A stretch of 64,000 bases of DNA from Thalassolituus sp. UBA674. Lineage in GTDB: Bacteria; Pseudomonadota; Gammaproteobacteria; Pseudomonadales; Oceanobacteraceae. Shown in pieces: positions 1 to 64,000 of this stretch. The stretch's first letter is position 1. Every line of letters begins with the position of its first letter. Made by a program: the position numbers and the translations under genes. The stretch covers positions 7,828 through 71,827 of the forward strand of contig DBNK01000033.1 of NCBI GenBank assembly GCA_002298335.1. Reading direction: 5' to 3'. The notes under the pieces were generated by a model. It saw only the letters and a list, made by a program, of their open reading frames with translations. It had not been told where the DNA came from and did not search any database.

Positions 1-398
1 TGCAGACCAGCGATGAACATATTTACGCCATTGGCGACTGCTGTTGTCTGCTGCAGCCCAATGGCAAGCCGGTTCCCCCCAGAGCACAGGCCGCACACCA
101 GATGGCCAGCCATCTGTTCAAGGTCCTGATGGCGCGGAACACAGGTAAGAAAGTCCCGGATTTCAACTACCGCGATCATGGCTCGCTGGTATCACTCAGC
201 CAGTACTCCACGGTGGGCAGCCTGATGGGTAACCTCACCGGGAAATCCCTCATGATCGAAGGTCGCATTGCGCGTTTCGTCTACATCTCTCTGTACCGTA
301 TGCACCAGATCGCTCTGCATGGGTACCTGCGTACTGTGCTGATGTCACTGACGGGTAAGATCAACCGGGTTATCCGGCCACGCCTGAAGCTGCACTGA
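1..398 (+). CDS. ndh: Type II NADH dehydrogenase (NDH-2), C-terminal fragment; 5' end lies outside the window
   Basis: Frame 3 reads ...[11 protein letters not shown]...[14 protein letters not shown]...[10 protein letters not shown]... to the stop at 396-398, typical of an NDH-2 C-terminus. Confidence 0.8.
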
Positions 399-549
399 GC
401 CCCACCCGGGGCTGTCACACTGCCGCGCCAGCTCTGTCTCTGCATTCTCTTTCGCAGGCGTCGGAGAGGCAGTAACAGAAACTGAAGGCACAGAGTCAGG
501 GAAGAGGTAAGCAGCGTGGTTTAAAACACGCAGCAGGATGGCCGTGATA

Positions 550-1572
550 TCAGTCGTCAGTTCCGGTCTGACGGAATTCACCGGGTGTCATTCCGGTCCA
601 GCGGCGGAAGGCCTTGTAGAAGGCACTTGGTTCTGTGTAACCCACCAGGTAGGCAATTTCGTACAGAGGCTGGTCGCCTTCGGCAATCAGTTTGATAGCC
701 AGCTTCTGACGCGCATCATCCAGCAGCTGTTGATAAGTAGTACCCAGAGGTCGCAGGCGGCGTTGCAGATTACGCACACTGATCCCCAGCTGCGATGCCA
801 CGTAATCCTGAGAGACATTGCGCTGCAGCAGACTGGTCTCCAGAATTTCACAGATTTCCTGATACAGACGGACATCTTCTTCAAAACGGGCATACTGTTT
901 ACGCAGTTCACGCATCGCTGTCAGGAAGCGGGCCGGATCAGCGGTCTCTGCTTTTCTGAGCCAGGCATCCTTACTGATTTCCAGCAGGAAGTTCTCACCG
1001 GGAACCACCCGGATAGCAATACGTTCACTGACGTCTTTATCAGCAGGAACCATAGGGGCCGGAATGATCATCGTCAGATCATCATCACAGCGGGTTTTAC
1101 CCAGGGAATTGGCGAACAGCCGGGCAAGAAAGACCACGCCCGAACAGACCTGAAAATCAGACCCTGCACCCAATATCGGAGCACGGGTTTCCAGAACGAC
1201 CTTCTCGTCTGTCTCTTCAATTTTTTCGAAGCTGAAGCTGCCCGTGTTGTAGTAAATATTCTTCAGAACAACATCGAAGCCGGTGCGCAGGTTCTCAGAT
1301 GAAATAACGGCCCGCTGCAGGGGGAAAGACTGATTGGCCATGTAGCTGCCAATGTCATAGGGCACCATAGGGTCATCGAGCTCATTCGATACGTAACGGT
1401 ATACAGCGGATATACGGTCTGCCGGTATGCGGCGCGGGAAAGGAAGAGATTCGTCTATCTCCAGAATTTCCCAAACCTTATCCATATCAACTCCGGTACT
1501 TGCCCAGAAATTCAGCAAATTCTGCGCAATTATGAAGTCGACCTGTGCCGTCGGTATCATGCAAGTCTCCAA
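550..1572 (-). CDS. AraC/XylS family transcriptional regulator
   Basis: 340-aa ORF with a C-terminal double HTH (VSQDYVASQLGISVRNLQRRL ... IAYLVGYTEPSAFYKAFRRWTGMTPGEFR). Confidence 0.85.
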   Translation of the reverse strand: METCMIPTAQVDFIIAQNLLNFWASTGVDMDKVWEILEIDESLPFPRRIPADRISAVYRYVSNELDDPMVPYDIGSYMANQSFPLQRAVISSENLRTGFDVVLKNIYYNTGSFSFEKIEETDEKVVLETRAPILGAGSDFQVCSGVVFLARLFANSLGKTRCDDDLTMIIPAPMVPADKDVSERIAIRVVPGENFLLEISKDAWLRKAETADPARFLTAMRELRKQYARFEEDVRLYQEICEILETSLLQRNVSQDYVASQLGISVRNLQRRLRPLGTTYQQLLDDARQKLAIKLIAEGDQPLYEIAYLVGYTEPSAFYKAFRRWTGMTPGEFRQTGTDD

Positions 1573-1611
1573 TCCATCCCATTTGCAGAGGCAGTCCGCA
1601 TGCCTCCCGCA

Positions 1612-1637
1612 TCAAAAAAACGAATGTTTTTCGTTAT
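1612..1637 (-). terminator. Weak AT-rich hairpin plus U-run, possible recA-recX terminator
   Basis: The minus-strand RNA reads AACGAA-aaaca-UUCGUU followed by a U-run. The stem is only 6 bp and sits ~180 nt after the recX stop. Confidence 0.3.
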
Positions 1638-1817
1638 TTGCTGCAAAGGCTGATGATCTTAACCCGCCCTGAAAGTGTCAATAGACTGAGGCGACACTGA
1701 CAGCTGAGTCAGGTGAACAGTAGTACTAAATACGTGTTTTATTGCTACCGAGTGCTAATGATAAAGAACTAGATAAGGACTATTCAGGCCAGAGATTCCT
1801 GTATAAGCAAAGGCTGA

Positions 1818-2315
1818 TCAAGCCGTATCTTCTTCTCCGCTGAGTACCGGGTCCTGGAGGACAGACTGGATAATATCCGGCGTAAATCCCCGATAAAGCA
1901 GAAAACGATAGAGTTTCGGCCTGGCTTCAGACAATGGCAGCTTCAGTGTTCTGAGTTTTTTCACAGCTTCAGCCCTTGCCGCTTCATACCATGAGATCTC
2001 GTCCGTCTGCCCGATGGCTTCCTCTGCCATACTCTGATCGATTCCTTTGCCGGAAAGATCGCGGGAAATCCGCAGCGGACCCCGCCCACGCCGAACCAAC
2101 GAATTCACCAACTGCGAAGTAAAACGCTGGTCAGACTGCCAGCCAAGAGTGGCAAGATAATCCAGAACCTCATTCAGGGTTTCAGTAGATTCCGCCAGAG
2201 GAGAGAGTTTGCGCCAGAGTTCCTGGCGGGAGTAATCGCGACGGCCCAGAAGAGCCGTCGCGCGATTGATCAGATCCGATCGGTCGAGCGGATCAGGCTT
2301 CAGCTTCTTCTTCAT
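1818..2315 (-). CDS. recX: Recombination regulator RecX
   Basis: 165-aa ORF immediately downstream of recA, overlapping it by 23 nt. RecX-like repeats ([13 protein letters not shown], ...[10 protein letters not shown]). Confidence 0.9.
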
Positions 2316-3327
2316 TTTCCTCAGAAGCAGAGTCGGCCGCGATGGTCAGCATCTGAGCCCGGATCTGCTCTTCGATCTCATTGGCGATTTCCGGATGCTC
2401 TTCCAGATAGCTGGCAGAGTTGGCTTTACCCTGACCGATCTTGTTGCCGTTATAGCTGTACCAAGCACCGGATTTATCAACGATTTTGCACTTCACACCC
2501 AGGTCAATCACTTCGCCCATGTGATAAATACCGGAACCGTACATGATCTGGAACTCAGCCTGTTTGAACGGTGGTGCCACTTTGTTCTTCACCACTTTCA
2601 CACGGGTTTCGTTACCAATGATTTCTTCGCCCTGTTTCACCGAACCGATACGGCGGATGTCCAGACGTACCGAGGAGTAGAACTTCAGGGCGTTACCACC
2701 GGTCGTGGTTTCCGGGCTGCCGAACATCACACCGATCTTCATGCGGATCTGGTTAATGAAGATGACCAGACAGTTGGCGTGTTTCACATTGGCGGTGATT
2801 TTACGCAACGCCTGAGACATCAGACGCGCCTGCAGGCCGACGTGGCTGTCACCCATTTCGCCTTCGATTTCAGCACGCGGGGTCAGTGCGGCGACCGAGT
2901 CGACCACAATCACATCAACCGCGTTGGAACGGACCAGGCTGTCACAGATTTCCAGTGCCTGTTCACCGGTATCCGGCTGTGACACCAGCAGGTTGTCGAG
3001 GTTAACACCCAGTTTCTCCGCGTACAGCGGGTCGAGTGCGTGCTCCGCGTCGATGATGGCGACGGTCTTACCGGACTTCTGCGCCTGTGCCATGACTGAC
3101 AGACACATGGTGGTTTTACCTGAGCTTTCCGGTCCGTAGATTTCAACAATACGACCAAATGGCAGACCACCGATACCCAGCGCAATATCCAGACTCAGGG
3201 AGCCGGTTGATACCGATGGGATGGCATCACGTGGCTGCTCGCCCATCTTCATGATGGCGCCTTTGCCGAACTGACGTTCGATCTGACTCAGAGCGGCTTC
3301 AAGTGCTTTCTGTTTGTTTGCGTCCAT
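2293..3327 (-). CDS. recA: Recombinase RecA
   Basis: 344 aa with Walker [10 protein letters not shown] and canonical RecA sequence throughout ([10 protein letters not shown]..., [29 protein letters not shown]). Confidence 0.99.
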
Positions 3328-3353
3328 TGTCGGGTCCTCTGCTGGTCATAGGC

Positions 3354-3369
3354 CTGTAAATTTAACCAG
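3354..3369. promoter_or_regulatory. LexA (SOS) box upstream of recA
   Basis: CTGTAAATTTAACCAG has the CTG-N10-CAG form and differs by one base from the CTGT-N8-ACAG consensus. It lies 27-42 nt upstream of the recA ATG. Confidence 0.7.
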
Positions 3370-3409
3370 TATTTAAGCACAGCTGTTTTCAGCTGCCAAG
3401 CGTTACTGG

Positions 3410-3889
3410 TTATTTATCCAGATATTTCAGGATCAGCCCCAGCGCGAAGTCGACACTGGCCTGCCTGATTGCTGTGCGGTCTCCCGTAAAATGGCAGCAT
3501 TCCACCAGCTGCTCTGCGGCGTTTCCGCAGGCAAACCAGACGGTACCCACCGGCTTGCCGGGCACGGCGCCCCCCGGACCGGCAATGCCACTGACGGCCA
3601 CGGCCACATCGCCGTAACGGGCTGCTCCGGACACCATAGCGCGGACGGCTTCTCCACTGACTGCACCGTGCTGCTCAAGCACCGCAGCAGGTACTGCGAG
3701 GTCGCGCATTTTGGCGTCGTTGGAGTAAGTGACAAAGCCACATTCAAACCACTGACTGCTGCCAGCCAGATCGGTACAGGCTGCAGCGACCCCACCTCCT
3801 GTACAGGATTCAGCGGTAACCAGACGCAGCTTAAGGGTAAGAAGTTGTTCTGCCAGCTGCTGACAAAGGGCCTGGGTATTGAAAGACAT
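3410..3889 (-). CDS. pncC: CinA-family nicotinamide-nucleotide amidohydrolase (PncC-type, C-terminal domain only)
   Basis: 159 aa with LVTAESCTGG...VTYSNDAK...VSGIAGPGG motifs, in the conserved position upstream of recA. Confidence 0.85.
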   Translation of the reverse strand: MSFNTQALCQQLAEQLLTLKLRLVTAESCTGGGVAAACTDLAGSSQWFECGFVTYSNDAKMRDLAVPAAVLEQHGAVSGEAVRAMVSGAARYGDVAVAVSGIAGPGGAVPGKPVGTVWFACGNAAEQLVECCHFTGDRTAIRQASVDFALGLILKYLDK

Positions 3890-4053
3890 GTTCTGCTCCG
3901 GATTGGCCTGGCATGAGCTCTGTACTGATACACAGCCACTTCAAGACTTCGGAATATATCACTGAAGATACCTCTGGTCAGAGCCTCCAGGCAGAACACT
4001 GATCAGAACGCCAGGCAAAACTCAGTGATGGAACCCCGCTCCGGCGAAGCGCA

Positions 4054-4716
4054 TTAACCTCTGGCTTTAAGCTGGCTGACCTGCTCTTCCAGCTCCGCGA
4101 TGCGCTGATCGCGCCCGGCCAGCAATGCTTCTGCCTGCTCCGGATCAAGCCATTGCGGGATATGCTGGGGGCAGTTCCTGTCCCAGGCGTCGACCCTGAA
4201 GATAACAACCTGCTCTCCCCGTGCCGGATATTCTCCCTGTGCGGACATCAGTGCGGCCAACAGGTCCGGCTGGTCCTCAATGACCTCCGCCTGCCCCCAG
4301 AGCTTGAAGCGGATTTTGCTGTAATAATCCATCAGGAAGATAAACGCCCGGGGGTTATCCGCCAGATTACCCTGGCTGATGTACTGGCGGTTTCCGCGGA
4401 AGTCAGCGAAGACCAGAGTCCGCTTATCGATTACTTTCAGGAACCCCGGTGGCCCTCCGCGGTGCTGAATATACGGCTGACCATCTGCATTTGCCGTTGC
4501 CAGATAAAAACTCCTCTGCCGGGCCACAAAGGCTGCCAGCTCAGAAGAGATATCCGTTTGCCAGCCGCCCTGCTGTTCCATACGGGCGTACAGCTGCCGT
4601 GATCCCTTACGGGCCTGAATGGCTTTAACGGTCTCTGTAAACGCAATGTCGCTGGCGTACTTCACTTTTATCGTCTCCCGGTCATAAGCCCAGGTCGCTG
4701 AGCCCGGGGTGGTCAT
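4054..4716 (-). CDS. Pyridoxamine 5'-phosphate oxidase-like FMN-binding protein
   Basis: The ORF is open from 4788; the start at M25 (4716) is preferred. PNPOx-like core [23 protein letters not shown]...[16 protein letters not shown]. The start is uncertain. Confidence 0.65.
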
Positions 4717-5146
4717 CCGGACGACGGCCCGCCGGCCAGAAGAACTTACGTTCGTCTTCGCGGATGGGGTGTTCATTGATGCTGGCAATACGGCGTTGCA
4801 TTAAACCTTGGTCGTCAAACTCCCAGTTTTCATTGCCGTAGGCGCGGAACCACTGCCCGGAATCATCGTGAAACTCATAAGCAAAGCGCACAGCAATGCG
4901 GTTTTCTGTGTATGCCCAGAGCTCTTTGATGAGACGGTAATCGAGTTCCCGGGTCCACTTGCGTGTCAGCAGCTGCACAATCTCTTCCCGTCCGGAGACG
5001 AACTCTGCGCGGTTACGCCAGTGACAGTCCGGGGTGTAAGCGAGAGAGACCTTCTGCGGGTCGCGGCTGTTCCAGCCATCTTCCGCCAGACGGATTTTTT
5101 CGCTCGCGGTCTCCCGGGAAAAAGGCGGTAAAGGGGGTCTTGGCAT
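4682..5146 (-). CDS. DUF1348 / SnoaL-like (NTF2 fold) protein
   Basis: 154 aa: [24 protein letters not shown]...[34 protein letters not shown], typical of DUF1348. Confidence 0.7.
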
Positions 5147-5211
5147 GGTGATATCCTCAATTAAATCAGCAGAAACCAGAGGAAGGTGATATCCCCTCCT
5201 CCGCGGTAAGA

Positions 5212-5760
5212 TCAGTCAACCAGAGTTTTTACACCCGGGAAATCGACGTCGGTTCCCAGTACATCATTCATGTAGTTGGTGAGTGTATTCAACGCAACCA
5301 GCCCAACAATCTCGACGATTTCGGCATTGCTGTAGCCAGCAGCCTGTACCCGGGCGACATCGGCATCAGACACCTTACCGCGCAGCTCAGTGATCCTGAC
5401 AGCGAATGCAACGGCAACGGCCGCTTTGTCATCCGCAGACGTACCACGGCGGTTTGCTTCGATCTCTTCAGCACTCAACTTCGCCAGATTCGTTGCCAGA
5501 TAGCTATGTGCGGCAAGGCAATAGCTACAGCCATTGAATTCAGAGACCGCCAGCGCAATGCGCTCACGGGTCTGGGCGCTCAGCGAACCCCCGCCCAGTG
5601 CACTGTTAAGGCCGAGATAGCCATCCAGAGCCTGCGGGCTGTTAGCAACAATCCGGAACAGGTTAGGAACACTGCCGAGCAGACTGTTGACGGCTTCAAG
5701 TGAGGAACGGGAAGCCTCCGGTGCGGCTTCAATGGACTCCGGTGTTGGGATGCGTGACAT
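5212..5760 (-). CDS. Carboxymuconolactone decarboxylase / AhpD-like peroxidase family protein
   Basis: 182 aa with an AhpD-type CxxC..H motif ([10 protein letters not shown]). Confidence 0.75.
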
Positions 5761-5834
5761 GGTTTACTCCTGCTTATCTGTGAAAGGAGAAACCAGCTTA
5801 CAGTTAACTTTTCAGATAATAATTAGAGTTAAAT

Positions 5835-5859
5835 TTCATTATCTATTACATATAATGAA
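5835..5859. promoter_or_regulatory. Inverted repeat TTCATTAT-N9-ATAATGAA in the divergent LysR/AhpD-like intergenic region (candidate LysR-type site)
   Basis: Perfect 8-bp arms that contain a T-N11-A core, about 30 nt upstream of the LysR gene start. Confidence 0.4.
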
Positions 5860-5890
5860 ATAAATACAACACCTGTACCGGGGGCCGGTG

Positions 5891-6826
5891 ATGGACAAAC
5901 TGGAAGCAATGCGGGTGTTCACCGCGGTGGCTGACTGTCAGAGCTTTGTCTCAGCCAGCCGGGAACTGGACCTTTCTGCCCCTGCGGTAACGCGCTCAAT
6001 CGCTCAGCTTGAGCAGTCACTCGGGGTAAAGCTCTTCAACCGGACAACCCGTCAGGTGCGCCTTACCGATGTCGGAATGCGCTACTACGAAGATGCCAGA
6101 CGCATACTGGAAGACGTTGAGCAGGCCGAGGCCACAGCGTCAGGCAGTTATGCCGAGCCCAAAGGCGTGCTGTCGCTGACCGCCCCAGTCCTGTTCGGAC
6201 AGAAATACATTGTCCCGGTGGTCGCGGAATACCTGCAGCAGAACCCCGCAGTCAGCGTTGACGCCATGTTTTACGACCGTGTCAGTAACATTCTGGATGA
6301 GGGTCTGGACGTGGCTATCCGCATCGGCCACCTCAAAGACTCCAGTTTCTACGCGACAGAGGTCGGAAGCATTCAGCGGGTGGTGTGTGCCTCGCCTGAG
6401 TATCTGAAAAAACACGGAACGCCACAGCAGCCATCGGACCTGACCGGGCACGAAATTATTCACGCCCTGACGGTCGAGCCTTCAACAACCTGGCGTTTTG
6501 AGTCAACTCCCCAGGGCAAGGAATCTGTCAGGTTGTCCCCACGCCTGCGCTACAACCAGAACAGTGCTGCAATTGCTGCCGCCTGTATGGGAATGGGGAT
6601 CACACGTGTGATGTCTTATCAGGTTGCGGAAGAATTAAACCAGGGATCGCTGACGCGTATACTGCAGGACTTTGAAAGTGCACCGCTGCCGGTTCATATT
6701 GTGTATATGGAAGGCCGCCAGACCAACGCCAAAATACGTGCCTTTGTCGACCTGGCGGTTAAGCGCCTGAGAGAAAACCCTTACACAGGGTACAAGACAT
6801 CAGATGCGCTTACCGTGAGCGGATAA
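5891..6826 (+). CDS. LysR family transcriptional regulator
   Basis: N-terminal wHTH (FVSASRELDLSAPAVTRSIAQLEQSLGVKLFNR) plus a LysR substrate domain. ATG at 5891; an in-frame GTG at 5888 is also possible. Confidence 0.9.
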   Translation: MDKLEAMRVFTAVADCQSFVSASRELDLSAPAVTRSIAQLEQSLGVKLFNRTTRQVRLTDVGMRYYEDARRILEDVEQAEATASGSYAEPKGVLSLTAPVLFGQKYIVPVVAEYLQQNPAVSVDAMFYDRVSNILDEGLDVAIRIGHLKDSSFYATEVGSIQRVVCASPEYLKKHGTPQQPSDLTGHEIIHALTVEPSTTWRFESTPQGKESVRLSPRLRYNQNSAAIAAACMGMGITRVMSYQVAEELNQGSLTRILQDFESAPLPVHIVYMEGRQTNAKIRAFVDLAVKRLRENPYTGYKTSDALTVSG

Positions 6827-6927
6827 AATACAATTTTTTTGTCGGAGGAGATCGTTATGAAAAGAGACCCGTCGGCCGGAAATTTCCAATTTCAAAAAGC
6901 CGCTTGATCGCTTTTCAGATCTGCATC

Positions 6928-7389
6928 TTAAATCTGCCTTTTAAATCTGTTTTTTAACCAGCCATCAAACGACAGTTTACCCGGCCCCCAGATCAGCAAC
7001 TGAGCCAGGAGAACACCCCAGAGAACATGTTGCATCAGGGCTGCCGGTGCAATTTCTGCAAGACTGACCACCGCAACTATATTGACAATACTCAGACCCA
7101 GTGCTCCCACCCGACCGGCCAGGCCGAGTACCAGCAGTACCGGCAACAGGATCTCTCCGGATGTTGCCAGCCAGGCAGCCAACTCGAAAGGCAGCAAAGG
7201 GACTGAGTACTCCTCTTCAAATAAAAACAGCGTGGTATCCCAATCTGAGAGTTTAGTCAGACCCGATGCAAAGAACACCCTGGCAAGGTACAGACGTGCG
7301 GCCAGCAGTGCTGCAGGTTGTAAGTAGTCCAGCAGTCTGGCTGCCAGTCCATAAGACGTGGTAAGACGCCCTGATAATGTCGTTGTCAT
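6928..7389 (-). CDS. DoxX family membrane protein (last gene of the bufferin-like operon)
   Basis: 153 aa with four hydrophobic helices and FFASGLTKL... DoxX-like sequence. SD AGGAGA upstream. Confidence 0.75.
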   Translation of the reverse strand: MTTTLSGRLTTSYGLAARLLDYLQPAALLAARLYLARVFFASGLTKLSDWDTTLFLFEEEYSVPLLPFELAAWLATSGEILLPVLLVLGLAGRVGALGLSIVNIVAVVSLAEIAPAALMQHVLWGVLLAQLLIWGPGKLSFDGWLKNRFKRQI

Positions 7390-7419
7390 AATAAAAAATC
7401 TCCTGTTAAACCTACTGAA

Positions 7420-8181
7420 TCAGGCTGTCAGATCAGCCGTTGTCACGGCGCTGACAATATTCATAAAGACTGCTTCAGGCAGCCAGTTCTCAAAATTAAA
7501 ATCCGTGTTCTGCATTTCATCCAGTGCGTCTGACAGCCGCATACCCTGCTGTAGAAAAGCGAGCCAGCGCTGTTCGTCCGCAGGAATTTCCCGCACCTGA
7601 ACACGGTGGTTTTTCCGGTATACAAGCGCACCCTGCGTAGCGGTATTCCCTGTTTTTTTGCGGATGCGTCTGATCCGTTCTTCAGTCAACTGATCGCTGT
7701 CATGATGAGCCAGCCAGATATCTGCAAGCGGATAATCTGACGTCACAATCAGAAAGCATTCACTCAATTTCAGCACGACTGAATCAGCAGTCTCTGTTCC
7801 CAGTAATTGCAGACTGTCAAAATCAGTTTCACAATCCGCAGCCCGGCTCAGCTTATGGCAGGCGTAATCCAGTTGTGCGCAGTCACTGACGTAAGGATAG
7901 GACTCCAGCTCAGGCAACTGGCCCAGTAACCGGCCAAAGTGCTCTCCCCAGACACCCCAGTCAGGGGCTGTTGGCGGGAACTCTGACAGCATCTGCTGCG
8001 CTGCATGGCGGAACAGTGACTCACCGATTAACTGCTCTACAGTGGGAAATGTGACCGACAATGCCCGGCAGGCACTGGCGACCAGATTCCGCCGGTAGAT
8101 GGCGAGTCCACGGGGGTCAAAATTACCCGGATTATCGTGACTGAAAATTGAGCGGATCAGCCGTTGCTGTTCAGTGTCCAT
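7420..8181 (-). CDS. bufC: DUF2063 domain protein (partner of the DUF692/MNIO enzyme)
   Basis: MDTEQQRLIRSIF...GLAIYRRNLVASACRALSVTFP matches the DUF2063 N-terminal domain. An alternative start lies at 8202. The gene overlaps the 3' end of the DUF692 gene. Confidence 0.75.
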   Translation of the reverse strand: MDTEQQRLIRSIFSHDNPGNFDPRGLAIYRRNLVASACRALSVTFPTVEQLIGESLFRHAAQQMLSEFPPTAPDWGVWGEHFGRLLGQLPELESYPYVSDCAQLDYACHKLSRAADCETDFDSLQLLGTETADSVVLKLSECFLIVTSDYPLADIWLAHHDSDQLTEERIRRIRKKTGNTATQGALVYRKNHRVQVREIPADEQRWLAFLQQGMRLSDALDEMQNTDFNFENWLPEAVFMNIVSAVTTADLTA

Positions 8182-9064
8182 ACGGGAGAACCTCCTCGGC
8201 AATCTTCCTGGCCTTTTCTGCCTCAGCCGTCAGAACCTGCCAGTCCGGTAAGTCGTTATCCCACTCAATCAGCGTCGGAACAGGCCCGAAACGCTCAAGA
8301 GCAAAGGCATACAGCCACCAGACCTCATCCGCCACCGGACGGGCGTGATCATCAATCATCAACTCGCCAGCGGCCACCGGGCTGCAGCCAGCCAGATGCA
8401 GTTCGCCAACCGCTTCTGCCGGAATACTTTCCAGCCAACGCCGGACATAGCGTTCAACGTTTTCAACACCCTGATTTTTTGCATTCACATACAGGTTGTT
8501 TAAATCGACCAATAAACCACAACCGGTTTCCTGAGTCAGGGCCGTCAGAAACTCCGTCTCACTCATTTCCGAGCCCGGAAGAGTGAGATATGCCGACAGG
8601 TTTTCAAGTAACAGGCGACGCCCAAGAACCTTCTGAACATGGTCAATATTGGCAACCATCCGGAACAGATTTTCCCGGTCAAAAACAACCGGCAGAAGAT
8701 CTCCCGAATGAACAATATGGCCCAGCCATTCCGCCCGGGAAAACGCTACATGATCGGAAATCAGGCACGGCTCAACATCCTCAGCCAGTCGCTTTAATTC
8801 CGGCATATAGCTATCCGGAATCGCACTTTCTGACCCCAGCCCCATGGCTGTGGAATGCAGGCTGACCGGATAATACTGCGCAACCTCCAGCAGGAAGGCC
8901 CGCGCAGCCCCGCCCTTGCCGAAAAAATTCTCCGAATGTACTTCAACAAAATCGAGAGGAGCCGGAGCCGTCAATACATCCCTGAAGTGGGCATGTCTCA
9001 GGCCCACTCCAATGGCTGTGCCTTTTCGGGGTTTCTCTTTACCGACTTTTAAGGCTTCCGACAT
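8171..9064 (-). CDS. bufB: DUF692 / MNIO (multinuclear non-heme iron oxidative) enzyme
   Basis: GVGLRHAHFRDVL...DFVEVHSENFF...SLHSTAMGLGS... TIM-barrel DUF692 sequence. The start is set at 9064 because AGGAGG lies 6 nt upstream; the ORF is open to 9088. Confidence 0.85.
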   Translation of the reverse strand: MSEALKVGKEKPRKGTAIGVGLRHAHFRDVLTAPAPLDFVEVHSENFFGKGGAARAFLLEVAQYYPVSLHSTAMGLGSESAIPDSYMPELKRLAEDVEPCLISDHVAFSRAEWLGHIVHSGDLLPVVFDRENLFRMVANIDHVQKVLGRRLLLENLSAYLTLPGSEMSETEFLTALTQETGCGLLVDLNNLYVNAKNQGVENVERYVRRWLESIPAEAVGELHLAGCSPVAAGELMIDDHARPVADEVWWLYAFALERFGPVPTLIEWDNDLPDWQVLTAEAEKARKIAEEVLPYGH

Positions 9065-9094
9065 ATCCGGCTCCTCCTGTTGCTGCATACGGAA

Positions 9095-9385
9095 TCAGGA
9101 ACGGGCCTGAGCCTGTGCTTCCTGATACTTTTTCTTCGCATCGGCTTTCAGCAGACCACCGAGATCCACACAGGTCCTTTCTGCCACCAGCTTCCACTCA
9201 CCGGGGTCATTCGCGACGGTTGACTGCCCCGCGCAGGAATGCGTACCAGCAAGGTTGGCGCAGTCATTCTGGGCAACTCCGGCAATGCCGTAGCACTTTT
9301 CCTTACCACCCGCATGAGCGGTCGAAACCACCCCGGATGCCATGACAGCAGCCAATGCAGCACTCATTATCAATTGCTTATTCAT
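9095..9385 (-). CDS. bufA: DUF2282 secreted Cys-rich peptide (bufferin-type RiPP precursor)
   Basis: 96 aa. Sec signal peptide MNKQLIMSAALAAVMASGVVSTAHA, then EKCYGIAGVAQNDCANLAGTHSCAGQS...RTC (4 Cys). SD GAGGAA precedes the ATG at 9385. Confidence 0.8.
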   Translation of the reverse strand: MNKQLIMSAALAAVMASGVVSTAHAGGKEKCYGIAGVAQNDCANLAGTHSCAGQSTVANDPGEWKLVAERTCVDLGGLLKADAKKKYQEAQAQARS

Positions 9386-9707
9386 AACGTTTATTCCTCG
9401 ATTGATTAATCCAGTCTGATACCATCTGCGGTGGTGCTGAGCCGACTTTTCTGTCAACCAGATTTCCTTTGTTAAACAGTAATAACGCCGGAACACCCCG
9501 CAGACTGTAATGCGCAGCCAGCGCCGGAAACTGGTCAACATCTGCTTTGATAACCGTCACACTTTCTGCGGACGCAGCTGCAACCTCCTCCATCACCGGC
9601 CCCATGATTTTGCAGGGACCACACCAGGCGGCGGTGAAGTAGATCAGGACCCAATCTTTTTCCTGCACGACCCGGGTGAAATTATCCTCGGCTGAAAGTT
9701 GTCTCAT
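9378..9707 (-). CDS. Thioredoxin (cytoplasmic, WCGPC)
   Basis: 109 aa with a WCGPCK active site and no signal peptide. SD AAGGAGG. Its stop overlaps the bufA start by 8 nt. Confidence 0.9.
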   Translation of the reverse strand: MRQLSAEDNFTRVVQEKDWVLIYFTAAWCGPCKIMGPVMEEVAAASAESVTVIKADVDQFPALAAHYSLRGVPALLLFNKGNLVDRKVGSAPPQMVSDWINQSRNKRYE

Positions 9708-9745
9708 TGTTTACCTCCTTCATTGTCTGGCTGCGCTGGCCGGTA

Positions 9746-10225
9746 TTATTCAGCGTTCAGTTCAGCCACAGTTTTATGACGGATTTCCGGCCAGGTTTCT
9801 TCCGCGGTATCAATGTTGCCCGGAACGTCACTCAGCCACTTTTTCTGTACCGCGTGATTCAGGTTCAGGTACAATTTTTGGTCAACGATGCGCCAGGCTG
9901 TCGGATCCGCATCCAGTTTTTTCTCCAGGGCAACACCCATGGCGCAGAAGCCACCGTACTGAGGTGCGTATTTTTCCGGGTAGGCACGGAAGCGGTCACG
10001 GTTATCTGCGCTGGAGAAGTGATAAATCGCATCCTGATACGATGCGGTGTACTCAGCACTGCCCTGCACCGGCTTACCCTGAGTGAAATAGGCGACGGCG
10101 TCATAGCCCTGAATCGCCAGGTCATTGGCATTGACGTTAACGTCGATGTCAGCGGCCCAGGTCAGGCTGGAAACAGACAGTACCGCTACGGCGGCAACAG
10201 ATTTAATGGCATTTACAAGTTTCAT
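9746..10225 (-). CDS. YHS domain-containing periplasmic protein
   Basis: Start at 10225 with SD GGAGA. Signal peptide MKLVNAIKSVAAVAVLSVSSLTWA. AIQGYDAVAYFT...YHFSSADNRDRF...PQYGGFCAMGVA is typical of the YHS family. Confidence 0.8.
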   Translation of the reverse strand: MKLVNAIKSVAAVAVLSVSSLTWAADIDVNVNANDLAIQGYDAVAYFTQGKPVQGSAEYTASYQDAIYHFSSADNRDRFRAYPEKYAPQYGGFCAMGVALEKKLDADPTAWRIVDQKLYLNLNHAVQKKWLSDVPGNIDTAEETWPEIRHKTVAELNAE

Positions 10226-10376
10226 AAAACGATCTCCGTTTTGCATAATTAAGGTCAGATTCTGGCGACAGGACATCCCCGCCGCTTGATGACCACTATA
10301 GGGAGACCTCCCCCGTCAAAGGGATCAGATCGTCCTGAACTTGAACCCGATCGTCCGGACAGGCGGATTTTTCTTT

Positions 10377-11210
10377 ATGGATACACTTGCAGATATTCTG
10401 AACCGCTTCTCGATTTCCGCGCGGGTCTTCTTCAGCGGCAATCTGTGCGGTATACAATCATTCGGGGATGGTGGCGGGACACAGGGACACCTGCATCTTC
10501 TCAAAGCAGGCCCCCTGGCCTTTATCAACAATGAAGGTCATAAAATAGTGCTGGACAGGCCTGCGGTGATATTTATTCCCAGAGCATTTCAGCACCGGAT
10601 TATTGCCAATGAATCCGTGGGTGCCGAATTAGTCTGTGCCAATATTTTTTACGAAGACGGGCAAAGCAACCCGCTCGCCGGCGCATTACCTAAACTGATT
10701 TATTTTGATCTGGAAGAATCCGGTCTTCTCGGGCAGGCCGCCAGCTGGTTATTTGAAGAAGCCTTTTCAGAACAATCCGGTCGGCAGCCTATGATTGACC
10801 GCCTGTGTGATATTTTTCTGATACAGATACTGCGTCACGTGCTGTCTGAAGGCATTGTTCAGCACGGTATGATTGCAGGCCTGTCACACCCGCAGATCGC
10901 CAAAGCCTTAACCGCCATCCACCAGCAGCCGGAGCTGCCCTGGACCCTGGAATCCCTCGCGGCCAAAGCCGCTATGTCCCGTACCAGATTTGCTGAGCAG
11001 TTCCGTGAGATTGTCGGGCAGACACCCGGTGACTACATTGCCGACTGGCGGGTTGCAGTCGCACAGGGGTTATTACGGAAAAACAAACCCGTGGGTTTAA
11101 TTGCCAATGAGGTGGGCTATGAGAATGGTTCCGCCCTGGCACGTGTATTCCGTAAACGCACCGGGTTGTCCCCGAAAGAATGGCTGGAAAAAGCGAAAAG
11201 TCAGATCTGA
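10377..11210 (+). CDS. AraC family transcriptional regulator (cupin-like N-terminus)
   Basis: MDTLADILNRFSISARVFFSGNLCG... is an AraC-type cupin N-terminus, with a C-terminal HTH (LESLAAKAAMSRTRFAEQFREIVGQTPGDY...). Divergent from the YHS-to-DoxX operon. Confidence 0.85.
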   Translation: MDTLADILNRFSISARVFFSGNLCGIQSFGDGGGTQGHLHLLKAGPLAFINNEGHKIVLDRPAVIFIPRAFQHRIIANESVGAELVCANIFYEDGQSNPLAGALPKLIYFDLEESGLLGQAASWLFEEAFSEQSGRQPMIDRLCDIFLIQILRHVLSEGIVQHGMIAGLSHPQIAKALTAIHQQPELPWTLESLAAKAAMSRTRFAEQFREIVGQTPGDYIADWRVAVAQGLLRKNKPVGLIANEVGYENGSALARVFRKRTGLSPKEWLEKAKSQI

Positions 11211-11270
11211 TGGCAAAAACGTGCAGAACGAGGCTGTCCACTTCTGCAGACGGCACCTAATGAGCAGGGG

Positions 11271-11588
11271 TTATTCTGCCTCGGCCGCCACCGTAACAAG
11301 ACAATAACGGAGCAGATCCAGCTGCTGCCGGACCTCCGGCGGGAAAGTCACACCCTGCAGGTTATCCAGCAGCATCTGCGGGGCATAGTCTGAAGAAGGC
11401 CCCTGCATCACAACCCGGTCAACGTAGCTCTGCTCGTCCATGTAAGGCATCACCAACCCGGCAATGTCCCGCCATTCTGCCGGTTCACACTCCTCAGCCG
11501 TTGCCATCGCACAGGCAAGACCCGCTGACAGCAGCAACGGACCTGTCCACAACCGGTATCCGGGCTTTTCCTCCACCGCATTCCGCAT
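11271..11588 (-). CDS. Hypothetical small protein with a possible signal peptide
   Basis: 105-aa ORF between the AraC gene and mutS. It has a hydrophobic N-terminus ([17 protein letters not shown]) and no recognisable family. Confidence 0.35.
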
Positions 11589-11640
11589 TCAATCTGCTTC
11601 CCGTACAATTCCTCCCGGACTATACCATCTGAGGATCCCC

Positions 11641-14235
11641 ATGAGTCAGGCCAGCGCCCATACGCCGATGATGCAGCAGTACCTGAAGATTAAATCGGAG
11701 TTTCCGGATACCCTGCTGTTCTACCGGATGGGCGATTTCTACGAGCTGTTTTACACCGATGCACGACGTGCTGCTGAGCTGCTGGACATTACTCTCACCG
11801 CCCGCGGCCAGAGCGCCGGTGAACCGATTCCCATGGCCGGTGTGCCGTATCATTCTGCAGAAGGTTACATTGCCCGGCTGGTGAAACTCGGTGTCTCGGT
11901 TGCCATTGCAGAGCAGGTTGGCGATCCGGCAGCCAGCAAAGGGCCGGTAGAACGCAAAGTCGTGCGCATCCTGACGCCGGGAACCCTGACCGATGAAGCC
12001 CTGCTGGATGAACACCGGGATAACCTTCTGGTGTCTCTGTGCTCTTCGCAACAGACCCATGGTCTGGCGGTTCTGGAGATTTCCTCCGGGCGTTTCAGTG
12101 TACTTGAAGTCAAAGGCGAAGATGCCTTATCCGCTGAGTTGGAACGCCTGCGCCCGGCCGAATTACTGCTGCCCGAAGACCAGTCTTTTGCAGAAATCGT
12201 CACCAGCCGGGCCGGTGCAAAACGTCTGGCTCCCTGGCATTTTGAGGCGGATACCGCCCTGCGTCTGCTCACCACACAGCTGAATACCCGCGATCTGCAC
12301 GGCTTTGGCTGCGAAGGCATGAAAACCGCCATTCGTGCCGCCGGTGCCCTGCTGCATTACGCGCAGGAAACCCAACGCAACAGCCTGCCGCACATCCGCT
12401 CGCTCACCGTTGAGCAGCCGGATGACGCCATCATTATTGACCCGGCCAGCCGCCGTAATCTGGAAATCGATATCAACCAGAAAGGCGACAGCACTTTCAC
12501 CCTCGCCTGGGTGCTGGACAGCACCGCTACCGCCATGGGCAGCCGTCTGCTGCGCCGCTGGCTGAACCGGCCATTGCGCGACCACAGTGTACTGGCCCAG
12601 CGACAGAACCTGATCGGCCAGTGCCTGCAGCACTACGCTACGGATGATCTGCAACAAAGTCTGAAACGCGTTGGCGATGTCGAGCGAATTCTTTCCCGCG
12701 TGGCGCTGGGTTCAGCCCGCCCGCGCGATCTGGCACGACTGCGTGATGCGCTTACCGTCGTACCCGATATCCGCGCCCAGCTTGACCGTCTCGACAGCCC
12801 GCTGGCGCTGGATATCCGTGAGCGTGCACCGGAGTTTCCGCACTGGGTAGAGCGTCTGACACAGGCCATTATCGAAAACCCACCAGCGGTGATCCGCGAT
12901 GGTGGCGTCATAGCCACAGGCTACGATACCGAGCTGGATGAGCTGCGTGCCCTGAGTGAAAACGCCGGTGATTATCTGGTGAAAATGGAAGAGCGGGAAA
13001 AAGAACGTACCGGTATTCCGACCCTGAAAGTCGGCTACAACCGGGTTCACGGCTACTTTATTGAAATCAGCAAGGCGCAGGCGGAGCAGGCACCCGTTGA
13101 GTACATCCGCCGCCAGACCCTGAAAAACGCCGAACGTTTTATCACACCGGAACTGAAAGAGTTTGAAGACAAGGCACTGAGTGCCAAAGCCCGCGCCCTG
13201 TCACGCGAGAAGATGTTGTACGAGACCCTGCTGGTCGATCTGGCCGAAGAGCTGATTGCCCTGCAGACATGTGCTGCCGCTTTGTCCGAACTGGATGTAC
13301 TGGTTTGTCTGGCACTGAAAGCCGATGCCCTGCGCCTGACCGCACCGGATCTGGTCAGCGACAGCTGTCTGGATATCCGTCAGGGACGGCATCCGGTGGT
13401 AGAAGCCCTGATCACCGATCCCTTTGTTGCCAACGATACCTGTCTGGATGACGAGTCGCGCATGCAGATCATCACCGGACCCAACATGGGCGGTAAATCG
13501 ACCTACATGCGTCAGGTGGCACTGATCGTCCTGCTTGCGCACATCGGCAGTTACGTCCCCGCGGAATTCTGCCGCATCGGCCCGGTAGACCGGATTTTCA
13601 CCCGCATGGGGTCCTCCGATGATGTGGCCGGAGGCCGCTCTACCTTCATGGTGGAAATGACCGAGACTGCAAATATTCTGCACAACGCCACCCGCGACAG
13701 TCTGGTGCTGATGGATGAAGTAGGCCGTGGCACCAGCACCTTTGATGGTCTGTCACTGGCCTGGGCGGCCGCCGCTCATCTGGCCGATCAGATCGGTGCG
13801 TTTACCCTGTTTGCAACCCACTACTTTGAGATGACCGCCCTGCCCGAGCAGCACGCCGGTGTGGTGAACGTGCACCTCAAAGCCACCGAACACGACGAAC
13901 GCATTATCTTCCTGCACAGTGTCGAACCCGGCCCGGCCAGCCAGAGCTATGGCCTGCAGGTGGCCCAGCTGGCCGGCGTACCCTCTGGGGTAATTGCTCA
14001 GGCAAAGACGTTGCTGCTGCAACTGGAACAGTCCGGACATACGCCCACCCCGGTGGCAGCTCCGCTGGTCACTGCGGATATCCGGTCAAAACCGGCCCCG
14101 GTAGCTCCGCAACAGCCGGATATGTTCGCTACTGCCAGTTCCGGGGTTGAAGACGCGCTGCGTGACATTGATGCCGATGACCTGACGCCACGTCAGGCAC
14201 TGGAGCTGATTTACTCGCTGAAGAAGATGATGTAA
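11641..14235 (+). CDS. mutS: DNA mismatch repair protein MutS
   Basis: The start is set at [23 protein letters not shown] (canonical MutS N-terminus); the ORF-track extension to 11464 is not supported. Walker [10 protein letters not shown]. Confidence 0.98.
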
Positions 14236-14421
14236 CCCGACTTGTTCGGTTTTACCGGATAATGTGATTGGAATTTTGCGCAGTGAATAACGCTCTGCCG
14301 GCCCGGGTTGCCTTGCCTGCCTGCCACACTCTGCCTAGAATACAGCCACTGTAAAACACCTATTATTATCAGCCGTTCTGCGTATCTTCGCCGCGGCATA
14401 CCGTGATTCAGGAGAACACCG

Positions 14422-14751
14422 ATGACCTTCGTTGTCACCGATAACTGCATTAAATGTAAATACACCGATTGTGTGGAAGTCTGCCCGGTCGACTGCTTCT
14501 ACGAAGGCCCGAACTTTCTGGTCATTCATCCGGACGAGTGCATCGACTGTGCTCTGTGTGAGCCTGAGTGTCCGGCAGAAGCCATTTTCTCTGAAGATGA
14601 AGTACCTGCCGGTCAGGAACAGTTCATCGAACTGAACGCCGAACTGGCCGAAGAATGGGCCGACAACAACATCACCGAGCAGAAAGATGCCCTTCCGGAT
14701 GCTGAAGAGTGGGATGGCGTGCCGGACAAAATCAAGCACCTCGAGCGTTAA
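14422..14751 (+). CDS. fdxA: 7Fe ferredoxin (FdxA type)
   Basis: [29 protein letters not shown]...[12 protein letters not shown], the Azotobacter-type ferredoxin I pattern. Confidence 0.95.
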
Positions 14752-14766
14752 TCTCCACCCTCTGCC

Positions 14767-14794
14767 GCAGCCCGGCTATCTTGTGCCGGGCTGC
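14767..14794 (+). terminator. GC-rich hairpin after fdxA (possible terminator, no U-tract)
   Basis: GCAGCCCGGC-tatcttgt-GCCGGGCTGC, a 10-bp perfect stem. Confidence 0.4.
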
Positions 14795-14967
14795 ATGCGC
14801 ACTCTGTACCAACTCCATTCCTGAATAAGCGGTCATAAAAGCAAACTGACCAATACCCTCTCTGGCCCGTTTCCGGCTTTTACATATGTCGTAATTTGAT
14901 AGTCTGAACCCGCCTGCAGTCCGGAGTTTCTGCTGCAGTCATCCCCGCACTTATCAAGGATACGATT

Positions 14968-15549
14968 ATGAAAATAACACCCGCTGTTCCCGCACTCTGT
15001 GCACTCCTGTTGCTGATCCCTGCCAGCGCATCTGCTACCACTGAGCACGACAATGACGTGTTCATCCACACCAACGGCCTCACAGCCTGCAGTTTCACTG
15101 AAACCAGCCACAGCGTGTCCAAAGGACAACCTTATTCCGGCACCACGTCCAAAATGCACGATGGTAAATGCAAAGTGACCGTGAAAGCGGGTCGCCATGG
15201 CACCTCAGAAGTCGCCAAATGGTTCAGCAGTGAAATCGGCACCGGTGCCGCGATTGCCTGTGACTCCAGCGGCCCGATGCCCGACAAGCTGAACTTCGCC
15301 GTTGAAGGCACTCTGGTGCTGACCCAGGGCGATCAGACCACCACCTGTAAGAATGTCATCCTCGCTCAGGGCCACTTTGGCGTCACCAACAACTGGTGGC
15401 TGGGCAGCCCGGACGTGAACAGTGGTGGCGTACCTTTTGTTGGTCCGCTGACCGAGCAGTGTTCTTCCGGTGGCATCCTGCCCAAAGTGGTTGTCTACTC
15501 ACCACCACAACCCTGCGTGAATAACTTCACCGCCAACGTGAATCAGTAA
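14968..15549 (+). CDS. Secreted six-Cys protein of unknown family, paralog A
   Basis: 193 aa. Signal peptide MKITPAVPALCALLLLIPASASA. Conserved core IACDSSGPMPDKLNFAVEGTLVLTQGDQTTTC...NNWWLGSPD...PCVNNF. Confidence 0.7.
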   Translation: MKITPAVPALCALLLLIPASASATTEHDNDVFIHTNGLTACSFTETSHSVSKGQPYSGTTSKMHDGKCKVTVKAGRHGTSEVAKWFSSEIGTGAAIACDSSGPMPDKLNFAVEGTLVLTQGDQTTTCKNVILAQGHFGVTNNWWLGSPDVNSGGVPFVGPLTEQCSSGGILPKVVVYSPPQPCVNNFTANVNQ

Positions 15550-15608
15550 TGATCCCTGCCCCGGTGCGGTCTGCAGCGGGGCTTCATTTGTTTATCAAGG
15601 ATGCGATT

Positions 15609-16190
15609 ATGAAAACCAGAATTCAGAATAAAATACTGCTGCTTGCTGCAGCTGTATTTTCCATACAGACCATGGCTGATACTGACACCAACGATGTCTT
15701 TCTTCATGTAAACGGGATTACCTCCTGCTCCTTCACGGTCAGTAGTTATGATATTACCAGTGGCGAAGACTACGACGGTACCACCGCAACCGCCGAAGAC
15801 GGGGCCTGCAAAGTCACCATCACGGCTGACCGTAAAAAAAGTGAAGGCGTCGCTGAATGGTTTGAGCAGCAGATAGGCACCGGCAATGCCATTGCCTGTG
15901 ACTCCAGCGGCCCTATGCCAGACGATCTGAACTTTGCCGTTGAAGGCACTCTGGTACTGACCCAGGGTGACCAGACCACCACCTGCGACAATATTATTCT
16001 GGCTCAGGGACATATTCCCCTGCTGTTTACCAACAACTGGTGGCTGGGCAGCCCGGATGCCAAAAGTGGTAGTGTACCTTACATCGGGCCACTGATTATG
16101 AGCTGCTCTTCCGGTGGCCGGGTACCTAAGGCGGTAACCATGTCACCTCTGCAACCCTGCGTGAATAACTTCAATGTGGTAGTTGAATAA
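15609..16190 (+). CDS. Secreted six-Cys protein of unknown family, paralog B
   Basis: 193 aa from the ATG at 15609, which has the same ATCAAGGAT-CGATT-ATGAAAA leader as paralog A. Signal peptide MKTRIQNKILLLAAAVFSIQTMA. Same six Cys positions and core motif. Confidence 0.7.
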   Translation: MKTRIQNKILLLAAAVFSIQTMADTDTNDVFLHVNGITSCSFTVSSYDITSGEDYDGTTATAEDGACKVTITADRKKSEGVAEWFEQQIGTGNAIACDSSGPMPDDLNFAVEGTLVLTQGDQTTTCDNIILAQGHIPLLFTNNWWLGSPDAKSGSVPYIGPLIMSCSSGGRVPKAVTMSPLQPCVNNFNVVVE

Positions 16191-16202
16191 CAAATGGGAT
16201 AT

Positions 16203-16231
16203 AAAAAAGCCCGGCAATGCCGGGCTTTTTT
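16203..16231. terminator. Bidirectional rho-independent terminator
   Basis: AAAAAA-GCCCGGC-aat-GCCGGGC-TTTTTT between the convergent paralog B and hisD. Confidence 0.85.
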
Positions 16232-16248
16232 ATTCCGCTGAACCGCAA

Positions 16249-17541
16249 TCAATCCTTAATACGGAATTCCGCAGAACGGGCGTGCGCGGTCAGGTGTTCA
16301 CCGCGGGCAAGTACCGAGGCGACTTTGCCCATTTCCGACGCACCATCAGCCGAGAACTTCACCAGCGACGAACGCTTCTGGAAGTCGTAAACACCGAGCG
16401 GTGACGAGAAACGTGCGGTGCCGGAGGTCGGCAGTACGTGGTTCGGTCCGGCGCAGTAATCACCCAACGCTTCCGCCGTATACCGGCCCATAAAGATAGC
16501 TCCGGCATGACGGATGCCGTCCAGCCAGCTGTCCGGATCTGCCACGGACAGCTCAAGGTGTTCCGGCGCGATACGGTTAATGAGATCCGTCGCTTCACTT
16601 TTGTCTTTGGCCAGAATCAGTGCGCCACGACCTTCCAGTGAGGTGCGGATGATCTCCTGACGCTCCATGGTCGGCAGCAGTTTTTCAATGCTGGCTTCGA
16701 CACGATCAAAGAAGGCGGCATCGGTGGCAATCAGAATCGACTGGGCATCTTCGTCGTGCTCAGCCTGCGAAAACAGGTCCATGGCGATCCAGTCCGGATC
16801 GGTCTCACCGTCACACACCACCAGAATCTCCGACGGTCCGGCGATCATGTCGATACCCACCGCACCGAATACCATGCGCTTGGCGGTGGCGACATAGATG
16901 TTGCCCGGACCGACAATTTTATCGACCTTAGGCACGGTCGCGGTACCGTAAGCCAGTGCCGCCACAGCCTGAGCGCCACCGACCGTAAATACACGGTTCA
17001 CACCGGCCAGAGCGGCGGCAGCCAGCACCAGCTGGTTCAGTTCACCACCCGGTGTTGGTACCACCATAATAATTTCGTTCACGCCAGCCACATGGGCCGG
17101 AATCGCATTCATCAGTACCGAAGACGGATACGCCGCTTTGCCACCGGGTACATAAATACCCACGCGGTCCATCGGTGTGATCTTCTGGCCGAGCATAGTG
17201 CCGTCGGCTTCGGTGTAGCTCCAGGAATCCTGACGCTGCTTTTCATGGTAGGCACGCACACGCTCAGCGGCGGTCGTAAGAGCCTGCTTTTCGGCAGCTG
17301 GGAGACTGTCGAGGGCAGCCTGAAGCTGCTCCTGGGACAGTTCCAGTTCAGCCATGCTGGCAACGGACATACGGTCAAAACGGTTGGTGAATTCCACCAG
17401 TGCGTCGTCACCACGGCGACGTACTTCCGTGACGATATGGGTCACAGACTGCTGAACTTCGATGTCAGAGACGGATTCCCACGCCAGCAGATCGTCCAGC
17501 TGTGCGTTAAAGGCAGAATCCTGAGTCGATAATCTGCGCAT
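16249..17541 (-). CDS. hisD: Histidinol dehydrogenase
   Basis: 430 aa with HisD sequence throughout (...[13 protein letters not shown]...[10 protein letters not shown]...[13 protein letters not shown]). Confidence 0.97.
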
Positions 17542-17555
17542 AGTGAGCCTCTCTC

Positions 17556-18197
17556 TTACTGATCGCGACGGGCAACGGCGGCGGCCATGCTGTCGATGAT
17601 GGGCTGAATCTGGTTGTACTTCACCTTCATGGAGGCACGGCTGGCGACCAGGCGGGAGCTGACGTCGGAGATCAGATCGCGTGGCTCCAGACCATTGGCC
17701 CTGAGGGTATTGCCGGTATCGACGATATCCACGATCAGGTCAGCCAACCCCATAATCGGCGCCAGCTCCATACCACCGTAGAGCTTGATGATATCCACCT
17801 GCCGTCCCTGCTCGGCGAAATAGCGCTTTGCAACACCGGTGAATTTGGTGGCAACCTTCAGGCGACCGGCGGGTAACTCGCGGTCTTTCAGTGCAGCGGT
17901 CATCAGACGGCAGGTCGCGATCTTCAGATCCAGTGGCTCACACAGGTTGGGGCTGTTGTATTCCATCAGCACGTCTTTGCCGGAAATACCCAGATCAGCA
18001 GCGCCGTATTCCACATAGGTCGGCACGTCGGTAGCGCGGATCACCACCAGCTTGATGTGATCGTGGTTGGTATCAAAAATCAGCTTGCGGCTTTTATGGA
18101 TGTCTTCAGCCGGATGAATACCCGCTTCTGCTAACAATGGCAGGGTGTCGTCCAGAATACGCCCTTTCGACAGGGCAATGGTCAGTGGCTGAGTCAT
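17556..18197 (-). CDS. hisG: ATP phosphoribosyltransferase (short form)
   Basis: 213 aa: [10 protein letters not shown]...[21 protein letters not shown]...[14 protein letters not shown]. Confidence 0.95.
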
Positions 18198-18222
18198 GAT
18201 AATCCTCTGTTAGCAGTGGCCA

Positions 18223-19491
<1,269 letters not shown>

Positions 19492-19725
19492 TTAAGACCC
19501 TGCTTTTTCAGCGGGCGTATAGGTATGAATGGACAGCGCATGCAGGCTGCCATCAGTAATGAAGGAGTTCAGGATGCGGTACACAAACTGCTGACGTTTA
19601 ACGACGTTCAGACCTTCGAACACGTCGCCAACGCCGGTGATTTCTTTGACGTAGCCGTCGGTAACGGACCACTCGACGTCAGGCGCTTCCGCCTGTAATA
19701 CCTTGAGGATGTCTGCCGGTGTCAT
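19492..19725 (-). CDS. ibaG: BolA family protein (IbaG/YrbA type)
   Basis: 77 aa in the conserved position between the mla operon and murA, with a BolA-like C-terminal HALSIHTYTP. Confidence 0.8.
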   Translation of the reverse strand: MTPADILKVLQAEAPDVEWSVTDGYVKEITGVGDVFEGLNVVKRQQFVYRILNSFITDGSLHALSIHTYTPAEKAGS

Positions 19726-19844
19726 AGAGCCGATTTACTCCGGATTCTGAAAAGCGGCCAATGATAGCGGATTTGGGCGTTTTTACGAAGCAAAAGCCGA
19801 TGTAAAGGCGGGTTCAGGCGCGGCGGAATGCGCCGCAGCCCGGA

Positions 19845-20159
19845 TCAGGCAGCGCGGACCACTGAGCTGAAGATATCATCCAGTCCGCAGATGGTGATCA
19901 TGGCACCAAACTGTTGCGGTGGATTGATCACGGCGAGGGTTTTACCGCTGGCTTCGCAAAGACGCAGCCAGTCGAGCAGCAGGGCGACAGCGGCGCTGCT
20001 GAAGTGACCGGTCTGCGGTGACAGATCCAGCGTCCAGTTGCCATCAGCGGCGGCAATCATAGAGCGCCCCTGTTCCAGCAGAGGTGTCACCGTATGCACC
20101 GTCAGCTCACCCTGCAGCTGCACCGTGCCATCGCTCTGAGCGACCAGTGCCGGCTTCAT
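19845..20159 (-). CDS. mlaB: STAS-domain protein MlaB
   Basis: 104 aa, STAS/anti-sigma-antagonist-like. Its start overlaps the mlaD stop (TGATG). Confidence 0.75.
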   Translation of the reverse strand: MKPALVAQSDGTVQLQGELTVHTVTPLLEQGRSMIAAADGNWTLDLSPQTGHFSSAAVALLLDWLRLCEASGKTLAVINPPQQFGAMITICGLDDIFSSVVRAA

Positions 20160-20614
20160 CAGTTGCCCTCGGCCTTGTTGAACAGGAAGCGGCTGATCAG
20201 GTCTTCCAGCACCACGGCAGACTGGGTATCGACGATCCAGTCACCGTCTTTGAGGTTATCCAGCTCACCGCCCACCTGCAGACCGATGTACTTCTCGCCC
20301 AGCAGACCGGCAGTCAGAATCGCGGCGTTGGTGTCGGTGCTCAGAGTGTCCATGGATTTATTGATCTCCATTTCCACCACGGCTTCGTAATATTCGTTAT
20401 CGAGGTAGATCTTCGTCACTTTACCAATGGTGACACCCGCCATAGAGACTTTGGAGCGCTCGGTCAGCCCTCCAAGATTCTGGAAGCGGGCCTTCAGGGT
20501 GTAGGTTTCACCACCTGTGTCCATCGACAGACCACTGACACGGAAAGCCATCAGTACCAGAGCGATGATACCCATCACCATAAAACTACCGACGCTCAGT
20601 TCAACATAACGCAT
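20159..20614 (-). CDS. mlaD: Outer membrane lipid asymmetry protein MlaD (MCE domain)
   Basis: 151 aa with an N-terminal TM segment plus an MCE domain (YTLKARFQNLGGLTERSKVSMAGVTIGKV). Confidence 0.9.
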   Translation of the reverse strand: MRYVELSVGSFMVMGIIALVLMAFRVSGLSMDTGGETYTLKARFQNLGGLTERSKVSMAGVTIGKVTKIYLDNEYYEAVVEMEINKSMDTLSTDTNAAILTAGLLGEKYIGLQVGGELDNLKDGDWIVDTQSAVVLEDLISRFLFNKAEGN

Positions 20615-20618
20615 GGCT

Positions 20619-21401
20619 TCAGATGCCTCCTAACATGACAGCAGTCAGAATAAAGTCGAGTCCCAGTACCGCCAGGGACGAAATCACCACCGTTTGCGTG
20701 GTGGCTTTACCGATCCCTTCCGAGGTCGGTACACAATCATAACCGCGGAACACCGCAATCCAGGTCACCACCAGACCAAAGGCAGAAGCCTTGATCAGGC
20801 CTTTGACCACGTCTTCATAAAAGGTGACGGAATTCTGCATATTGCCCCAGTAGGCGCCGTCGTAGAGACCGAGCAGATCAACGGCCACAAACGCGCCACC
20901 CCAGATACCAACCGTACTGAACAGCAGTGCCAGAATCGGCACACTGATCACACCGGCCCAGAGACGCGGGGTAATCACCCGCTTGAGCGGATCCACACCC
21001 ATCATTTCCATGGCAGAGAGCTGCTCCGTGGCTTTCATCAGACCGATTTCCGCCGTCAGTGCTGAACCGGCCCGTCCGGCAAACAGCAGCGCCGCCATCA
21101 CCGGCCCGAGTTCCCGCAACAGGGTCAGGGACACCATAGTGCCCAGCGCGGAGACCGAGCCGAATTTGATCAGGATGTTGTAACCCTGCAACGCCAGTAC
21201 CATGCCGACGAAGAAGCCGGCGACAACGATGATGGAGAGCGAACGTACACCAACCGAATGAATCTGTTTGATCAGATCAAGAAAGCCCGCACTGCCCGGC
21301 CCGCCCCATAACAATGACTGGCGGAACAGAATACCGGCACGACCAATGGCCTCTATCGCTTCGACGCCGGAACGGCCGAGTTTCTGCAGACTGTTAAGCA
21401 T
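20619..21401 (-). CDS. mlaE: Mla ABC transporter permease MlaE
   Basis: The start is set at MLNSLQKLGRS (21401), 8 nt into the mlaF 3' end. Multi-pass permease with a typical MlaE core (TAEIGLMKATEQLSAMEMMGVDP). Confidence 0.9.
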   Translation of the reverse strand: MLNSLQKLGRSGVEAIEAIGRAGILFRQSLLWGGPGSAGFLDLIKQIHSVGVRSLSIIVVAGFFVGMVLALQGYNILIKFGSVSALGTMVSLTLLRELGPVMAALLFAGRAGSALTAEIGLMKATEQLSAMEMMGVDPLKRVITPRLWAGVISVPILALLFSTVGIWGGAFVAVDLLGLYDGAYWGNMQNSVTFYEDVVKGLIKASAFGLVVTWIAVFRGYDCVPTSEGIGKATTQTVVISSLAVLGLDFILTAVMLGGI

Positions 21402-22212
21402 GGTCGGCTCCGGACATAAGTTCTTTGCGGTAATCTTCGGCGGGATAATGGAAGGGCACCGGGCCGTCCGGGTCGCCATTGAGGAACTGACGCACTTCCG
21501 GGTTACCGTCGTGTTTGAGTTCTTCCGGAGTACCGAAACCTATCATCTTGCCACCGGACAGGATGCACAGGTAATCAGCAATGGAGCAGGATTCTTCGAC
21601 ATCGTGAGAGACCAGCAGGCTGGTCAGCCCGAGCGTCTGATTAAGACCGCGGATCAGGCGGATGATCATGCCCATGGAAATCGGATCAAGACCGGTGAAG
21701 GGCTCGTCGTACATCACCAGTTCCGGGTCCATGGCGATGGTCCGTGCCAGTGCAACGCGGCGTACCATACCGCCGGACAACTCGGCCGGCATCAGATCAC
21801 GGGCACCGCGCAGGCCGACCGCTTCGAGCTTCATCAGCACCAGGTCGCGGATCATGGATTCCGGCAGGTCGGTATGAACACGCAGCGGAAACGCCACGTT
21901 CTCGAACACGCTGATATCCGTGAACAGACCGCTGGTCTGAAACAGCATGCCCATTTTGTCTTTACGCAGATCAAACAGCTCGCTGCGGGTCATTTTGCCA
22001 ACGTCGCGGCCATCCACCTCAACAGTGCCCTGCTCGGCGCGCAGCTGACCACCAATCATACGCAGCATGGTGGTTTTACCGGTGCCACTCGGGCCCATGA
22101 TGGCGGTGACTTTACCCCGCGGAAACGCAACGTTCAGGCCGTCATAGATCCTGCGGCTGCCGCGACTGAACACCACGTCGCGCAGCTCTACATGTGTACT
22201 GCTGCCGGACAT
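21394..22212 (-). CDS. mlaF: Mla ABC transporter ATP-binding protein MlaF
   Basis: Walker A GPSGTGKTT, signature LSGGMVRRV, Walker B LVMYDEP. Confidence 0.93.
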   Translation of the reverse strand: MSGSSTHVELRDVVFSRGSRRIYDGLNVAFPRGKVTAIMGPSGTGKTTMLRMIGGQLRAEQGTVEVDGRDVGKMTRSELFDLRKDKMGMLFQTSGLFTDISVFENVAFPLRVHTDLPESMIRDLVLMKLEAVGLRGARDLMPAELSGGMVRRVALARTIAMDPELVMYDEPFTGLDPISMGMIIRLIRGLNQTLGLTSLLVSHDVEESCSIADYLCILSGGKMIGFGTPEELKHDGNPEVRQFLNGDPDGPVPFHYPAEDYRKELMSGADHA

Positions 22213-22417
22213 TATTGAACTCTGTTATCTGTCAGTGGCAAGCAGAATAGCGGAATGCGTGCGGCGAACCAACCAGATTCTCGGCAGTCAGTGTTCTGCT
22301 GGTGCAACAGCTGCGCAGCCCTGCCAGAGCCGTTGTAATTGCGTGCAGGAATCGCTCCGGTACAATGCGGGCTGTTTTTCCGGGCCGGAAACGGCCCCTG
22401 AAATTGTGGAGCCTTAT

Positions 22418-23377
22418 ATGATCCTTGAAATCGGTGCTGTACTTGCCGGACTGGTACTGCTGGTCTGGAGTGCCGATCAGTTTGTTGTGGGTGCCGCTGC
22501 CACGGCCCGCCATCTGGGTATGTCACCCCTGCTGGTTGGCCTGACCATCGTTTCTATCGGCACTTCAGCGCCGGAGATGTTTGTCTCCGCCATGGCTGCG
22601 CTGGATAACGCCGGCAATCTTGCCATCGGTAATGCCATCGGCTCCAACATCACCAATATCGGGCTGGTGCTGGGCATCACGGCCTTGATAGCTCCCATTC
22701 CTATCCAGAAGCAGATGATGAAAAAAGAGCTGCCGCTGCTGCTGGTTGTCAGTGTCATCGGCGGACTGGTGCTGCTGGATCTGAGCCTGAACCTGATGGA
22801 CTCCATGATTCTGCTGGCGGCATTCCTGATCAGCATGTTCATTCTGTTCCGCTTTCAGGGTGACAGTGGCGAGCCGGCAATGGATGAGGAAGAGGCTGAA
22901 GCCATTGAACACACCAGCACCGCCAAGGCCCTGGTACTTCTTGTCGCCGGTCTGGCGGTACTCATGGTCAGCTCCAAACTGCTGGTCTGGGGTGCCACCG
23001 GCATCGCCCAGACGCTGGGCGTGAGTGATCTGGTGATCGGTCTGACCATTGTCGCCATCGGTACCAGCCTGCCGGAGCTGGCCGCATCCGTTGCCAGCGC
23101 CCTGAAAGGTCATCACGACATTGCCATCGGTAACGTCATCGGCTCCAACCTGTTCAATCTGCTGATCGTCATGCCGGTACCGGGTCTCATTACCATCACC
23201 GCCGTGGAACCCGACGCCTTTAACCGGGACTATATGGTGATGATGGGCCTGACCACCGCCCTGATCCTGCTAATTATGCTTAACTTCAGAAATGGCAGGG
23301 TGGGACGTTTTTCCGGCGTACTCTTGACCGGCTCTTATGTGGCCTACCTTGCATCGCTGTTTATGGTGAACCAGTAA
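22418..23377 (+). CDS. yrbG: Ca2+/Na+ antiporter family protein (YrbG type)
   Basis: Start at MILEIGAVLAGLVLL. Two alpha-repeats (GTSAPEMFVS / GTSLPELAAS). Confidence 0.9.
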   Translation: MILEIGAVLAGLVLLVWSADQFVVGAAATARHLGMSPLLVGLTIVSIGTSAPEMFVSAMAALDNAGNLAIGNAIGSNITNIGLVLGITALIAPIPIQKQMMKKELPLLLVVSVIGGLVLLDLSLNLMDSMILLAAFLISMFILFRFQGDSGEPAMDEEEAEAIEHTSTAKALVLLVAGLAVLMVSSKLLVWGATGIAQTLGVSDLVIGLTIVAIGTSLPELAASVASALKGHHDIAIGNVIGSNLFNLLIVMPVPGLITITAVEPDAFNRDYMVMMGLTTALILLIMLNFRNGRVGRFSGVLLTGSYVAYLASLFMVNQ

Positions 23378-23380
23378 TTT

Positions 23381-24349
23381 ATGAATCTGTTTAATTTTAT
23401 CGAATCCGCCCGCCGTACCATCCAGCTCGAAGCGGAGTCAGTGACTCAGCTGGCGGATTACCTCGACGACGATTTCACCCACGCCTGTCAGCTGGTGATT
23501 CAGTGCCGTGGCCGCGTGGTCGTGACCGGCATGGGTAAGTCCGGCCACATCGGCACCAAAATCGCCGCGACTCTGGCCAGCACCGGCACCCCGGCGTTCT
23601 TCGTACACCCGGGTGAAGCCAGCCACGGCGACATGGGTATGATCACAGGGGCCGACGTGGTCATCGCGCTGTCGAACTCCGGTGAAACCAGCGAAGTCAC
23701 CAGCCTGCTGCCGCTGCTCAAACGTCTGGGCACCAAGCTGATCAGTATGACCGGCAAGCCGGAATCCACACTGGCCAAGGCCGCCGACAGCCATCTGTAC
23801 ACCGGTGTGGTGCAGGAAGCCTGCCCGCTGGATCTGGCGCCGACCTCTTCAACCACCTGTGCGCTGGTCATGGGCGATGCCCTGGCGATTGCCCTGCTGG
23901 AAGCCAAAGGCTTTACCGCCGAAGACTTTGCCTTCTCTCATCCGGGCGGCAGCCTTGGCCGCCGTCTGCTGCTGAAAGTCGAAGACATCATGCACAAAGG
24001 CGAGCAGATTCCTGTGGTCAGCCCGGAGGTCAGCCTGCCTCATGCACTGCTGGTCGCGACTTCCAAAGGTCTGGGGATGACCACAGTGAGCAATGCCGAT
24101 GGCAGTCTCGCCGGTATCTTCACCGACGGTGACTTACGCCGCGCCATTGATCATGGCATTGATATCCGCAACGTCACCATCAGTGACGTCATGACCAAGG
24201 GCTGCAAGACCATTGCCCCAGGTACACTCGCCGCCGAAGCACTGAAAGTGATGGAGGACAGCAAGATTAACGCCCTCGTGGTACAGGACAATGGCCGTAC
24301 CGTAGGCGTTATTAACATGCATGACCTGCTCCGGGCCGGTGTGATCTGA
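23381..24349 (+). CDS. kdsD: Arabinose-5-phosphate isomerase KdsD
   Basis: SIS domain (VTGMGKSGHIG) plus a CBS pair, 322 aa. Confidence 0.95.
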   Translation: MNLFNFIESARRTIQLEAESVTQLADYLDDDFTHACQLVIQCRGRVVVTGMGKSGHIGTKIAATLASTGTPAFFVHPGEASHGDMGMITGADVVIALSNSGETSEVTSLLPLLKRLGTKLISMTGKPESTLAKAADSHLYTGVVQEACPLDLAPTSSTTCALVMGDALAIALLEAKGFTAEDFAFSHPGGSLGRRLLLKVEDIMHKGEQIPVVSPEVSLPHALLVATSKGLGMTTVSNADGSLAGIFTDGDLRRAIDHGIDIRNVTISDVMTKGCKTIAPGTLAAEALKVMEDSKINALVVQDNGRTVGVINMHDLLRAGVI

Positions 24350-24903
24350 TGGTGCGTAAGCGCTATCTGTTACTGCTGCTGACAGCCTTCCTCGGCCTAG
24401 GCCTGCTGGCGCTGGACCGCTACACCCGCGGTCCGTCGCTGCTGGGCGGCGATCAGAAAGTGCGCGAAGCGGACTATTACGGCATCAACCTGATCAGTCA
24501 CCGTTATGCCGAAAGCGGTCTGTTGGGGGAAACCCTGTACGCCACACGCTCCGATCACTACCCGGACGAGAAAACCACCTATTTCGTTCAGCCGCGTCTG
24601 GTCACGCACCTGGATTCACCGACTACCCTGACCGCTGACAAAGGCCATCTGAAAGATGTCCGCGGTGTGCTGTTCCTCAACGGCCATGTCCGGCTGGAAT
24701 CCGAGTCTGCTCAGGGTGAACCTCTGCTGATGGTGACTGACAGCCTGATCTACAACAGTAAAACCCTGCGCGCCCGCACGGATGATCCGGTACGGATCAC
24801 AGGTCCGGGGACGCAGATTGAAGGCACCGGAATGCTGTATGATGTGCAACAGGAACGCCTGCAACTCAATTCAAAGGTAAAAACCCGCTATGAGCCGCAG
24901 TAA
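24349..24903 (+). CDS. lptC: LPS export protein LptC
   Basis: 184 aa with an N-terminal TM segment, in the conserved position before lptA. Its start overlaps the kdsD stop (TGATG). Confidence 0.85.
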   Translation: MVRKRYLLLLLTAFLGLGLLALDRYTRGPSLLGGDQKVREADYYGINLISHRYAESGLLGETLYATRSDHYPDEKTTYFVQPRLVTHLDSPTTLTADKGHLKDVRGVLFLNGHVRLESESAQGEPLLMVTDSLIYNSKTLRARTDDPVRITGPGTQIEGTGMLYDVQQERLQLNSKVKTRYEPQ

Positions 24904-25453
24904 AAGGCTGATCATCTCCCTGCTGGGTCTGGCTCCCCTGCTGATGCCTGTGAGCCTCCATGCCCTGCCGTCTGACTGGCAGCAGGAAGTCCTGATTGAA
25001 TCCAACGCCTCCGACATGGACCGCCGCAGCGGTACCGTTATATACAAAGGCAACGTCATCCTGACTCAGGGCACGCTGCGCATTGCTGCCGACCGCCTCT
25101 ACATTCTCAGCGATGGCCAGAAGATCGAGAAAATCGTGGCTGAAGGTTCAGAGAGTGAACCTGCGACCTACGAACAGCAGATTGAAGAAGACAAACCGCT
25201 GACCAAAGCCCACGGCAACCGCATAGATTATTACGCTGGTGAACGCCGGATCACGTTACGCGGCGATGCGGAGCTGAGCCAGCAGGGCAACCAGATGAAC
25301 GGTGACCTGATCACCTACGATATGGGCACAGAAACCATCAAAGCCCGGGGTTCTCAGGCAGATGATCCGGAAGTACCGGCGGAAGAATCAGCAGGCGATG
25401 GCCGTATCCGCGTCGTGATCCAGCCCGGGCAGCTGAAGGAAAACAATAACTGA
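24890..25453 (+). CDS. lptA: LPS transport periplasmic protein LptA
   Basis: Signal peptide plus an OstA-like fold ([35 protein letters not shown]). Confidence 0.9.
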
Positions 25454-26178
25454 TGAAAACCCTGAAAGCGCTGCATCTGGCCAAGAGCTACAACGGCCGT
25501 CAGGTGGTCAAAGACGTGTCAATGCAGGTCGAAAGTGGTCAGATTGTCGGTCTTCTGGGCCCCAACGGGGCAGGTAAGACCACCTGCTTCTACATGATCG
25601 TCAATCTGGTGCAGGCCGACAAAGGACAGATCCTGATCGATGACGAAGACATCAGCCACCTGCCCATGCACGGACGTGCACGCAAGGGCATCGGCTATCT
25701 GCCGCAGGAAGCCTCCATCTTCCGCAAACTCAGCGTCGCCGATAACATTCTGGCGATTCTGGAGACGCGCAAAGACCTCAACCGCAAGCAGCGGCTTGAG
25801 CAGCTGGAGCTGCTTCTGGACGAGTTTCATATCCAGCACATCCGTGACAGTGCCGGTATGGCGCTGTCCGGTGGTGAGCGGCGCCGGGTGGAAATTGCCC
25901 GGGCGTTGGCCGCCGAACCTTCCTTCATCCTGCTGGATGAACCCTTCGCCGGTGTTGACCCTATTTCTGTGTCTGACATCATGGACATTATCCGGCAGCT
26001 CAAAGCCCGGGGAATCGGCGTCCTGATCACAGATCACAATGTCCGTGAAACCCTGGCCATCTGTGAGCGTGCTTACATCGTCGGGGGCGGTCATATCATC
26101 GCCGACGGAACCGCCGACGACATCCTGGCCAACGAACAGGTCAGAAAAGTCTATCTGGGAGATGATTTCCGTCTGTAA
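25453..26178 (+). CDS. lptB: LPS export ABC transporter ATPase LptB
   Basis: Walker [10 protein letters not shown], signature [15 protein letters not shown], 241 aa. Confidence 0.97.
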
Positions 26179-26316
26179 AACAACGGGTTATTTGTGCATA
26201 CTCGCAGGTAGAGCACAGCAAGATGTATTCCATGAGAAGCAACTTTGCCTATAATGCCTGATTATCTGCACCAGTTTTTTCGTGTTGTCAGTTACAGAAT
26301 CGGTACCTAAGCGTTT

Positions 26317-27840
26317 ATGAAGACATCGCTCCAGCTAAAAATGGGTCAGCAGCTGACCATGACGCCGCAACTGCAACAGGCTATCCGCCTGCTGCAGCTG
26401 TCGACTCTGGATCTGCAGCAGGAAATACAGCAGGCGCTGGATTCCAACCCCATGCTGGAAACCGATGAATTCGACGACGGCGATGGTCACGACAGCCAGG
26501 ACAATGATCACTCTGACCGTGATGATGACCAGCACATCGACAACGGCGACAAAGCCGAAGCCCCGGAACCCGATTACGACCCCAGCCCTGACCAGGACGA
26601 TGTAGACGCATCCTGGGAAGACAACAAGATGCCTGACGACCTGCCGGTCGACAGCCAGTGGGAAGACACCTACCAGATCAGCGCCGGAACCGGCTCAGCC
26701 TCCGCAGCTCCGGATGATGACGACGCCGATTACGACTCCCGTCACGCCAGCACCGACAGCCTGCAGGATCACCTGCTATGGCAGCTCAACCTGACGCCAA
26801 TGAGCGATACCGACCGCGAAATCGCCTTCATGCTGATCGACGGGGTTGATGACGACGGCTACCTGCACACCACCGCCGACGATATTCTCGAAAGTCTGGA
26901 CCCGGAACTGGGTGTCGAAGAAGACGAAGTGATGGCGGTCCTGCACCGTCTGCAACAGTTTGACCCGGCCGGCGTGTTTGCCGTAGATCTGCGCGATTGC
27001 CTGATGATTCAGCTCAAGCAGATGCCGCCCGGAACCCCCTGGCTGGAAGAAGCCAAAGCTGTGATTCAGGATCACATTGAGCTGCTCGGCAACCGTGACT
27101 ACCCGACCCTGATGCGCCGCACGCGCCTCAAAGAAGATTCACTCAAGTGCGTCCTGCGCCTGATCAAAGAACTCAACCCCAAGCCCGGGGCCAGCATTTC
27201 CACCAAACATTCTGAATACGTGATTCCCGATGTCATCGTGCGCAATGTGCGCGATGAATGGCGTGTGGAGCTCAACCCGGACATCGCTCCGCGACTGCGT
27301 GTGAATGCCGACTACGCGGCCCTGATCCGCCGCTCTGACAGCAGCTCCGAGAACTCTTTCCTCAAGGATCACCTGCAGGAAGCACGCTGGTTCATCAAGA
27401 GCCTGCAGAGCCGTAATGAAACCCTGCTGAAAGTGGCGACCAAGATCGTTGAGTATCAGATTGAGTTTTTTGAACGCGGAGAAGAAGGCATGAAGCCTCT
27501 GGTACTGCATGACATCGCCGAAGCTGTCGGCATGCATGAGTCCACCATTTCGCGGGTTACCACACAGAAGTACATGCACACCCCGCGCGGCATTTTCGAG
27601 CTGAAGTACTTTTTCTCCAGCCATGTCAGCACCGATGGCGGCGGCGAGTGTTCTTCCACGGCCATCCGCGCCATGATCAAAAAGCTGATTTCGGACGAAA
27701 ACGCGCGCAAACCGTTAAGTGACAACAAAATTGCCGCCATTCTGGGCGATCAGGGCATTCAGGTTGCCCGCCGTACCGTGGCAAAATACCGCGAAGCGAT
27801 GATGATTCCACCATCGAATGAGCGCAAGCAGTTAATCTGA
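26317..27840 (+). CDS. rpoN: RNA polymerase sigma-54 factor
   Basis: N-terminal Q-rich region I ([25 protein letters not shown]), an acidic region II, and the RpoN box ARRTVAKYR. Confidence 0.98.
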
Positions 27841-27941
27841 CAACCGTGTTCTGCCCATCCGGGCCCGGCACGCCGAATTGCAATCCGGCCCTGTAGCACG
27901 CCGGAACATCAGGCCGAAAAGGCTTAATTAAGGAGAGTCGC

Positions 27942-28244
27942 TTGAATATCAACATCAGTGGTCACCATGTAGACATCACCGAAGCCATGCAGAGTTACGT
28001 CGAAGAGAAGCTGGCTAAACTGACCCGTCACTCCGACAGTATCACCACCGCCCAGGTCACCCTGACCGTCGAAAAAGACCGCAAAGTCGCCGAGGCTACG
28101 ATTCATGTCGCCGGCAGCGATCTGCATGCCCGTGCCGAAAACGACGACATGTACGCCGGAATCGATCAGATGACGGACAAACTGGACCGCCAGTTACTCA
28201 AGTACAAGGAAAAACGCGTGGCCCGTGACCACGGTCAGGGCTGA
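27942..28244 (+). CDS. hpf: Ribosome hibernation promoting factor (short HPF)
   Basis: 100 aa: MNINISGHHVDITEAMQSYVEEKL.... TTG start 7 nt after AAGGAGAG. Confidence 0.9.
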   Translation: MNINISGHHVDITEAMQSYVEEKLAKLTRHSDSITTAQVTLTVEKDRKVAEATIHVAGSDLHARAENDDMYAGIDQMTDKLDRQLLKYKEKRVARDHGQG

Positions 28245-28249
28245 ACCGC

Positions 28250-28714
28250 ATGTCCATTCAGATCAGCGACATCCTCACTCAGGAACAGACCCTGGCCGGA
28301 GTGGCGGTGTCGAGTAAGAAAAAGCTGCTGGAACTGCTGGCTTCAATGGTGGCAGAAACCATCGACAGTGCCAGTGCCGACGACGTGTATGAAAAACTGC
28401 TCAGCCGCGAACGCATGGGCAGTACCGGCATCGGCCACGGCATTGCCATCCCTCACTGCCGCCTGCTGACCTGCGAATCCGCCCTCGGCTTCCTGCTGCG
28501 TCTGGAAGAGCCGATCGACTATGACGCCATTGATGGCCGTCCGGTGGATCTGGTATTTGCTCTGGTCGTGCCGGAAGAATCCACCGACGAACACCTGCAG
28601 TTACTGGCCACGCTCGCCACCAACTTCAGTCAGTCGGCCTTCCGTGAAGCCCTGCGCTGTGCGCCGGACGTTTCACACCTGTATCAGCGTGCCATTGCCA
28701 CCCGGGAAAGCTGA
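28250..28714 (+). CDS. ptsN: PTS-Ntr enzyme IIA (PtsN)
   Basis: 154 aa with the active-site region GIGHGIAIPHCR. Confidence 0.93.
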   Translation: MSIQISDILTQEQTLAGVAVSSKKKLLELLASMVAETIDSASADDVYEKLLSRERMGSTGIGHGIAIPHCRLLTCESALGFLLRLEEPIDYDAIDGRPVDLVFALVVPEESTDEHLQLLATLATNFSQSAFREALRCAPDVSHLYQRAIATRES

Positions 28715-28716
28715 CC

Positions 28717-29568
28717 ATGAGACTGGTGGTGATCAGCGGACGATCCGGATCAGGTAAATCCACCGCACTCAATGTGCTGGAAGATATCGGCTTTTACTGC
28801 ATTGATAACCTGCCCATCGGTCTCCTGCCGGATCTGATCCGCGAGGCCGACGCCAACGACAAGCTCACCCGCATCGCCGTCAGTATCGACGCCCGTAACC
28901 TGGCTCACGCAGTGGGCCGCATCGATGAACTACTGAACGCCCTGCCGCATCCCTGCCAGATCGATGTGGTGTATCTGGACGCCAGCGACAGTGTGCTGAT
29001 GCAGCGCTTCAGTGCCACCCGCCGCAAACATCCGCTGACCCGCGAAGAAGTATCACTGGCCGAAGCCATTGAGCTGGAGAAGCAGCTGCTCGACCCACTG
29101 GCAAACATGGCCAACCTGACACTGGACACCACCAGTATGTCAGTCCACGAACTGCGCCGCCTGATTCATGTCCGCGTGGCGGAACGCAACGGCTCCGATA
29201 TGTCGATTCTGTTTGAGTCCTTCGGTTTCAAACACGGCATACCCACCGATGCCGACTATGTTTTCGATGTCCGCCACCTGCCTAACCCTTACTGGGACGA
29301 AACCCTGCGTGGCTACACAGGCATGGACGAACCGGTACAGATGTTTCTCAGCAGCTATGCTGAAGTGGCTGAAATGCGCGAATCCATTGCCGGATTCATG
29401 GATCACTGGATGCCGCATTTTATCCGTTCCAGCCGCAGCTATATGACCATCGCCATCGGCTGTACCGGCGGACAACACCGCTCAGTGTTCCTCACCGAAC
29501 AGCTGGCGGCCATTTTCAGACAGAAATACCGGCTGGTTCAGGTACGTCACCGCGAACTCGCCGACTGA
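28717..29568 (+). CDS. rapZ: RNase adapter protein RapZ
   Basis: Walker A SGRSGSGKSTAL with C-terminal ...IGCTGGQHRSV, 283 aa. Confidence 0.95.
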   Translation: MRLVVISGRSGSGKSTALNVLEDIGFYCIDNLPIGLLPDLIREADANDKLTRIAVSIDARNLAHAVGRIDELLNALPHPCQIDVVYLDASDSVLMQRFSATRRKHPLTREEVSLAEAIELEKQLLDPLANMANLTLDTTSMSVHELRRLIHVRVAERNGSDMSILFESFGFKHGIPTDADYVFDVRHLPNPYWDETLRGYTGMDEPVQMFLSSYAEVAEMRESIAGFMDHWMPHFIRSSRSYMTIAIGCTGGQHRSVFLTEQLAAIFRQKYRLVQVRHRELAD

Positions 29569-29585
29569 ACCGGATTGCTCATTCC

Positions 29586-29855
29586 ATGCTCACCGAACAG
29601 ATCACCATCATCAATAAACTGGGGCTGCATGCCCGCGCCGCCGCCAAGCTGGTTTCCACCGCCTCGGCGTTTTCCAGCCGTATCCGTCTCGGCCGCAATG
29701 GCAATATGGTTGACGGCAAAAGCATTATGTCGGTGATGATGCTGGCCGCCAGTCAGGGCACAGAACTGACCCTTGAAATCGACGGCAAAGACGAGCTCAG
29801 CGCCCTCGAAGCGGTCCGTGATCTGATCAACCGCCGCTTCGATGAAGAAGAATAA
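29586..29855 (+). CDS. ptsO: HPr-like phosphocarrier protein NPr
   Basis: 89 aa with NKLGLHARAAAKLV (phospho-His region). Confidence 0.9.
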   Translation: MLTEQITIINKLGLHARAAAKLVSTASAFSSRIRLGRNGNMVDGKSIMSVMMLAASQGTELTLEIDGKDELSALEAVRDLINRRFDEEE

Positions 29856-30040
29856 AACCCAGAATAAATATTGCTAAAACAGTATTTTATCGGAATTACT
29901 GCGAGTAATTTCGTGGTACTTGTTGTCTTATCTGGGCTAGAATCAGACTGATTCTGTTATCTTATCCGGAGACTCAGCGAAGAGAGTCTCTGTATCATCC
30001 GTAACACCGTCATTCATCAACCTGACTGTTTTTTTCTGCC

Positions 30041-31396
30041 ATGGCTCAGCACACAGAAAAATCGAAAGCAAAACTCAGGATTCTTAATGCAGCGCTGGAA
30101 AGCGGTGCACTGAGTCAGGTTGAGCGCATCCTCAATTCCGGTCTGCCGCCGGCTGATATCGCCCACCTGATCAATACCTCACCGCCCAAAGCGCGGAAGG
30201 TCATCTGGGATCTGGTCGACAAAGAGCTGGAAGGTGAAGTTCTCCAGTATCTGAGCGAAGAAAACCAGGCGCAGTTCCTCGCCGACTTCAGTACCGAAGA
30301 GCTGGTCGATCTGACCACCGAGCTCGACGACGATGACGTCGCCGACATTCTGCAGCAGCTGCCGGAACGGGTGACGCAGGAAGTTCTGGACTCGATGGAC
30401 ACCCAGGACAGAGCCCGTCTTGAGGCTGTTCTGGGCTATCCGGAGGACAGCGCCGGTGGTCTGATGAACACAGACACCGTGACCATCCGTCCGGATATCA
30501 CGCTTGAGGTGGTCCTGCGTTACCTGCGCCGTCACCGCTCACTGCCGGAGATGACTGACAGCCTGCTGGTGGTTAACCGCTCCAACGAATTTATCGGAAC
30601 CCTGCCCATCAGCAAGCTGCTGGTGAGCGATCCGCTGCAGACCGTGCGTGAAGTCATGTCGACCGAAGTCACCATCATCCCGGCGACCATGCACGACTCC
30701 GACGTTGCCAAGCTGTTCGAACGTCATGACCTGGTGTCCGCTCCGGTGGTCGATGCCAACGGCCAGCTGATCGGCCGTATCACCATCGATGACGTGGTTG
30801 ACGTTATCCGTGAAGCCGCGGACCACTCACTGATGAGCATGGCCGGTCTGGACGAAGAAGAAGACACCTTTGCCCCGGCTCTGAAGACCAGCCGCCGCCG
30901 TGCTGTGTGGCTCGGTATCAACCTGCTCACTGCGCTGGCAGCCTCAGCCGTGATCGGTCTGTTCGACAAAACCATCGAGCAGGTCGTGGCACTGGCGGTC
31001 CTCATGCCGATTGTTGCCAGTATGGGCGGCATTGCCGGTTCTCAGGTGCTGACGCTGGTGATCCGGGGTCAAGCACTGGGGCAGCTCAGTAATGCCAATT
31101 TCCGCTGGTTGTTCAACCGCGAAATTGCCGTAGCCGCCATCAACGGCGTACTCTGGGCTGTGGTCATCGCCCTGATCACGCTGGCCTGGTTCCAGGACCC
31201 TGGCATTGCTACCATTATCGGTGCCGCCATCATCATTAACCTGTTGATCGCCGCGATGACCGGTGCGGCCCTGCCGCTGCTGCTGAAAGTCTGGGGAATT
31301 GATCCGGCACTGGCCGGAGGTGTGATCCTCACCACAGTGACCGACATCGTCGGCTTTATGTCATTTCTGGGTCTGGCGACCCTGTTCTACCTCTGA
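30041..31396 (+). CDS. mgtE: Magnesium transporter MgtE
   Basis: 451 aa with an acidic N domain, a CBS pair and five C-terminal TM segments (...VTDIVGFMSFLGLATL). Confidence 0.95.
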   Translation: MAQHTEKSKAKLRILNAALESGALSQVERILNSGLPPADIAHLINTSPPKARKVIWDLVDKELEGEVLQYLSEENQAQFLADFSTEELVDLTTELDDDDVADILQQLPERVTQEVLDSMDTQDRARLEAVLGYPEDSAGGLMNTDTVTIRPDITLEVVLRYLRRHRSLPEMTDSLLVVNRSNEFIGTLPISKLLVSDPLQTVREVMSTEVTIIPATMHDSDVAKLFERHDLVSAPVVDANGQLIGRITIDDVVDVIREAADHSLMSMAGLDEEEDTFAPALKTSRRRAVWLGINLLTALAASAVIGLFDKTIEQVVALAVLMPIVASMGGIAGSQVLTLVIRGQALGQLSNANFRWLFNREIAVAAINGVLWAVVIALITLAWFQDPGIATIIGAAIIINLLIAAMTGAALPLLLKVWGIDPALAGGVILTTVTDIVGFMSFLGLATLFYL

Positions 31397-31406
31397 CGGA
31401 TACCTT

Positions 31407-31907
31407 ATGTACGACTCTGACGACGACGAAGATTTCGTCAGTAAATCCGAACTCAAACGCGAAATGCAGCGTTACCAGGATCTGGGTGAAACCCTGTGCA
31501 ACCTGCCGCCGAACCGCTGGCCCGGACTGCCGGTCAGCGACACCCTGCGCAACGCATTGGAAGAGAGCCGCCGTATCGGCAAGCACGAGGCGCGCCGCCG
31601 TCACTTCCAGTACGTTGGCAAGCTGATGCGCGATGAAAACATCGATGCTATTCAGGAAGCGGTGGACCTGCTCGATCCGTCCAGTGAAGCCTATGGCCGC
31701 CGTACCAAGCAGTACGAGCAGTGGCGTACCCGCCTGATTGATAAGCCTCAGGCCCTGTCTGAATTTCTGGATGAATTCCCGGAAACCGACCGTCAGCAGC
31801 TGCGTAATCTGGTGCGCAATGCCCAGAAAGAAATGTCGCAGCAGCCTCCTAAACCCGGTACCAGCTACAAGAAGCTCTATCAGCTGATCAAGGACTCAAT
31901 GGCCTGA
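31407..31907 (+). CDS. yjgA: Ribosome-associated protein YjgA (DUF615)
   Basis: 166 aa: SKSELKREMQRYQDLGETL...RRRHFQYVGKLMR, typical of DUF615. Confidence 0.85.
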   Translation: MYDSDDDEDFVSKSELKREMQRYQDLGETLCNLPPNRWPGLPVSDTLRNALEESRRIGKHEARRRHFQYVGKLMRDENIDAIQEAVDLLDPSSEAYGRRTKQYEQWRTRLIDKPQALSEFLDEFPETDRQQLRNLVRNAQKEMSQQPPKPGTSYKKLYQLIKDSMA

Positions 31908-32112
31908 GGAGAAGGCCTGAAGTGTCAGCAGACGGCCTGATAAACAGGACATATCCGGCCAGAGCTGAACGTCAGTTACAAAAGATTAAGACAACCCTCT
32001 TGCACATCAAACCCGGCTTCAGGTAACTTCCTTACTTAATTGTTTGTCCCGTTGGCCGTATGCCCACTGAGGGCGGCGGTCGTAACAATAATAAAAAACC
32101 GAGACCAACCCT

Positions 32113-32385
32113 ATGTTCTTCAAGATTCCGCTGATTCTTGGGATGATGTATCTGTTCATCACCTCCCGTAATTACCTGCTGTGCGCGTCCACCTGGGCGG
32201 GTGTTTCCATGGTATTTGATTTCTTTTATACCGGCAGACAACTGACTGTGGACCTTCTGGTGGCTACCGCTGCCAACTTCCTGGTCGCTCTGGTGGTATT
32301 CTTCGCCCTGAGTAAGTTCAGTGATGGCCTGATGCGCTGGCTGGCGTCCTTCACCGGGATCGCAGTGCTCTTTGCCTTTGCCTGA
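32113..32385 (+). CDS. Small hydrophobic membrane protein, unknown function
   Basis: 90-aa ORF with ~3 predicted TM helices, followed by a strong terminator. Confidence 0.45.
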   Translation: MFFKIPLILGMMYLFITSRNYLLCASTWAGVSMVFDFFYTGRQLTVDLLVATAANFLVALVVFFALSKFSDGLMRWLASFTGIAVLFAFA

Positions 32386-32411
32386 TCGTCTGACCTGACC
32401 ACCAGAAACGG

Positions 32412-32439
32412 AAACGGCCGGTAATTACCGGCCGTTTTT
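32412..32439. terminator. Perfect 26-nt palindrome plus T-run terminator
   Basis: AAACGGCCGGTAATTACCGGCCGTTT followed by TT, between the small membrane ORF (+) and the convergent C-N hydrolase gene (-). Confidence 0.8.
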
Positions 32440-32471
32440 CGTTATTCTCTGCAGACTGCTGTTGAACAGTT

Positions 32472-33266
32472 TCAGCGGTTAAGAGGCATTTTCTCCCGCA
32501 CCGACTGCAGATACGCCAGATCGACCTGCCCACAGACCACGCCCGGCGCTTCTTCCAGCCCGGCAACGACCTTACCCCAGGGATCAATCAGCACAGAGTG
32601 TCCCCAGGTCTGCCGTTTGTCGTCGTGCCAGCCACACTGATTTGCTGCCAGCACATAGCATTGCTGCTCCACCGCCCGTGCCCGTAACAGAATCTCCCAG
32701 TGTGCTTCGCCGGTACGGTGGGTAAAGGCCGCCGGGACCACAATGATTTCAGCACCGGCTTTGCGCAAGGCCTCGTACTGCTGCGGAAAACGCAGGTCAA
32801 AACAGATGCTCAGCCCGACCTTACCTGCCGGAGTATCTATCACGCGGATGTCACTGCCCGGCGCGAAGCGCTCGGATTCCATATAGCGCCCCTGCGCGTC
32901 GCCGACATCCACATCAAACAGATGAATCTTGTCATAACGCGCGATCTGCTCGCCCTGATCATTGAACACCAGCAAGGCAGAACGGACGCGCGGATCGCCA
33001 TCCGGGGCTGGCTGTGGCACAGCACCTGCCAACAGCCAGACACCCTGCTGTCTGGCCAGATCCGCCAGCCAGACTGTGTGCTCAGGATTGTCGGCGATTT
33101 CCCGGTAGCGCTGCGGATCCATACTCAGACACATTTCCGGCAACAGAACCAGTTGTGCCCCCTGAGCCGCCGCAGCGGCGACCAGCGCTGCCAGTGCTGC
33201 CTTATTGTCTTCAATACTGGCCGTACTGCTGCACTGTACGGCAGCTACTCTGGCGGAATCAGTCAT
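32472..33266 (-). CDS. Carbon-nitrogen hydrolase (nitrilase superfamily, YafV/Nit-like)
   Basis: 264 aa with the Glu-Lys-Cys triad context (LVLLPEM..., YDKIHLFD, GLSICFDLRFP). Confidence 0.88.
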   Translation of the reverse strand: MTDSARVAAVQCSSTASIEDNKAALAALVAAAAAQGAQLVLLPEMCLSMDPQRYREIADNPEHTVWLADLARQQGVWLLAGAVPQPAPDGDPRVRSALLVFNDQGEQIARYDKIHLFDVDVGDAQGRYMESERFAPGSDIRVIDTPAGKVGLSICFDLRFPQQYEALRKAGAEIIVVPAAFTHRTGEAHWEILLRARAVEQQCYVLAANQCGWHDDKRQTWGHSVLIDPWGKVVAGLEEAPGVVCGQVDLAYLQSVREKMPLNR

Positions 33267-36200
33267 TTTTCAGTCCGAAAATACTCAGGAATCGATCCAG
33301 GAAACTGCGGCTGGTTTTACCCTCAACACTGTTGTCGAAAGCCTTGTTCAGCTGCACATCCGGTTGTGACACGGTCCCTTTGATCGAGTAACTGGCACTG
33401 GTAAAGCGCTCCAGCTCATCCCCGACAAGGCGCTCCGTGACATAAATGGATGCCGCCACTGGCGGCGCGAATCCTGCCAGCACGGCCACCAGCGGTAATG
33501 TACCTGTGATCGGGAAAGTCACCGCCAGTTTCATATCCAGTTCACCAGTGTTGAGATCCGTCATACCGGCAATCAGCAATTTGCCACCCGGTCCTTCCAG
33601 CGTCACCGGTTCGGTCAGGGTCATTACCCCATCGACGATATCGGCTTTGCCTTTCAGGGTATCAAACGCCATGCCGGAATTAACCACATCGGTAAAATCG
33701 AGACGCAGGCGGCGGAAAATGGAGTTCACATTCAGCGCACCGACAGCACGCATGGCGGCCGCACCTTCAAGGTCCACAGAGCCGTCCTTGACGCGCATGG
33801 CGATGTTGCCATTCAGTGTCTGGGTGTTGAACCCCAGTGGCGAACCGGCCCAGCCCAGGTTCACCTGGCTGTCCATCTCTTTGCCTTTGACAATGGCCTG
33901 CTGGCGGAAGGCTTTCTGCACTTCCTCGACATTAGTGGCACGCAACTCCAGCCCGCTGATGTCAGTATGGTGGACGCCATCCTGCCAGGTCCAGTCCATC
34001 GGTCCGGTGATGTGCAGACCTTTCATATCGGTATTGAGGAAATTCACCCGTACACCGTTGTGCAGCGGACGGCTGTTGAGCTGCCAGTAACCGAAGTTGC
34101 GCGTGCCCATATAGAGCTCCTGCAGCTCCACATCCATGGCGACAACATCGGTCGGTAATACATCTTCCAGTGGATCGGGCGGTATGGTTTCCGTTGCAGC
34201 CTCATCAGCCGCTTCGGAACCGGCAGACACCCTTGCTTCCGCCGAAGGGTCTGCAGCAGACGGATCTCCGGTTTCGCCATCATCAGGCAGGTGCACGTAA
34301 TCCAGCGCCAGAATCAGCGGAGCCTGAGTGTCTTTGGGGATTGTCACGGTACCTGCGACCAGATCGCTGTCGATGCGCAGATTCCACTCGCCATTCTCCT
34401 GCTGTCCCTTAACGGCTGTCTTGCCGGAGGCATAATCCCAGGCATCGATGGCGGCCAGCGTCAGATCGACAGATGCCACCGGATTGGTGTTACCCAGAGC
34501 GTCAGCACGGGCCACCTGGCCACTGCGGGCAGCCTGTTTATCCGCCTGCTCTGACAGCGTCAGCATACGGTCGAACACATCCCACCAGGGTTCGGCGGAG
34601 ATTTCTTTGTCGATATGACCCAGAATCTGAATACCGGTACCTTCGGTCTGTTGCGGCGTATCACCACCAATCACTACCTGACCGCGCGGCTCTGCGGTCT
34701 CTGCATCGAGTGTCAGCGCCGTGCGGATCAGGTTGTCGTAGTTGATGTTCAGCCGGGTTTCGTTCCCGGAACGGATCAGGGTCGTCAGTGCGCGGGATTC
34801 TTCAGCAGTTTTCCCTGCCGGATACGGCAGATCAATCACCGTACCGGTCAGGTCTGACTCCAGGAGTATCTGAACAGGGTCAGCCGCTGCCGGATCAATA
34901 AACAGCTCAGTGTGGTAATTCAGTGAGCCGCTGACCGGATCAAGCAGGAACAGATCCAGCCATTGCGCCAGCGGGTCCCACTGGGCCTCACCCTGACCGC
35001 TCAGGGTAATCAGATAGTTATCCTTCACCACCTGCGAGCCGATACCGGCCTGCAGCTGCCCACCGAACAGAGACGCTGTGAGGTTCTCGGCCCACAGGCC
35101 ACTGTCGCTGTTAAAGCTCAGGGCACCGTTAATACCGGTGATATCCAGATCCAGATCGGTGATGTGTATGCGTGAATTACTGAGCTGCGTGGTCAGGTCA
35201 ACCTGTGGATCACTGTTGTCGTCGCTCAGGGATACCTTCAGGTTGAGGTCAGTGGTGGCCTGTCCTTCGGCTTTCCAGGACGACAGCGCATCATCCAGCA
35301 CCTCTGCCAGCGGTGTGCTCTGCAGATACGACAGAGCTTCCGCCGTGCGGCCCCGGATACTTCCCTTCACAGACAGCAGGGTTTCGTCACCGACTGAGCG
35401 TATCTGGACACGGCCGGACTGTCCGGTCACCGTGCCGCCAAGCGTCCGTCCTTCATACACATCGACATCAACATCCGGCGCATCGAGGAACACATGCCCC
35501 TTCACGCCCGTGACTTCGGGCCAGCCATCCAGATAGTTCAGGCGCGCATTCTCGGCTTCCAGCGAGAGCTGGGTCGTCAGGGTGCCGGGCGGCGCATCGT
35601 CACCGAGTGTGCCATCAAGGACAAAGCCGACCTGCGACAGATCACCTTCCAGCAGACCAGCGTCGAGCCAGCCGTTAATCGCCGGATCAATAATGTCCGG
35701 CACCAGTTTCTGCTGCAAAGCGACAGGGCCCTGCTCAACACCCAGGATCAGTGCGATGTGGTTTTCGACATCGGCATGATCACGCGGAATCCGCAGCGAG
35801 AAATCACCCCGGACACGGGTGCCGTCCAGATGGGCATCCAGGCCCTGCAGCTGCAGGCGGAACAGGTCCGGTTCGATCTCCCAGTAAAAGTCTGCACTGG
35901 CATCAGTCAGATCCCAGGCAGGCTGGTAGATGTCCGGCAGATGCATGGTCAGATCGTTATCGCGGATATAGGCGACACCGCCGTATTTCTGCAGGTGTAC
36001 TTTACCGTCTGCCCGCGCCAGTGACGGAATGCCTTTATAGGGCTCTACTGCCAGATCACTGACATCGGCGCGGAAATCAAAATCTCCGCTGCCGTAAAGG
36101 TACGAAACGCGCACATTCTGCGCCTGCCCCGCCGGAGACAGGTTGTCCAGATAACGGTCAAACGGCTCTGGCATCAGATTGAAATCCAGCAGGAACTGGC

Positions 36201-37269
36201 TGGCTTCCGCCAGATCGGTCGCCGGGATACGCACATTCCAGCCGCGCTGCTCCGGCAGGCGTACAGAGCTCAGGCGTACTTCCTGAATCGGCAGGGGTTC
36301 GGCGAACTTCGGCAGAATCTGCAGGTGCCAGTCTTCGTCTGTGCGTTCGCCCGAGATCATCAGGGTGCCACGGGTCAGATTCAGCTGGTTCTCCGGTGCC
36401 TGAACACTGAATTCGGGAACAACAGCGCGGATATAGAGAGACTTCAGATCACCGTCAGACAGGGACAACCAGCCTTCGAGGCTGGCGCGCATGCTGCCGA
36501 TCGACAGATCGCGGGGCAGATGTTCCGGCACCCAGCGAGACCACTGCTGCTCGTCCACCAGCAGGTAGACATCGCCATCCTGCTGCCCCAGCGGCCACAG
36601 CTGTCCGCGGATATCAGCACTGACAAAGATGTCTGCGATGTCATCGTTCAGTCCCCAGGCAATATCCCCTTCCAGCGAGTGCTGTGACCCCTGGTTTCGC
36701 CAGGACACCCGGCGGATGATCAGACTTTCGGTGACGCCGTCCGGGTGCTGATTAGTCACCTGCCAGTCGCGCAGCACAATGTTGTCCTGCCGCTCCAGCC
36801 AGTCGAGCCAGCCCGGCCGGGTATTCAGGGCACTCAGATCGGGCATTTTACCGCCGCTTTTCTGCTCCAGCGGGTTAGGCAGATTCAGCCGGTTGAGCAA
36901 TTCCTGCTGCAGTACAAGGTCTACGCGGTCAATGAGGATACGCTTGAATACCGGCAGGCGGTGAAACAGGGTGGAACTGAGGTCGAGTTCAGCCGCTACC
37001 GTATCAATCGTAAGACGGGTATCGCCCTCACCAATGACCAGATCCTGCAACGTCACCACAGGGGAAAACAGCGACCAGCCTCCCTCAAAGTGACCGATGG
37101 TTACCGGCTCGCCAATCTGCGCTGAGAGCATATCCTGCAGGCGCGGTGCCTGGGTCTCGAGCAATGGCATGACGACAAGACGTCCGCCGATGACGTAGAG
37201 AGACAGCAGCCCCGCTGCCATAAGCAGAGTGATGAAAAGCTGTAACAGGAACGACCGGATCAGCGCCAT
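33259..37269 (-). CDS. yhdP: YhdP family (AsmA-like) envelope lipid-transport protein
   Basis: 1336 aa with an N-terminal TM anchor, in the conserved position downstream of rng. Long beta-rich repeat-like sequence. Confidence 0.88.
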   Translation of the reverse strand: MALIRSFLLQLFITLLMAAGLLSLYVIGGRLVVMPLLETQAPRLQDMLSAQIGEPVTIGHFEGGWSLFSPVVTLQDLVIGEGDTRLTIDTVAAELDLSSTLFHRLPVFKRILIDRVDLVLQQELLNRLNLPNPLEQKSGGKMPDLSALNTRPGWLDWLERQDNIVLRDWQVTNQHPDGVTESLIIRRVSWRNQGSQHSLEGDIAWGLNDDIADIFVSADIRGQLWPLGQQDGDVYLLVDEQQWSRWVPEHLPRDLSIGSMRASLEGWLSLSDGDLKSLYIRAVVPEFSVQAPENQLNLTRGTLMISGERTDEDWHLQILPKFAEPLPIQEVRLSSVRLPEQRGWNVRIPATDLAEASQFLLDFNLMPEPFDRYLDNLSPAGQAQNVRVSYLYGSGDFDFRADVSDLAVEPYKGIPSLARADGKVHLQKYGGVAYIRDNDLTMHLPDIYQPAWDLTDASADFYWEIEPDLFRLQLQGLDAHLDGTRVRGDFSLRIPRDHADVENHIALILGVEQGPVALQQKLVPDIIDPAINGWLDAGLLEGDLSQVGFVLDGTLGDDAPPGTLTTQLSLEAENARLNYLDGWPEVTGVKGHVFLDAPDVDVDVYEGRTLGGTVTGQSGRVQIRSVGDETLLSVKGSIRGRTAEALSYLQSTPLAEVLDDALSSWKAEGQATTDLNLKVSLSDDNSDPQVDLTTQLSNSRIHITDLDLDITGINGALSFNSDSGLWAENLTASLFGGQLQAGIGSQVVKDNYLITLSGQGEAQWDPLAQWLDLFLLDPVSGSLNYHTELFIDPAAADPVQILLESDLTGTVIDLPYPAGKTAEESRALTTLIRSGNETRLNINYDNLIRTALTLDAETAEPRGQVVIGGDTPQQTEGTGIQILGHIDKEISAEPWWDVFDRMLTLSEQADKQAARSGQVARADALGNTNPVASVDLTLAAIDAWDYASGKTAVKGQQENGEWNLRIDSDLVAGTVTIPKDTQAPLILALDYVHLPDDGETGDPSAADPSAEARVSAGSEAADEAATETIPPDPLEDVLPTDVVAMDVELQELYMGTRNFGYWQLNSRPLHNGVRVNFLNTDMKGLHITGPMDWTWQDGVHHTDISGLELRATNVEEVQKAFRQQAIVKGKEMDSQVNLGWAGSPLGFNTQTLNGNIAMRVKDGSVDLEGAAAMRAVGALNVNSIFRRLRLDFTDVVNSGMAFDTLKGKADIVDGVMTLTEPVTLEGPGGKLLIAGMTDLNTGELDMKLAVTFPITGTLPLVAVLAGFAPPVAASIYVTERLVGDELERFTSASYSIKGTVSQPDVQLNKAFDNSVEGKTSRSFLDRFLSIFGLKND

Positions 37270-37275
37270 CCGCGG

Positions 37276-38745
37276 TTACTGCAGAATGATGTCGTATTCA
37301 TCCTGCCGGTAGCGTCCTTCTACCTGGAGGCGGATGGTTTTGCCGATAAAGGCTTCAAGATCGGCCAGGCCGTGACTGTCTTCGTCGAGTAAGCGGTCCA
37401 CCACTTCCTGACTGGCCAGTACCAGATAGGTCCCGGCGTTGTAGGCACGCTCTTCGCGCAGAATTTCGCGGAAGATCTCGTAACAGATGGTCTCGGCGGT
37501 TTTCACCGAGCCGCGTCCCTGACAGGCGCTGCAGGGCTCCATCAGCATATGCTCAAGGCTCTCGCGCGTGCGCTTGCGCGTCATCTCCACCAGCCCGAGT
37601 TCAGACACGCCACTGATTTTGGTTTTGGTGTGGTCTTTCTCCAGTACCTTCTCAAGCATGCGCAGTACCTGACGCTGATGTTCCACATCCGTCATGTCGA
37701 TAAAGTCGAGGATGATGATGCCGCCAAGATTGCGCAGCCGCACCTGACGGCCAATAGCAGTGGCGGCTTCGAGGTTGGTCTTGAAGATCGTATCTTCGAG
37801 GTTACGGCGGCCGACAAAGCCACCGGTATTCACATCAATGGTGGTCATGGCCTCGGTCTGATCAATGACCAGATAACCGCCGGATTTAAGGGCTACCTGA
37901 CGTTCAAGGCCACGCTGGATGTCTTCTTCGACGTTGTACAGCTCAAAGATCGGTCCCGGGCCTTTGTAGTACTCAATGGTCTCAGCCACTTCCGGCACAT
38001 ACTGCTGACAGAACTGATCGATTTTCTGGTACGTCTCGTTGGAGTCGATCAGGATCTTGGTCGTCTCGGGGCGCGCCAGATCGCGGATGGCGCGCTGTGA
38101 CAGCGGCAGCTCATCGTAGATCATACTGGGCAGCGGGTTGTCTTTGATGCGCTCTTCAAGCTTGCGCCACAGGCGGCGCAGGTAACGCACGTCGGCCAGA
38201 ATCTCGTCTTCACCGACGCCATCGGCTGCCGTGCGCAGGATAAATCCGGCTTCACCAGTGAGGCCTTCGGATTCCATGCAGCCGGTCACCAGCCGCTTCA
38301 GGCGTTCGCGCTCGCTCTCTTCCTCGATGCGTTGTGACACCCCCAGATGCGCAGTCCCCGGCATGTACACCAGATAGCGAGAAGGGATGGAAAGGTGCGT
38401 TGTCAGGCGTGCGCCTTTGGTGCCGATCGGGTCTTTCGTGACCTGCACAATCAACGACTGACCTTCACGCACCAGCTGCACAATCGGGGCGTTATTGTCG
38501 CGGCTGATTTCTGAGCTGTGAATAAAGGCCGCACGCTCAAGACCGATATCAACAAACGCTGCCTGCATACCCGGCAGCACACGCACCACCCGGCCTTTAT
38601 AAATATTGCCGACCAGTCCGCGGTGATTGGAGCGTTCTATGAATATTTCCTGAAGAACACCGTTTTCGACTACCGCCACGCGGCTTTCGGTCGGTGTTAC
38701 GTTCATCAGAATTTCAGCATTTACCATCGGTTGTCCATCTGCCAT
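37276..38745 (-). CDS. rng: Ribonuclease G
   Basis: S1 domain plus RNase E/G catalytic core (GGIIILDFIDM). The start may be M7 at 38727 (MVNAEILMNVTP...). Confidence 0.95.
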   Translation of the reverse strand: MADGQPMVNAEILMNVTPTESRVAVVENGVLQEIFIERSNHRGLVGNIYKGRVVRVLPGMQAAFVDIGLERAAFIHSSEISRDNNAPIVQLVREGQSLIVQVTKDPIGTKGARLTTHLSIPSRYLVYMPGTAHLGVSQRIEEESERERLKRLVTGCMESEGLTGEAGFILRTAADGVGEDEILADVRYLRRLWRKLEERIKDNPLPSMIYDELPLSQRAIRDLARPETTKILIDSNETYQKIDQFCQQYVPEVAETIEYYKGPGPIFELYNVEEDIQRGLERQVALKSGGYLVIDQTEAMTTIDVNTGGFVGRRNLEDTIFKTNLEAATAIGRQVRLRNLGGIIILDFIDMTDVEHQRQVLRMLEKVLEKDHTKTKISGVSELGLVEMTRKRTRESLEHMLMEPCSACQGRGSVKTAETICYEIFREILREERAYNAGTYLVLASQEVVDRLLDEDSHGLADLEAFIGKTIRLQVEGRYRQDEYDIILQ

Positions 38746-39299
38746 ACCGGTACATCAGACTCTCTGAGCAGGGCAGCAGTTTCCGTCAGAGGCAGCCCGA
38801 CCACATTACTGTAACTGCCTTTTATGTCAGCCACGAGAATGGCACCGAATCCCTGGATGCCATAAGCACCGGCTTTATCCAGTGGCTCGCCGGTGGCCAC
38901 ATAGGCCTCAATTTCTGCGCTGGACAGTTCGCGGAAGTGCACATCCGTGCTGACCACCAGAGAACGGGCCTCGCCATCTTTTACCACAGCCACCGCGGTC
39001 AGAACCTGATGCGAACGCCCGGACAGGGCCGTCAGCATACGGACAGCATCATCGGCGCCATCCGGCTTTACCAGTATTTCACCAGCACACACGACTGTGG
39101 TATCAGAACCCAGCACGGCTTCATGCGGATAACGTTGCGCTACGGCCAGCGCTTTTTCCCGCGCCATACGTTCAACGTATGCTTCCGGGCGCTCATCCAC
39201 CAGTATTGTTTCGTCAATATTTGCAGGGTCGACGGTAAAAATGACGCCGATCTGTGTCAGCAGTTCCCGCCGCCGTGGTGAGGCAGACGCCAGAATCAT
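38721..39299 (-). CDS. maf: Maf-like nucleoside triphosphate pyrophosphatase
   Basis: The start is set at MILASASPRRRELL (39299), overlapping the mreD stop. AGAYGIQG motif. Confidence 0.9.
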   Translation of the reverse strand: MILASASPRRRELLTQIGVIFTVDPANIDETILVDERPEAYVERMAREKALAVAQRYPHEAVLGSDTTVVCAGEILVKPDGADDAVRMLTALSGRSHQVLTAVAVVKDGEARSLVVSTDVHFRELSSAEIEAYVATGEPLDKAGAYGIQGFGAILVADIKGSYSNVVGLPLTETAALLRESDVPVWQMDNRW

Positions 39300-39772
39300 C
39301 AGCGGATCCTCTGCAGAACCACATAGCCCACGGCATACACCCAGGGCCACATCAGAGCCGTCAGAGCCGCCGGTGTCAGCAGCATCACCGGGCGCGGATC
39401 GCCGATCAGCACCACCATGGCCCAGTAGCGCAGTACCTGCACCCCCAGAACCAGCATAAAAATCGTCGCGGCCTGCTGCAGGATATTAAACAGATACAGG
39501 CGCCGGTACAGCAACTGCAGCATACCGATGTAGACCGCCATCAACATGACATTGAGGCCAAGCGGGGCACTGTATTCGATGTCCAGCAGCAGACCGAGCG
39601 GAATACACAGCCACATCCCCGCCACTTCCGGCGTCACCAGTACCAGGACGGTTACCACCAGCAGGATCCAGCCAGGCTGAAACCAGTCGATGATGGGTGG
39701 CAGCGGCAGATGCTCAAGCACAAAGGCGAGGAACAGCATGCCCAGGGCATAAAACAGACGGGTCATGCTCAT
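39299..39772 (-). CDS. mreD: Rod shape-determining protein MreD
   Basis: 157-aa polytopic membrane protein. ATGA overlap with the mreC stop. Confidence 0.88.
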   Translation of the reverse strand: MSMTRLFYALGMLFLAFVLEHLPLPPIIDWFQPGWILLVVTVLVLVTPEVAGMWLCIPLGLLLDIEYSAPLGLNVMLMAVYIGMLQLLYRRLYLFNILQQAATIFMLVLGVQVLRYWAMVVLIGDPRPVMLLTPAALTALMWPWVYAVGYVVLQRIR

Positions 39773-40632
39773 GATTTGTCCTGCCAGAGTTCCACCGGAG
39801 GGACGCGGCCAGCATCGTGGGTGAATACCAGCAACAGATGACGGCTGCGGTCGAGGTGAGCGGTCGGCTTCGCGTGAATCGTGGCGTAGGACTCACCCGG
39901 AATATTCTCCACCGTGGTGACTTCCGCCACCGGATAACCCGCCGGATAACGTCCGCCCAGACCCGAGCTGATCAGGGTATCACCCACCTTGATGTCCGCC
40001 GTGTTGGGCACGTAAATCAGGTCCAGCTGACTCAGTGAGCCGGTTCCCACCGCCACAGCACGCACCCCATTACGGTTTACCTGCACCGGAATGGCGTGGT
40101 TGTTATCAGCAATCATCAGCACCCGGGCGCTGAATGGCAGCACATCAATCACCTGCCCCAGCAGACCATGGGCATCCAGTACCGGCTGACCGACGAATAC
40201 ACCGTCAGAGCCACCTTTATCAATAATGATCTGCTGGGTGTAAGGATCCGGATCCACCGCTGTCACCGACGTGATCAGGACATCATCCTGCACTTTGGTG
40301 GAGGCTGACAGCAGCTTGCGCAGCTCCATATTTTCCACCTCAAGAGCGGCCAGACGCTGGACTTTGTTTTCCAGAATGAAATTGCGCGAACGCAGCTGAT
40401 CGTTCTGTTTCATCAACTTTTCGCGGCTGGACGCCGAGTCACCCAACCAATAAATCACCGATTGTGGGGCCAGTGCGATTTTCTGTGGCGGAACAAGAAC
40501 GTAACCAATGGCATAGCGCACTGGCTTGAGGTAAGACGTGTTCTGGTCCAGCCACATAAGGGCCAGACACAGGACAGCAATAACCGCGAGGCGCTGCCCG
40601 AGAAACTGTGGGGTCTGGAACTGGTAATTAAT
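39769..40632 (-). CDS. mreC: Rod shape-determining protein MreC (start probably non-canonical; see findings)
   Basis: The first ATG (40557) lies inside the conserved N-terminal TM helix. The in-frame upstream codons encode ...FQTPQFLGQRLAVIAVLCLAL. The only near-cognate start after the in-frame stop (40648-40650) is ATT at 40632-40630, with AGGA 7 nt upstream. Confidence 0.8.
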   Translation of the reverse strand: MNYQFQTPQFLGQRLAVIAVLCLALMWLDQNTSYLKPVRYAIGYVLVPPQKIALAPQSVIYWLGDSASSREKLMKQNDQLRSRNFILENKVQRLAALEVENMELRKLLSASTKVQDDVLITSVTAVDPDPYTQQIIIDKGGSDGVFVGQPVLDAHGLLGQVIDVLPFSARVLMIADNNHAIPVQVNRNGVRAVAVGTGSLSQLDLIYVPNTADIKVGDTLISSGLGGRYPAGYPVAEVTTVENIPGESYATIHAKPTAHLDRSRHLLLVFTHDAGRVPPVELWQDKS

Positions 40633-40773
40633 AACGCAGTCCTGTGATCATGGAAAACCTGAACTATACCAGCAAAACCGCCGTAACACCGCCTGCAGAT
40701 TGCCCTGCAGAGCGCTGATGGCGGGCTTTGAGGTACCCAGCTGACGCCTCTGCGTCAGTGAGAGACGTTATTA

Positions 40774-41904
<1,131 letters not shown>

Positions 41905-41935
41905 TTATTTTTCTTTTGCCTTTACAGGACATCGA

Positions 41936-42223
41936 ATGAGTCTGGATCAGGAACAGGTCCGCAAAATTGCGGCACTGGCAAAACTTAAGATCGACGATAC
42001 TCAGATCACCGCCTATCAGGAAAATCTGAGCAATATTCTGGAGCTGGTGGATCAGCTGTCCGCCGTCGACACCGCCAGTGTTGAACCCATGGCCCACCCG
42101 CTGGACGCTGTGCAGCGCCTGCGTGCCGATGTGGTCACCGAAGAAAACCAACGCGAACACTTCCAGAAAATCGCGCCCGCCGTGGATCAGGGTCATTACC
42201 TGGTTCCACGCGTCGTTGAATGA
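41936..42223 (+). CDS. gatC: Asp/Glu-tRNA amidotransferase subunit C
   Basis: [21 protein letters not shown]..., 95 aa. Confidence 0.93.
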
Positions 42224-42239
42224 TAGTGGTGAGATAACA

Positions 42240-43703
42240 ATGTCCGACGCAATGCATACCAAGACCATCGCCCAGATCTCTGCCGATCTGGCCGCCGGCA
42301 CCTACTCCAGTGTGGAGATCACCACCGACCTGCTGGCCCGCATCAAACGCGAAGATCAGGCCATCAACAGCTTTATTACGGTGACCGAAGAACAAGCACT
42401 GGCCCAGGCCAGAGCCGCCGACGCCGCCCGTGCCGCAGGCAACGCCAGTGTCTGGACCGGTGTCCCCATGGCCCACAAAGACATCTTCTGCACCAACGGT
42501 GTACTGACCACCTGTGGCTCAAAGATGCTGAGCAACTTTGAAGCGCCGTACGACGCCACCATCGTTGAGAACTTCAACAAGGCCGGTGCCGTATCTCTGG
42601 GTAAAACCAACATGGACGAGTTCGCTATGGGCTCCTCCAACGAAACCTCGTATTTCGGTGCCGTAAAAAACCCGTGGGATCACGACCGTGTACCGGGTGG
42701 TTCTTCCGGTGGCTCAGCGGCGGCCGTGGCGGCGCGTCTGGTGCCCGCTGCAACCGCGACGGATACCGGCGGCTCCATCCGTCAGCCGGCGGCACTGTGT
42801 GGCGTCACCGGCATCAAGCCGACCTACGGCCGTGTTTCGCGCTGGGGCATGATCGCCTTTGCCTCCAGCCTTGATCAGGCTGGCACCATGACCCGCACCG
42901 CAGAAGACTCCGCGCTGATGCTCAACGTCATGGCCGGATTCGATCCGAAAGACTCGACCAGCATGGATCGTGAAGTACCGGATTACACCGCCACCCTGAA
43001 CAACAGCATCGAAGGCATGACCATCGGCCTGCCGAAAGAATATTTCCGCGACGACATCAGCGCCGAGATGCAGCAGCAGGTACGCAACGCCATCGCCGAA
43101 TACGAAAAAATGGGCGCGAAAGTGAAAGAAATTTCGCTGCCGAACACCCACCTCGCCGTACCGGTTTACTACGTGGTCGCCCCGGCGGAATGTTCCGCCA
43201 ACCTGTCGCGCATGGACGGCGTACGCTTCGGCTACCGCTGTGACAACCCGCAGGACATTGAAGACCTCTACCTGCGTTCACGCAGTGAAGGTTTCGGCGC
43301 AGAAGTAAAACGCCGCATCATGGTTGGTGCCTATGCGCTGTCCGCCGGTTTCTACGACGCCTACTACAAAAAAGCGCAGCAGGTCCGCCGTCTGATCAAA
43401 AACGATTTTGTCGAAGCCTTTAAAGAGGTCGACATCATCATGAGCCCCACCTCCCCGACACCAGCATTTAAATTCGGTGAAAAAGGCGGCGACCCGGTGG
43501 CCATGTACCTTGAAGATATTTTCACCATTGCCACCAACCTCGCCGGTCTGCCCGGCATGTCGGTACCGTGCGGTCAGGTTAACGGGCTCCCCGTTGGTCT
43601 GCAGATGATCGGTAATTTCTTTGACGAAGCCCGTATGCTCAACGCTGGTCATCAGTTCCAGCAGGCAACCGACTGGCATTTAAAAGCACCGGCAGGCATT
43701 TAA
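42240..43703 (+). CDS. gatA: Asp/Glu-tRNA amidotransferase subunit A
   Basis: Amidase signature [13 protein letters not shown], 487 aa. Confidence 0.97.
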
Positions 43704-43715
43704 GGGGTATTAAAG

Positions 43716-45164
43716 ATGGAATGGGAAGTAGTCATCGGCCTTGAGATTCACGCTCAGCTGGCCACCAAATCAAAGATTTTCTCCGGCGCGTCCACCGCCT
43801 ACGGTGCCGACGCCAACACCCAGGCCTGTGCCGTTGATCTCGGCCTGCCGGGCGTATTGCCGGTATTCAACGAAGAAGCCCTGCGCATGGCCGTTAAATT
43901 CGGCCTCGCCATTGATGCCGAAATCGGCCTGAAAAGCGTATTCGACCGTAAAAACTATTTTTACCCGGATTCGCCCAAAGGTTATCAGACCACCCAGCTG
44001 CATCACCCGATCGTGGGCAAAGGTCATATCGAAATCGAACTCGATAACGGCGAAACCAAACGCATTAACGTGACCCGCGCGCACCTCGAAGAAGACGCCG
44101 GTAAATCCGTACACGAAGGCTTTAACGGCATGTCCGGCATCGACCTGAACCGTGCCGGAACACCGCTGGTTGAAATCGTGTCTGAGCCAGAACTGCGCAG
44201 CGCCAAAGAAGCCGCCGCGTACTTCAAAAAAATGCACAGCATCGTCACCTACCTCGGCATCTGTGACGGCGACCTGTCACAGGGTTCCATGCGTTGTGAC
44301 TGTAACGTCTCCCTGCGCCCGAAAGGCCAGGAAGAATTCGGCACCCGTACCGAGATTAAAAACGTCAACAGCTTCCGCAACGTCGAGCGCGCGATCAATT
44401 CTGAAATCGAACGTCAGATGGACATCCTCGAAGACGGTGGCCGCATCATTCAGGAAACCCGCCTGTACGACGCCGACAAAAACGAAACCCGCGCCATGCG
44501 CTCCAAAGAAGTGGAAAACGACTACCGTTATTTCCCCTGCCCGGACCTGCTGCCGGTGATCATTGATCAGAGCTACGTCGACGCCGTAAAAGCTACCCTG
44601 CCGGAACTGCCGGACGCCAAGAAAGCCCGCTTTGAAAGCGACCATGGCCTGTCAGCGACTGACGCCGCCGTACTCGCCTCCAGCCGCGAACTGGCCGACT
44701 ACTTTGAAACCGTCGCCGCAAAAGCCGGAGACTACAAACTGGCCGCCAACTGGGTACAGGGCGACGTCTCAGCCGCACTCAACCGACTGGAAACCACTAT
44801 CAGTGAGCTCGCCGTTTCCGCCGAACAGCTTGGCCGCATCCTGCAACTGATCAAAGACAACACCCTCAACAACGGCGGCGCCAAAGAAGTCTTTAACGCC
44901 CTGCTGGAAGGCAAAGGCGATGATGTAGATAGCCTCGTGGACTCACTGGGCCTGAAACAGGTTTCCGACACAGGCGCCATCGAAGAGATTGTGGCCAAGG
45001 TACTCGCCGACAACCCGAAACTGGTGGAAGGCTACCTCGCCACACCGGTGGATAAGCGTGCTAAAGCGATCGGGCCGTTTATTGGTTTAACGCGAAAGGC
45101 TGCGGCGGGTGTGAATCCGCAGGTGGTGATGGAAGTGTTGAAGAAGAAGCTGGAAGAGCTGTAA
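43716..45164 (+). CDS. gatB: Asp/Glu-tRNA amidotransferase subunit B
   Basis: [15 protein letters not shown]... canonical GatB, 482 aa. Confidence 0.97.
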
Positions 45165-45178
45165 GCTGAATGCTTCCT

Positions 45179-45197
45179 AGGGGCCGCAATGGCCCCT
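45179..45197 (+). terminator. Hairpin after gatB (no clear U-tract)
   Basis: AGGGGCC-gcaat-GGCCCCT, 15 nt after the gatB stop. Confidence 0.4.
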
Positions 45198-45219
45198 TCA
45201 CCACAACTAAGGAAGCAGT

Positions 45220-46647
45220 GTGGTTTCAGAAGCGAATAAGAAAGACATCACCTTTGCCGATTGCGCATTCAGCCCTGAGCGTGAGGAATTAGCAGATCAT
45301 CTTACCGAATACCTGAAACTACAAAAAAACGGCTACGTGCTTAATGTCGACGGAGAATGGGGCTCCGGTAAAACTTTCTTTCTGAAGGCATGGCAAGCAA
45401 AACTTAGAAACAACCACCCTACCTGCTACATTGATGCCTGGACTCTCGACTACCTCAACGAGCCATTGGCGACACTTTCTCGAAAAATACTGGATTCTAT
45501 CCATGAGTATCTTGAGAAATACTCCCTAATCAATCCGAACACGGAAAAGAAAATTCTTAATAGCTTGTACCGTTTAATATCCACCAGCGCAAAAATTGGT
45601 GGTTCTGTCGTTGAAAACACTGTCAGCCCAATCGTGGGCAAGGCGATTTCTATTGGAGCTGTCGAACTAGACGACTTTCTACTTAACTCTGGAAAAGATC
45701 AATTTGAGCTATTCAAAAAAACTGAAGATGCCCTTATTGAATTTAAAGGGACACTTCAAAATCACATCAATGATATTTTTGATAAAGAACCAAAAAGCTC
45801 ACCATTCTTCATTTTCATCGATGAGCTAGACAGGTGCCGTCCAAATTACGCTATTGAAATACTAGAAGCTGTCAAACACCTATTCTGCCTAGAGAACACT
45901 ATATTTGTAATCTCCACCAATAGAATAGAAATGGAAAAGTCGATTCAAAAGGTCTATGGAAGTAACTTTTCATCGCAAGGCTATCTATCGAGATTCTTTG
46001 ATAAAAATATTCACTTAAAGACCCAATCACCTCTAAGATTCCTCAAAGAAAATAAAAAGCTGAAACAAATAACCACAAACTCATTAGATCAATGCTACTT
46101 AAGAGATAACCTGGAAGAGTTAGAGCTACTGAGCAATATATTTGAAAATTACGAATTAAAACCAAGAGAAATAGAAAAAAGTCTTGACAACCTGCTTTTA
46201 GCCACCATTAAACTAAAAGATAAAATATATAGCATTTTTACTTTGACTGAATTATTTTGCATTAAGGAAAAAATGTTCATTGATTTTTCCACAATACGAC
46301 CAAAATCTGCAATCACACTTGAAACATACAAAAGTTTAACCTTATACAATAAGAAAATAATTTCGCCTTTTGGCATGAAGAAATACAAAGATGAAAAAGT
46401 AGCACTGGCAGAGATCATGGAATATGAGCATGACTTCCAAGTAGCACTTTCAATGATTAAGAACAACACCAGATATTCTGACTGTGCAAACACCTTTTTC
46501 AACAAACGACAAAGAAGCGGAAAACTAGATACTTTTGCTGAAAGTATACATAGAAAAATAAGCAATCTATCACATCAAAATACTGAGGAGATTGCTGATT
46601 TATTTGAGCTTTTTGACATTGTTGATTTTTCATCGAGATTTCATTAG
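45220..46647 (+). CDS. KAP family P-loop NTPase (soluble variant)
   Basis: 475 aa. Walker A DGEWGSGKTFFLK and Walker B/KAP signature FFIFIDELDRCRP. GTG start after AAGGAAG. Strongly AT-rich relative to the flanks. Confidence 0.8.
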   Translation: MVSEANKKDITFADCAFSPEREELADHLTEYLKLQKNGYVLNVDGEWGSGKTFFLKAWQAKLRNNHPTCYIDAWTLDYLNEPLATLSRKILDSIHEYLEKYSLINPNTEKKILNSLYRLISTSAKIGGSVVENTVSPIVGKAISIGAVELDDFLLNSGKDQFELFKKTEDALIEFKGTLQNHINDIFDKEPKSSPFFIFIDELDRCRPNYAIEILEAVKHLFCLENTIFVISTNRIEMEKSIQKVYGSNFSSQGYLSRFFDKNIHLKTQSPLRFLKENKKLKQITTNSLDQCYLRDNLEELELLSNIFENYELKPREIEKSLDNLLLATIKLKDKIYSIFTLTELFCIKEKMFIDFSTIRPKSAITLETYKSLTLYNKKIISPFGMKKYKDEKVALAEIMEYEHDFQVALSMIKNNTRYSDCANTFFNKRQRSGKLDTFAESIHRKISNLSHQNTEEIADLFELFDIVDFSSRFH

Positions 46648-46756
46648 AAACCATCAAACTCAAAAATCAAACATACTTTCAAATCCCAGAATCAATTAAC
46701 AAAACCTCTTCAAAAAATATAAATTTCCAAAGTACGTAATAAAGGATAAGGTGACC

Positions 46757-47094
46757 ATCCCCCCTTTTGGGGGATCTTATCCCCCGGCCGGGTGGCCCTC
46801 CCCCTGCTTTCGCGCTTCCTGGGCCGTGTTCCCTTATTTCTTTGGTTCTCTATGAGTACGGCCACACAGGACGTCCATGCTTAGGCAGCCCCGTCCTGTG
46901 TGGCCTGACTCGGCGTCCTGCCTCGCTCCTCATTCGAACCTGCAGAAATCTCGGCGGCCCCAGAGGCACACTTCAACCAGCGACGCCGAGGATGAGATGA
47001 ACATCACTGGGGGCATTGACGTTGGAAGTTGGTATTGGAACTCTCTAAAAATCGCCGTCATTCCGCGGCTTGACCGCGGAATCCAGAGCCTTGA
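46757..47094 (-). repeat. Left arm of a large imperfect palindrome (inverted copy of a ~350-bp repeat unit, truncated at its outer end)
   Basis: Its reverse complement aligns by eye segment by segment with 47095-47450. Matching pieces are the REP-like hairpin, ACATCACTGGGGGCATTGACGTTGGAAGTTGGTATTGG vs ACATTACTGGTGGCCTTGGCGTTGTAGGTGGTATTTGG, CACTTCAACCAGCGACGCCG vs CAGTTCAACCAGCGACACCG, and GCGCGAAAGCAGGGGGAGGGCC vs GCGCGAAGCAGGTGGGTGGGCC. Confidence 0.75.
46859..46904. repeat. 14-bp perfect-stem hairpin inside the left arm
   Basis: GGCCACACAGGACG-(18 nt)-CGTCCTGTGTGGCC. Confidence 0.8.
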
Positions 47095-47134
47095 TCACCG
47101 CTTAATGGATCCCGCGATCAAGTCGCGGGATGAC
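47055..47134. repeat. Pair of inverted REP-like palindromic elements at the centre of the palindrome
   Basis: CGTCATTCCGCGGCTTGACCGCGGAATCCA (47055-47084) and the reverse complement of TGGATCCCGCGATCAAGTCGCGGGATGACG (47105-47134). Each forms a 9-bp stem with a 5-nt loop. Confidence 0.85.
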
Positions 47135-47459
47135 GATTAATTAAGTGGAAACCAAATACCACCTACAACGCCAAGGCCACCAGTAATGTCCTTTCCTTAC
47201 ACGGTGTCGCTGGTTGAACTGCGCCTGTTGCGAGCCGCGTTATTCAAGAACGAGCAGGCTGGAGAAACATGGATGTTTCGACAGGTCAGCTGAGGCATGA
47301 ATGCCGAATCTGACCGTAGCCATGGGAAGTTCGCAGAATGACGTGAATCAGCGAGGAACACAGCGCGAAGCAGGTGGGTGGGCCAGCGCCGGGAGGATGC
47401 CGTCCTCCCAGGAGCAAAAGAGCCGAGTTACTTGGCAGGGCAAGTTGTTAATCCGATCC
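47095..47459 (+). repeat. Repeat unit 1 (full length, direct orientation)
   Basis: It begins AATGGATCCCGCG...GGGATGACG. It contains GCGCGAAGCAGGTGGGTGGGCC, the hairpin GGGAGGAtgccgTCCTCCC and CAAGTTGTTAAT, and ends at the next AAATGGATCCC. Confidence 0.7.
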
Positions 47460-47676
47460 AAATGGATCCCATGTACTTCTTACCGAGGCCGCAGCGAGTT
47501 TGCGGATGACAGTGAAACAGCGAGCAGCTCAGCGCGAAGCAGGAGGGAGCCGGGGCCGCCTAGCCGCGCCGGTCGGGACTAGGCGTCCCCATGCGTCCTC
47601 CCAGGAGCGAAAGAGCAGAATTACCTGGCCGGGCAAGTTGTTAATGCTGTGTCGTCTCCATCTGCAAAATGGATCC
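47460..47676 (+). repeat. Repeat unit 2 (direct, internally deleted, with a ~35-nt insertion), followed by the first 11 nt of a further unit
   Basis: AATGGATCCC...GCGGATGACAGTGAAACAGCGAGC...GCGCGAAGCAGGAGGGAGCC...CCTCCCAGGAGCGAAAGAGC...CAAGTTGTTAATGC...AAATGGATCCC. Confidence 0.7.
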
Positions 47677-47814
47677 CACTCCCCATACCACTTCCCGCGC
47701 CAGTATCCACAAACCGCCTCTGCAACCACCCCAACCTGACACTCGTGCCTTGTGCTGAACTCATGTACAGGATATCGTCCGGGTCAAAATATAATAATAA
47801 AAAGGTACCACCCT

Positions 47815-49944
47815 ATGCGTCTTCTCACGTCTCTGTCCGTGGTTTTATGCCTGACCGGCTGTATGGCCGATGAGCAAATGGTGCTGGATCTCAGTGGTCC
47901 CGACTCCCGCTGGTCATTCTACGATCAGGGCTTCCCGACTGATCTGCGTCAGGATGAGTCCGGTCATCTCGATGTCGCTGACTTCCCGGTTCTGGTTAAG
48001 GCTCCGCTGCTGAAAGATTATGTCGATGTCATCAGCCGTGACACCCTGGGCTTCGCCCCGGAGAGCCCGGTTTACATCCGCTTCAGCGGCGATATTGCCC
48101 CCGGTGACTTTGTTCTGCCGGATGCAGCCGATACCCTGTACAGCACCTCCGCAGTGCAGCTGATCAATGTGGATGCGGACTCTGCCGATCGTGGCAGGCG
48201 CCTGCCAGTCAGCAGCGACTTCCGTTTTGAAGAAGATGAATACCGCCCGGCCGGTCTGTTTCAGGCCTATCCGGTGGGACGCTTCCTGCAGGAAGGGACA
48301 ACCTACGCCCTGATCATTACCCGCGATGTATCGCCGGAGTTTGCGGATGATCTCACGCCCAACCCGGTTCTCAACGCGCTGCTGAAAGGGCAGAACCCAC
48401 GCAACGTTGACCGTCTTATTCCGCGTTCGAAAGCCGAAAAAGCCATGGCCGTGTATGCTCCGCTCGCGGCCCAGCTGGCTCAGGACGGCATTGCCGCCGA
48501 TGACGTGATCGGTGCCGTGGTGTGGACAACAGGCACGCATTCCGAAACTGCACGCCACATTGCTGAGGCCGTTTACGACTGGCCGGTGCCTGCGCTGACG
48601 TCAGACTGGCGTCTGGAGCAGGACATGGACCACTACTGTGTGCTGAAAGCCGACTGGTCAGTACCGACCCTGCAGAAGGGTGTGATGCCGTACGCCTTCC
48701 CACGCTTTGGCGGCAACATTGAGTACGACGCACAGGGTTTCCCGGTGGTGCAGTCGTCACGTGAAACCGAAGTGGTGGTCACCATCCCGAAAGCCCATAT
48801 GCCATCGGCAGGCTGGCCGCTGATGATGTACCACCACGGTACCTACGGCGAAGCCGATCAGGTCTGGGACCGGGGCAAGTACGTGGCTGAAGAAGATCTG
48901 CGCCCATGGGGCTCTGAAGCTGAAATTGCGGCGTTACGCGGTTGGGCAGCGTCCGGCATGAGCGGCCACTTCGGTGCGGATCATCAGGCGCAGCTGCCGG
49001 TGCTGAACTGGTTCTTCGACGGCATTGGTCAGCCGATGAATCTGGTGGAGTACAACTTCCTTAACCCCCAGGCCTTCCGCGATAACCTGCTGCAACAGGT
49101 TGCCGAGCGCATCCTGTTCCGCCGTATGCTGGAACAGCAGCAGATTGATCCATCACTGTGCCCGGGTGCCACCACGAACAAAGAAACCGCCTTCCGCTTC
49201 GACAGCGATATGGAAGTGGTCAGCGGTCAGTCACTCGGCTCCTTTACCGCCACCGGTCAGGTCGCCAGCGATCCGCGTCCGGTCAAAGCCCTGATTCCGT
49301 CCGGTGCCGGTGTCTACGATATCAATCTGGTAATGCAGATTCTGTCGGTCTCTTCCGATGGTACGCCGCTGGGTAATTATCTGGAGCCGGTGTTCTTTGG
49401 TGTGGATAAAAACGACATTGTCGGCGACCCTGCCCACCCTTTCAATGCGCTGGCGGCTCATGCGCTGGCCAGTGCCAACACGGGCTATATGATGGACGCC
49501 CGTAACCGTCGTGAAAGCGACCCTCTGTCAGTACTGACCTTCTTCGGCCACCTGGATGACTGGGTTGTGCTGGAGTCGCAGATCCCGTTTGCTCGGGCAC
49601 TGGGGCTGGATATGGCCGGACCTGAACTGAACGTACCGGATGCCGAAAGCCTGCTGTGGCAACTGCGTTACACAGATACCGCCCAGATCAGCTATCCGGT
49701 CTCAGCCAATAAGGCGGATGGCAGCACCGGGGTATTTGTGCGTTATGCCGAAGATGACATCAAAACCGGCCACAACGTGCTGTTTCAGCACACCGCCGCC
49801 AAGCATCAGTTTGGTTGTGTGCTGCAGGATCTGGCCGCAGGTATGACGCCGACCGTGATTGCTGGTGATTCTCTGGATGGTGACTGTGTCAGCGGTCCGG
49901 TGCTGATTGAAAAGACCGCGCCTGAGCCGTTTCCGGGGGATTGA
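47815..49944 (+). CDS. Lipoprotein with a putative alpha/beta-hydrolase (GxSxG) domain, unknown specificity
   Basis: The start is set at MRLLTSLSVVLCLTGC (lipobox LTGC). The C-terminal half has MMYHHGTYG and a GQSLG nucleophile-elbow-like motif. 709 aa. Confidence 0.6.
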   Translation: MRLLTSLSVVLCLTGCMADEQMVLDLSGPDSRWSFYDQGFPTDLRQDESGHLDVADFPVLVKAPLLKDYVDVISRDTLGFAPESPVYIRFSGDIAPGDFVLPDAADTLYSTSAVQLINVDADSADRGRRLPVSSDFRFEEDEYRPAGLFQAYPVGRFLQEGTTYALIITRDVSPEFADDLTPNPVLNALLKGQNPRNVDRLIPRSKAEKAMAVYAPLAAQLAQDGIAADDVIGAVVWTTGTHSETARHIAEAVYDWPVPALTSDWRLEQDMDHYCVLKADWSVPTLQKGVMPYAFPRFGGNIEYDAQGFPVVQSSRETEVVVTIPKAHMPSAGWPLMMYHHGTYGEADQVWDRGKYVAEEDLRPWGSEAEIAALRGWAASGMSGHFGADHQAQLPVLNWFFDGIGQPMNLVEYNFLNPQAFRDNLLQQVAERILFRRMLEQQQIDPSLCPGATTNKETAFRFDSDMEVVSGQSLGSFTATGQVASDPRPVKALIPSGAGVYDINLVMQILSVSSDGTPLGNYLEPVFFGVDKNDIVGDPAHPFNALAAHALASANTGYMMDARNRRESDPLSVLTFFGHLDDWVVLESQIPFARALGLDMAGPELNVPDAESLLWQLRYTDTAQISYPVSANKADGSTGVFVRYAEDDIKTGHNVLFQHTAAKHQFGCVLQDLAAGMTPTVIAGDSLDGDCVSGPVLIEKTAPEPFPGD

Positions 49945-50001
49945 GTGCAGGAATCATCCACCGCCATCCCCGCTTTGGGGATGAAGCCTGACCTTCTGTA
50001 A

Positions 50002-50025
50002 CAGGGCCTGATCAGTCAGGCCCTG
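50002..50025. terminator. 10-bp perfect hairpin between convergent genes (no U-tract)
   Basis: CAGGGCCTGA-tcag-TCAGGCCCTG. A second hairpin CATCCCC-gcttt-GGGGATG lies at 49965-49983. Confidence 0.5.
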
Positions 50026-50049
50026 CTGCCACAAGCAAGAACAGACGGG

Positions 50050-51402
50050 TCAGATCAGGTAACTCCACCCGCCAGCGATGTAGTCCTTAATCTTCCGGGC
50101 AATGAATGGCCCGTGTGACCTCAGAATAAACGCCAGTAACATTAACCGATAAGCGGCCTGGTGGTTTTCATCCTCCAGGGCCAGAGCCAGATCCCTCAGA
50201 TCGTCTGTTACCGGCCCCTCAAACGCCGCCCGCATCCGGGGTGGAATATCTTCAATGGCCAGAGTCTTACCGGCCTGTGCCGGAATATTGCTCAGCTTCT
50301 GATGCAACCGGTCAGCCAGTGTTGCGGCTTTGGGAGTAGCAAAGACCGGATCATTCTTCAGATCCTTCCTGAGTATCAGCAACTGCTCAAGCACCGAGGG
50401 GAATACATGCTGCTCCAGCTGTTTAACCTTCCACGAGAAAATGGATACCGTGATGGCAAACGCATAGGGTACGAATGAAATACTGAGTTGACTGACCCCG
50501 AACAGAACGTCGGAAAGATAGCGGTAGTAGTCTACGGAAAAACGGTTAATAACCGTCTTTATCTCGTCCGTTTCCAGCTCCTGCAATTCATCACTGTAAT
50601 ACGCCATTTCGTCCAGTACGACTCTGGCTTTATCGTACAGATCCGGATCCCGGGTTTTCAGATAAGAGGCCATTTCCTGCAACTTTCCGGCATGCTGGTT
50701 GAGCGCAGTCAACATCTCGTTCAGTGTTTTCCGGTGAGCGATTTTTTCTCTCTCAGCCTCGTCCGGTGATTGCTCGTATTCCTCAACAGGAATTGGCTTA
50801 ACACCTTTTTTTTCCGGCGTAAAATCAATGGCGAGATTAACCCGGTTTTTGTCGGTGTAATTATACGTCTGGTGATCATAGCTGTAGTCGAATATGACGT
50901 AATCACCTGCCTCAGACACTGGCTGAGTCTGACCGTTACAGGAAATGGTACAGCCATCGCCGACTGATTCCAGAAGAACATGACAGATCAGGTTCTTCTT
51001 CACATGCTTGTGGCTGTCGATCCGGGCGCCGGAGTGCAGATTCAGAAAGCTGACAAAATTGACGTTGGGTATCTGATCAATGAAGGAATACAGGAAAGGG
51101 AAGGCCCTGCGCATTTTCTCGTTGTATTCTGGTTTATTGACCTTGAAAACAGGCAGGGTGGCAAAACGCCCTCCCCGCGAGTCATAGCCTATCTGCTCAC
51201 GGTGAAAGCCACCTTCAAAGACCCAGTCCTGGAAAACCTCATGAATAAAAATACCCACTTCTTCTTCTGACTTATCAAAATGAGCACTATCAAGGTGCGA
51301 CTGGCGTTCTTTCTCTTCATTATCCCGAAGCTCCGCATAGAGCTTCTCTGCGTTATCGACAATCGGCTGAAGAAAGGTAAAGTCCTTTATCGAAAAAAAC
51401 AT
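50050..51402 (-). CDS. Aspartyl/asparaginyl beta-hydroxylase-like (cupin, Fe/2OG) domain fused to a ~240-aa helical C-terminal domain of unknown function
   Basis: Residues ~110-205: NLHSGARIDSHKHVKKNLICHVLLESVGDGCTISCNGQTQPVSEAGDYVIFDYSYDHQTYNYTDKNRVNLAIDF. This follows the AspH/LpxO family pattern (PG..I.pH.h...r.H..L....c.i.v.g....eG....FD....H...N.....RV.L..D). The C-terminal half has no recognised motif. Confidence 0.6.
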   Translation of the reverse strand: MFFSIKDFTFLQPIVDNAEKLYAELRDNEEKERQSHLDSAHFDKSEEEVGIFIHEVFQDWVFEGGFHREQIGYDSRGGRFATLPVFKVNKPEYNEKMRRAFPFLYSFIDQIPNVNFVSFLNLHSGARIDSHKHVKKNLICHVLLESVGDGCTISCNGQTQPVSEAGDYVIFDYSYDHQTYNYTDKNRVNLAIDFTPEKKGVKPIPVEEYEQSPDEAEREKIAHRKTLNEMLTALNQHAGKLQEMASYLKTRDPDLYDKARVVLDEMAYYSDELQELETDEIKTVINRFSVDYYRYLSDVLFGVSQLSISFVPYAFAITVSIFSWKVKQLEQHVFPSVLEQLLILRKDLKNDPVFATPKAATLADRLHQKLSNIPAQAGKTLAIEDIPPRMRAAFEGPVTDDLRDLALALEDENHQAAYRLMLLAFILRSHGPFIARKIKDYIAGGWSYLI

Positions 51403-52280
51403 GAGAACGATTCCAGTGTGTGTATTTGTTTATTGCGCTCATCATCCATAGGAGCGTTTGACAGAACCGGGAATCTGAAAAAGAGGATACTGCGAATATC
51501 GCCGTTATGATAAACCCCGGGGAAAACAGGCACACAACCAAACTGGGCCATCCAGTCAACGATCGCATCGACCATAGGCCAGTTCAGGCTTTTCAGATAC
51601 TGATATCCTTTCTGGATATCTGAAATAAACCACATGATGACTTTTTCATACTTTTCAGTCTGGGTGTACTCAAGAAATGGCGCATCGAAAATACCCGGAT
51701 CTTTAAAGCGCTCCGATATGATCCGGCGTTCACGATCTCTCATAAAATAGAAGTAATGCTTTGAAAGTCCTTCTTCTTTTAATCTGAACTCCTGAGAGAA
51801 CCCGTAGTTCAGTGAGCTGTTCTCGGGCTTGAGTTCACCGTCAGGGCTGATCTTTTCGCTGTGCATATGCTGCAGGGGCACACGGTAATGGAAGTACTCC
51901 ATCGGCGGCTTTTCAGGCTGCATTTTAAGCGCAAATGTGCAACCGGTGAGTTCCAGATTACGGCGTCTGGAGGGCGTCCATTCATGGTAGTGCGAGTTGA
52001 ATCCACGGCGCTGGGTCAGAAAGCGGGCGATTTCCGGGGAGCGTAATCTTCGCCAGTAGCCAGCGTACGCTTTGCAGTTAATGATTTTATCCCGGGTGAA
52101 ATTAATACCAAGATAGGTTTCAAAGGGATAATCACCCGGATCGGTCAACCTGACGTTATCGTAGAAATTTCTCATCGGCTCTGAACTGAGCAGTTCAGGG
52201 ATGAGATTAATCTGGTTCTGAATGGCCGGACTGGTCAATGTACGCTCCTGATTCTGGGCATTTATCTGAGCCGGAAACAC
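51387..52280 (-). CDS. Hypothetical protein, no recognised family; start uncertain (GTG at 52280 or ATG at 52175)
   Basis: 297-aa ORF. Its stop overlaps the downstream hydroxylase-like gene by 16 nt, so the two are likely translationally coupled. Lower GC than the flanks. Confidence 0.5.
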   Translation of the reverse strand: MFPAQINAQNQERTLTSPAIQNQINLIPELLSSEPMRNFYDNVRLTDPGDYPFETYLGINFTRDKIINCKAYAGYWRRLRSPEIARFLTQRRGFNSHYHEWTPSRRRNLELTGCTFALKMQPEKPPMEYFHYRVPLQHMHSEKISPDGELKPENSSLNYGFSQEFRLKEEGLSKHYFYFMRDRERRIISERFKDPGIFDAPFLEYTQTEKYEKVIMWFISDIQKGYQYLKSLNWPMVDAIVDWMAQFGCVPVFPGVYHNGDIRSILFFRFPVLSNAPMDDERNKQIHTLESFSCFFR

Positions 52281-52632
52281 GTTCGGGAAAAGAAGAAGCT
52301 ATATCCTTACCGCTCTTCGCTCAAATCTTTATATTAAGTGACAATTTGTTCAGGAAAAGTACCTGCAGCTTTGATTTCCGATATTATCGACGCTGAAATT
52401 CATTATCAACCTGCCTTGCGGCGGCACTACAGGTATGTCCGCTTCAGCGAAAGTCTGCTGATCATACCCAAAAACGGGAGCGACAAACCGGACGCTCATT
52501 TTCCGGCTGAACAATATGGAGAATATCCGCAGACACACATACTGCCTTGTCGGGTCTGAAATGAATGATTAAGCTGTCAGCTATACTTGAAAGCCAGTTC
52601 AGTAAATACCGGTCTCAGCAGAGGTTCTGAAA

Positions 52633-53181
52633 ATGCGCGACAAAGTCATTCTGGTCGATACGGAAGATAACCCCTGCGGTATCGAAGAGAAGCTGGCAGC
52701 CCACTACAATCCCGGAAAGAGACACCGGGCCTTTTCGGTATTCATTATTAATTCTGCAGGTCAGTTACTGCTGCAACAGCGTGCCGCAGCCAAGTACCAT
52801 GCAGGGGGGCTTTGGGCCAATTCCTGCTGCAGCCATCCGCAACCTGATGAGGTACTTGCCGAGTCGGCATCGCAGCGTCTGTCAGAAGAAATGGGCATTG
52901 ATGTCAGCGTAGAAGCCTTTGGAACCTGCGAGTACCAGCTACCCGTCAGTGACACTATGACCGAATGGGAGCTGGATCACCTGTTAATCGGCCACTACGA
53001 CGGCGAGGTGTTTCCCAACCCTGATGAGGTCGACAACATCCGCTGGGCAGATGTGTCGCTTATTGCAGAGGAACTCAGACTGACACCAGAGCGCTATGCA
53101 CCCTGGTTTCACGTCATCTTCCCGCTGTTTGCGGACCACATGAAAGACGCATCCGCTACGGCACGGATGCATCAGGGATAG
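52633..53181 (+). CDS. idi: Isopentenyl-diphosphate delta-isomerase, type 1 (Nudix)
   Basis: 182 aa: HRAFSVFIINSAGQLLLQQRAAAKYHAGGLWANSCCSHP...SEEMGI...TEWELDH, the Idi-1 catalytic Cys/Glu context. Confidence 0.88.
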   Translation: MRDKVILVDTEDNPCGIEEKLAAHYNPGKRHRAFSVFIINSAGQLLLQQRAAAKYHAGGLWANSCCSHPQPDEVLAESASQRLSEEMGIDVSVEAFGTCEYQLPVSDTMTEWELDHLLIGHYDGEVFPNPDEVDNIRWADVSLIAEELRLTPERYAPWFHVIFPLFADHMKDASATARMHQG

Positions 53182-53202
53182 TAAGCAGACGGGGAAGTGC
53201 CA

Positions 53203-55008
53203 TCAGGCACTCTTCCCCGCCATATACCGTCTCCACCCCCCAAGCCCGGTAATCTCCTCCGCACCATCAACCCCATACGGCTCGCAGATAAACCCACTCA
53301 CCCAGCGGCCATCCACCAGCTCAACTTTGCCGATACCCAGCGGGGCCGGGATATTCGCCACAAAACTGCCGAATTCGCTCGATGGCAGACGCCAGACTTC
53401 GACATCAATCGCAGCGCCATTGGCTTCGTCACGGATCAGACCGGGGCGGAACGGTGGGCCACCAGCCAGCGCGTACATGCGGTAAAACGGGCTGGTCGTG
53501 GTACTTTCCGCCAGTCGTGCGCCACGTTCGGTCAGCTGCCAGTTGAGTGGCAGGCCTTCGAGATGAGCACCGCACACGGCAACTTCGATATGGCTTTGAT
53601 CAGCAACTGTGGGCTGCGCCAGATTCAGGCTGACGGCGGCTTCGGCGCCGGATGGCAGTGGCAGCAGGCTCTGGATGCGCTGAGCGATGGACAGCAGTGC
53701 GCGGTCGCTGAACGCCGGACCAACCAAGGTGACGCCAAACGGCAGGCCGTCGTCGGTGAATGACGTGGGTACCGCCACTGAAGTCATATCCAGCAGGTTC
53801 ATAAAGTTGGTGTAGTAACCCAGTTCGCTGTTGCGCTTGATCGGTTCTTCCAGCAGTTCGGCGATGGTGAACAGGCGACCGGCGGTCGGGGTCAGTACGC
53901 AGTCGATGTCTTCCAGCTGGGCGGTACAGATGCGCTTGAGTGCTTCGAGGCGGTATTCAGCGAGGAACAGGTCAACGGCTTTGTGCTCGCCGCCCGGTTC
54001 GATGATGGTGCGGATGACTGGCAAAAGCGCATCCGGGTTGGTTTTGATCAGGTCTTCGATGGCGAGATAACGCTCACTCACCCAGGGGCCTTCGTACAGC
54101 AGACGTGCAGCTTCGTCGAACGGTGCGTAGTCGATTTCTTTTAATGAAATGCCTGAATTTTTCAGGGCACCCAGCGTTTTGCGATAAGCGTTTTCATAGC
54201 CTTCATCACCAAAGAATTTCAGCTGAGCTTCGGGAATCACTCCGATAGTCAGTGCCCCGGCGCGTTCACCGAAATGACGCGGGCTGTTGCTGTAGGTGTT
54301 TTTGCGGCTGTAGCCGTCGGCGGCATCGTACCCTTCAGCACAGGCGAGCACGGCATTCGCATCGGCGCTGTTGAGGGCAAAGATGCTGATGCAGTCGAGG
54401 CTACGGCACGCCGGTACCAGACCGGTTGCCGACAACAGGCCTTTGGTTGGCTTGAGACCCACCAGATTGTTAAAACAGGCTGGCACCCGCCCGGAGCCGG
54501 CGGTATCCGTCCCCAGACTGAAGCTGGCCAGACCCAGCGCAACAGACACAGCGGAACCTGAGCTGGAGCCGCCGCTGATGTAGTCCGGGTTAAACGCATT
54601 GTGGCACTCACCGAATGGCGAGCGCGTGCCGTTCAGACCCGTAGCGAACTGGTCGAGGTTGGTTTTACCAACCGGAATGGCTCCGGCATCGATCAGTTTC
54701 TGCACCACGGTTGCATTCACCTGTGGCGTGTAGGCGAAGGCCTCGCAGGCAGCAGTGGTCGGCACGCCGGCGAGGTCGATGTTGTCTTTCACGGCAAACG
54801 GAATACCCCACAGCGGAAAGCTGTCGATGGGCTTGTCGTTCAGACCGTCCAGATACGGCTGCACCTCGGTTTCGCTGAGGGCGTGAATCCAGATGTTGTG
54901 GCCAGCGTACTGCTGCGAGCGCTCGCGGATGTCCGCCAGCACTTCAGCGGGTGTGCTCTGGCTGCTCAGATAGGCCTCACGCAAGGCCGTCAGGGTCATG
55001 CTTTTCAT
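53203..55008 (-). CDS. Allophanate hydrolase
   Basis: 601 aa. Amidase signature (GGSSSGSAVSVALG, ...GTDTAGSGRVPA) plus an AtzF-type C-terminal domain. Confidence 0.9.
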   Translation of the reverse strand: MKSMTLTALREAYLSSQSTPAEVLADIRERSQQYAGHNIWIHALSETEVQPYLDGLNDKPIDSFPLWGIPFAVKDNIDLAGVPTTAACEAFAYTPQVNATVVQKLIDAGAIPVGKTNLDQFATGLNGTRSPFGECHNAFNPDYISGGSSSGSAVSVALGLASFSLGTDTAGSGRVPACFNNLVGLKPTKGLLSATGLVPACRSLDCISIFALNSADANAVLACAEGYDAADGYSRKNTYSNSPRHFGERAGALTIGVIPEAQLKFFGDEGYENAYRKTLGALKNSGISLKEIDYAPFDEAARLLYEGPWVSERYLAIEDLIKTNPDALLPVIRTIIEPGGEHKAVDLFLAEYRLEALKRICTAQLEDIDCVLTPTAGRLFTIAELLEEPIKRNSELGYYTNFMNLLDMTSVAVPTSFTDDGLPFGVTLVGPAFSDRALLSIAQRIQSLLPLPSGAEAAVSLNLAQPTVADQSHIEVAVCGAHLEGLPLNWQLTERGARLAESTTTSPFYRMYALAGGPPFRPGLIRDEANGAAIDVEVWRLPSSEFGSFVANIPAPLGIGKVELVDGRWVSGFICEPYGVDGAEEITGLGGWRRYMAGKSA

Positions 55009-55076
55009 GTTAATGCCTTCAATTCAATTCGGTTCGTATTCAGAGTTCAGGAGTCAGGGCTTCTTACCAATCTGTC

Positions 55077-58000
55077 CTAGGATTCAGACAGGACCACCAG
55101 CGCCTTACCCGCGCTGACTCTGTTGCCGGGTTCCAGCAGCATGCGGCTGACAACGCCATCGCACGGTGCCTGCACCGGGATTTCCATCTTCATGGACTCC
55201 AGCACCAGCAGGGTCTGCCCGGCCTTAACAACCGCGCCCTCTTCCACTTCGACCTGCCAGACGCTGCCGGACACCGGGCTGTCGACGATGGTGGCGTCTT
55301 CCGGCCAGACTTCTTCTGTGGATTCTTCTTCGGCCTCAAACGTATCGCTGTAAAACTGGCCATCGCGGTGCCAGCGCTGCAGCTCTTCGTCGAAGGCGTT
55401 CTGACGGTGCTCGCGGAAGGCGCTGATGCTGTCAGCGTTGTCGTTAATCAGGGCCTCGTAATCGGCCAGACGGAATTCACCCTCTTCGATTTTCAGCGGG
55501 TACTGGCCACGCGGAAATTCGGTGCGGATGGTCTGCAGTTCATCGTGGGAGACCTCGTAAAAACGGATCTGATCGAAGAAGCGCAGCAGCCAGGGCTGGG
55601 TGAATTCGGCGGTCTGGCGATAGCGGTTCCACATCTGCAGAGTACGCCCGACAAACTGGTAGCCACCCGGGCCTTCCATGCCGTAGACACAGAGGTAGGA
55701 GCCGCCGATGCCCACAGAGTTCTCGGCGGTCCAGGTACGGGCCGGGTTGTACTTGGTGGTGACCAGACGATGACGCGGGTCGACCGGGGTCGCCACCGGC
55801 GCACCCAGATACACGTCGCCGAGGCCCATCACCAGATAAGAGGCATCGAAGACGATCTTCTTCACATCGGCGATGCTGTCGAGGCCGTTAATACGGCGGA
55901 TAAACTCGAGGTTGCTCGGACACCAGGGCGCATTTTTACGCACCGACTGCTGGTATTTATCAATCGCCAGCTGACAGGCTTCGTCATCCCACGACAGTGG
56001 AATGTGCACAGTACGCGACGGCACACTGAGGCTGTCGAGCTCGCGGCTGAGGTTCTGCTCGGCGGTTTTCAGATGCGCCAGCAGAGTCGCGTGATCGAGC
56101 TGCTGGCTGTCGAAATGCACCTGCAGTGAGCGGATGCCCGGCGTCAGTTCACGCAGACCCGGCAGCGGGTTCGCCTGCAGCCACTGCATCAGCGCATGAG
56201 CGCGGAAACGCAGGCGGATGTTGAGCACTTTAGGGCCGTATTCCACCAGCAGGAAGTGATCACCGGCGGCGCGGTAGACCACGTCTTCGCCCACTTCGCT
56301 TTCGCTCAGGGAGGACAGCACCGGCGTGCCACGATCGCTCAGCGGTGTTACGTCGGGTGCTGTTAACGAGAGGGATGCTAGCTGCTGATTCTGAGCGGCT
56401 TCGAGTGCCACAGCGTCTTCAATCGACACCGGCTCAAAGCGGATTTTATCGCCCGCACGCAGCTGCCCCAGCTTCCACAGATCAGCGGTAATGACCGTTG
56501 CCGGGCAGACGAAGCCACCTAACGAAGGGCCGTCCGGGCCCAGAATAACCGGCATATCACCGGTAAAATCCACAGTACCAAATGCGTAGGCGTTGTCGTG
56601 AATATTCGACGGGTGCATACCTGCTTCGCCGCCGTCTTTGCGCGCCCATTCCGGTTTCGGACCGATCAGACGGATACCGGTACGGCTGGAGTTGTAGTGG
56701 ATCTCCCACTCGTTCTCAAAAAAGGTATCAATGTCGCTGTCGGTGAAGAAATCCGGTGCGCCGTGCGGGCCATAAACAACACGCAGCGTAGTGGTGTTGC
56801 TGATCGCCGGCAGCAGAGGAGAGACATCGATATCTGGTAAATCGGCCTCAGCAGAAGGCTTCAGATGTAAAACATCACCGGTGCGGATCGCCCGCCCGTT
56901 ATGGCCACCGAACTGACCCAGCGTGAAGGTCGAGCGAGAGCCCAGATATTCCGGGCAGTCGAAGCCACCCTGAACTGCGAGGTAGGTGCGCGCACCGGCG
57001 CTGGCGACCCGACCCAGAGACAGAGTCTGACCAGCGTCTACGCTGATCACCTTGTTCAGGTCGACAACTTCGCCATCCAGTTTAGCGTCGATGTCAGCAC
57101 CACACAGCACCAGCGAGGTGACTGCGCTGAACTTCAGCGTCGGACCAGAGAGCGTGATTTCCAGACCGGCAGCACGTTCGTCGTTACCCAACAGGCGGTT
57201 AGCCAGTCGGAAGGAATAGCTGTCGAACGGGCCGGACGGCGGCACGCCCACATCCCAGTAACCCTGACGTGACGGAAAGTCCTGAATCGTGGTCAGGGTA
57301 CCGCCCTGCAGTACATCGATGCGCGCCGGGGCATATTTAAACTGGTTGAGATAGCGGGTAGTCACTTCGCCTCTGGCCAGCGTCTCGTCACGGGTCAGAT
57401 GACGCAGGTAGTCGAGGTTGGTCTCGCTGCCGTACAGCTTCGATTCATCCAGTACCTGCTGCAGTTTCGCCAGCGCGGCGTCACGGTCAGCGGCGTGAAC
57501 AATGACTTTGGCAAGCATAGGGTCGAACCACGGCGGTACGTCGATACCGGCTTCGATCCAGCGATCGATGCGGATGCCCTCACCCTCGGGGAACTCCACC
57601 TGAGTCAAAAGACCGGCGCAGGGGCGGAAGTCCTGATACGGGTCTTCGGCGTACAGGCGCACCTGAATCGAATGGCCGGATGGCTTGAGGTCGGCACGCA
57701 GCTGATCCAGATCCGGCAGTGCGCCACCCGCGAGACTGACCATCCATTCCACCAGATCGACGCCGAACACTTCTTCGGTGACACCGTGCTCAACCTGTAA
57801 GCGGGTATTCACTTCAAGGAAGTAAAACTTCTGGGTATCGGCATCAAGTACAAACTCGACGGTACCGGCGTTGCGGTAACTGACGCTCGACAGCAGAGCT
57901 TCGGCGGTGCTGTGCAGCGCGGTGCGAGTGCTGTCGTCGAGGTTGGGTGCCGGGCACTCTTCCACCACTTTCTGGTTACGACGCTGACTGGAGCAGTCAC

Positions 58001-58676
58001 GCTCACCGAGAGCCAGTGCCTTGCCCATACCATCGCCGAATACCTGCACTTCGATGTGGCGCGCACGGGTGATGAATTTCTCGAGGAAGACACTGTCATC
58101 GGCAAAGTTGTTGGCGCTGAGGCGTTTCACACTGACCCAGGCACTGCGCAGTTCGGTCTCGCTGTGACACAGCTGCATGCCGATACCACCACCACCCGCA
58201 CTGCTCTTCAGCATCACCGGGTAACCAATGCGGTCAGCTTCGCTGACGGCTTCTTCAAGACTTTCCAGAACACCGGTACCCGGCAGCAGTGGCACGTCGG
58301 CCTGCGTCGCCAGATCACGGGCACGGTGTTTAAGACCGAAGGCTTCCATCTGCTCAGGCGTTGGCCCGATAAAGGCGATGCCTTCTTTATCGCAGCGGCG
58401 CACAAAATTCGCGTTCTCACTGAGAAAGCCATACCCCGGATGAATCGCCTGCGCACCGCACTCGTGGGCGATGGCAAACAGCTTGTCGGTGTTCAGATAA
58501 GTGGCCGTGGCATCGCCGTCACCGAGACTGTAAGCCTCATCGGCATGACGCACGTGCAGAGACTCCGCGTCTCCTTCGGCATAAACCGCAACGGCAGTCA
58601 CGCCCATGCGTTTGAGAGTGCGGATGATGCGGGTGGCAATCGCCCCGCGGTTAGCGATCAGAACTTTGTTGATCAT
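55077..58676 (-). CDS. Urea carboxylase family enzyme, probably guanidine carboxylase given the riboswitch context
   Basis: 1199 aa. N-terminal biotin carboxylase (MINKVLIANRGAIA...), central KipI/KipA-like domains, C-terminal biotinyl motif LESMKMEIPV. Confidence 0.9.
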   Translation of the reverse strand: MINKVLIANRGAIATRIIRTLKRMGVTAVAVYAEGDAESLHVRHADEAYSLGDGDATATYLNTDKLFAIAHECGAQAIHPGYGFLSENANFVRRCDKEGIAFIGPTPEQMEAFGLKHRARDLATQADVPLLPGTGVLESLEEAVSEADRIGYPVMLKSSAGGGGIGMQLCHSETELRSAWVSVKRLSANNFADDSVFLEKFITRARHIEVQVFGDGMGKALALGERDCSSQRRNQKVVEECPAPNLDDSTRTALHSTAEALLSSVSYRNAGTVEFVLDADTQKFYFLEVNTRLQVEHGVTEEVFGVDLVEWMVSLAGGALPDLDQLRADLKPSGHSIQVRLYAEDPYQDFRPCAGLLTQVEFPEGEGIRIDRWIEAGIDVPPWFDPMLAKVIVHAADRDAALAKLQQVLDESKLYGSETNLDYLRHLTRDETLARGEVTTRYLNQFKYAPARIDVLQGGTLTTIQDFPSRQGYWDVGVPPSGPFDSYSFRLANRLLGNDERAAGLEITLSGPTLKFSAVTSLVLCGADIDAKLDGEVVDLNKVISVDAGQTLSLGRVASAGARTYLAVQGGFDCPEYLGSRSTFTLGQFGGHNGRAIRTGDVLHLKPSAEADLPDIDVSPLLPAISNTTTLRVVYGPHGAPDFFTDSDIDTFFENEWEIHYNSSRTGIRLIGPKPEWARKDGGEAGMHPSNIHDNAYAFGTVDFTGDMPVILGPDGPSLGGFVCPATVITADLWKLGQLRAGDKIRFEPVSIEDAVALEAAQNQQLASLSLTAPDVTPLSDRGTPVLSSLSESEVGEDVVYRAAGDHFLLVEYGPKVLNIRLRFRAHALMQWLQANPLPGLRELTPGIRSLQVHFDSQQLDHATLLAHLKTAEQNLSRELDSLSVPSRTVHIPLSWDDEACQLAIDKYQQSVRKNAPWCPSNLEFIRRINGLDSIADVKKIVFDASYLVMGLGDVYLGAPVATPVDPRHRLVTTKYNPARTWTAENSVGIGGSYLCVYGMEGPGGYQFVGRTLQMWNRYRQTAEFTQPWLLRFFDQIRFYEVSHDELQTIRTEFPRGQYPLKIEEGEFRLADYEALINDNADSISAFREHRQNAFDEELQRWHRDGQFYSDTFEAEEESTEEVWPEDATIVDSPVSGSVWQVEVEEGAVVKAGQTLLVLESMKMEIPVQAPCDGVVSRMLLEPGNRVSAGKALVVLSES

Positions 58677-58689
58677 GATGTTTCCTATT

Positions 58690-58773
58690 GCGGGTCGTCC
58701 CGCTCAGAAATTTGGTTTCAGGTCTTGAGAAATTCACTTCACTTTCTCGCCTGATCACAGAGGTCGTCCTCTG
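58690..58773 (-). promoter_or_regulatory. Candidate guanidine-II (mini-ykkC) riboswitch: two ACGA-capped hairpins
   Basis: The minus-strand RNA reads CAGAGG-ACGA-CCUCUG (58773-58758), then a 54-nt linker, then GCGGG-ACGA-CCCGC (58703-58690), then AAUAGGAAACAUC-AUG of the carboxylase gene. Confidence 0.6.
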
Positions 58774-58925
58774 CTTAATTGTTAAATCACTGAAGTTTTC
58801 CCAGGACTGGTCCGGAGGTTTTGTGGACGCGACGCCCGGAGCGCAGGAACCGGAAGGTATAGGTCATACCTGAGGATTCCGAGCACCGCGCAACAAAGTC
58901 CACGACAGCTTCCGGTCAGTCCCAC

Positions 58926-59567
58926 TTAAACGTTCCAGACTAGTAACTCTACGGGTGTGGGGTTATAGCCATTGCACGGGTTGTTAAGTTGGGGGCAATT
59001 CGAAATCAACACTACAACATCCATCAACGCCTTCAGCTCCACGTACTTACCCGGTGCGGAAATACCGTCTTCAAAGGTCAGGCCACCCGCTTCGGTTACG
59101 GGTACGTTCATAAAGAAGTTGATGTTGTGGCTGATGTCGCGCTTGCTGATGCCGTATTCCGGGTGCTCGGCAATGGCAAGCATCCAGCTGTCGCGGCAGG
59201 CGTGCATGCAGCGCTTTTCGAGGTCGTAGCGCACGGTATTACTTTCCGTCGCGCAGGCACCGCCGAGGGTATCGTGACGACCACAGGTATCGGCGACGAT
59301 CTCCAGCATGGGGGTGTTTTCATTGGAGCGCAGCACCGACCCTGTGGTCAGGTAGACGTTGCCCTGCTCGCGGATGGTGTCCATGGCGCTGTAGCGCTCG
59401 GACGGATCTTCGGCGCTGTAAAACAGGGTGTCAGCGGCCTGATTACCTTCCAGATCGAGAATACGCATGGTCTGGCCCGCGGCGACGATACCAATGAAAT
59501 AATCACCGGCATCGATGATGGTGCGGCTCATGGCACCGTCGGCTTTGAGTGTACTTTCGGTCAGCAT
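58926..59567 (-). CDS. Urea carboxylase-associated protein (DUF1989), putative carboxyguanidine deiminase subunit
   Basis: 213 aa of DUF1989-type sequence, paired with a paralogous subunit upstream (7-nt overlap). Confidence 0.8.
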
Positions 59568-60304
59568 GATGATTTCCCCATGTTGGTGCCCATGTAATAC
59601 AACGCGTTGTTCTGGAAACCGCGGCGGTTTTCCGGGCGGTAATTCAGGCAGTAATCGTCATCGCTGACCGGGTCGGCCTCGCCGATTTCGATTCGCACGG
59701 GTTTACGCGGGTACTCAGACGCGGTGCTGAGCGGGTGTGGACAAGTGTGCATCAGCACCAGAGTGTCCATGTCAAAACGCAGGGTGACGCTGCTGCCGGG
59801 GGTGCTGTGGCGGTCGTCGAGGCTCATGTTTCCGGCGGCGTCCGTTGCTACCTTACTGAACCAATTGATGTTGGCGGCGATATCCGCACGGCCAAGGCCA
59901 TACTTCGCCAGCTCCACCAGAAAGGCGTCGTAGCCGTTCTGATGCCAGTCGTTGCGGTCGTGCTGGTAATCGCGCTTACCCCACTTTTCCGCAACATGCG
60001 CGGCGTGGCTGTTGCCACACACGGTCTCGTGCCAGCCGAGACTGTCTTCGACGATGGAGGCAAAAATACGCCCCATGTCGGAGTACAGGCAGTTGCCACG
60101 GGTCAGGCGGAAGGTGTGCTGACACTTGAGGGTGTCCGGCGCGTTGTAACGCTCGAGCAGATCTTCCGGGTTGTAAAACAGCATACCCAGATTGCCGCTG
60201 CCTTCGATGTCGGTAATGCGCATCTGGGTGCCACGGCGTAAGCGCAGCGACCAGTGGCCGCCGGCGGGTATATCAGTGGTGTAAAAGACGTCGTTCATTG
60301 TCAT
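59561..60304 (-). CDS. Urea carboxylase-associated protein (DUF1989), putative carboxyguanidine deiminase subunit
   Basis: 247 aa of DUF1989-type sequence ([27 protein letters not shown]...). Confidence 0.8.
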
Positions 60305-60346
60305 AGTCCTGTTTCGCGTATTCGATGAAGGGCTGAGGCTGTTGCC

Positions 60347-61129
60347 TCAGACCACTTCAACGACGGGACGCAGGTTGTCGTCGATTTCTTCGTAGATTTT
60401 TTTGCCCATCTGACCGACCGCAAGGTCGTAGGTGATGCTGGCGCCATACGCGCCGGGGGCCTGCGGGTCCTGTCGCAGTTTGTCGAACACCCACAACCGG
60501 GTGCCAAGGTAAAAGCCTTCTTTGAGGTCATGGGTGACCATAAAGACGGTGAGTTTGTGCTCGCGCCAGAGGTTCAGCACCAGCTCGTGCATGTCGGCAC
60601 GGATACCGGGGTCGAGTGCGCCAAATGGCTCATCCAAAAGCAGAATGCGTGGCTTACCCAGTAATGCCTGAGCGATGGCCAGTCGCTGTTTCATACCGCC
60701 CGAAAGCTCGTGCGGGTACTTATTCAGCGCGTGACTTAAGCCAACCTGATTAAGAATCGCCGTGGCTTCTTCTTTCGCTTCGCGTCTGGCGCTGCCGAAC
60801 AGATAGCCGGTCAGACCTTTGCGGGCGAAGGCTTTGGCGGCCATTACGTTCTCGAGCACGGTCATGTGCGGAAACACCGAGTACTGCTGAAATACGATGC
60901 CACGGTCCGGTCCGGGTTCCGCCGGAATCGGCTGACCATCGAGCAGCAGTTCGCCTTTACTGCAGCTCTGGGTGCCGAGCAGCATGTTCAGAAAGGTGCT
61001 TTTACCGCAGCCTGAGGTGCCGACCATGGTGATGAATTCACCTTCTTCCACGGTCACGTTCAGCCCTTCGAGAACGACGTTTTCGCCGTAGGTTTTCCAG
61101 AGATTTTTTGCCTGAATCATCGGGGGCAT
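60347..61129 (-). CDS. ABC transporter ATP-binding protein (NitT/TauT-type, urea carboxylase-associated)
   Basis: Walker A GTSGCGKST, signature LSGGMKQRLAIAQAL, Walker B ILLLDEP. Confidence 0.9.
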   Translation of the reverse strand: MPPMIQAKNLWKTYGENVVLEGLNVTVEEGEFITMVGTSGCGKSTFLNMLLGTQSCSKGELLLDGQPIPAEPGPDRGIVFQQYSVFPHMTVLENVMAAKAFARKGLTGYLFGSARREAKEEATAILNQVGLSHALNKYPHELSGGMKQRLAIAQALLGKPRILLLDEPFGALDPGIRADMHELVLNLWREHKLTVFMVTHDLKEGFYLGTRLWVFDKLRQDPQAPGAYGASITYDLAVGQMGKKIYEEIDDNLRPVVEVV

Positions 61130-61130
61130 A

Positions 61131-61949
61131 TCAGCGTCCTCCCTGTGTGTTCCATGGGAACAGTCTTCGGCTCAGCCAGGCCAGAGCAATGTCCAGAAGG
61201 AAAGCCAGCAGCGTAATCCAGGCCACGTACGGCAGGATCACATCCATCGACAGATAACGGCGCACCAGGAAGATGCGGTAACCGAGACCATCGGTCGAGG
61301 CGATGGCTTCCGCCGCAATCAGGAACAGCCAGCCCGCGCCCAGTGACAGACGCACGGCGTCGATCAGTTTTGGCAGCAGCTGTGGCAGCACCACGCGGAT
61401 CAGGATCTGCATAGTATTGGCGCCCAGTGTCTGCGCTTTCACCAGCTGCTCGGCCGGAATTTCTTCCGTACGACGCTGAATATCCCGTGCAATAAAGGGG
61501 GTGATACCGACGGCAATCAGCACCACTTTCGACAGTTCACCGAGACCAAAGACGATGAACAGCACCGGCAGTAATGCCAGTGGCGGTACCAGTGAAATAA
61601 CGGTCAGCAGAGGCGAAACACCCGCCCCGATCATCGGCAGTGCACCGGTGAGCATGCCGATAAGCAGGCCCAGAACGGCGGCAATCAGTACCCCCAGCCC
61701 AAGACGGGTGAGGCTGCTGGCGGTGTCGACCCAGAGCAGGTATTCACCGGTGCGCTTGCTCGGCTCAAAGGCCATGCGCTGCACGGCATCTCCCATCTGC
61801 GCGAAACTTGGCAGCAGCTTGTCGTTGGCGTTCTCGGCCAGACGTGCATCCGAGGCAACGATGTACAGCAGCAGTAACAGCGCGAATGGCAGCAGTGCCA
61901 GCATCAGATTCAGCGAGCGGCCGGGCGCCATATTGATCATGCGTTGCAT
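61131..61949 (-). CDS. ABC transporter permease (NitT/TauT-type)
   Basis: 272-aa multi-pass protein with a BPD-transporter loop (...AQTLGANTMQILIRVVLPQLLP). Confidence 0.88.
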   Translation of the reverse strand: MQRMINMAPGRSLNLMLALLPFALLLLLYIVASDARLAENANDKLLPSFAQMGDAVQRMAFEPSKRTGEYLLWVDTASSLTRLGLGVLIAAVLGLLIGMLTGALPMIGAGVSPLLTVISLVPPLALLPVLFIVFGLGELSKVVLIAVGITPFIARDIQRRTEEIPAEQLVKAQTLGANTMQILIRVVLPQLLPKLIDAVRLSLGAGWLFLIAAEAIASTDGLGYRIFLVRRYLSMDVILPYVAWITLLAFLLDIALAWLSRRLFPWNTQGGR

Positions 61950-62051
61950 AGTCAGTCCTTGCGGAGGCGATCCTCCGCTAAGGGCACCTCTGAAAAACTA
62001 CCTGCGTTTCACAGAGGAGCCTTGAGCTTATGAGTTAAACAGCTTCAGGGA

Positions 62052-63092
62052 TTACAGCTTGCCGTCAGCGGCCATCTGCATGTAGGTCGGGTCGAAGCGC
62101 AGCAGGATGTTAGATGCGTTACCGTAGACACCAGCCGGAGTCTCAATACCGATGAAACCGGCATCAGGCGCGCCTTCACCCAGCAGACCGTGCTCGAAGG
62201 AGAATTCGGCAACGTTCTTCATGGTGGTTTTCAGATCCGCGCTGTTGGTCAGTTCCAGTGCAGCGGCCGGGGTGTAGAACATTTCGGTGCTGGCCAGCTG
62301 AGCGTCATAACCGGCAAGGTCAGTACCGGAAGCCTGAGCCATGTAAGTGCGCGCAGCTTCAGCGTCTTTGCTGGTGCCGCTCATCAGACCCATGATTTCG
62401 TACCACGCACCGGTCAGGGCTTTCCCCAGCGCCGGGTTTTCAGCCAGAACGTCGGTGTTAATCACCAGCAGGTCGATGATTTCGCCAGGGATCTGGGAAG
62501 AGTCGAAGACTTTGGTGGATTCCGGCATGGTCAGAATTTCGCTCAGCAGCGGATTCCAGGTCACTACTGAGGTGACATCATCGGTACCGTATACGGCGAC
62601 CATGTCGGCATCAGAGGTGTTGACCACGGTCACGTCTTTTTCTGACATGCCGACGGTTTCCAGACCACGGGCCAGCAGGTAGTGAGAGACGCTCAGCTCA
62701 ACCAGATTGACGTTCTGCCCTTTGATGTCGGCCAGTGAATCCGCACCTTTCAGTACGACGCCATCGTTACCGTTGGAGAAGTCACCCACAATCAGTGCGG
62801 TGCTGTCGACGCCACCGGCGGCTGGAATGGTCAGGGCATCCATGTTGGTCATGGTGCAGGCATCAAACTGGCCAGCGGTGTACTGGTTGATGGATTCAAC
62901 GTAATCGTTGATCTGCACCACATCGATGTCGATGTCGTACTTGTCTGCCCACTTTTTGATAATGCCTTCTTCGGCACCATAGGCCCACGGCATCCAGCCC
63001 ACGTAAATAGACCAGCAGATGCTGAAGGAATCTTTCGCCATCGCATTGGCAGAAAGGAAAAGGGACAAAGACAGAACGAGAAGTTTCTTCAT
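62052..63092 (-). CDS. Periplasmic substrate-binding protein of the urea carboxylase-associated ABC transporter (likely guanidine-binding)
   Basis: Signal peptide MKKLLVLSLSLFLSANAMA, 346 aa. It is the first gene after the ykkC riboswitch. Confidence 0.85.
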   Translation of the reverse strand: MKKLLVLSLSLFLSANAMAKDSFSICWSIYVGWMPWAYGAEEGIIKKWADKYDIDIDVVQINDYVESINQYTAGQFDACTMTNMDALTIPAAGGVDSTALIVGDFSNGNDGVVLKGADSLADIKGQNVNLVELSVSHYLLARGLETVGMSEKDVTVVNTSDADMVAVYGTDDVTSVVTWNPLLSEILTMPESTKVFDSSQIPGEIIDLLVINTDVLAENPALGKALTGAWYEIMGLMSGTSKDAEAARTYMAQASGTDLAGYDAQLASTEMFYTPAAALELTNSADLKTTMKNVAEFSFEHGLLGEGAPDAGFIGIETPAGVYGNASNILLRFDPTYMQMAADGKL

Positions 63093-63149
63093 GGGGTACC
63101 TTCCAAATTTTAATTACACACGAGCACTCTCGGCTTAACGCCAATTATG

Positions 63150-63259
63150 TCTCCCGGGCTTTTGTCCCGCCGTGTAACCTCAGAAGCTGAAAAAATCAGC
63201 CTGGAAGGTCGAGTGCTCTCGGACCAGTCACTGACATCGGTCAGCCGGAACCCTAGCGC
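63150..63259 (-). promoter_or_regulatory. Guanidine-I riboswitch (ykkC-yxkD motif)
   Basis: The minus-strand RNA reads GCGCUAGGGUUCCGGCUGACC...GGUCCGAGAGCACUCG...GUUACACGGCGGGACAAAAGCCCGGGAGA. All hallmark conserved blocks of ykkC are present in order. Confidence 0.9.
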
Positions 63260-63466
63260 TCTATTTTCAGATTGTGTGCCGTCTTACCAAGAGTACGGTC
63301 AGATCAGCTGTTGCATAAGCTATGCCATGGCGAATATACCCCCTTTTACCGTAAAATCCAGCACTTTCTGTACAAAAAAGAAGCACCGATATTACGCACC
63401 GCGTATTTATGGTGCACAAAGTCGTATTTCATTCACTCATTCAGTGCAACCGGAACCAGCTCTCAG

Positions 63467-64000
63467 ATGACCCTCAACAACACTCCGGACAACGCACAGG
63501 AGGCACCAGAATCACTGGACGTGCTGTGGCGCGATGAGCATCTGATTGCGGTGCACAAACCCGCCGGTCTGCTGGTGCATAAGAGCCCGATTGACCAGCA
63601 TGAAACCCGCTACGCCATGCGCATTCTGCGCGATCAGATTGGCCAGTGGGTGTATCCGGTGCATCGCCTCGACAAGCCGACATCAGGCCTGCTGCTGTTT
63701 GCCCTGAGCAGTGATATTGCGCGGCTGGTGTCTGATCAGTTTGAGAACCGGGGTGTAAAGAAGACCTATCAGGCCATCGTACGGGGTTATACCCCTGAGT
63801 CAGCTGAGATTGATCATGACCTGAAAGAGATCGCGGCCTTCAAGAGTGAAAAGAAGACGGTTGAGAAAATGGAGCCTAAGCCAGCACGGACGGATTATCA
63901 GCGCCTGGCAACCTATGAGCTGCCGTTTTCAGACGGACGTTTCCCCACCAGCCGCTACAGTTATCTGGAGCTTTACCCCCACACCGGGCGCAAACATCAG
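63467..64000 (+). CDS. truC: tRNA pseudouridine synthase (RluA family, TruC-like), N-terminal part; 3' end lies outside the window
   Basis: MTLNNTPDNAQEAPESLDVLWRDEHLIAVHKPAGLLVH...VHRLDKPTSGLLLFAL... (catalytic Asp motif HRLD). The frame is open to the window end. Confidence 0.85.
   Translation, partial: MTLNNTPDNAQEAPESLDVLWRDEHLIAVHKPAGLLVHKSPIDQHETRYAMRILRDQIGQWVYPVHRLDKPTSGLLLFALSSDIARLVSDQFENRGVKKTYQAIVRGYTPESAEIDHDLKEIAAFKSEKKTVEKMEPKPARTDYQRLATYELPFSDGRFPTSRYSYLELYPHTGRKHQ

Follow-up and report, generated by a model that had tools for sequence, protein, structure and literature searches.

Bufferin-1 systems share a gene order in which a DUF2282 peptide (BufA1, with a Sec signal and four cysteines) is followed by an MNIO enzyme, a DUF2063 protein and DoxX. 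These four families occur in equal order in buf1ABCD of Caulobacter vibrioides, in the gig operons of Cupriavidus and Legionella and in the captophorin MNIO-PME1 clusters, and an ECF sigma factor with an NrsF anti-sigma factor governs the published bufferin-1 examples. According to the MNIO landscape paper, further conserved genes are present "in extremely low proportions". The same four genes, in the same order, are found in the window analyzed here, a 64,000-nt stretch of a Thalassolituus sp. UBA674 contig (DBNK01000033.1). Unlike the published clusters, however, the predicted transcription unit of this clade also includes a YHS gene and a thioredoxin (Trx) gene, and control appears to lie with an RclR-like AraC regulator. 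YHS, Trx and the RclR-like regulator are unmentioned in the main text of the bufferin and MNIO landscape papers and of the captophorin preprint, and YHS and Trx are absent also from the supplements of the latter two. An earlier note on this DNA had likewise placed both genes outside the canonical cluster.

The operon consists of six ORFs, all on the minus strand, spanning positions 10225-6928 in exact agreement with the coordinates given before (Table 1). The junctions, in the order YHS-Trx-BufA-BufB-BufC-DoxX, measure +38, -8, +30, -11 and +30 nt. Shine-Dalgarno sequences of the GGAG/GGAGG type lie 5-10 nt 5' of five starts, and bufA has a weaker GAGGA; the tight packing and mostly clear ribosome-binding sites described earlier are thus borne out. 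A TARA Oceans contig carries an identical locus, for which independent gene calls gave 159/109/96/297/253/153 aa and the same 277-aa regulator. From their spacing alone, all six genes are predicted to be co-transcribed. The hairpin between YHS and trx does not qualify as an intrinsic terminator of the operon, as the coding strand has no T-run after it.

Table 1 Features of the operon and of the adjacent regulatory region (window positions).
Feature	Position	Strand	Remarks
YHS	10225-9746	-	159 aa; first gene of the operon
Hairpin	9727-9743		7 bp, GC-rich; within the 38-nt YHS-trx spacer; reported on the + strand
Trx	9707-9378	-	109 aa; WCGPC at C29/C32
BufA	9385-9095	-	96 aa; Cys 31, 42, 51 and 72
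BufB, multinuclear non-haem iron oxidative enzyme (MNIO/DUF692)	9064-8171	-	297 aa; PF05114
BufC, DUF2063/HvfC_N partner protein	8181-7420	-	253 aa from ATG (260 aa from TTG at 8202); start overlaps bufB stop by 11 nt
BufD/DoxX	7389-6928	-	153 aa; no Cys; final gene of the operon
Candidate -10 hexamer TATAGT	10295-10300	-	direct reading; not reported by the consensus scan
Candidate operator, direct repeat GGACGAT-N14-GGACGAT	10329-10356	-	units at 10356-10350 and 10335-10329
RclR-like regulator, Cupin_6 + AraC-HTH	10377-11210	+	277 aa; divergent from the operon

By every sequence test run, bufABCD is an ordinary bufferin-1 ("captophorin") cluster, as had been proposed from the four-gene core; the tests were Pfam and NCBIfam searches, the BufA alignment and the BufB structure match. 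Profile-HMM searches assigned the six proteins to the YHS, thioredoxin, DUF2282, DUF692 (MNIO), DUF2063 and DoxX families predicted for them, with BufA matching DUF2282/PF10048 (1.1e-19), BufB matching MbnB_TglH_ChrH/PF05114 (1.3e-88, profile positions 2-262 of 263), BufC matching DUF2063/PF09836 (2.8e-16) and BufD matching DoxX/PF07681 (3.2e-17). Scores against the narrower NCBIfam models fall below their cutoffs: 306.1 against 310 for BufB (NF050167, "MNIO family bufferin maturase"), 60 bits against 80 for BufD (NF050144, HvfX family) and only 30 bits against 142 for BufC (NF050145, HvfC). BufB carries the motifs EVHSEN, SDH, LENLS, DLNNLY, LHLAG, IDDH and IEWD, and its nearest solved structure is 3BWW (7.8e-30); a PDB sequence search with BufC gave no match. 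As read earlier, BufA has a secretion signal (by eye, a basic n-region and a hydrophobic core ahead of an AxA-type cleavage site, AHA|GG) followed by its four cysteines in the context EKCYG..NDCA..HSCAG..RTC. The core KEKCYG..NDCANLAGTHSCAGQS..GEWK..GTC is nearly invariant in 39 aligned gamma- and betaproteobacterial homologues, and the version in this operon is almost identical to that of 38 homologues.

The thioredoxin matches PF00085 (1.5e-23); it scores 92.1 against TIGR01068 (cutoff 96.8) and is far below cutoff for the TrxA and TrxC equivalogs. Its N-terminus, read by eye, goes straight into the fold, and the 3' end of trx, stop codon included, overlaps the beginning of bufA by 8 nt, so that the description of a signal-less WCGPC protein overlapping the precursor gene holds.

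The YHS protein does have the signal peptide attributed to it (again by eye, with the same three parts as in BufA and TWA|AD as the AxA-type site), and it matches both Pfam YHS (1.4e-8, 35 bits against a cutoff of 30.3) and NCBIfam NF041384, "YHS domain-containing (seleno)protein" (162 bits against 70). The Pfam match covers residues 44-90 and leaves outside it the sole cysteine, Cys94 in GGFCAMG, which is invariant in two alignments, one of 28 and one of 33 sequences. Neither alignment shows a conserved His or Met that could partner this cysteine, and many family members have Phe in place of the adjacent Met. Cys94 matches the selenocysteine position in the "GxU" motif of NF041384 (PMC13188914; PMC1976440), which suggests redox chemistry more than metal handling. 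These features point to a redox role for the secreted protein, and the earlier suggestion of a metal-handling YHS finds no support in them. In three Alteromonadales-type loci a TlpA/redoxin-like gene, signal-peptide-bearing or truncated, lies upstream of YHS, directly 5' in two and within ~1.2 kb in the third.

What the earlier note had overlooked is the divergent regulator; both genes that it assigned to the extension, YHS and Trx, proved to be conserved. The regulator matches Cupin_6 (1.3e-23) and HTH_18 (1.5e-19), and its best NCBIfam match is RclR, at 101 bits against an equivalog cutoff of 400; it is no orthologue of RclR and may respond to a different signal. Its Cys24 and Cys87 align with the redox-switch cysteines C21 and C89 of E. 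coli RclR, and both are invariant in all 26 aligned sequences, the E. coli protein among them. In E. coli RclR, Cys21 and Cys89 form an activating disulfide (PMC7464077). The direct repeat in the intergenic region, a candidate operator, has units 21 bp apart from start to start and lies 20 nt from the regulator ATG; the candidate -10 is found 28 nt downstream of it. It occurs once in the whole window on either strand. Of 22 related regulator-YHS intergenic regions, 14 have the repeat conserved in position and the others have near-variants of it. Across 1.9 Mb of related loci the repeat has 36 matches, of which 15 fall within such regions. TATAGT might be the -10 of the operon promoter; TATATT/TATAGT-like hexamers are found at equal distance from the repeat in related loci, and the lack of a good -35 fits an activator-dependent promoter.

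Conservation was assessed in the 80 closest BufB loci in reference genomes, 28 gammaproteobacterial and 52 betaproteobacterial. All 28 gammaproteobacterial loci fall in a single group, where YHS is present in 27, the divergent Cupin_6/AraC regulator in 25 and Trx in 20, across at least 10 named genera (including Marinobacterium, Colwellia, Psychromonas, Endozoicomonas, Moritella, Shewanella, Marinobacter, Kangiella, Haliea and a Pseudomonas MAG). None of the 52 betaproteobacterial loci has YHS, the regulator or Trx; each carries a divergent ECF sigma factor instead. The add-on of regulator, YHS and Trx is a conserved and apparently undescribed feature of this marine gammaproteobacterial clade. 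Since the BufA core is equal in clades with and without it, the add-on is not tied to a different precursor chemistry.

Trx homologues occupy the slot between YHS and bufA in 15 related loci (counting a fragmentary copy in L003), the arrangement of most genera, and follow doxX in five, as in Marinobacter and Pseudomonas; linkage of trx to the buf operon is kept despite its changed position. As a background control, 80 generic thioredoxin loci from metagenomes had no YHS or Buf neighbours (0/80). Eight of the 28 clade members are without Trx, so it is not essential to the system. All 20 Trx-bearing loci of the genome set have the regulator within 5 kb, and a further locus (L088) has Trx with no RclR-like regulator nearby. 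A YHS-Trx-BufA-DoxX block persists where bufBC is displaced or absent nearby (L001, L091). Conversely, two of eight YHS-anchored loci sampled, L086 and L089 (Agaribacter flavus), hold regulator and YHS without buf genes. Both regulator cysteines are intact in each, the operator-like repeat is evident in L086 only, and Trx is present in neither, which indicates that Trx tracks the buf genes rather than YHS. Regulator and YHS thus form a separable module, and YHS function does not require bufferin. Co-conservation of YHS and Trx with the core in gammaproteobacterial relatives speaks for the earlier interpretation of the extension; that regulator and YHS also occur apart from buf genes had been missed.

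These results are, in our view, somewhat better explained than not by a bufferin-1 operon of an uncultured marine Oceanospirillales bacterium that, as throughout its clade, is placed behind a separate two-gene redox-stress module (the RclR-like regulator and YHS) and is equipped with its own cytoplasmic Trx. As the inducing signal we infer a thiol-oxidising stress (reactive chlorine species or similar), possibly worsened by copper, under which Cys24 and Cys87 of the regulator would be oxidised. The oxidised regulator would switch on the divergent promoter through the GGACGAT repeat, and a single transcript would supply all six proteins. By analogy with the literature on relatives, from which the maturation chemistry, the copper binding and the disulfide switch are taken, BufB and BufC would convert the two central BufA cysteines to 5-thiooxazoles in the cytoplasm, and BufA, exported via Sec, would buffer periplasmic copper. 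For the operon Trx we infer the task of keeping the four thiols of the precursor reduced while the oxidising stress that induces the operon lasts, and it may also help BufB to stay turnover-competent. High reductant concentrations were used for Buf1 maturation in vitro (PMC11626156), MNIO turnover increases in the presence of ascorbate, and an aggregation of 5-thiooxazole peptides was put down by the authors to disulfides of free thiols (bioRxiv 10.1101/2025.11.18.689057). In the periplasm, YHS would perform envelope thiol redox chemistry through a redox-active Cys94, most likely protecting or repairing oxidisable thiols, those of the thiooxazoles among them. Because DoxX lacks cysteines, there can be no electron relay from Trx to the periplasm by thiol exchange, and Trx and YHS cannot make a simple redox chain.

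A less probable alternative, although one deserving some weight, is that two independent systems share a promoter: an oxidant-defence unit of regulator, YHS and Trx, with bufferin genes captured downstream and co-induced without biochemical interplay with YHS or Trx. The stand-alone regulator-YHS loci and the unchanged BufA core would fit this arrangement, as would the betaproteobacterial operons, which manage with bufABCD and an ECF sigma factor alone. However, Trx is retained in the buf block at two positions, including the overlap with bufA; the block survives without adjacent bufBC; and Trx is missing from both sampled loci where regulator and YHS stand alone. It is also conceivable, though doubtful, that Trx re-reduces the Cys24-Cys87 disulfide and so turns the operon off after stress, a negative feedback for which OxyR with Grx1/TrxC is a precedent. 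The conserved cysteine pair and the regulator near every Trx gene of the genome set would agree with this, whereas L088 and the two Trx-less stand-alone loci would not; such feedback would in any case be compatible with the operon-Trx reading that we prefer, not exclusive of it.

For YHS itself, a role as a periplasmic copper-binding protein or chaperone, passing copper to or from bufferin, seems similarly improbable. The YHS domain is presumed in its Pfam entry to be metal-binding, and the gene leads the operon of a copper-binding peptide, but the protein offers one conserved Cys, no invariant His and an adjacent residue that is often Phe in place of Met. Unless the protein dimerises, a lone thiolate would hold Cu(I) poorly; interchange of Cys and Sec is characteristic of redox catalysts, and the cysteine lies outside the YHS match. 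We consider it very unlikely that YHS is a second BufB/BufC substrate, with Cys94 (GFCAMG) becoming a thiooxazole like the NDCA and HSCAG sites. It is secreted, is encoded in the same operon and has Ala right after its Cys, like the two central BufA sites, and related clusters have tandem precursor genes (L010, L012; PMC12452194). Yet homologues occur without a nearby MNIO gene, selenocysteine in some relatives would be senseless at a site destined for heterocyclisation, and 135 mature residues with a conserved, fold-like pattern are unlike a precursor.

Beyond the bufferin-1 operons, three described systems resemble parts of this locus. The NF041384 family shares the G-x-[U/C] motif, here G92-F93-C94, with the window protein being the Cys and not the Sec form; the papers found on this family assign it no function and do not mention a link to an RclR-like regulator or bufferin operons. 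Like E. coli rclR/rclABC, the locus has a Cupin_6-AraC activator with both switch cysteines, divergent from its target operon, and brings together a thiol/disulfide-type reductase of the cytoplasm, a small protein of the periplasm and a protein of the inner membrane. The rcl locus, too, is linked to copper, through the Cu(II) reductase RclA (PMC7464077). None of the target proteins is homologous, however: Trx does not correspond to RclA, nor YHS or BufA to RclB, and DoxX shows no significant similarity to RclC (DUF417; BLASTP E=15, hhalign probability 0.9%). The hvf/doxX operon of H. influenzae (oxazolin, RpoE2) and the SigE regulon of Neisseria likewise join MNIO, DUF2063 and DoxX to a secreted Cys-rich precursor. 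In H. influenzae this precursor has EGKCG repeats instead of DUF2282, the regulator is an ECF sigma factor, and no YHS or Trx is described. The H. influenzae MNIO/DoxX operon is induced by HOCl (PMC7907618), a precedent for tying such peptides to reactive-chlorine stress.

The six packed minus-strand genes YHS, trx, bufA, bufB, bufC and doxX, placed by the earlier note in 6928-10225, were recovered with coordinates exact to the base. In gene order, the junctions are +38, -8, +30, -11 and +30 nt; GGAG or GGAGG precedes five of the six starts, and bufA carries a weaker GAGGA. Independent gene calls on a TARA Oceans contig with the identical locus gave the same six products. A protein of an Oceanospirillales MAG matches the YHS protein with 100% identity, and the identical YHS protein is present on 91 contigs in the TARA Oceans data, so the source is an uncultured marine gammaproteobacterium abundant in those data. 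A consensus promoter and terminator scan identified neither a sigma-70 consensus promoter driving the operon nor a convincing terminator beyond doxX, with counts no better than in shuffled sequence (2 vs 2.4 expected; 7 vs 3.7 ± 2.1). The spacer between YHS and trx contains a 7-bp GC-rich hairpin, with no T-run on the coding strand, which could make the level of YHS differ from that of the genes behind it. A 105-aa ORF with a hydrophobic N-terminus and no Pfam match lies between the divergent regulator gene and mutS, and the gene calls on the TARA contig include it as well. None of the seven genes (the operon and the regulator) has a second copy elsewhere in the window.

Features of the window and of homologous loci in other genomes and metagenomes (L numbers; positions internal to each locus)
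Location	Feature	Position	Strand	Length
Window	YHS	10225-9746	-	159 aa
Window	Thioredoxin (Trx)	9707-9378	-	109 aa
Window	BufA	9385-9095	-	96 aa
Window	BufB	9064-8171	-	297 aa
Window	BufC	8181-7420	-	253 aa
Window	DoxX (BufD)	7389-6928	-	153 aa
Window	Cupin_6/AraC regulator	10377-11210	+	
Window	GGACGAT direct repeat	10356-10329		
Window	Promoter-like site	10221-10249	+	
Window	Spacer hairpin	9727-9743		
Window	ORF between regulator and mutS	11271-11588	-	105 aa
Window	LysR regulator, convergent, downstream of doxX	5888-6826	+	
Window	CMD/AhpD-like protein with CSYC, downstream of doxX	5212-5760	-	
Window	DUF1348/SnoaL-like protein, downstream of doxX	4682-5146	-	
L001 (Marinobacterium)	Rearranged unit	3050-7597		
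L003 (Colwellia MAG)	Interrupted YHS, fragmented trx	4802-5442		
L008 (low-coverage Shewanella contig)	Gap at expected trx site	795-1176		380 nt
L009	Redoxin-like gene	3428-3940		
L010 (Psychromonas)	Tandem bufA before bufB	5060-5967		
L012 (Psychromonas)	Tandem bufA before bufB	5095-5969		
L084	Redoxin-like gene	4412-4753		
L085 (Halioglobus)	ORF between bufA and bufB	5970-6293		107 aa
L086	Regulator-YHS pair	4034-5546		
L088	Redoxin-like gene	4315-4884		
L089 (Agaribacter flavus)	Regulator-YHS pair	4033-5480		
L091 (metagenomic)	YHS-Trx-BufA-DoxX	5001-6857		

The family assignments made earlier from sequence reading were borne out by profile search, in which the six products scored above the curated Pfam cutoffs for YHS, Thioredoxin, DUF2282 (now BufA1), MbnB_TglH_ChrH (MNIO/DUF692), DUF2063 (HvfC_N) and DoxX. 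The proposed DUF2282 peptide matched PF10048 with 70.6 bits (cutoff 22.4), and the proposed DUF692 enzyme matched PF05114 over its full length with 297 bits. BufA has a signal peptide, assigned by direct reading of the sequence, and Cys 31, 42, 51 and 72 in EKCYG..NDCA..HSCAG..RTC, a core conserved across 39 sequences. BufB falls narrowly under the strict orthologue threshold of the NCBIfam 'MNIO family bufferin maturase' (306.1 bits, cutoff 310); its nearest solved structure is the DUF692 protein 3BWW (7.8e-30), followed by TglH and MbnB, and metal-site-type motifs are present. BufC, encoded directly after bufB with an 11-nt overlap, matches PF09836 (60 bits, cutoff 27.2) and lies under the NCBIfam HvfC equivalog (30 bits vs cutoff 142). 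DoxX matches PF07681 (63.4 bits, cutoff 23.6) and has no Cys. Judged from sequence, bufABCD is an ordinary bufferin-1 (captophorin) cluster of the type described for Caulobacter vibrioides. In that organism, BufB and BufC convert the central Cys of Buf1 to 5-thiooxazoles, and the Sec-exported bufferin buffers periplasmic copper (PMC11626156; bioRxiv 10.1101/2025.11.18.689057). Thiooxazole formation and copper binding are established only for Buf1 of C. vibrioides and a small number of relatives; by analogy with them, the central Cys of the window BufA would become 5-thiooxazoles and the mature peptide would bind copper.

Co-conservation was assessed in the 80 closest BufB loci from reference genomes, one genome per species, by mapping homologues of all window genes and counting neighbours within 5 kb. 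In a neighbor-joining (NJ) tree of BufB, calculated without support values, the 28 gammaproteobacterial loci (Marinobacterium, Motiliproteus, Colwellia, Psychromonas, Endozoicomonas, Moritella, Shewanella, Marinobacter, Kangiella, Haliea, a Pseudomonas MAG and others) form one group apart from the 52 betaproteobacterial loci, with Haliea as the earliest branch. The earlier note had asked how often YHS and Trx accompany the core. YHS is directly upstream in 27/28 gammaproteobacterial loci, a Cupin_6/AraC regulator is present in 25/28 and a thioredoxin in 20/28 (it is missing from the other eight); each is found in 0/52 betaproteobacterial loci. All 52 betaproteobacterial loci have a divergent ECF sigma factor, which was counted in this group only. 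The sole gammaproteobacterial locus without YHS, in Motiliproteus, comes from a genome in which another site codes for a YHS protein of 77% identity. Between the two clades the BufA core hardly differs, and therefore the add-ons do not go with a different precursor. The Psychromonas loci L010 and L012 carry two tandem, almost identical bufA genes.

A search for further conserved neighbours around the clade loci gave just two recurring kinds, a DUF1348 protein and LysR regulators; their distance and orientation vary, and they were not taken as parts of the system. Of the 28 clade loci, 8 have a DUF1348 homologue no more than a few kb from the operon, and this gene may belong to the same stress neighbourhood. 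Besides the window, this observation covers L001, L010, L012, L022, L025, L027, L033, L048 and L085. In Haliea and Halioglobus, the DUF1348 gene immediately precedes YHS and shares its strand. The Halioglobus locus has no Trx or AraC regulator, having instead a TetR regulator (opposite strand) and the DUF1348 gene upstream, and carries an ORF without a Pfam match between bufA and bufB.

The regulator gene, overlooked in the earlier note, is transcribed divergently from the operon and encodes an N-terminal Cupin_6 domain and an AraC-type HTH. Its best NCBIfam match is RclR (NF040475), at 101.4 bits far under the cutoff of 400, and it is therefore RclR-like and no RclR orthologue. In E. coli RclR, Cys21 and Cys89 form the activating disulfide upon exposure to HOCl and chloramines (PMC7464077). 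Both are invariant in 26/26 aligned sequences (the window protein, with Cys24 and Cys87, E. coli RclR from MG1655 and 24 clade members). Upstream of the regulator gene, 20 nt from its ATG, is the direct repeat GGACGAT-N14-GGACGAT (21 bp start to start), which occurs nowhere else in the window and is position-conserved in 14/22 related intergenic regions, with near-variants in the remainder. Direct reading shows a TATAGT that is missing from the output of the consensus scan; it stands 28 nt beyond the repeat, on its downstream side, and has no usable -35, the layout of a candidate activator-dependent promoter. The scan did report a promoter-like site, TTCATA-17-CATAAT, directed to the regulator and overlapping the first YHS codons. 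If this site is real, the regulator and operon promoters would stand back to back around a shared operator, which would suggest autoregulation.

Loci were also approached from the YHS side, where approximately 2,500 close homologues remained at 90% clustering and eight of them were looked up for context. Five lie in front of buf genes (L084, L085, L088, L090, L091) and one is at a contig edge (L087). The other two, in L086 and L089, are accompanied by the regulator alone, with buf genes absent within 5 kb; regulator and YHS are thus a separable two-gene module. In both loci they form a divergent pair with both regulator Cys retained, and an operator-like near-variant is present in L086, L089 showing a weak resemblance only. 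The pair looks like the ancestral unit. Gene order varies elsewhere: L001 has YHS-Trx-BufA-DoxX, then the regulator on the opposite strand, then BufB-BufC, and in L091 YHS-Trx-BufA-DoxX stands with BufBC absent within 5 kb.

The YHS protein matches NF041384, 'YHS domain-containing (seleno)protein', with 162.4 bits (cutoff 70). Each of the 33 homologues in the alignment carries a signal peptide and one Cys, invariant, in the motif GG[FY]CA[MF]G (G92-F93-C94 in the window), and none of their invariant residues is a His or Met able to complete a metal site. Interchange of Cys and Sec is a mark of redox-active sites. The family was first found in 2007 as a selenoprotein in the Olavius delta-1 symbiont (PMC1976440), and the GOS survey recorded it as well. 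A list of prokaryotic selenoproteins gives it the motif 'GxU' (PMC13188914), and therefore Sec replaces exactly the invariant YHS Cys. In three loci (L009, L084 and L088, of Alteromonadales type), a TlpA/AhpC-TSA/redoxin-type thioredoxin-fold gene is upstream of YHS, directly so in L084 and L088 and ~1.2 kb away in L009. It is additional to the cytoplasmic Trx in two of the three, a signal peptide being read in L009 only, and could encode a periplasmic redox partner of YHS. Because the Cys/Sec interchange and these redoxin neighbours fit, YHS is probably a periplasmic one-Cys redox protein and not a copper chaperone; the metal-handling role first proposed for it gives way to a redox one. An AlphaFold2 model was too poor to help (mean pLDDT 46.7; 33-sequence alignment, all homologues at least 59% identical), and a PDB sequence search returned only weak YHS-repeat matches in eukaryotic AK9/CFAP276. 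A possible Sec residue in the YHS of L003 was rejected: the in-frame stop is TAG at a Trp codon and the adjoining trx is fragmentary, indicating an assembly error or pseudogene.

The operon thioredoxin matches PF00085 (83 bits), with WCGPC at residues 28-32, and scores under every housekeeping cutoff (TIGR01068, 92.1 vs 96.8; TrxC, 77.5 vs 125; TrxA, 73 vs 138). It is ~31% identical to E. coli TrxA and appears to be a divergent, operon-specific thioredoxin. Most genera have its gene between YHS and bufA; in Marinobacter and Pseudomonas it follows doxX, and the active site there is WCAPC. The operon thioredoxins are 30-56% identical to one another and, in an NJ tree without support values, are set apart from the TrxA-like gene of the Marinobacter locus and from E. 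coli TrxA. This tree does not separate a single origin from repeated recruitment; whether kept through relocation or recruited repeatedly, the linkage is good evidence for selection. As a background control only, 80 ordinary metagenome thioredoxins (32-47% identity, retrieved by a generic active-site pattern) were examined, and 0/80 had YHS or Buf neighbours. The fragmented trx of L003 and the gap in L008, which holds no intact ORF, are either decaying trx genes or assembly errors.

A working model can be proposed in which a thiol-oxidising signal activates the regulator, with HOCl or chloramines as possible inducers by analogy with RclR, and a single transcript would then yield all six genes. 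Trx would hold the four thiols of BufA, perhaps together with the enzyme, reduced in a cytoplasm oxidised under the inducing condition, and YHS would work on oxidisable thiols in the periplasm. Several reports are consistent with such needs. In vitro maturation of Buf1 used a high reductant concentration (PMC11626156), MNIO turnover increases with ascorbate, and 5-thiooxazole peptides aggregate, which the authors explain by thiol oxidation (bioRxiv 10.1101/2025.11.18.689057). Moreover, an MNIO/DoxX operon of H. influenzae is HOCl-induced via RpoE2 (PMC7907618), and E. coli RclA connects HOCl with copper (PMC7464077). Since DoxX has no Cys, no DsbD-like thiol relay joins Trx and YHS. The model is limited by the absence of Trx in 8/28 clade members and by the presence of YHS without buf genes in some genomes. 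Homology of DoxX to E. coli RclC (DUF417) was considered and dropped (BLASTP E=15, hhalign probability 0.9%).

The strongest rival is that regulator and YHS, with or without Trx, are a self-standing defence against oxidants whose only tie to bufABCD is a common promoter, as the stand-alone regulator-YHS loci would suggest. Full independence is opposed by Trx, which is missing from those loci and is retained inside the buf block, overlapping bufA. Less likely are a copper chaperone role for YHS, a role for Trx as reset switch of the regulator, and a role for YHS as a second MNIO substrate. A further-reaching reading, which we regard as improbable, is that thiooxazole metallophores find in the add-on the redox partners that their physiology has so far lacked. 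If it were true, Trx would act in vivo as the reductant that maintains the thiols of the precursor, and possibly also the iron site of the MNIO, in a competent state. The long-uncharacterised YHS (seleno)protein family would be a periplasmic one-Cys/one-Sec oxidoreductase that either holds the thiooxazole thiols of bufferins in reduced form or removes reactive chlorine species in their vicinity. The seven genes together would serve marine Gammaproteobacteria as an RclR-type module for 'copper plus oxidant' defence of the envelope.

The bufABCD core is already known. The YHS/Trx/regulator extension is mentioned neither in the bufferin paper (PMC11626156), the MNIO landscape paper (PMC12452194) and the captophorin preprint (bioRxiv 10.1101/2025.11.18.689057), nor in the accessible parts of the supplements of the latter two, and none of the papers searched combines these families. 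The landscape paper applied a <=10-bp intergenic rule (PMC12452194), by which YHS would be excluded from its survey. HOCl induction of a related cluster (PMC7907618) is a precedent and tempers the surprise. We regard the locus as a variant, in regulation and accessory genes, within an important new class of RiPP; it is solid, conserved and open to test, and the biochemical roles of YHS and Trx are only inferred.

Bufferins/captophorins are reported to rank among the most populous classes of RiPP, >20,000 clusters being present in RefSeq (bioRxiv 10.1101/2025.11.18.689057), and their DoxX gene, a frequent core member, is dispensable in Caulobacter (PMC11626156). This clade offers natural genetic hints on the bufferin trigger, the role of DoxX and a possible need of the MNIO for a cellular reductant: a thiol-switch regulator stands where an ECF sigma factor is usual, the operon's private thioredoxin stays linked despite its changed position, and a secreted one-Cys protein of the long-uncharacterised YHS family is present. 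The locus would also connect copper buffering with reactive-chlorine or oxidant stress, for which RclA of E. coli and the hvf operon of H. influenzae are precedents (PMC7464077; PMC7907618).

Follow-up and report, generated by a model that had tools for sequence, protein, structure and literature searches.

What do two AT-rich genes on the minus strand, transcribed away from a gene for a type-1 isopentenyl-diphosphate delta-isomerase (idi), do together in a marine bacterium, and on what do their products act? The initial annotation of the 64-kb window (the whole stretch of DNA that was analysed) proposed that they form a small tailoring cassette that prenylates and β-hydroxylates a peptide, a lipid or a small molecule. 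We examined gene structure, predicted folds, homologous loci and related genomes to weigh this proposal.

Organization of the operon and the divergent idi gene

The upstream gene of the pair, here called prenyltransferase-like (PT-like), has its longest ORF at 51387-52280 (minus strand, 297 aa, from GTG 52280), and the hydroxylase gene follows at 50050-51402 (minus strand, 450 aa). The PT-like stop and the hydroxylase ATG overlap by 16 nt (51387..51402, minus strand), a feature that had been pointed out at the start and that the coordinates confirm. Because of this overlap, the hydroxylase is presumably coupled translationally to the PT-like gene. The same 16-nt overlap is found at positions 1351-1366 of the locus with the closest homologous pair (L087). 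Both NCBI and ENA annotate the PT-like protein at 283 aa, which corresponds to a TTG start at 52238 (51387..52238, minus strand). An AGGAG (52249-52245) lies upstream of this codon with a 6-nt spacer, and the alignment with homologues begins only at about residue 15 of the 297-aa reading. Judging from these sequence features, TTG 52238 is probably the true start of the gene.

The two genes are indeed AT-richer than their neighbours: the GC content was 0.469 for the PT-like gene and 0.488 for the hydroxylase gene, versus 0.58-0.60 for the flanking host genes. The GC content of idi was 0.546, compared with 0.47-0.49 for the operon, and it may therefore have arrived separately. Between the convergent genes for the 450-aa protein and a 730-aa protein lies a hairpin with a 10-bp stem and a 4-nt loop (50002..50025; CAGGGCCTGA-TCAG-TCAGGCCCTG), which is a possible bidirectional terminator; the terminator scan was silent on it because a T-run is absent.

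The divergent gene, idi (52633..53181, plus strand, 182 aa), passed the NCBIfam equivalog NF002995 (162.1 bits; cut-off, 127) and TIGR02150 (122.8 bits; cut-off, 105.8), and its product matched Pfam NUDIX (E 4e-16), in agreement with its first identification as a type-1 enzyme. In a set of 185,579 species-representative genomes, its nearest relatives show no more than about 50% identity and come from scattered phyla. The intergenic spacer (52239..52632) measures 394 bp to the TTG start and 352 bp to the longest ORF, the latter being the distance of about 350 bp given originally. It contains one sigma-70-like site (52409-52381, minus strand), which is no commoner than in shuffled sequences, and it matched no Rfam family. 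Accessory type-1 idi genes inside isoprenoid and meroterpenoid clusters are a general pattern. None of the three ORFs (idi, the PT-like protein and the hydroxylase) is disrupted, and each retains its catalytic residues.

A strain-specific accessory block

The three genes and the adjacent gene for the 730-aa, lipoprotein-like product make up a strain-specific, accessory block of ~5.5 kb (47678..53206) in the genome of an uncultured marine member of the Oceanospirillaceae. It is missing from two close relatives, the Oceanospirillaceae MAGs L098 and L099, which lack idi, the PT-like gene, the hydroxylase gene and the neighbouring lipoprotein gene all together. In blastn comparisons, synteny between these genomes and the window (~87-91% identity) ends at 53207 and at 45160, and between these points they share only a repeat stretch (46819-47677) with the window. 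Conservation of idi at this position independently of the pair, which would have separated it from the two genes, was not what we saw: the two relatives, with flanks ~91% identical, lack all three. Thus, idi was gained or lost together with the operon. At the block junction, related genomes carry a KAP NTPase, a PemK toxin and repeats.

The low GC content, the strain-specific insertion at a junction that collects KAP NTPase, PemK and repeat sequences, and the lack of a substrate gene nearby would also be expected if the island were a leftover of horizontal transfer, inert or in decay and no longer functional. However, the three ORFs are intact with catalytic residues retained, and the 16-nt overlap is conserved. 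Moreover, copies of the genes that are identical or nearly so, with very few substitutions, occur on 67-92 contigs drawn from numerous samples of ocean and beach sand, and we therefore judge that the genes are not decaying; this explanation is very improbable.

The PT-like protein is predicted to adopt an ABBA fold

The PT-like protein, labelled "hypothetical protein" by NCBI, had matched nothing recognizable when it was first read, and our searches gave the same result: no match was obtained in Pfam, NCBIfam or the PDB at the sequence level. Its family has 92 representatives among 1.84 billion proteins. No match to Pfam or NCBIfam was found for any of 40 family members, and the family profile retrieved no prenyltransferase from the PDB. 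Sequence comparisons therefore place the PT-like proteins in a separate, previously unannotated and very divergent family within the known ABBA superfamily.

Membership of that superfamily is supported by the predicted structure. The AF2 model, built with 40 homologues, has high scores (pLDDT 92.9, pTM 0.91) and shows a ten-stranded barrel made of five alpha-alpha-beta-beta repeats (strands 53-61/66-75, 114-120/127-134, 159-166/172-179, 202-207/212-217 and 250-257/263-268), with helix pairs between them. The ABBA fold is defined by ten antiparallel strands in a central barrel, formed by five alpha-alpha-beta-beta repeats with the helices outside (PMC7973389), and the model has these ten strands and five repeats. 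A Foldseek search of the PDB gave 67 matches at E ≤ 1e-3, and all of the best 50 were ABBA prenyltransferases (best E 7.6e-7, probability 1.00, TM-scores 0.43-0.60), headed by the RiPP peptide prenyltransferases PirF, PatF, PagF, LimF, KgpF and DciF. Identity to the solved prenyltransferases in the structural alignments was 6-12%, at a TM-score of only about 0.5. Six short strand-like segments and the absence of a DDxxD motif had prompted the initial annotation to suggest, speculatively, an ABBA fold; all six fall on predicted β-strands of the model, and the 297-aa translation contains no DDxxD. A fold other than that of a prenyltransferase, which would have spoken against the suggestion, did not emerge from the model. 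These results support an ABBA prenyltransferase fold, as modelled, for the product of the 297-aa ORF.

We then considered residue conservation across 84 family sequences that share only ~20-30% identity. N60, K70, K119, E204 and K213 are invariant; Y72, E164, K174, Y176, Y257 and Y266 are conserved at ~89-96%, with either K or R at position 174 in every sequence. All of these residues lie on strands. The window protein has Leu at 266, where 96% of the family have Tyr. The conserved residues show the i/i+2 spacing of strands (K70-x-Y72 and K174-x-Y176-x-Y178), and they would face the barrel lumen. In NphB, DMATS enzymes and PagF, Lys/Arg and Tyr residues in the barrel lumen bind the prenyl diphosphate and shield the carbocation. 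The five invariant residues and the Lys-x-Tyr motifs therefore make a catalytic or diphosphate-binding site likelier than a passive scaffold, and the PT-like protein presumably transfers a prenyl group.

The same barrel could instead be a non-catalytic substrate-binding partner, or could bind another diphosphate such as an undecaprenyl-diphosphate-linked intermediate, in which case the adjacency to idi would be coincidental. Two family members are fused to different catalytic domains, one to AspH (P0025) and one to Methyltransf_21 (P0075), and the family therefore resembles a shared binding module. It also has no sequence-level kinship with any known prenyltransferase family, and some members lie in Wzm/Wzt-type exporter contexts; exporters of this type use Und-PP-linked substrates. 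The differing GC content of idi and the lack of Tyr266 in the window protein point the same way. This explanation nevertheless has to accommodate the five invariant residues and Lys-x-Tyr strand motifs across such divergent sequences, the gain or loss of idi with the operon, and the presence of UbiA and a polyprenyl synthase beside another member, and we consider it unlikely.

The hydroxylase combines an AspH-type domain with a helical domain

The 450-aa protein had been described as an AspH-type domain fused to a helical region, and both parts of this description hold. Residues 1-205 (50788..51402, minus strand) form an AspH/LpxO-type Fe(II)/2-oxoglutarate (2OG) hydroxylase domain, in which Pfam PF05118 (Asp_Arg_Hydrox) matched residues 93-195 (E 9e-14; 52 bits; cut-off, 22.6). 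The motifs quoted in that description hold H131, H177 and R187, which align by phmmer with metal- and 2OG-binding positions of human AspH (His679, His725 and Arg735) and are invariant in all four prenyltransferase-associated hydroxylases compared. Its counterpart in L087 is a free-standing hydroxylase of 199 aa, with which the domain shares 48% identity. Its best NCBIfam matches are the lipid hydroxylases OlsC (E 8e-7) and LpxO (E 3e-6). As equivalogs, both were rejected (28.6 bits versus a cut-off of 450, and 26.4 bits versus 500, respectively).

The remaining ~245 aa (50050..50787, minus strand; residues ~206-450) constitute a lineage-specific, all-helical C-terminal domain, for which we found no homologue beyond the host lineage and no match in Pfam, NCBIfam or the PDB. 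The AF2 model of this domain is unreliable (pLDDT 44.7), though helical throughout 215-442. A hydrophobic segment at ~299-325 (Kyte-Doolittle maximum, 1.68 at 299-317) is borderline as a membrane helix. Among near-identical copies of the hydroxylase, only positions 233, 246 and 346 vary, and all three are in this domain.

The C-terminal domain ends with AGG-WSYLI. We considered, as a long shot, that the barrel and the AspH-type enzyme form an obligate two-step unit making an undescribed modification, with the hydroxylase carrying its own substrate. In the first part of this idea, a β-hydroxylated Asn/Asp or other residue, for example, would be the nucleophile that the PT-like enzyme then O-prenylates. 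In the second, the helical domain would be a fused leader followed, after the double glycine, by the five-residue core WSYLI, which would be hydroxylated or prenylated and then released, as in borosin-type enzyme-substrate fusions. A substrate borne by the hydroxylase would explain the lack of a separate precursor gene.

Conserved pairing and the likely substrate

Pairing of a PT-like protein with an AspH-type hydroxylase was seen in four lineages, in one of them as a gene fusion. The two genes are adjacent in L087, the PT-like gene adjoins two AspH copies in L097, and the two domains are fused in P0025. Identities of the two partners drop in parallel (44/48%, 28/25% and ~24/30%). We regard the barrel and the hydroxylase as an evolutionarily conserved two-enzyme unit.

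The available 5.8 kb of L087 also contains an AsnB-like gene, the tail of an ABC exporter and two Nif11 precursors, which have GG sites and whose cores lack Cys and Trp. Because the pair in L087 would work on Nif11-leader ribosomal peptides, a peptide is, by analogy, the most likely substrate class here. Of the substrates named in the initial annotation, the peptide thus gained a precedent in L087, but the window itself yielded no precursor ORF. A small precursor ORF, for which a search of the spacer and its flanks had been proposed, did not turn up: spacer ORFs gave no Pfam match and no Nif11-like or core-like peptide, and across the 64-kb window the Nif11 HMM had no match at E ≤ 10, no core-like motif was seen, and no protease or exporter gene was found.

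Taken together, these findings lead us to favour, at a probability of about 55%, the reading that the block is a small isoprenoid-dependent tailoring module in which the PT-like protein and the hydroxylase act on a substrate that is likely a peptide. The type-1 isomerase would boost the supply of the allylic donor DMAPP. The 283-aa protein, as a soluble PT-barrel enzyme, would move the prenyl group onto a nucleophilic side chain or aromatic ring of the substrate, and the coupled AspH-type Fe(II)/2OG oxygenase would hydroxylate the same substrate. DMAPP as the donor and this order of the two reactions are what we infer. The gene for the substrate may lie beyond the window, or the substrate may be brought in by the helical C-terminal domain that is unique to this hydroxylase.

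The linkage to isoprenoids, on which the original proposal leaned, was found elsewhere in part. Genes for UbiA and a polyprenyl synthase are found no more than 10 kb from one other family member, which also has PhyH and a P450 as neighbours. The pair occurs in L087, L097 and L084 (contigs of only 2-6 kb) with no idi in view, and none was seen at any other family locus, most of which are on short contigs. Other family members occur in a type III PKS/P450 cluster, a setting in which NphB-type enzymes are found, and several are accompanied by Wzm/Wzt-like ABC-2 exporters, enzymes that modify sugars, and methyltransferases; glycosyltransferases, a nucleotidyl-transferase and an epimerase are further neighbours. 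The exporter contexts therefore point towards glycan or lipid, rather than peptide, substrates, and the lipid and small-molecule parts of the original proposal keep a place in the family as lipid, glycan or polyketide substrates.

Applied to the window, these contexts suggest that the same enzymes might act on a membrane lipid, a lipid-linked glycan or a small aromatic metabolite. On this reading, an acyl or prenyl chain would be hydroxylated by the AspH-type domain, as by LpxO and OlsC, and the hydrophobic C-terminal domain would anchor the enzyme to the membrane. OlsC and LpxO as best NCBIfam matches, the segment at 299-325, the missing precursor gene and the lipoprotein of the block, with its weak phospholipase similarity, all fit such a substrate, as do the exporter and PKS/P450 contexts. 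However, OlsC and LpxO reach only 26-29 bits, far under the cut-offs of 450-500, the segment at 299-325 is a borderline case of a membrane helix, the closest pair (44-48% identity) adjoins two Nif11 precursors, and the best structural matches are peptide prenyltransferases of equal size. A non-peptide substrate is a less probable alternative to the peptide that we favour.

Comparison with known systems

The novelty of the locus lies in a new sequence family and a new enzyme partnership inside a known superfamily, and the PT-like/AspH unit appears to be a new tailoring module that lipid-tags and hydroxylates natural products. Cyanobactin F-family enzymes (PagF, PirF, LimF, KgpF, DciF and PatF) are, like the PT-like protein, single-domain, soluble and ~280-300 aa in size, share its ten-stranded barrel and are its best structural matches; among these solved ABBA proteins, PatF is not known to be active. 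A RiPP link is shared as well, since the closest homologue of the window protein is in the L087 RiPP locus. The two families nevertheless have no detectable sequence similarity (6-12% identity in structural alignments, no profile match), and F-family membership was rejected for want of a Pfam, NCBIfam or PDB profile match. Cyanobactin clusters carry PatA/PatG-type proteases and a PatE-type precursor, neither of which is in the block, and L087 differs from them in its Nif11 leaders with GG sites and in having no cyanobactin proteases in its 5.8 kb. Further, members of the PT-like family have an AspH-type hydroxylase as obligate or frequent partner, a pairing for which our literature search found no report among F-family enzymes.

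MppC of Moorena producens, a leader-dependent lanthipeptide prenyltransferase of the ABBA type, modifies a Nif11-leader RiPP precursor; its partner is a LanM lanthionine synthetase, and its target is a Trp in a core that contains Cys, unlike the L087 cores (PMC12715784). It is larger than the PT-like protein, with functional residues at 336 and 340 (PMC12715784), and in L087 the place of LanM is taken by two other partner enzymes, an AspH-type hydroxylase and the AsnB-like protein. NphB/CloQ and DMATS enzymes (CymD, AnaPT and AtaPT) share the fold of the PT-like protein, with TM-scores of up to 0.60 (CymD), and small-molecule ABBA prenyltransferases likewise lack a DDxxD motif. Some PT-like members lie in type III PKS/P450 clusters, as do NphB-type enzymes (PMC7973389). 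However, family members match no NphB/CloQ or DMATS Pfam model, and are ~280 aa long, compared with 350-400 aa for DMATS enzymes.

With AspH, LpxO and OlsC, the hydroxylase shares the PF05118 cupin domain, the two-His metal site and the 2OG-binding Arg. It differs from them in lacking a TPR domain, in its unique ~245-aa helical C-terminal domain and in its coupling to a PT-barrel gene. Finally, as in isoprenoid clusters with an accessory idi, a type-1 idi here adjoins a predicted prenyl-consuming enzyme. Compared with isoprenoid and meroterpenoid clusters the set is minimal, comprising three genes and no prenyl-chain synthase, and would therefore fit a C5 (DMAPP) donor.

Gene structure and composition of the operon

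The two minus-strand ORFs placed by the initial annotation at 50050-51402 (450-aa hydroxylase) and 51387-52280 (PT-like, i.e. ABBA prenyltransferase-like) were recovered by ORF calling at these coordinates, with the same 16-nt overlap. The annotated length of 297 aa holds for the longest ORF of the PT-like gene; the likely gene product is shorter, because both ENA and NCBI call a 283-aa protein from a TTG start at 52238. AGGAG lies six bases 5' of this TTG, homologue alignments to the 297-aa reading begin only at about residue 15, and the first ~16 residues of its AlphaFold2 model are of low confidence. Residue numbers of the PT-like protein refer to the 297-aa reading. The GC contents of the PT-like and hydroxylase genes (0.469 and 0.488, respectively) are lower than those of the flanking host genes gatB, allophanate hydrolase and urea carboxylase (0.56-0.60), as had been noted. 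The divergent idi gene (52633-53181, +; GC 0.546) passed two NCBIfam equivalog models for type-1 IPP isomerase, in agreement with its first assignment.

Exact-sequence look-up recovered each operon gene on 67-92 contigs; the samples of origin include Tara Oceans material and a beach-sand metagenome, and MAG entries list both products as "hypothetical protein". The spacer upstream of the PT-like gene holds a Cys- and Tyr-rich 14-codon ORF, MCVCGYSPYCSAGK (52540-52496, -), with AAGG four bases 5'; the copies of the locus at hand are all near-identical.

A PT-like protein family with a predicted ABBA fold

Pfam, NCBIfam and PDB sequence searches gave no match for the 297/283-aa protein. Word-seeded homologue searches with the 297-aa and 450-aa proteins returned the query alone, and three matches with a profile. 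When 1.84 billion cluster representatives were scanned exhaustively with HMMER, 92 relatives of the PT-like protein emerged at E<=1e-3 (32 at E<=1e-10), which rules out the orphan status suggested by the word-seeded searches. Nearly all family members are 265-295 aa long, and their loci span 25% to 72% GC, indicating that the family is widespread but rare. None of 40 members matched a Pfam or NCBIfam prenyltransferase model, and the family profile found nothing meaningful in the PDB.

AlphaFold2 with a 40-sequence alignment produced a model (pLDDT 92.9, pTM 0.91) in which ten strands form five hairpins with helix pairs between them. Foldseek returned 67 PDB matches at E<=1e-3, and the best 50 were all ABBA prenyltransferases: first the RiPP peptide enzymes PirF (E 7.6e-7), PatF, PagF, LimF, KgpF and DciF, and then DMATS-type enzymes of fungi and bacteria, the highest TM among these being 0.60 (CymD). 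Judged from this model, the ABBA fold, initially put forward as speculation, is near-certain. TM-scores of ~0.5 against solved ABBA enzymes, at 6-12% identity, place the modelled similarity at the superfamily level, outside every known family.

Among 84 full-length representatives, N60, K70, K119, E204 and K213 are invariant, and Y72, G113, E164, K174, Y176, G255, Y257 and Y266 are 89-96% conserved, with K or R at position 174 in every sequence. The conserved residues sit on strands with i/i+2 spacing. In NphB, DMATS and PagF, lumen residues bind diphosphate and shield the carbocation; by analogy, we infer that the conserved PT-like residues face the lumen and would serve in these same two roles. 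Residue 266 (51483-51485, -), in the last barrel strand, is Tyr in 81 of the 84 representatives and Leu in the window protein. Since one pocket residue switches donor length in PagF and PirF (PMC7973389), Leu266 might alter the donor preference of the window protein.

PT-like proteins are linked to AspH-type hydroxylases

A metagenome scan with a 5-sequence alignment yielded five loci. The closest homologue of the window protein, P0003 (44% identity), is encoded on a 5.8-kb contig (locus L087), where it is followed by a 199-aa free-standing AspH-type hydroxylase that has the same 16-nt overlap as in the window and 48% identity to the N-terminal half of the 450-aa protein. Next come genes for an AsnB-like amidotransferase and two precursors of the Nif11 family (a RiPP precursor leader family), and, upstream, the contig includes the tail of an ABC exporter gene. 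The precursors bear LxxxxL and GG motifs, and their conserved cores, Y[RK]LNQVNQVL[ST]GL, contain neither Cys nor Trp. The homologue P0006 (28% identical) has AspH-type genes on either side, and P0025 is a single 485-aa protein in which the barrel is fused to an AspH-type cupin. Thus, in a small co-occurrence sample of 10 locus types, 3 of which are too short for judgement, the PT-like/AspH pair occurs as neighbouring genes in three lineages and as a fused protein in a fourth. The two partners also diverge in parallel across loci.

Other members occur in further biosynthetic settings. One is flanked by two P450 genes within a type III PKS cluster, and another is clustered with TylF methyltransferases, PhyH, a P450, UbiA, a polyprenyl synthase and a Wzm/Wzt-like exporter. 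At locus L095 (4576-6910), two PT-barrel paralogues stand in tandem, the second fused to a Methyltransf_21 domain, in a cluster that also encodes an ABC exporter ATPase, a nucleotidyl-transferase, an epimerase, a P450, PhyH and an LMF1-like membrane protein. The general picture is of a tailoring enzyme of natural-product clusters, usually beside an oxygenase. Fusion of the barrel to two different catalytic domains keeps alive the alternative that it is a binding module instead of a transferase.

As for the substrate, on the evidence of the Nif11 precursors at L087 the leading candidate class is a ribosomal peptide, tentative and somewhat short of even odds. The rival, a glycan or lipid, is kept in play by the PT-like members that neighbor Wzm/Wzt-type exporters and sugar enzymes.

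The hydroxylase and its C-terminal domain

The AspH-like domain originally assigned to the 450-aa protein was detected by Pfam (Asp_Arg_Hydrox, residues 93-195, E 9e-14). H131, H177 and R187 align to the iron- and 2-oxoglutarate-binding residues of human AspH and are invariant in four hydroxylases accompanying the PT-like family. Because all catalytic residues are present, the coupled hydroxylase should be active.

Word-seeded searches found no homologue of its ~245-aa helical C-terminal domain outside this lineage, and there was no family or PDB match; AlphaFold2 of the 450-aa protein with a two-sequence alignment gave a pLDDT of 44.7. The protein ends (50050-50070, -) in …KIKDYIAGG-WSYLI, in which a double-glycine motif precedes five residues, Trp and Tyr among them, an arrangement that recalls a leader/core junction. 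In near-identical variants the …AGG-WSYLI end is invariant, and the only substitutions, at 233, 246 and 346, fall in the helical domain. A borderline-hydrophobic segment spans 299-325. The C-terminal domain could be a membrane or recruitment domain or, more speculatively, a fused leader and core. It also contains one DDxxD motif (DDLRD); we rejected a terpene-synthase or prenyl-synthase reading, as this lone motif is too near the C-terminus and is expected by chance in an estimated ~8% of domains of such size and composition.

The operon and idi lie in a strain-specific block

In two close relatives of the host (L098 and L099), the urea-carboxylase/allophanate-hydrolase and gatCAB flanks are ~87-91% identical to the window at the DNA level. 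Synteny breaks off at window positions 45160 and 53207, and in the interval between them only a repeat-rich stretch, 46819-47677, is shared with the relatives. The block 47678-53206, comprising a 730-aa lipoprotein-like gene, the hydroxylase gene, the PT-like gene and idi, is wholly missing from both, indicating that it is strain-specific. As idi is missing along with the operon, it is not independently conserved at this position, a possibility that would have counted against the initial annotation. Among 185,579 species-representative genomes there was no close relative of idi; the best, from scattered phyla, are ~50% identical. No direct repeats, tRNA, integrase or Rfam matches were found at the block edges, and no PT-like family member was found on plasmids.

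The 730-aa ORF (47752-49944, +; called as 709 aa by ENA) carries a lipoprotein-type signal (…LCLTGC…) and falls in no Pfam family, and its sole match, to VolA/Pla-1 phospholipases, is weak (E 0.0017). Its GC is host-like, yet it is within the block missing from the relatives. The repeat cluster (46819-47677) is REP-like, with 70-nt and 52-nt direct repeats and 75-nt and 20-nt inverted repeats, and is present at the same gatB/allophanate-hydrolase junction in related genomes; metagenome pipelines call ORFs of 79-93 aa in it, which lack Pfam matches and are unlikely to be real genes. Directly after gatB, a gene for a 475-aa KAP-family P-loop NTPase (45220-46647, +) has a GC of 0.36, down to 0.30 in places. 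Its absence from the two relatives suggests that it entered this same junction as foreign DNA in a separate event. L098 carries a PemK-family toxin gene (12678-13115) at the place of the island, which makes the junction an accessory-DNA hot spot; L099 has a single 227-aa ORF there. On the right, the island is bounded by an ordinary urea-utilization cluster (53203-63092, -; allophanate hydrolase, urea carboxylase, two DUF1989 proteins and an ABC transporter), a stable flank that is conserved in the relatives.

Proposed function of the module

That the PT-like protein is a soluble prenyltransferase is suggested by its fold, its conserved and probably lumen-facing polar residues, the co-inheritance of idi and the presence of isoprenoid genes next to another family member; we regard prenyl transfer as reasonably probable. 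The donor in the window would probably be DMAPP, because an isomerase is present and a chain-elongating synthase is absent. The coupled AspH-type hydroxylase would act on the same substrate as the prenyltransferase. We assign a probability of about 0.55 to the overall reading of a tailoring module in which a prenyltransferase and a coupled hydroxylase modify a substrate, most likely a peptide. The small precursor ORF that the initial annotation proposed looking for in the spacer and flanks did not emerge: a Nif11 HMM, a fuzzy core motif and tblastn of the L087 cores recognized no precursor in the window, and ORFs in the idi/operon spacer had no Pfam match.

Relation to known systems

Prenylation is one of few lipidation routes for ribosomal peptides and small aromatic metabolites, and known soluble prenyltransferases are prized biocatalysts. 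A family that was blank in databases (no Pfam or NCBIfam model; "hypothetical protein" in GenBank) is now defined, with a predicted prenyltransferase barrel. Its pairing or fusion with AspH-type enzymes offers a concrete, testable genome-mining handle, and Nif11 precursors lacking core Cys and Trp offer a second; either might bring new peptide modifications to light. The window, from a marine bacterium that is abundant and uncultured, is an unusually compact test case: three genes with their own DMAPP supply.

The ABBA superfamily, RiPP prenylation, AspH-type hydroxylases in RiPP pathways and accessory idi genes are already known. What appears to be new is the PT-like sequence family, unannotated in the databases examined, its recurrent coupling or fusion with an AspH-type hydroxylase, and its occurrence beside Nif11 precursors that have no Cys or Trp in their cores. 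A full-text search, with most subscription journals outside its coverage, found no description of the PT-like/AspH pairing. An aspartate-to-aminomalonate RiPP cascade (PMC12186529) was rejected as a match, since the partner enzyme there is an HD-domain protein. MppC is an ABBA prenyltransferase acting on Nif11-leader peptides (PMC12715784). However, MppC-type enzymes are larger and are partnered with lanthionine synthetases (PMC12715784), whereas the window PT-like protein is paired with an AspH-type hydroxylase.
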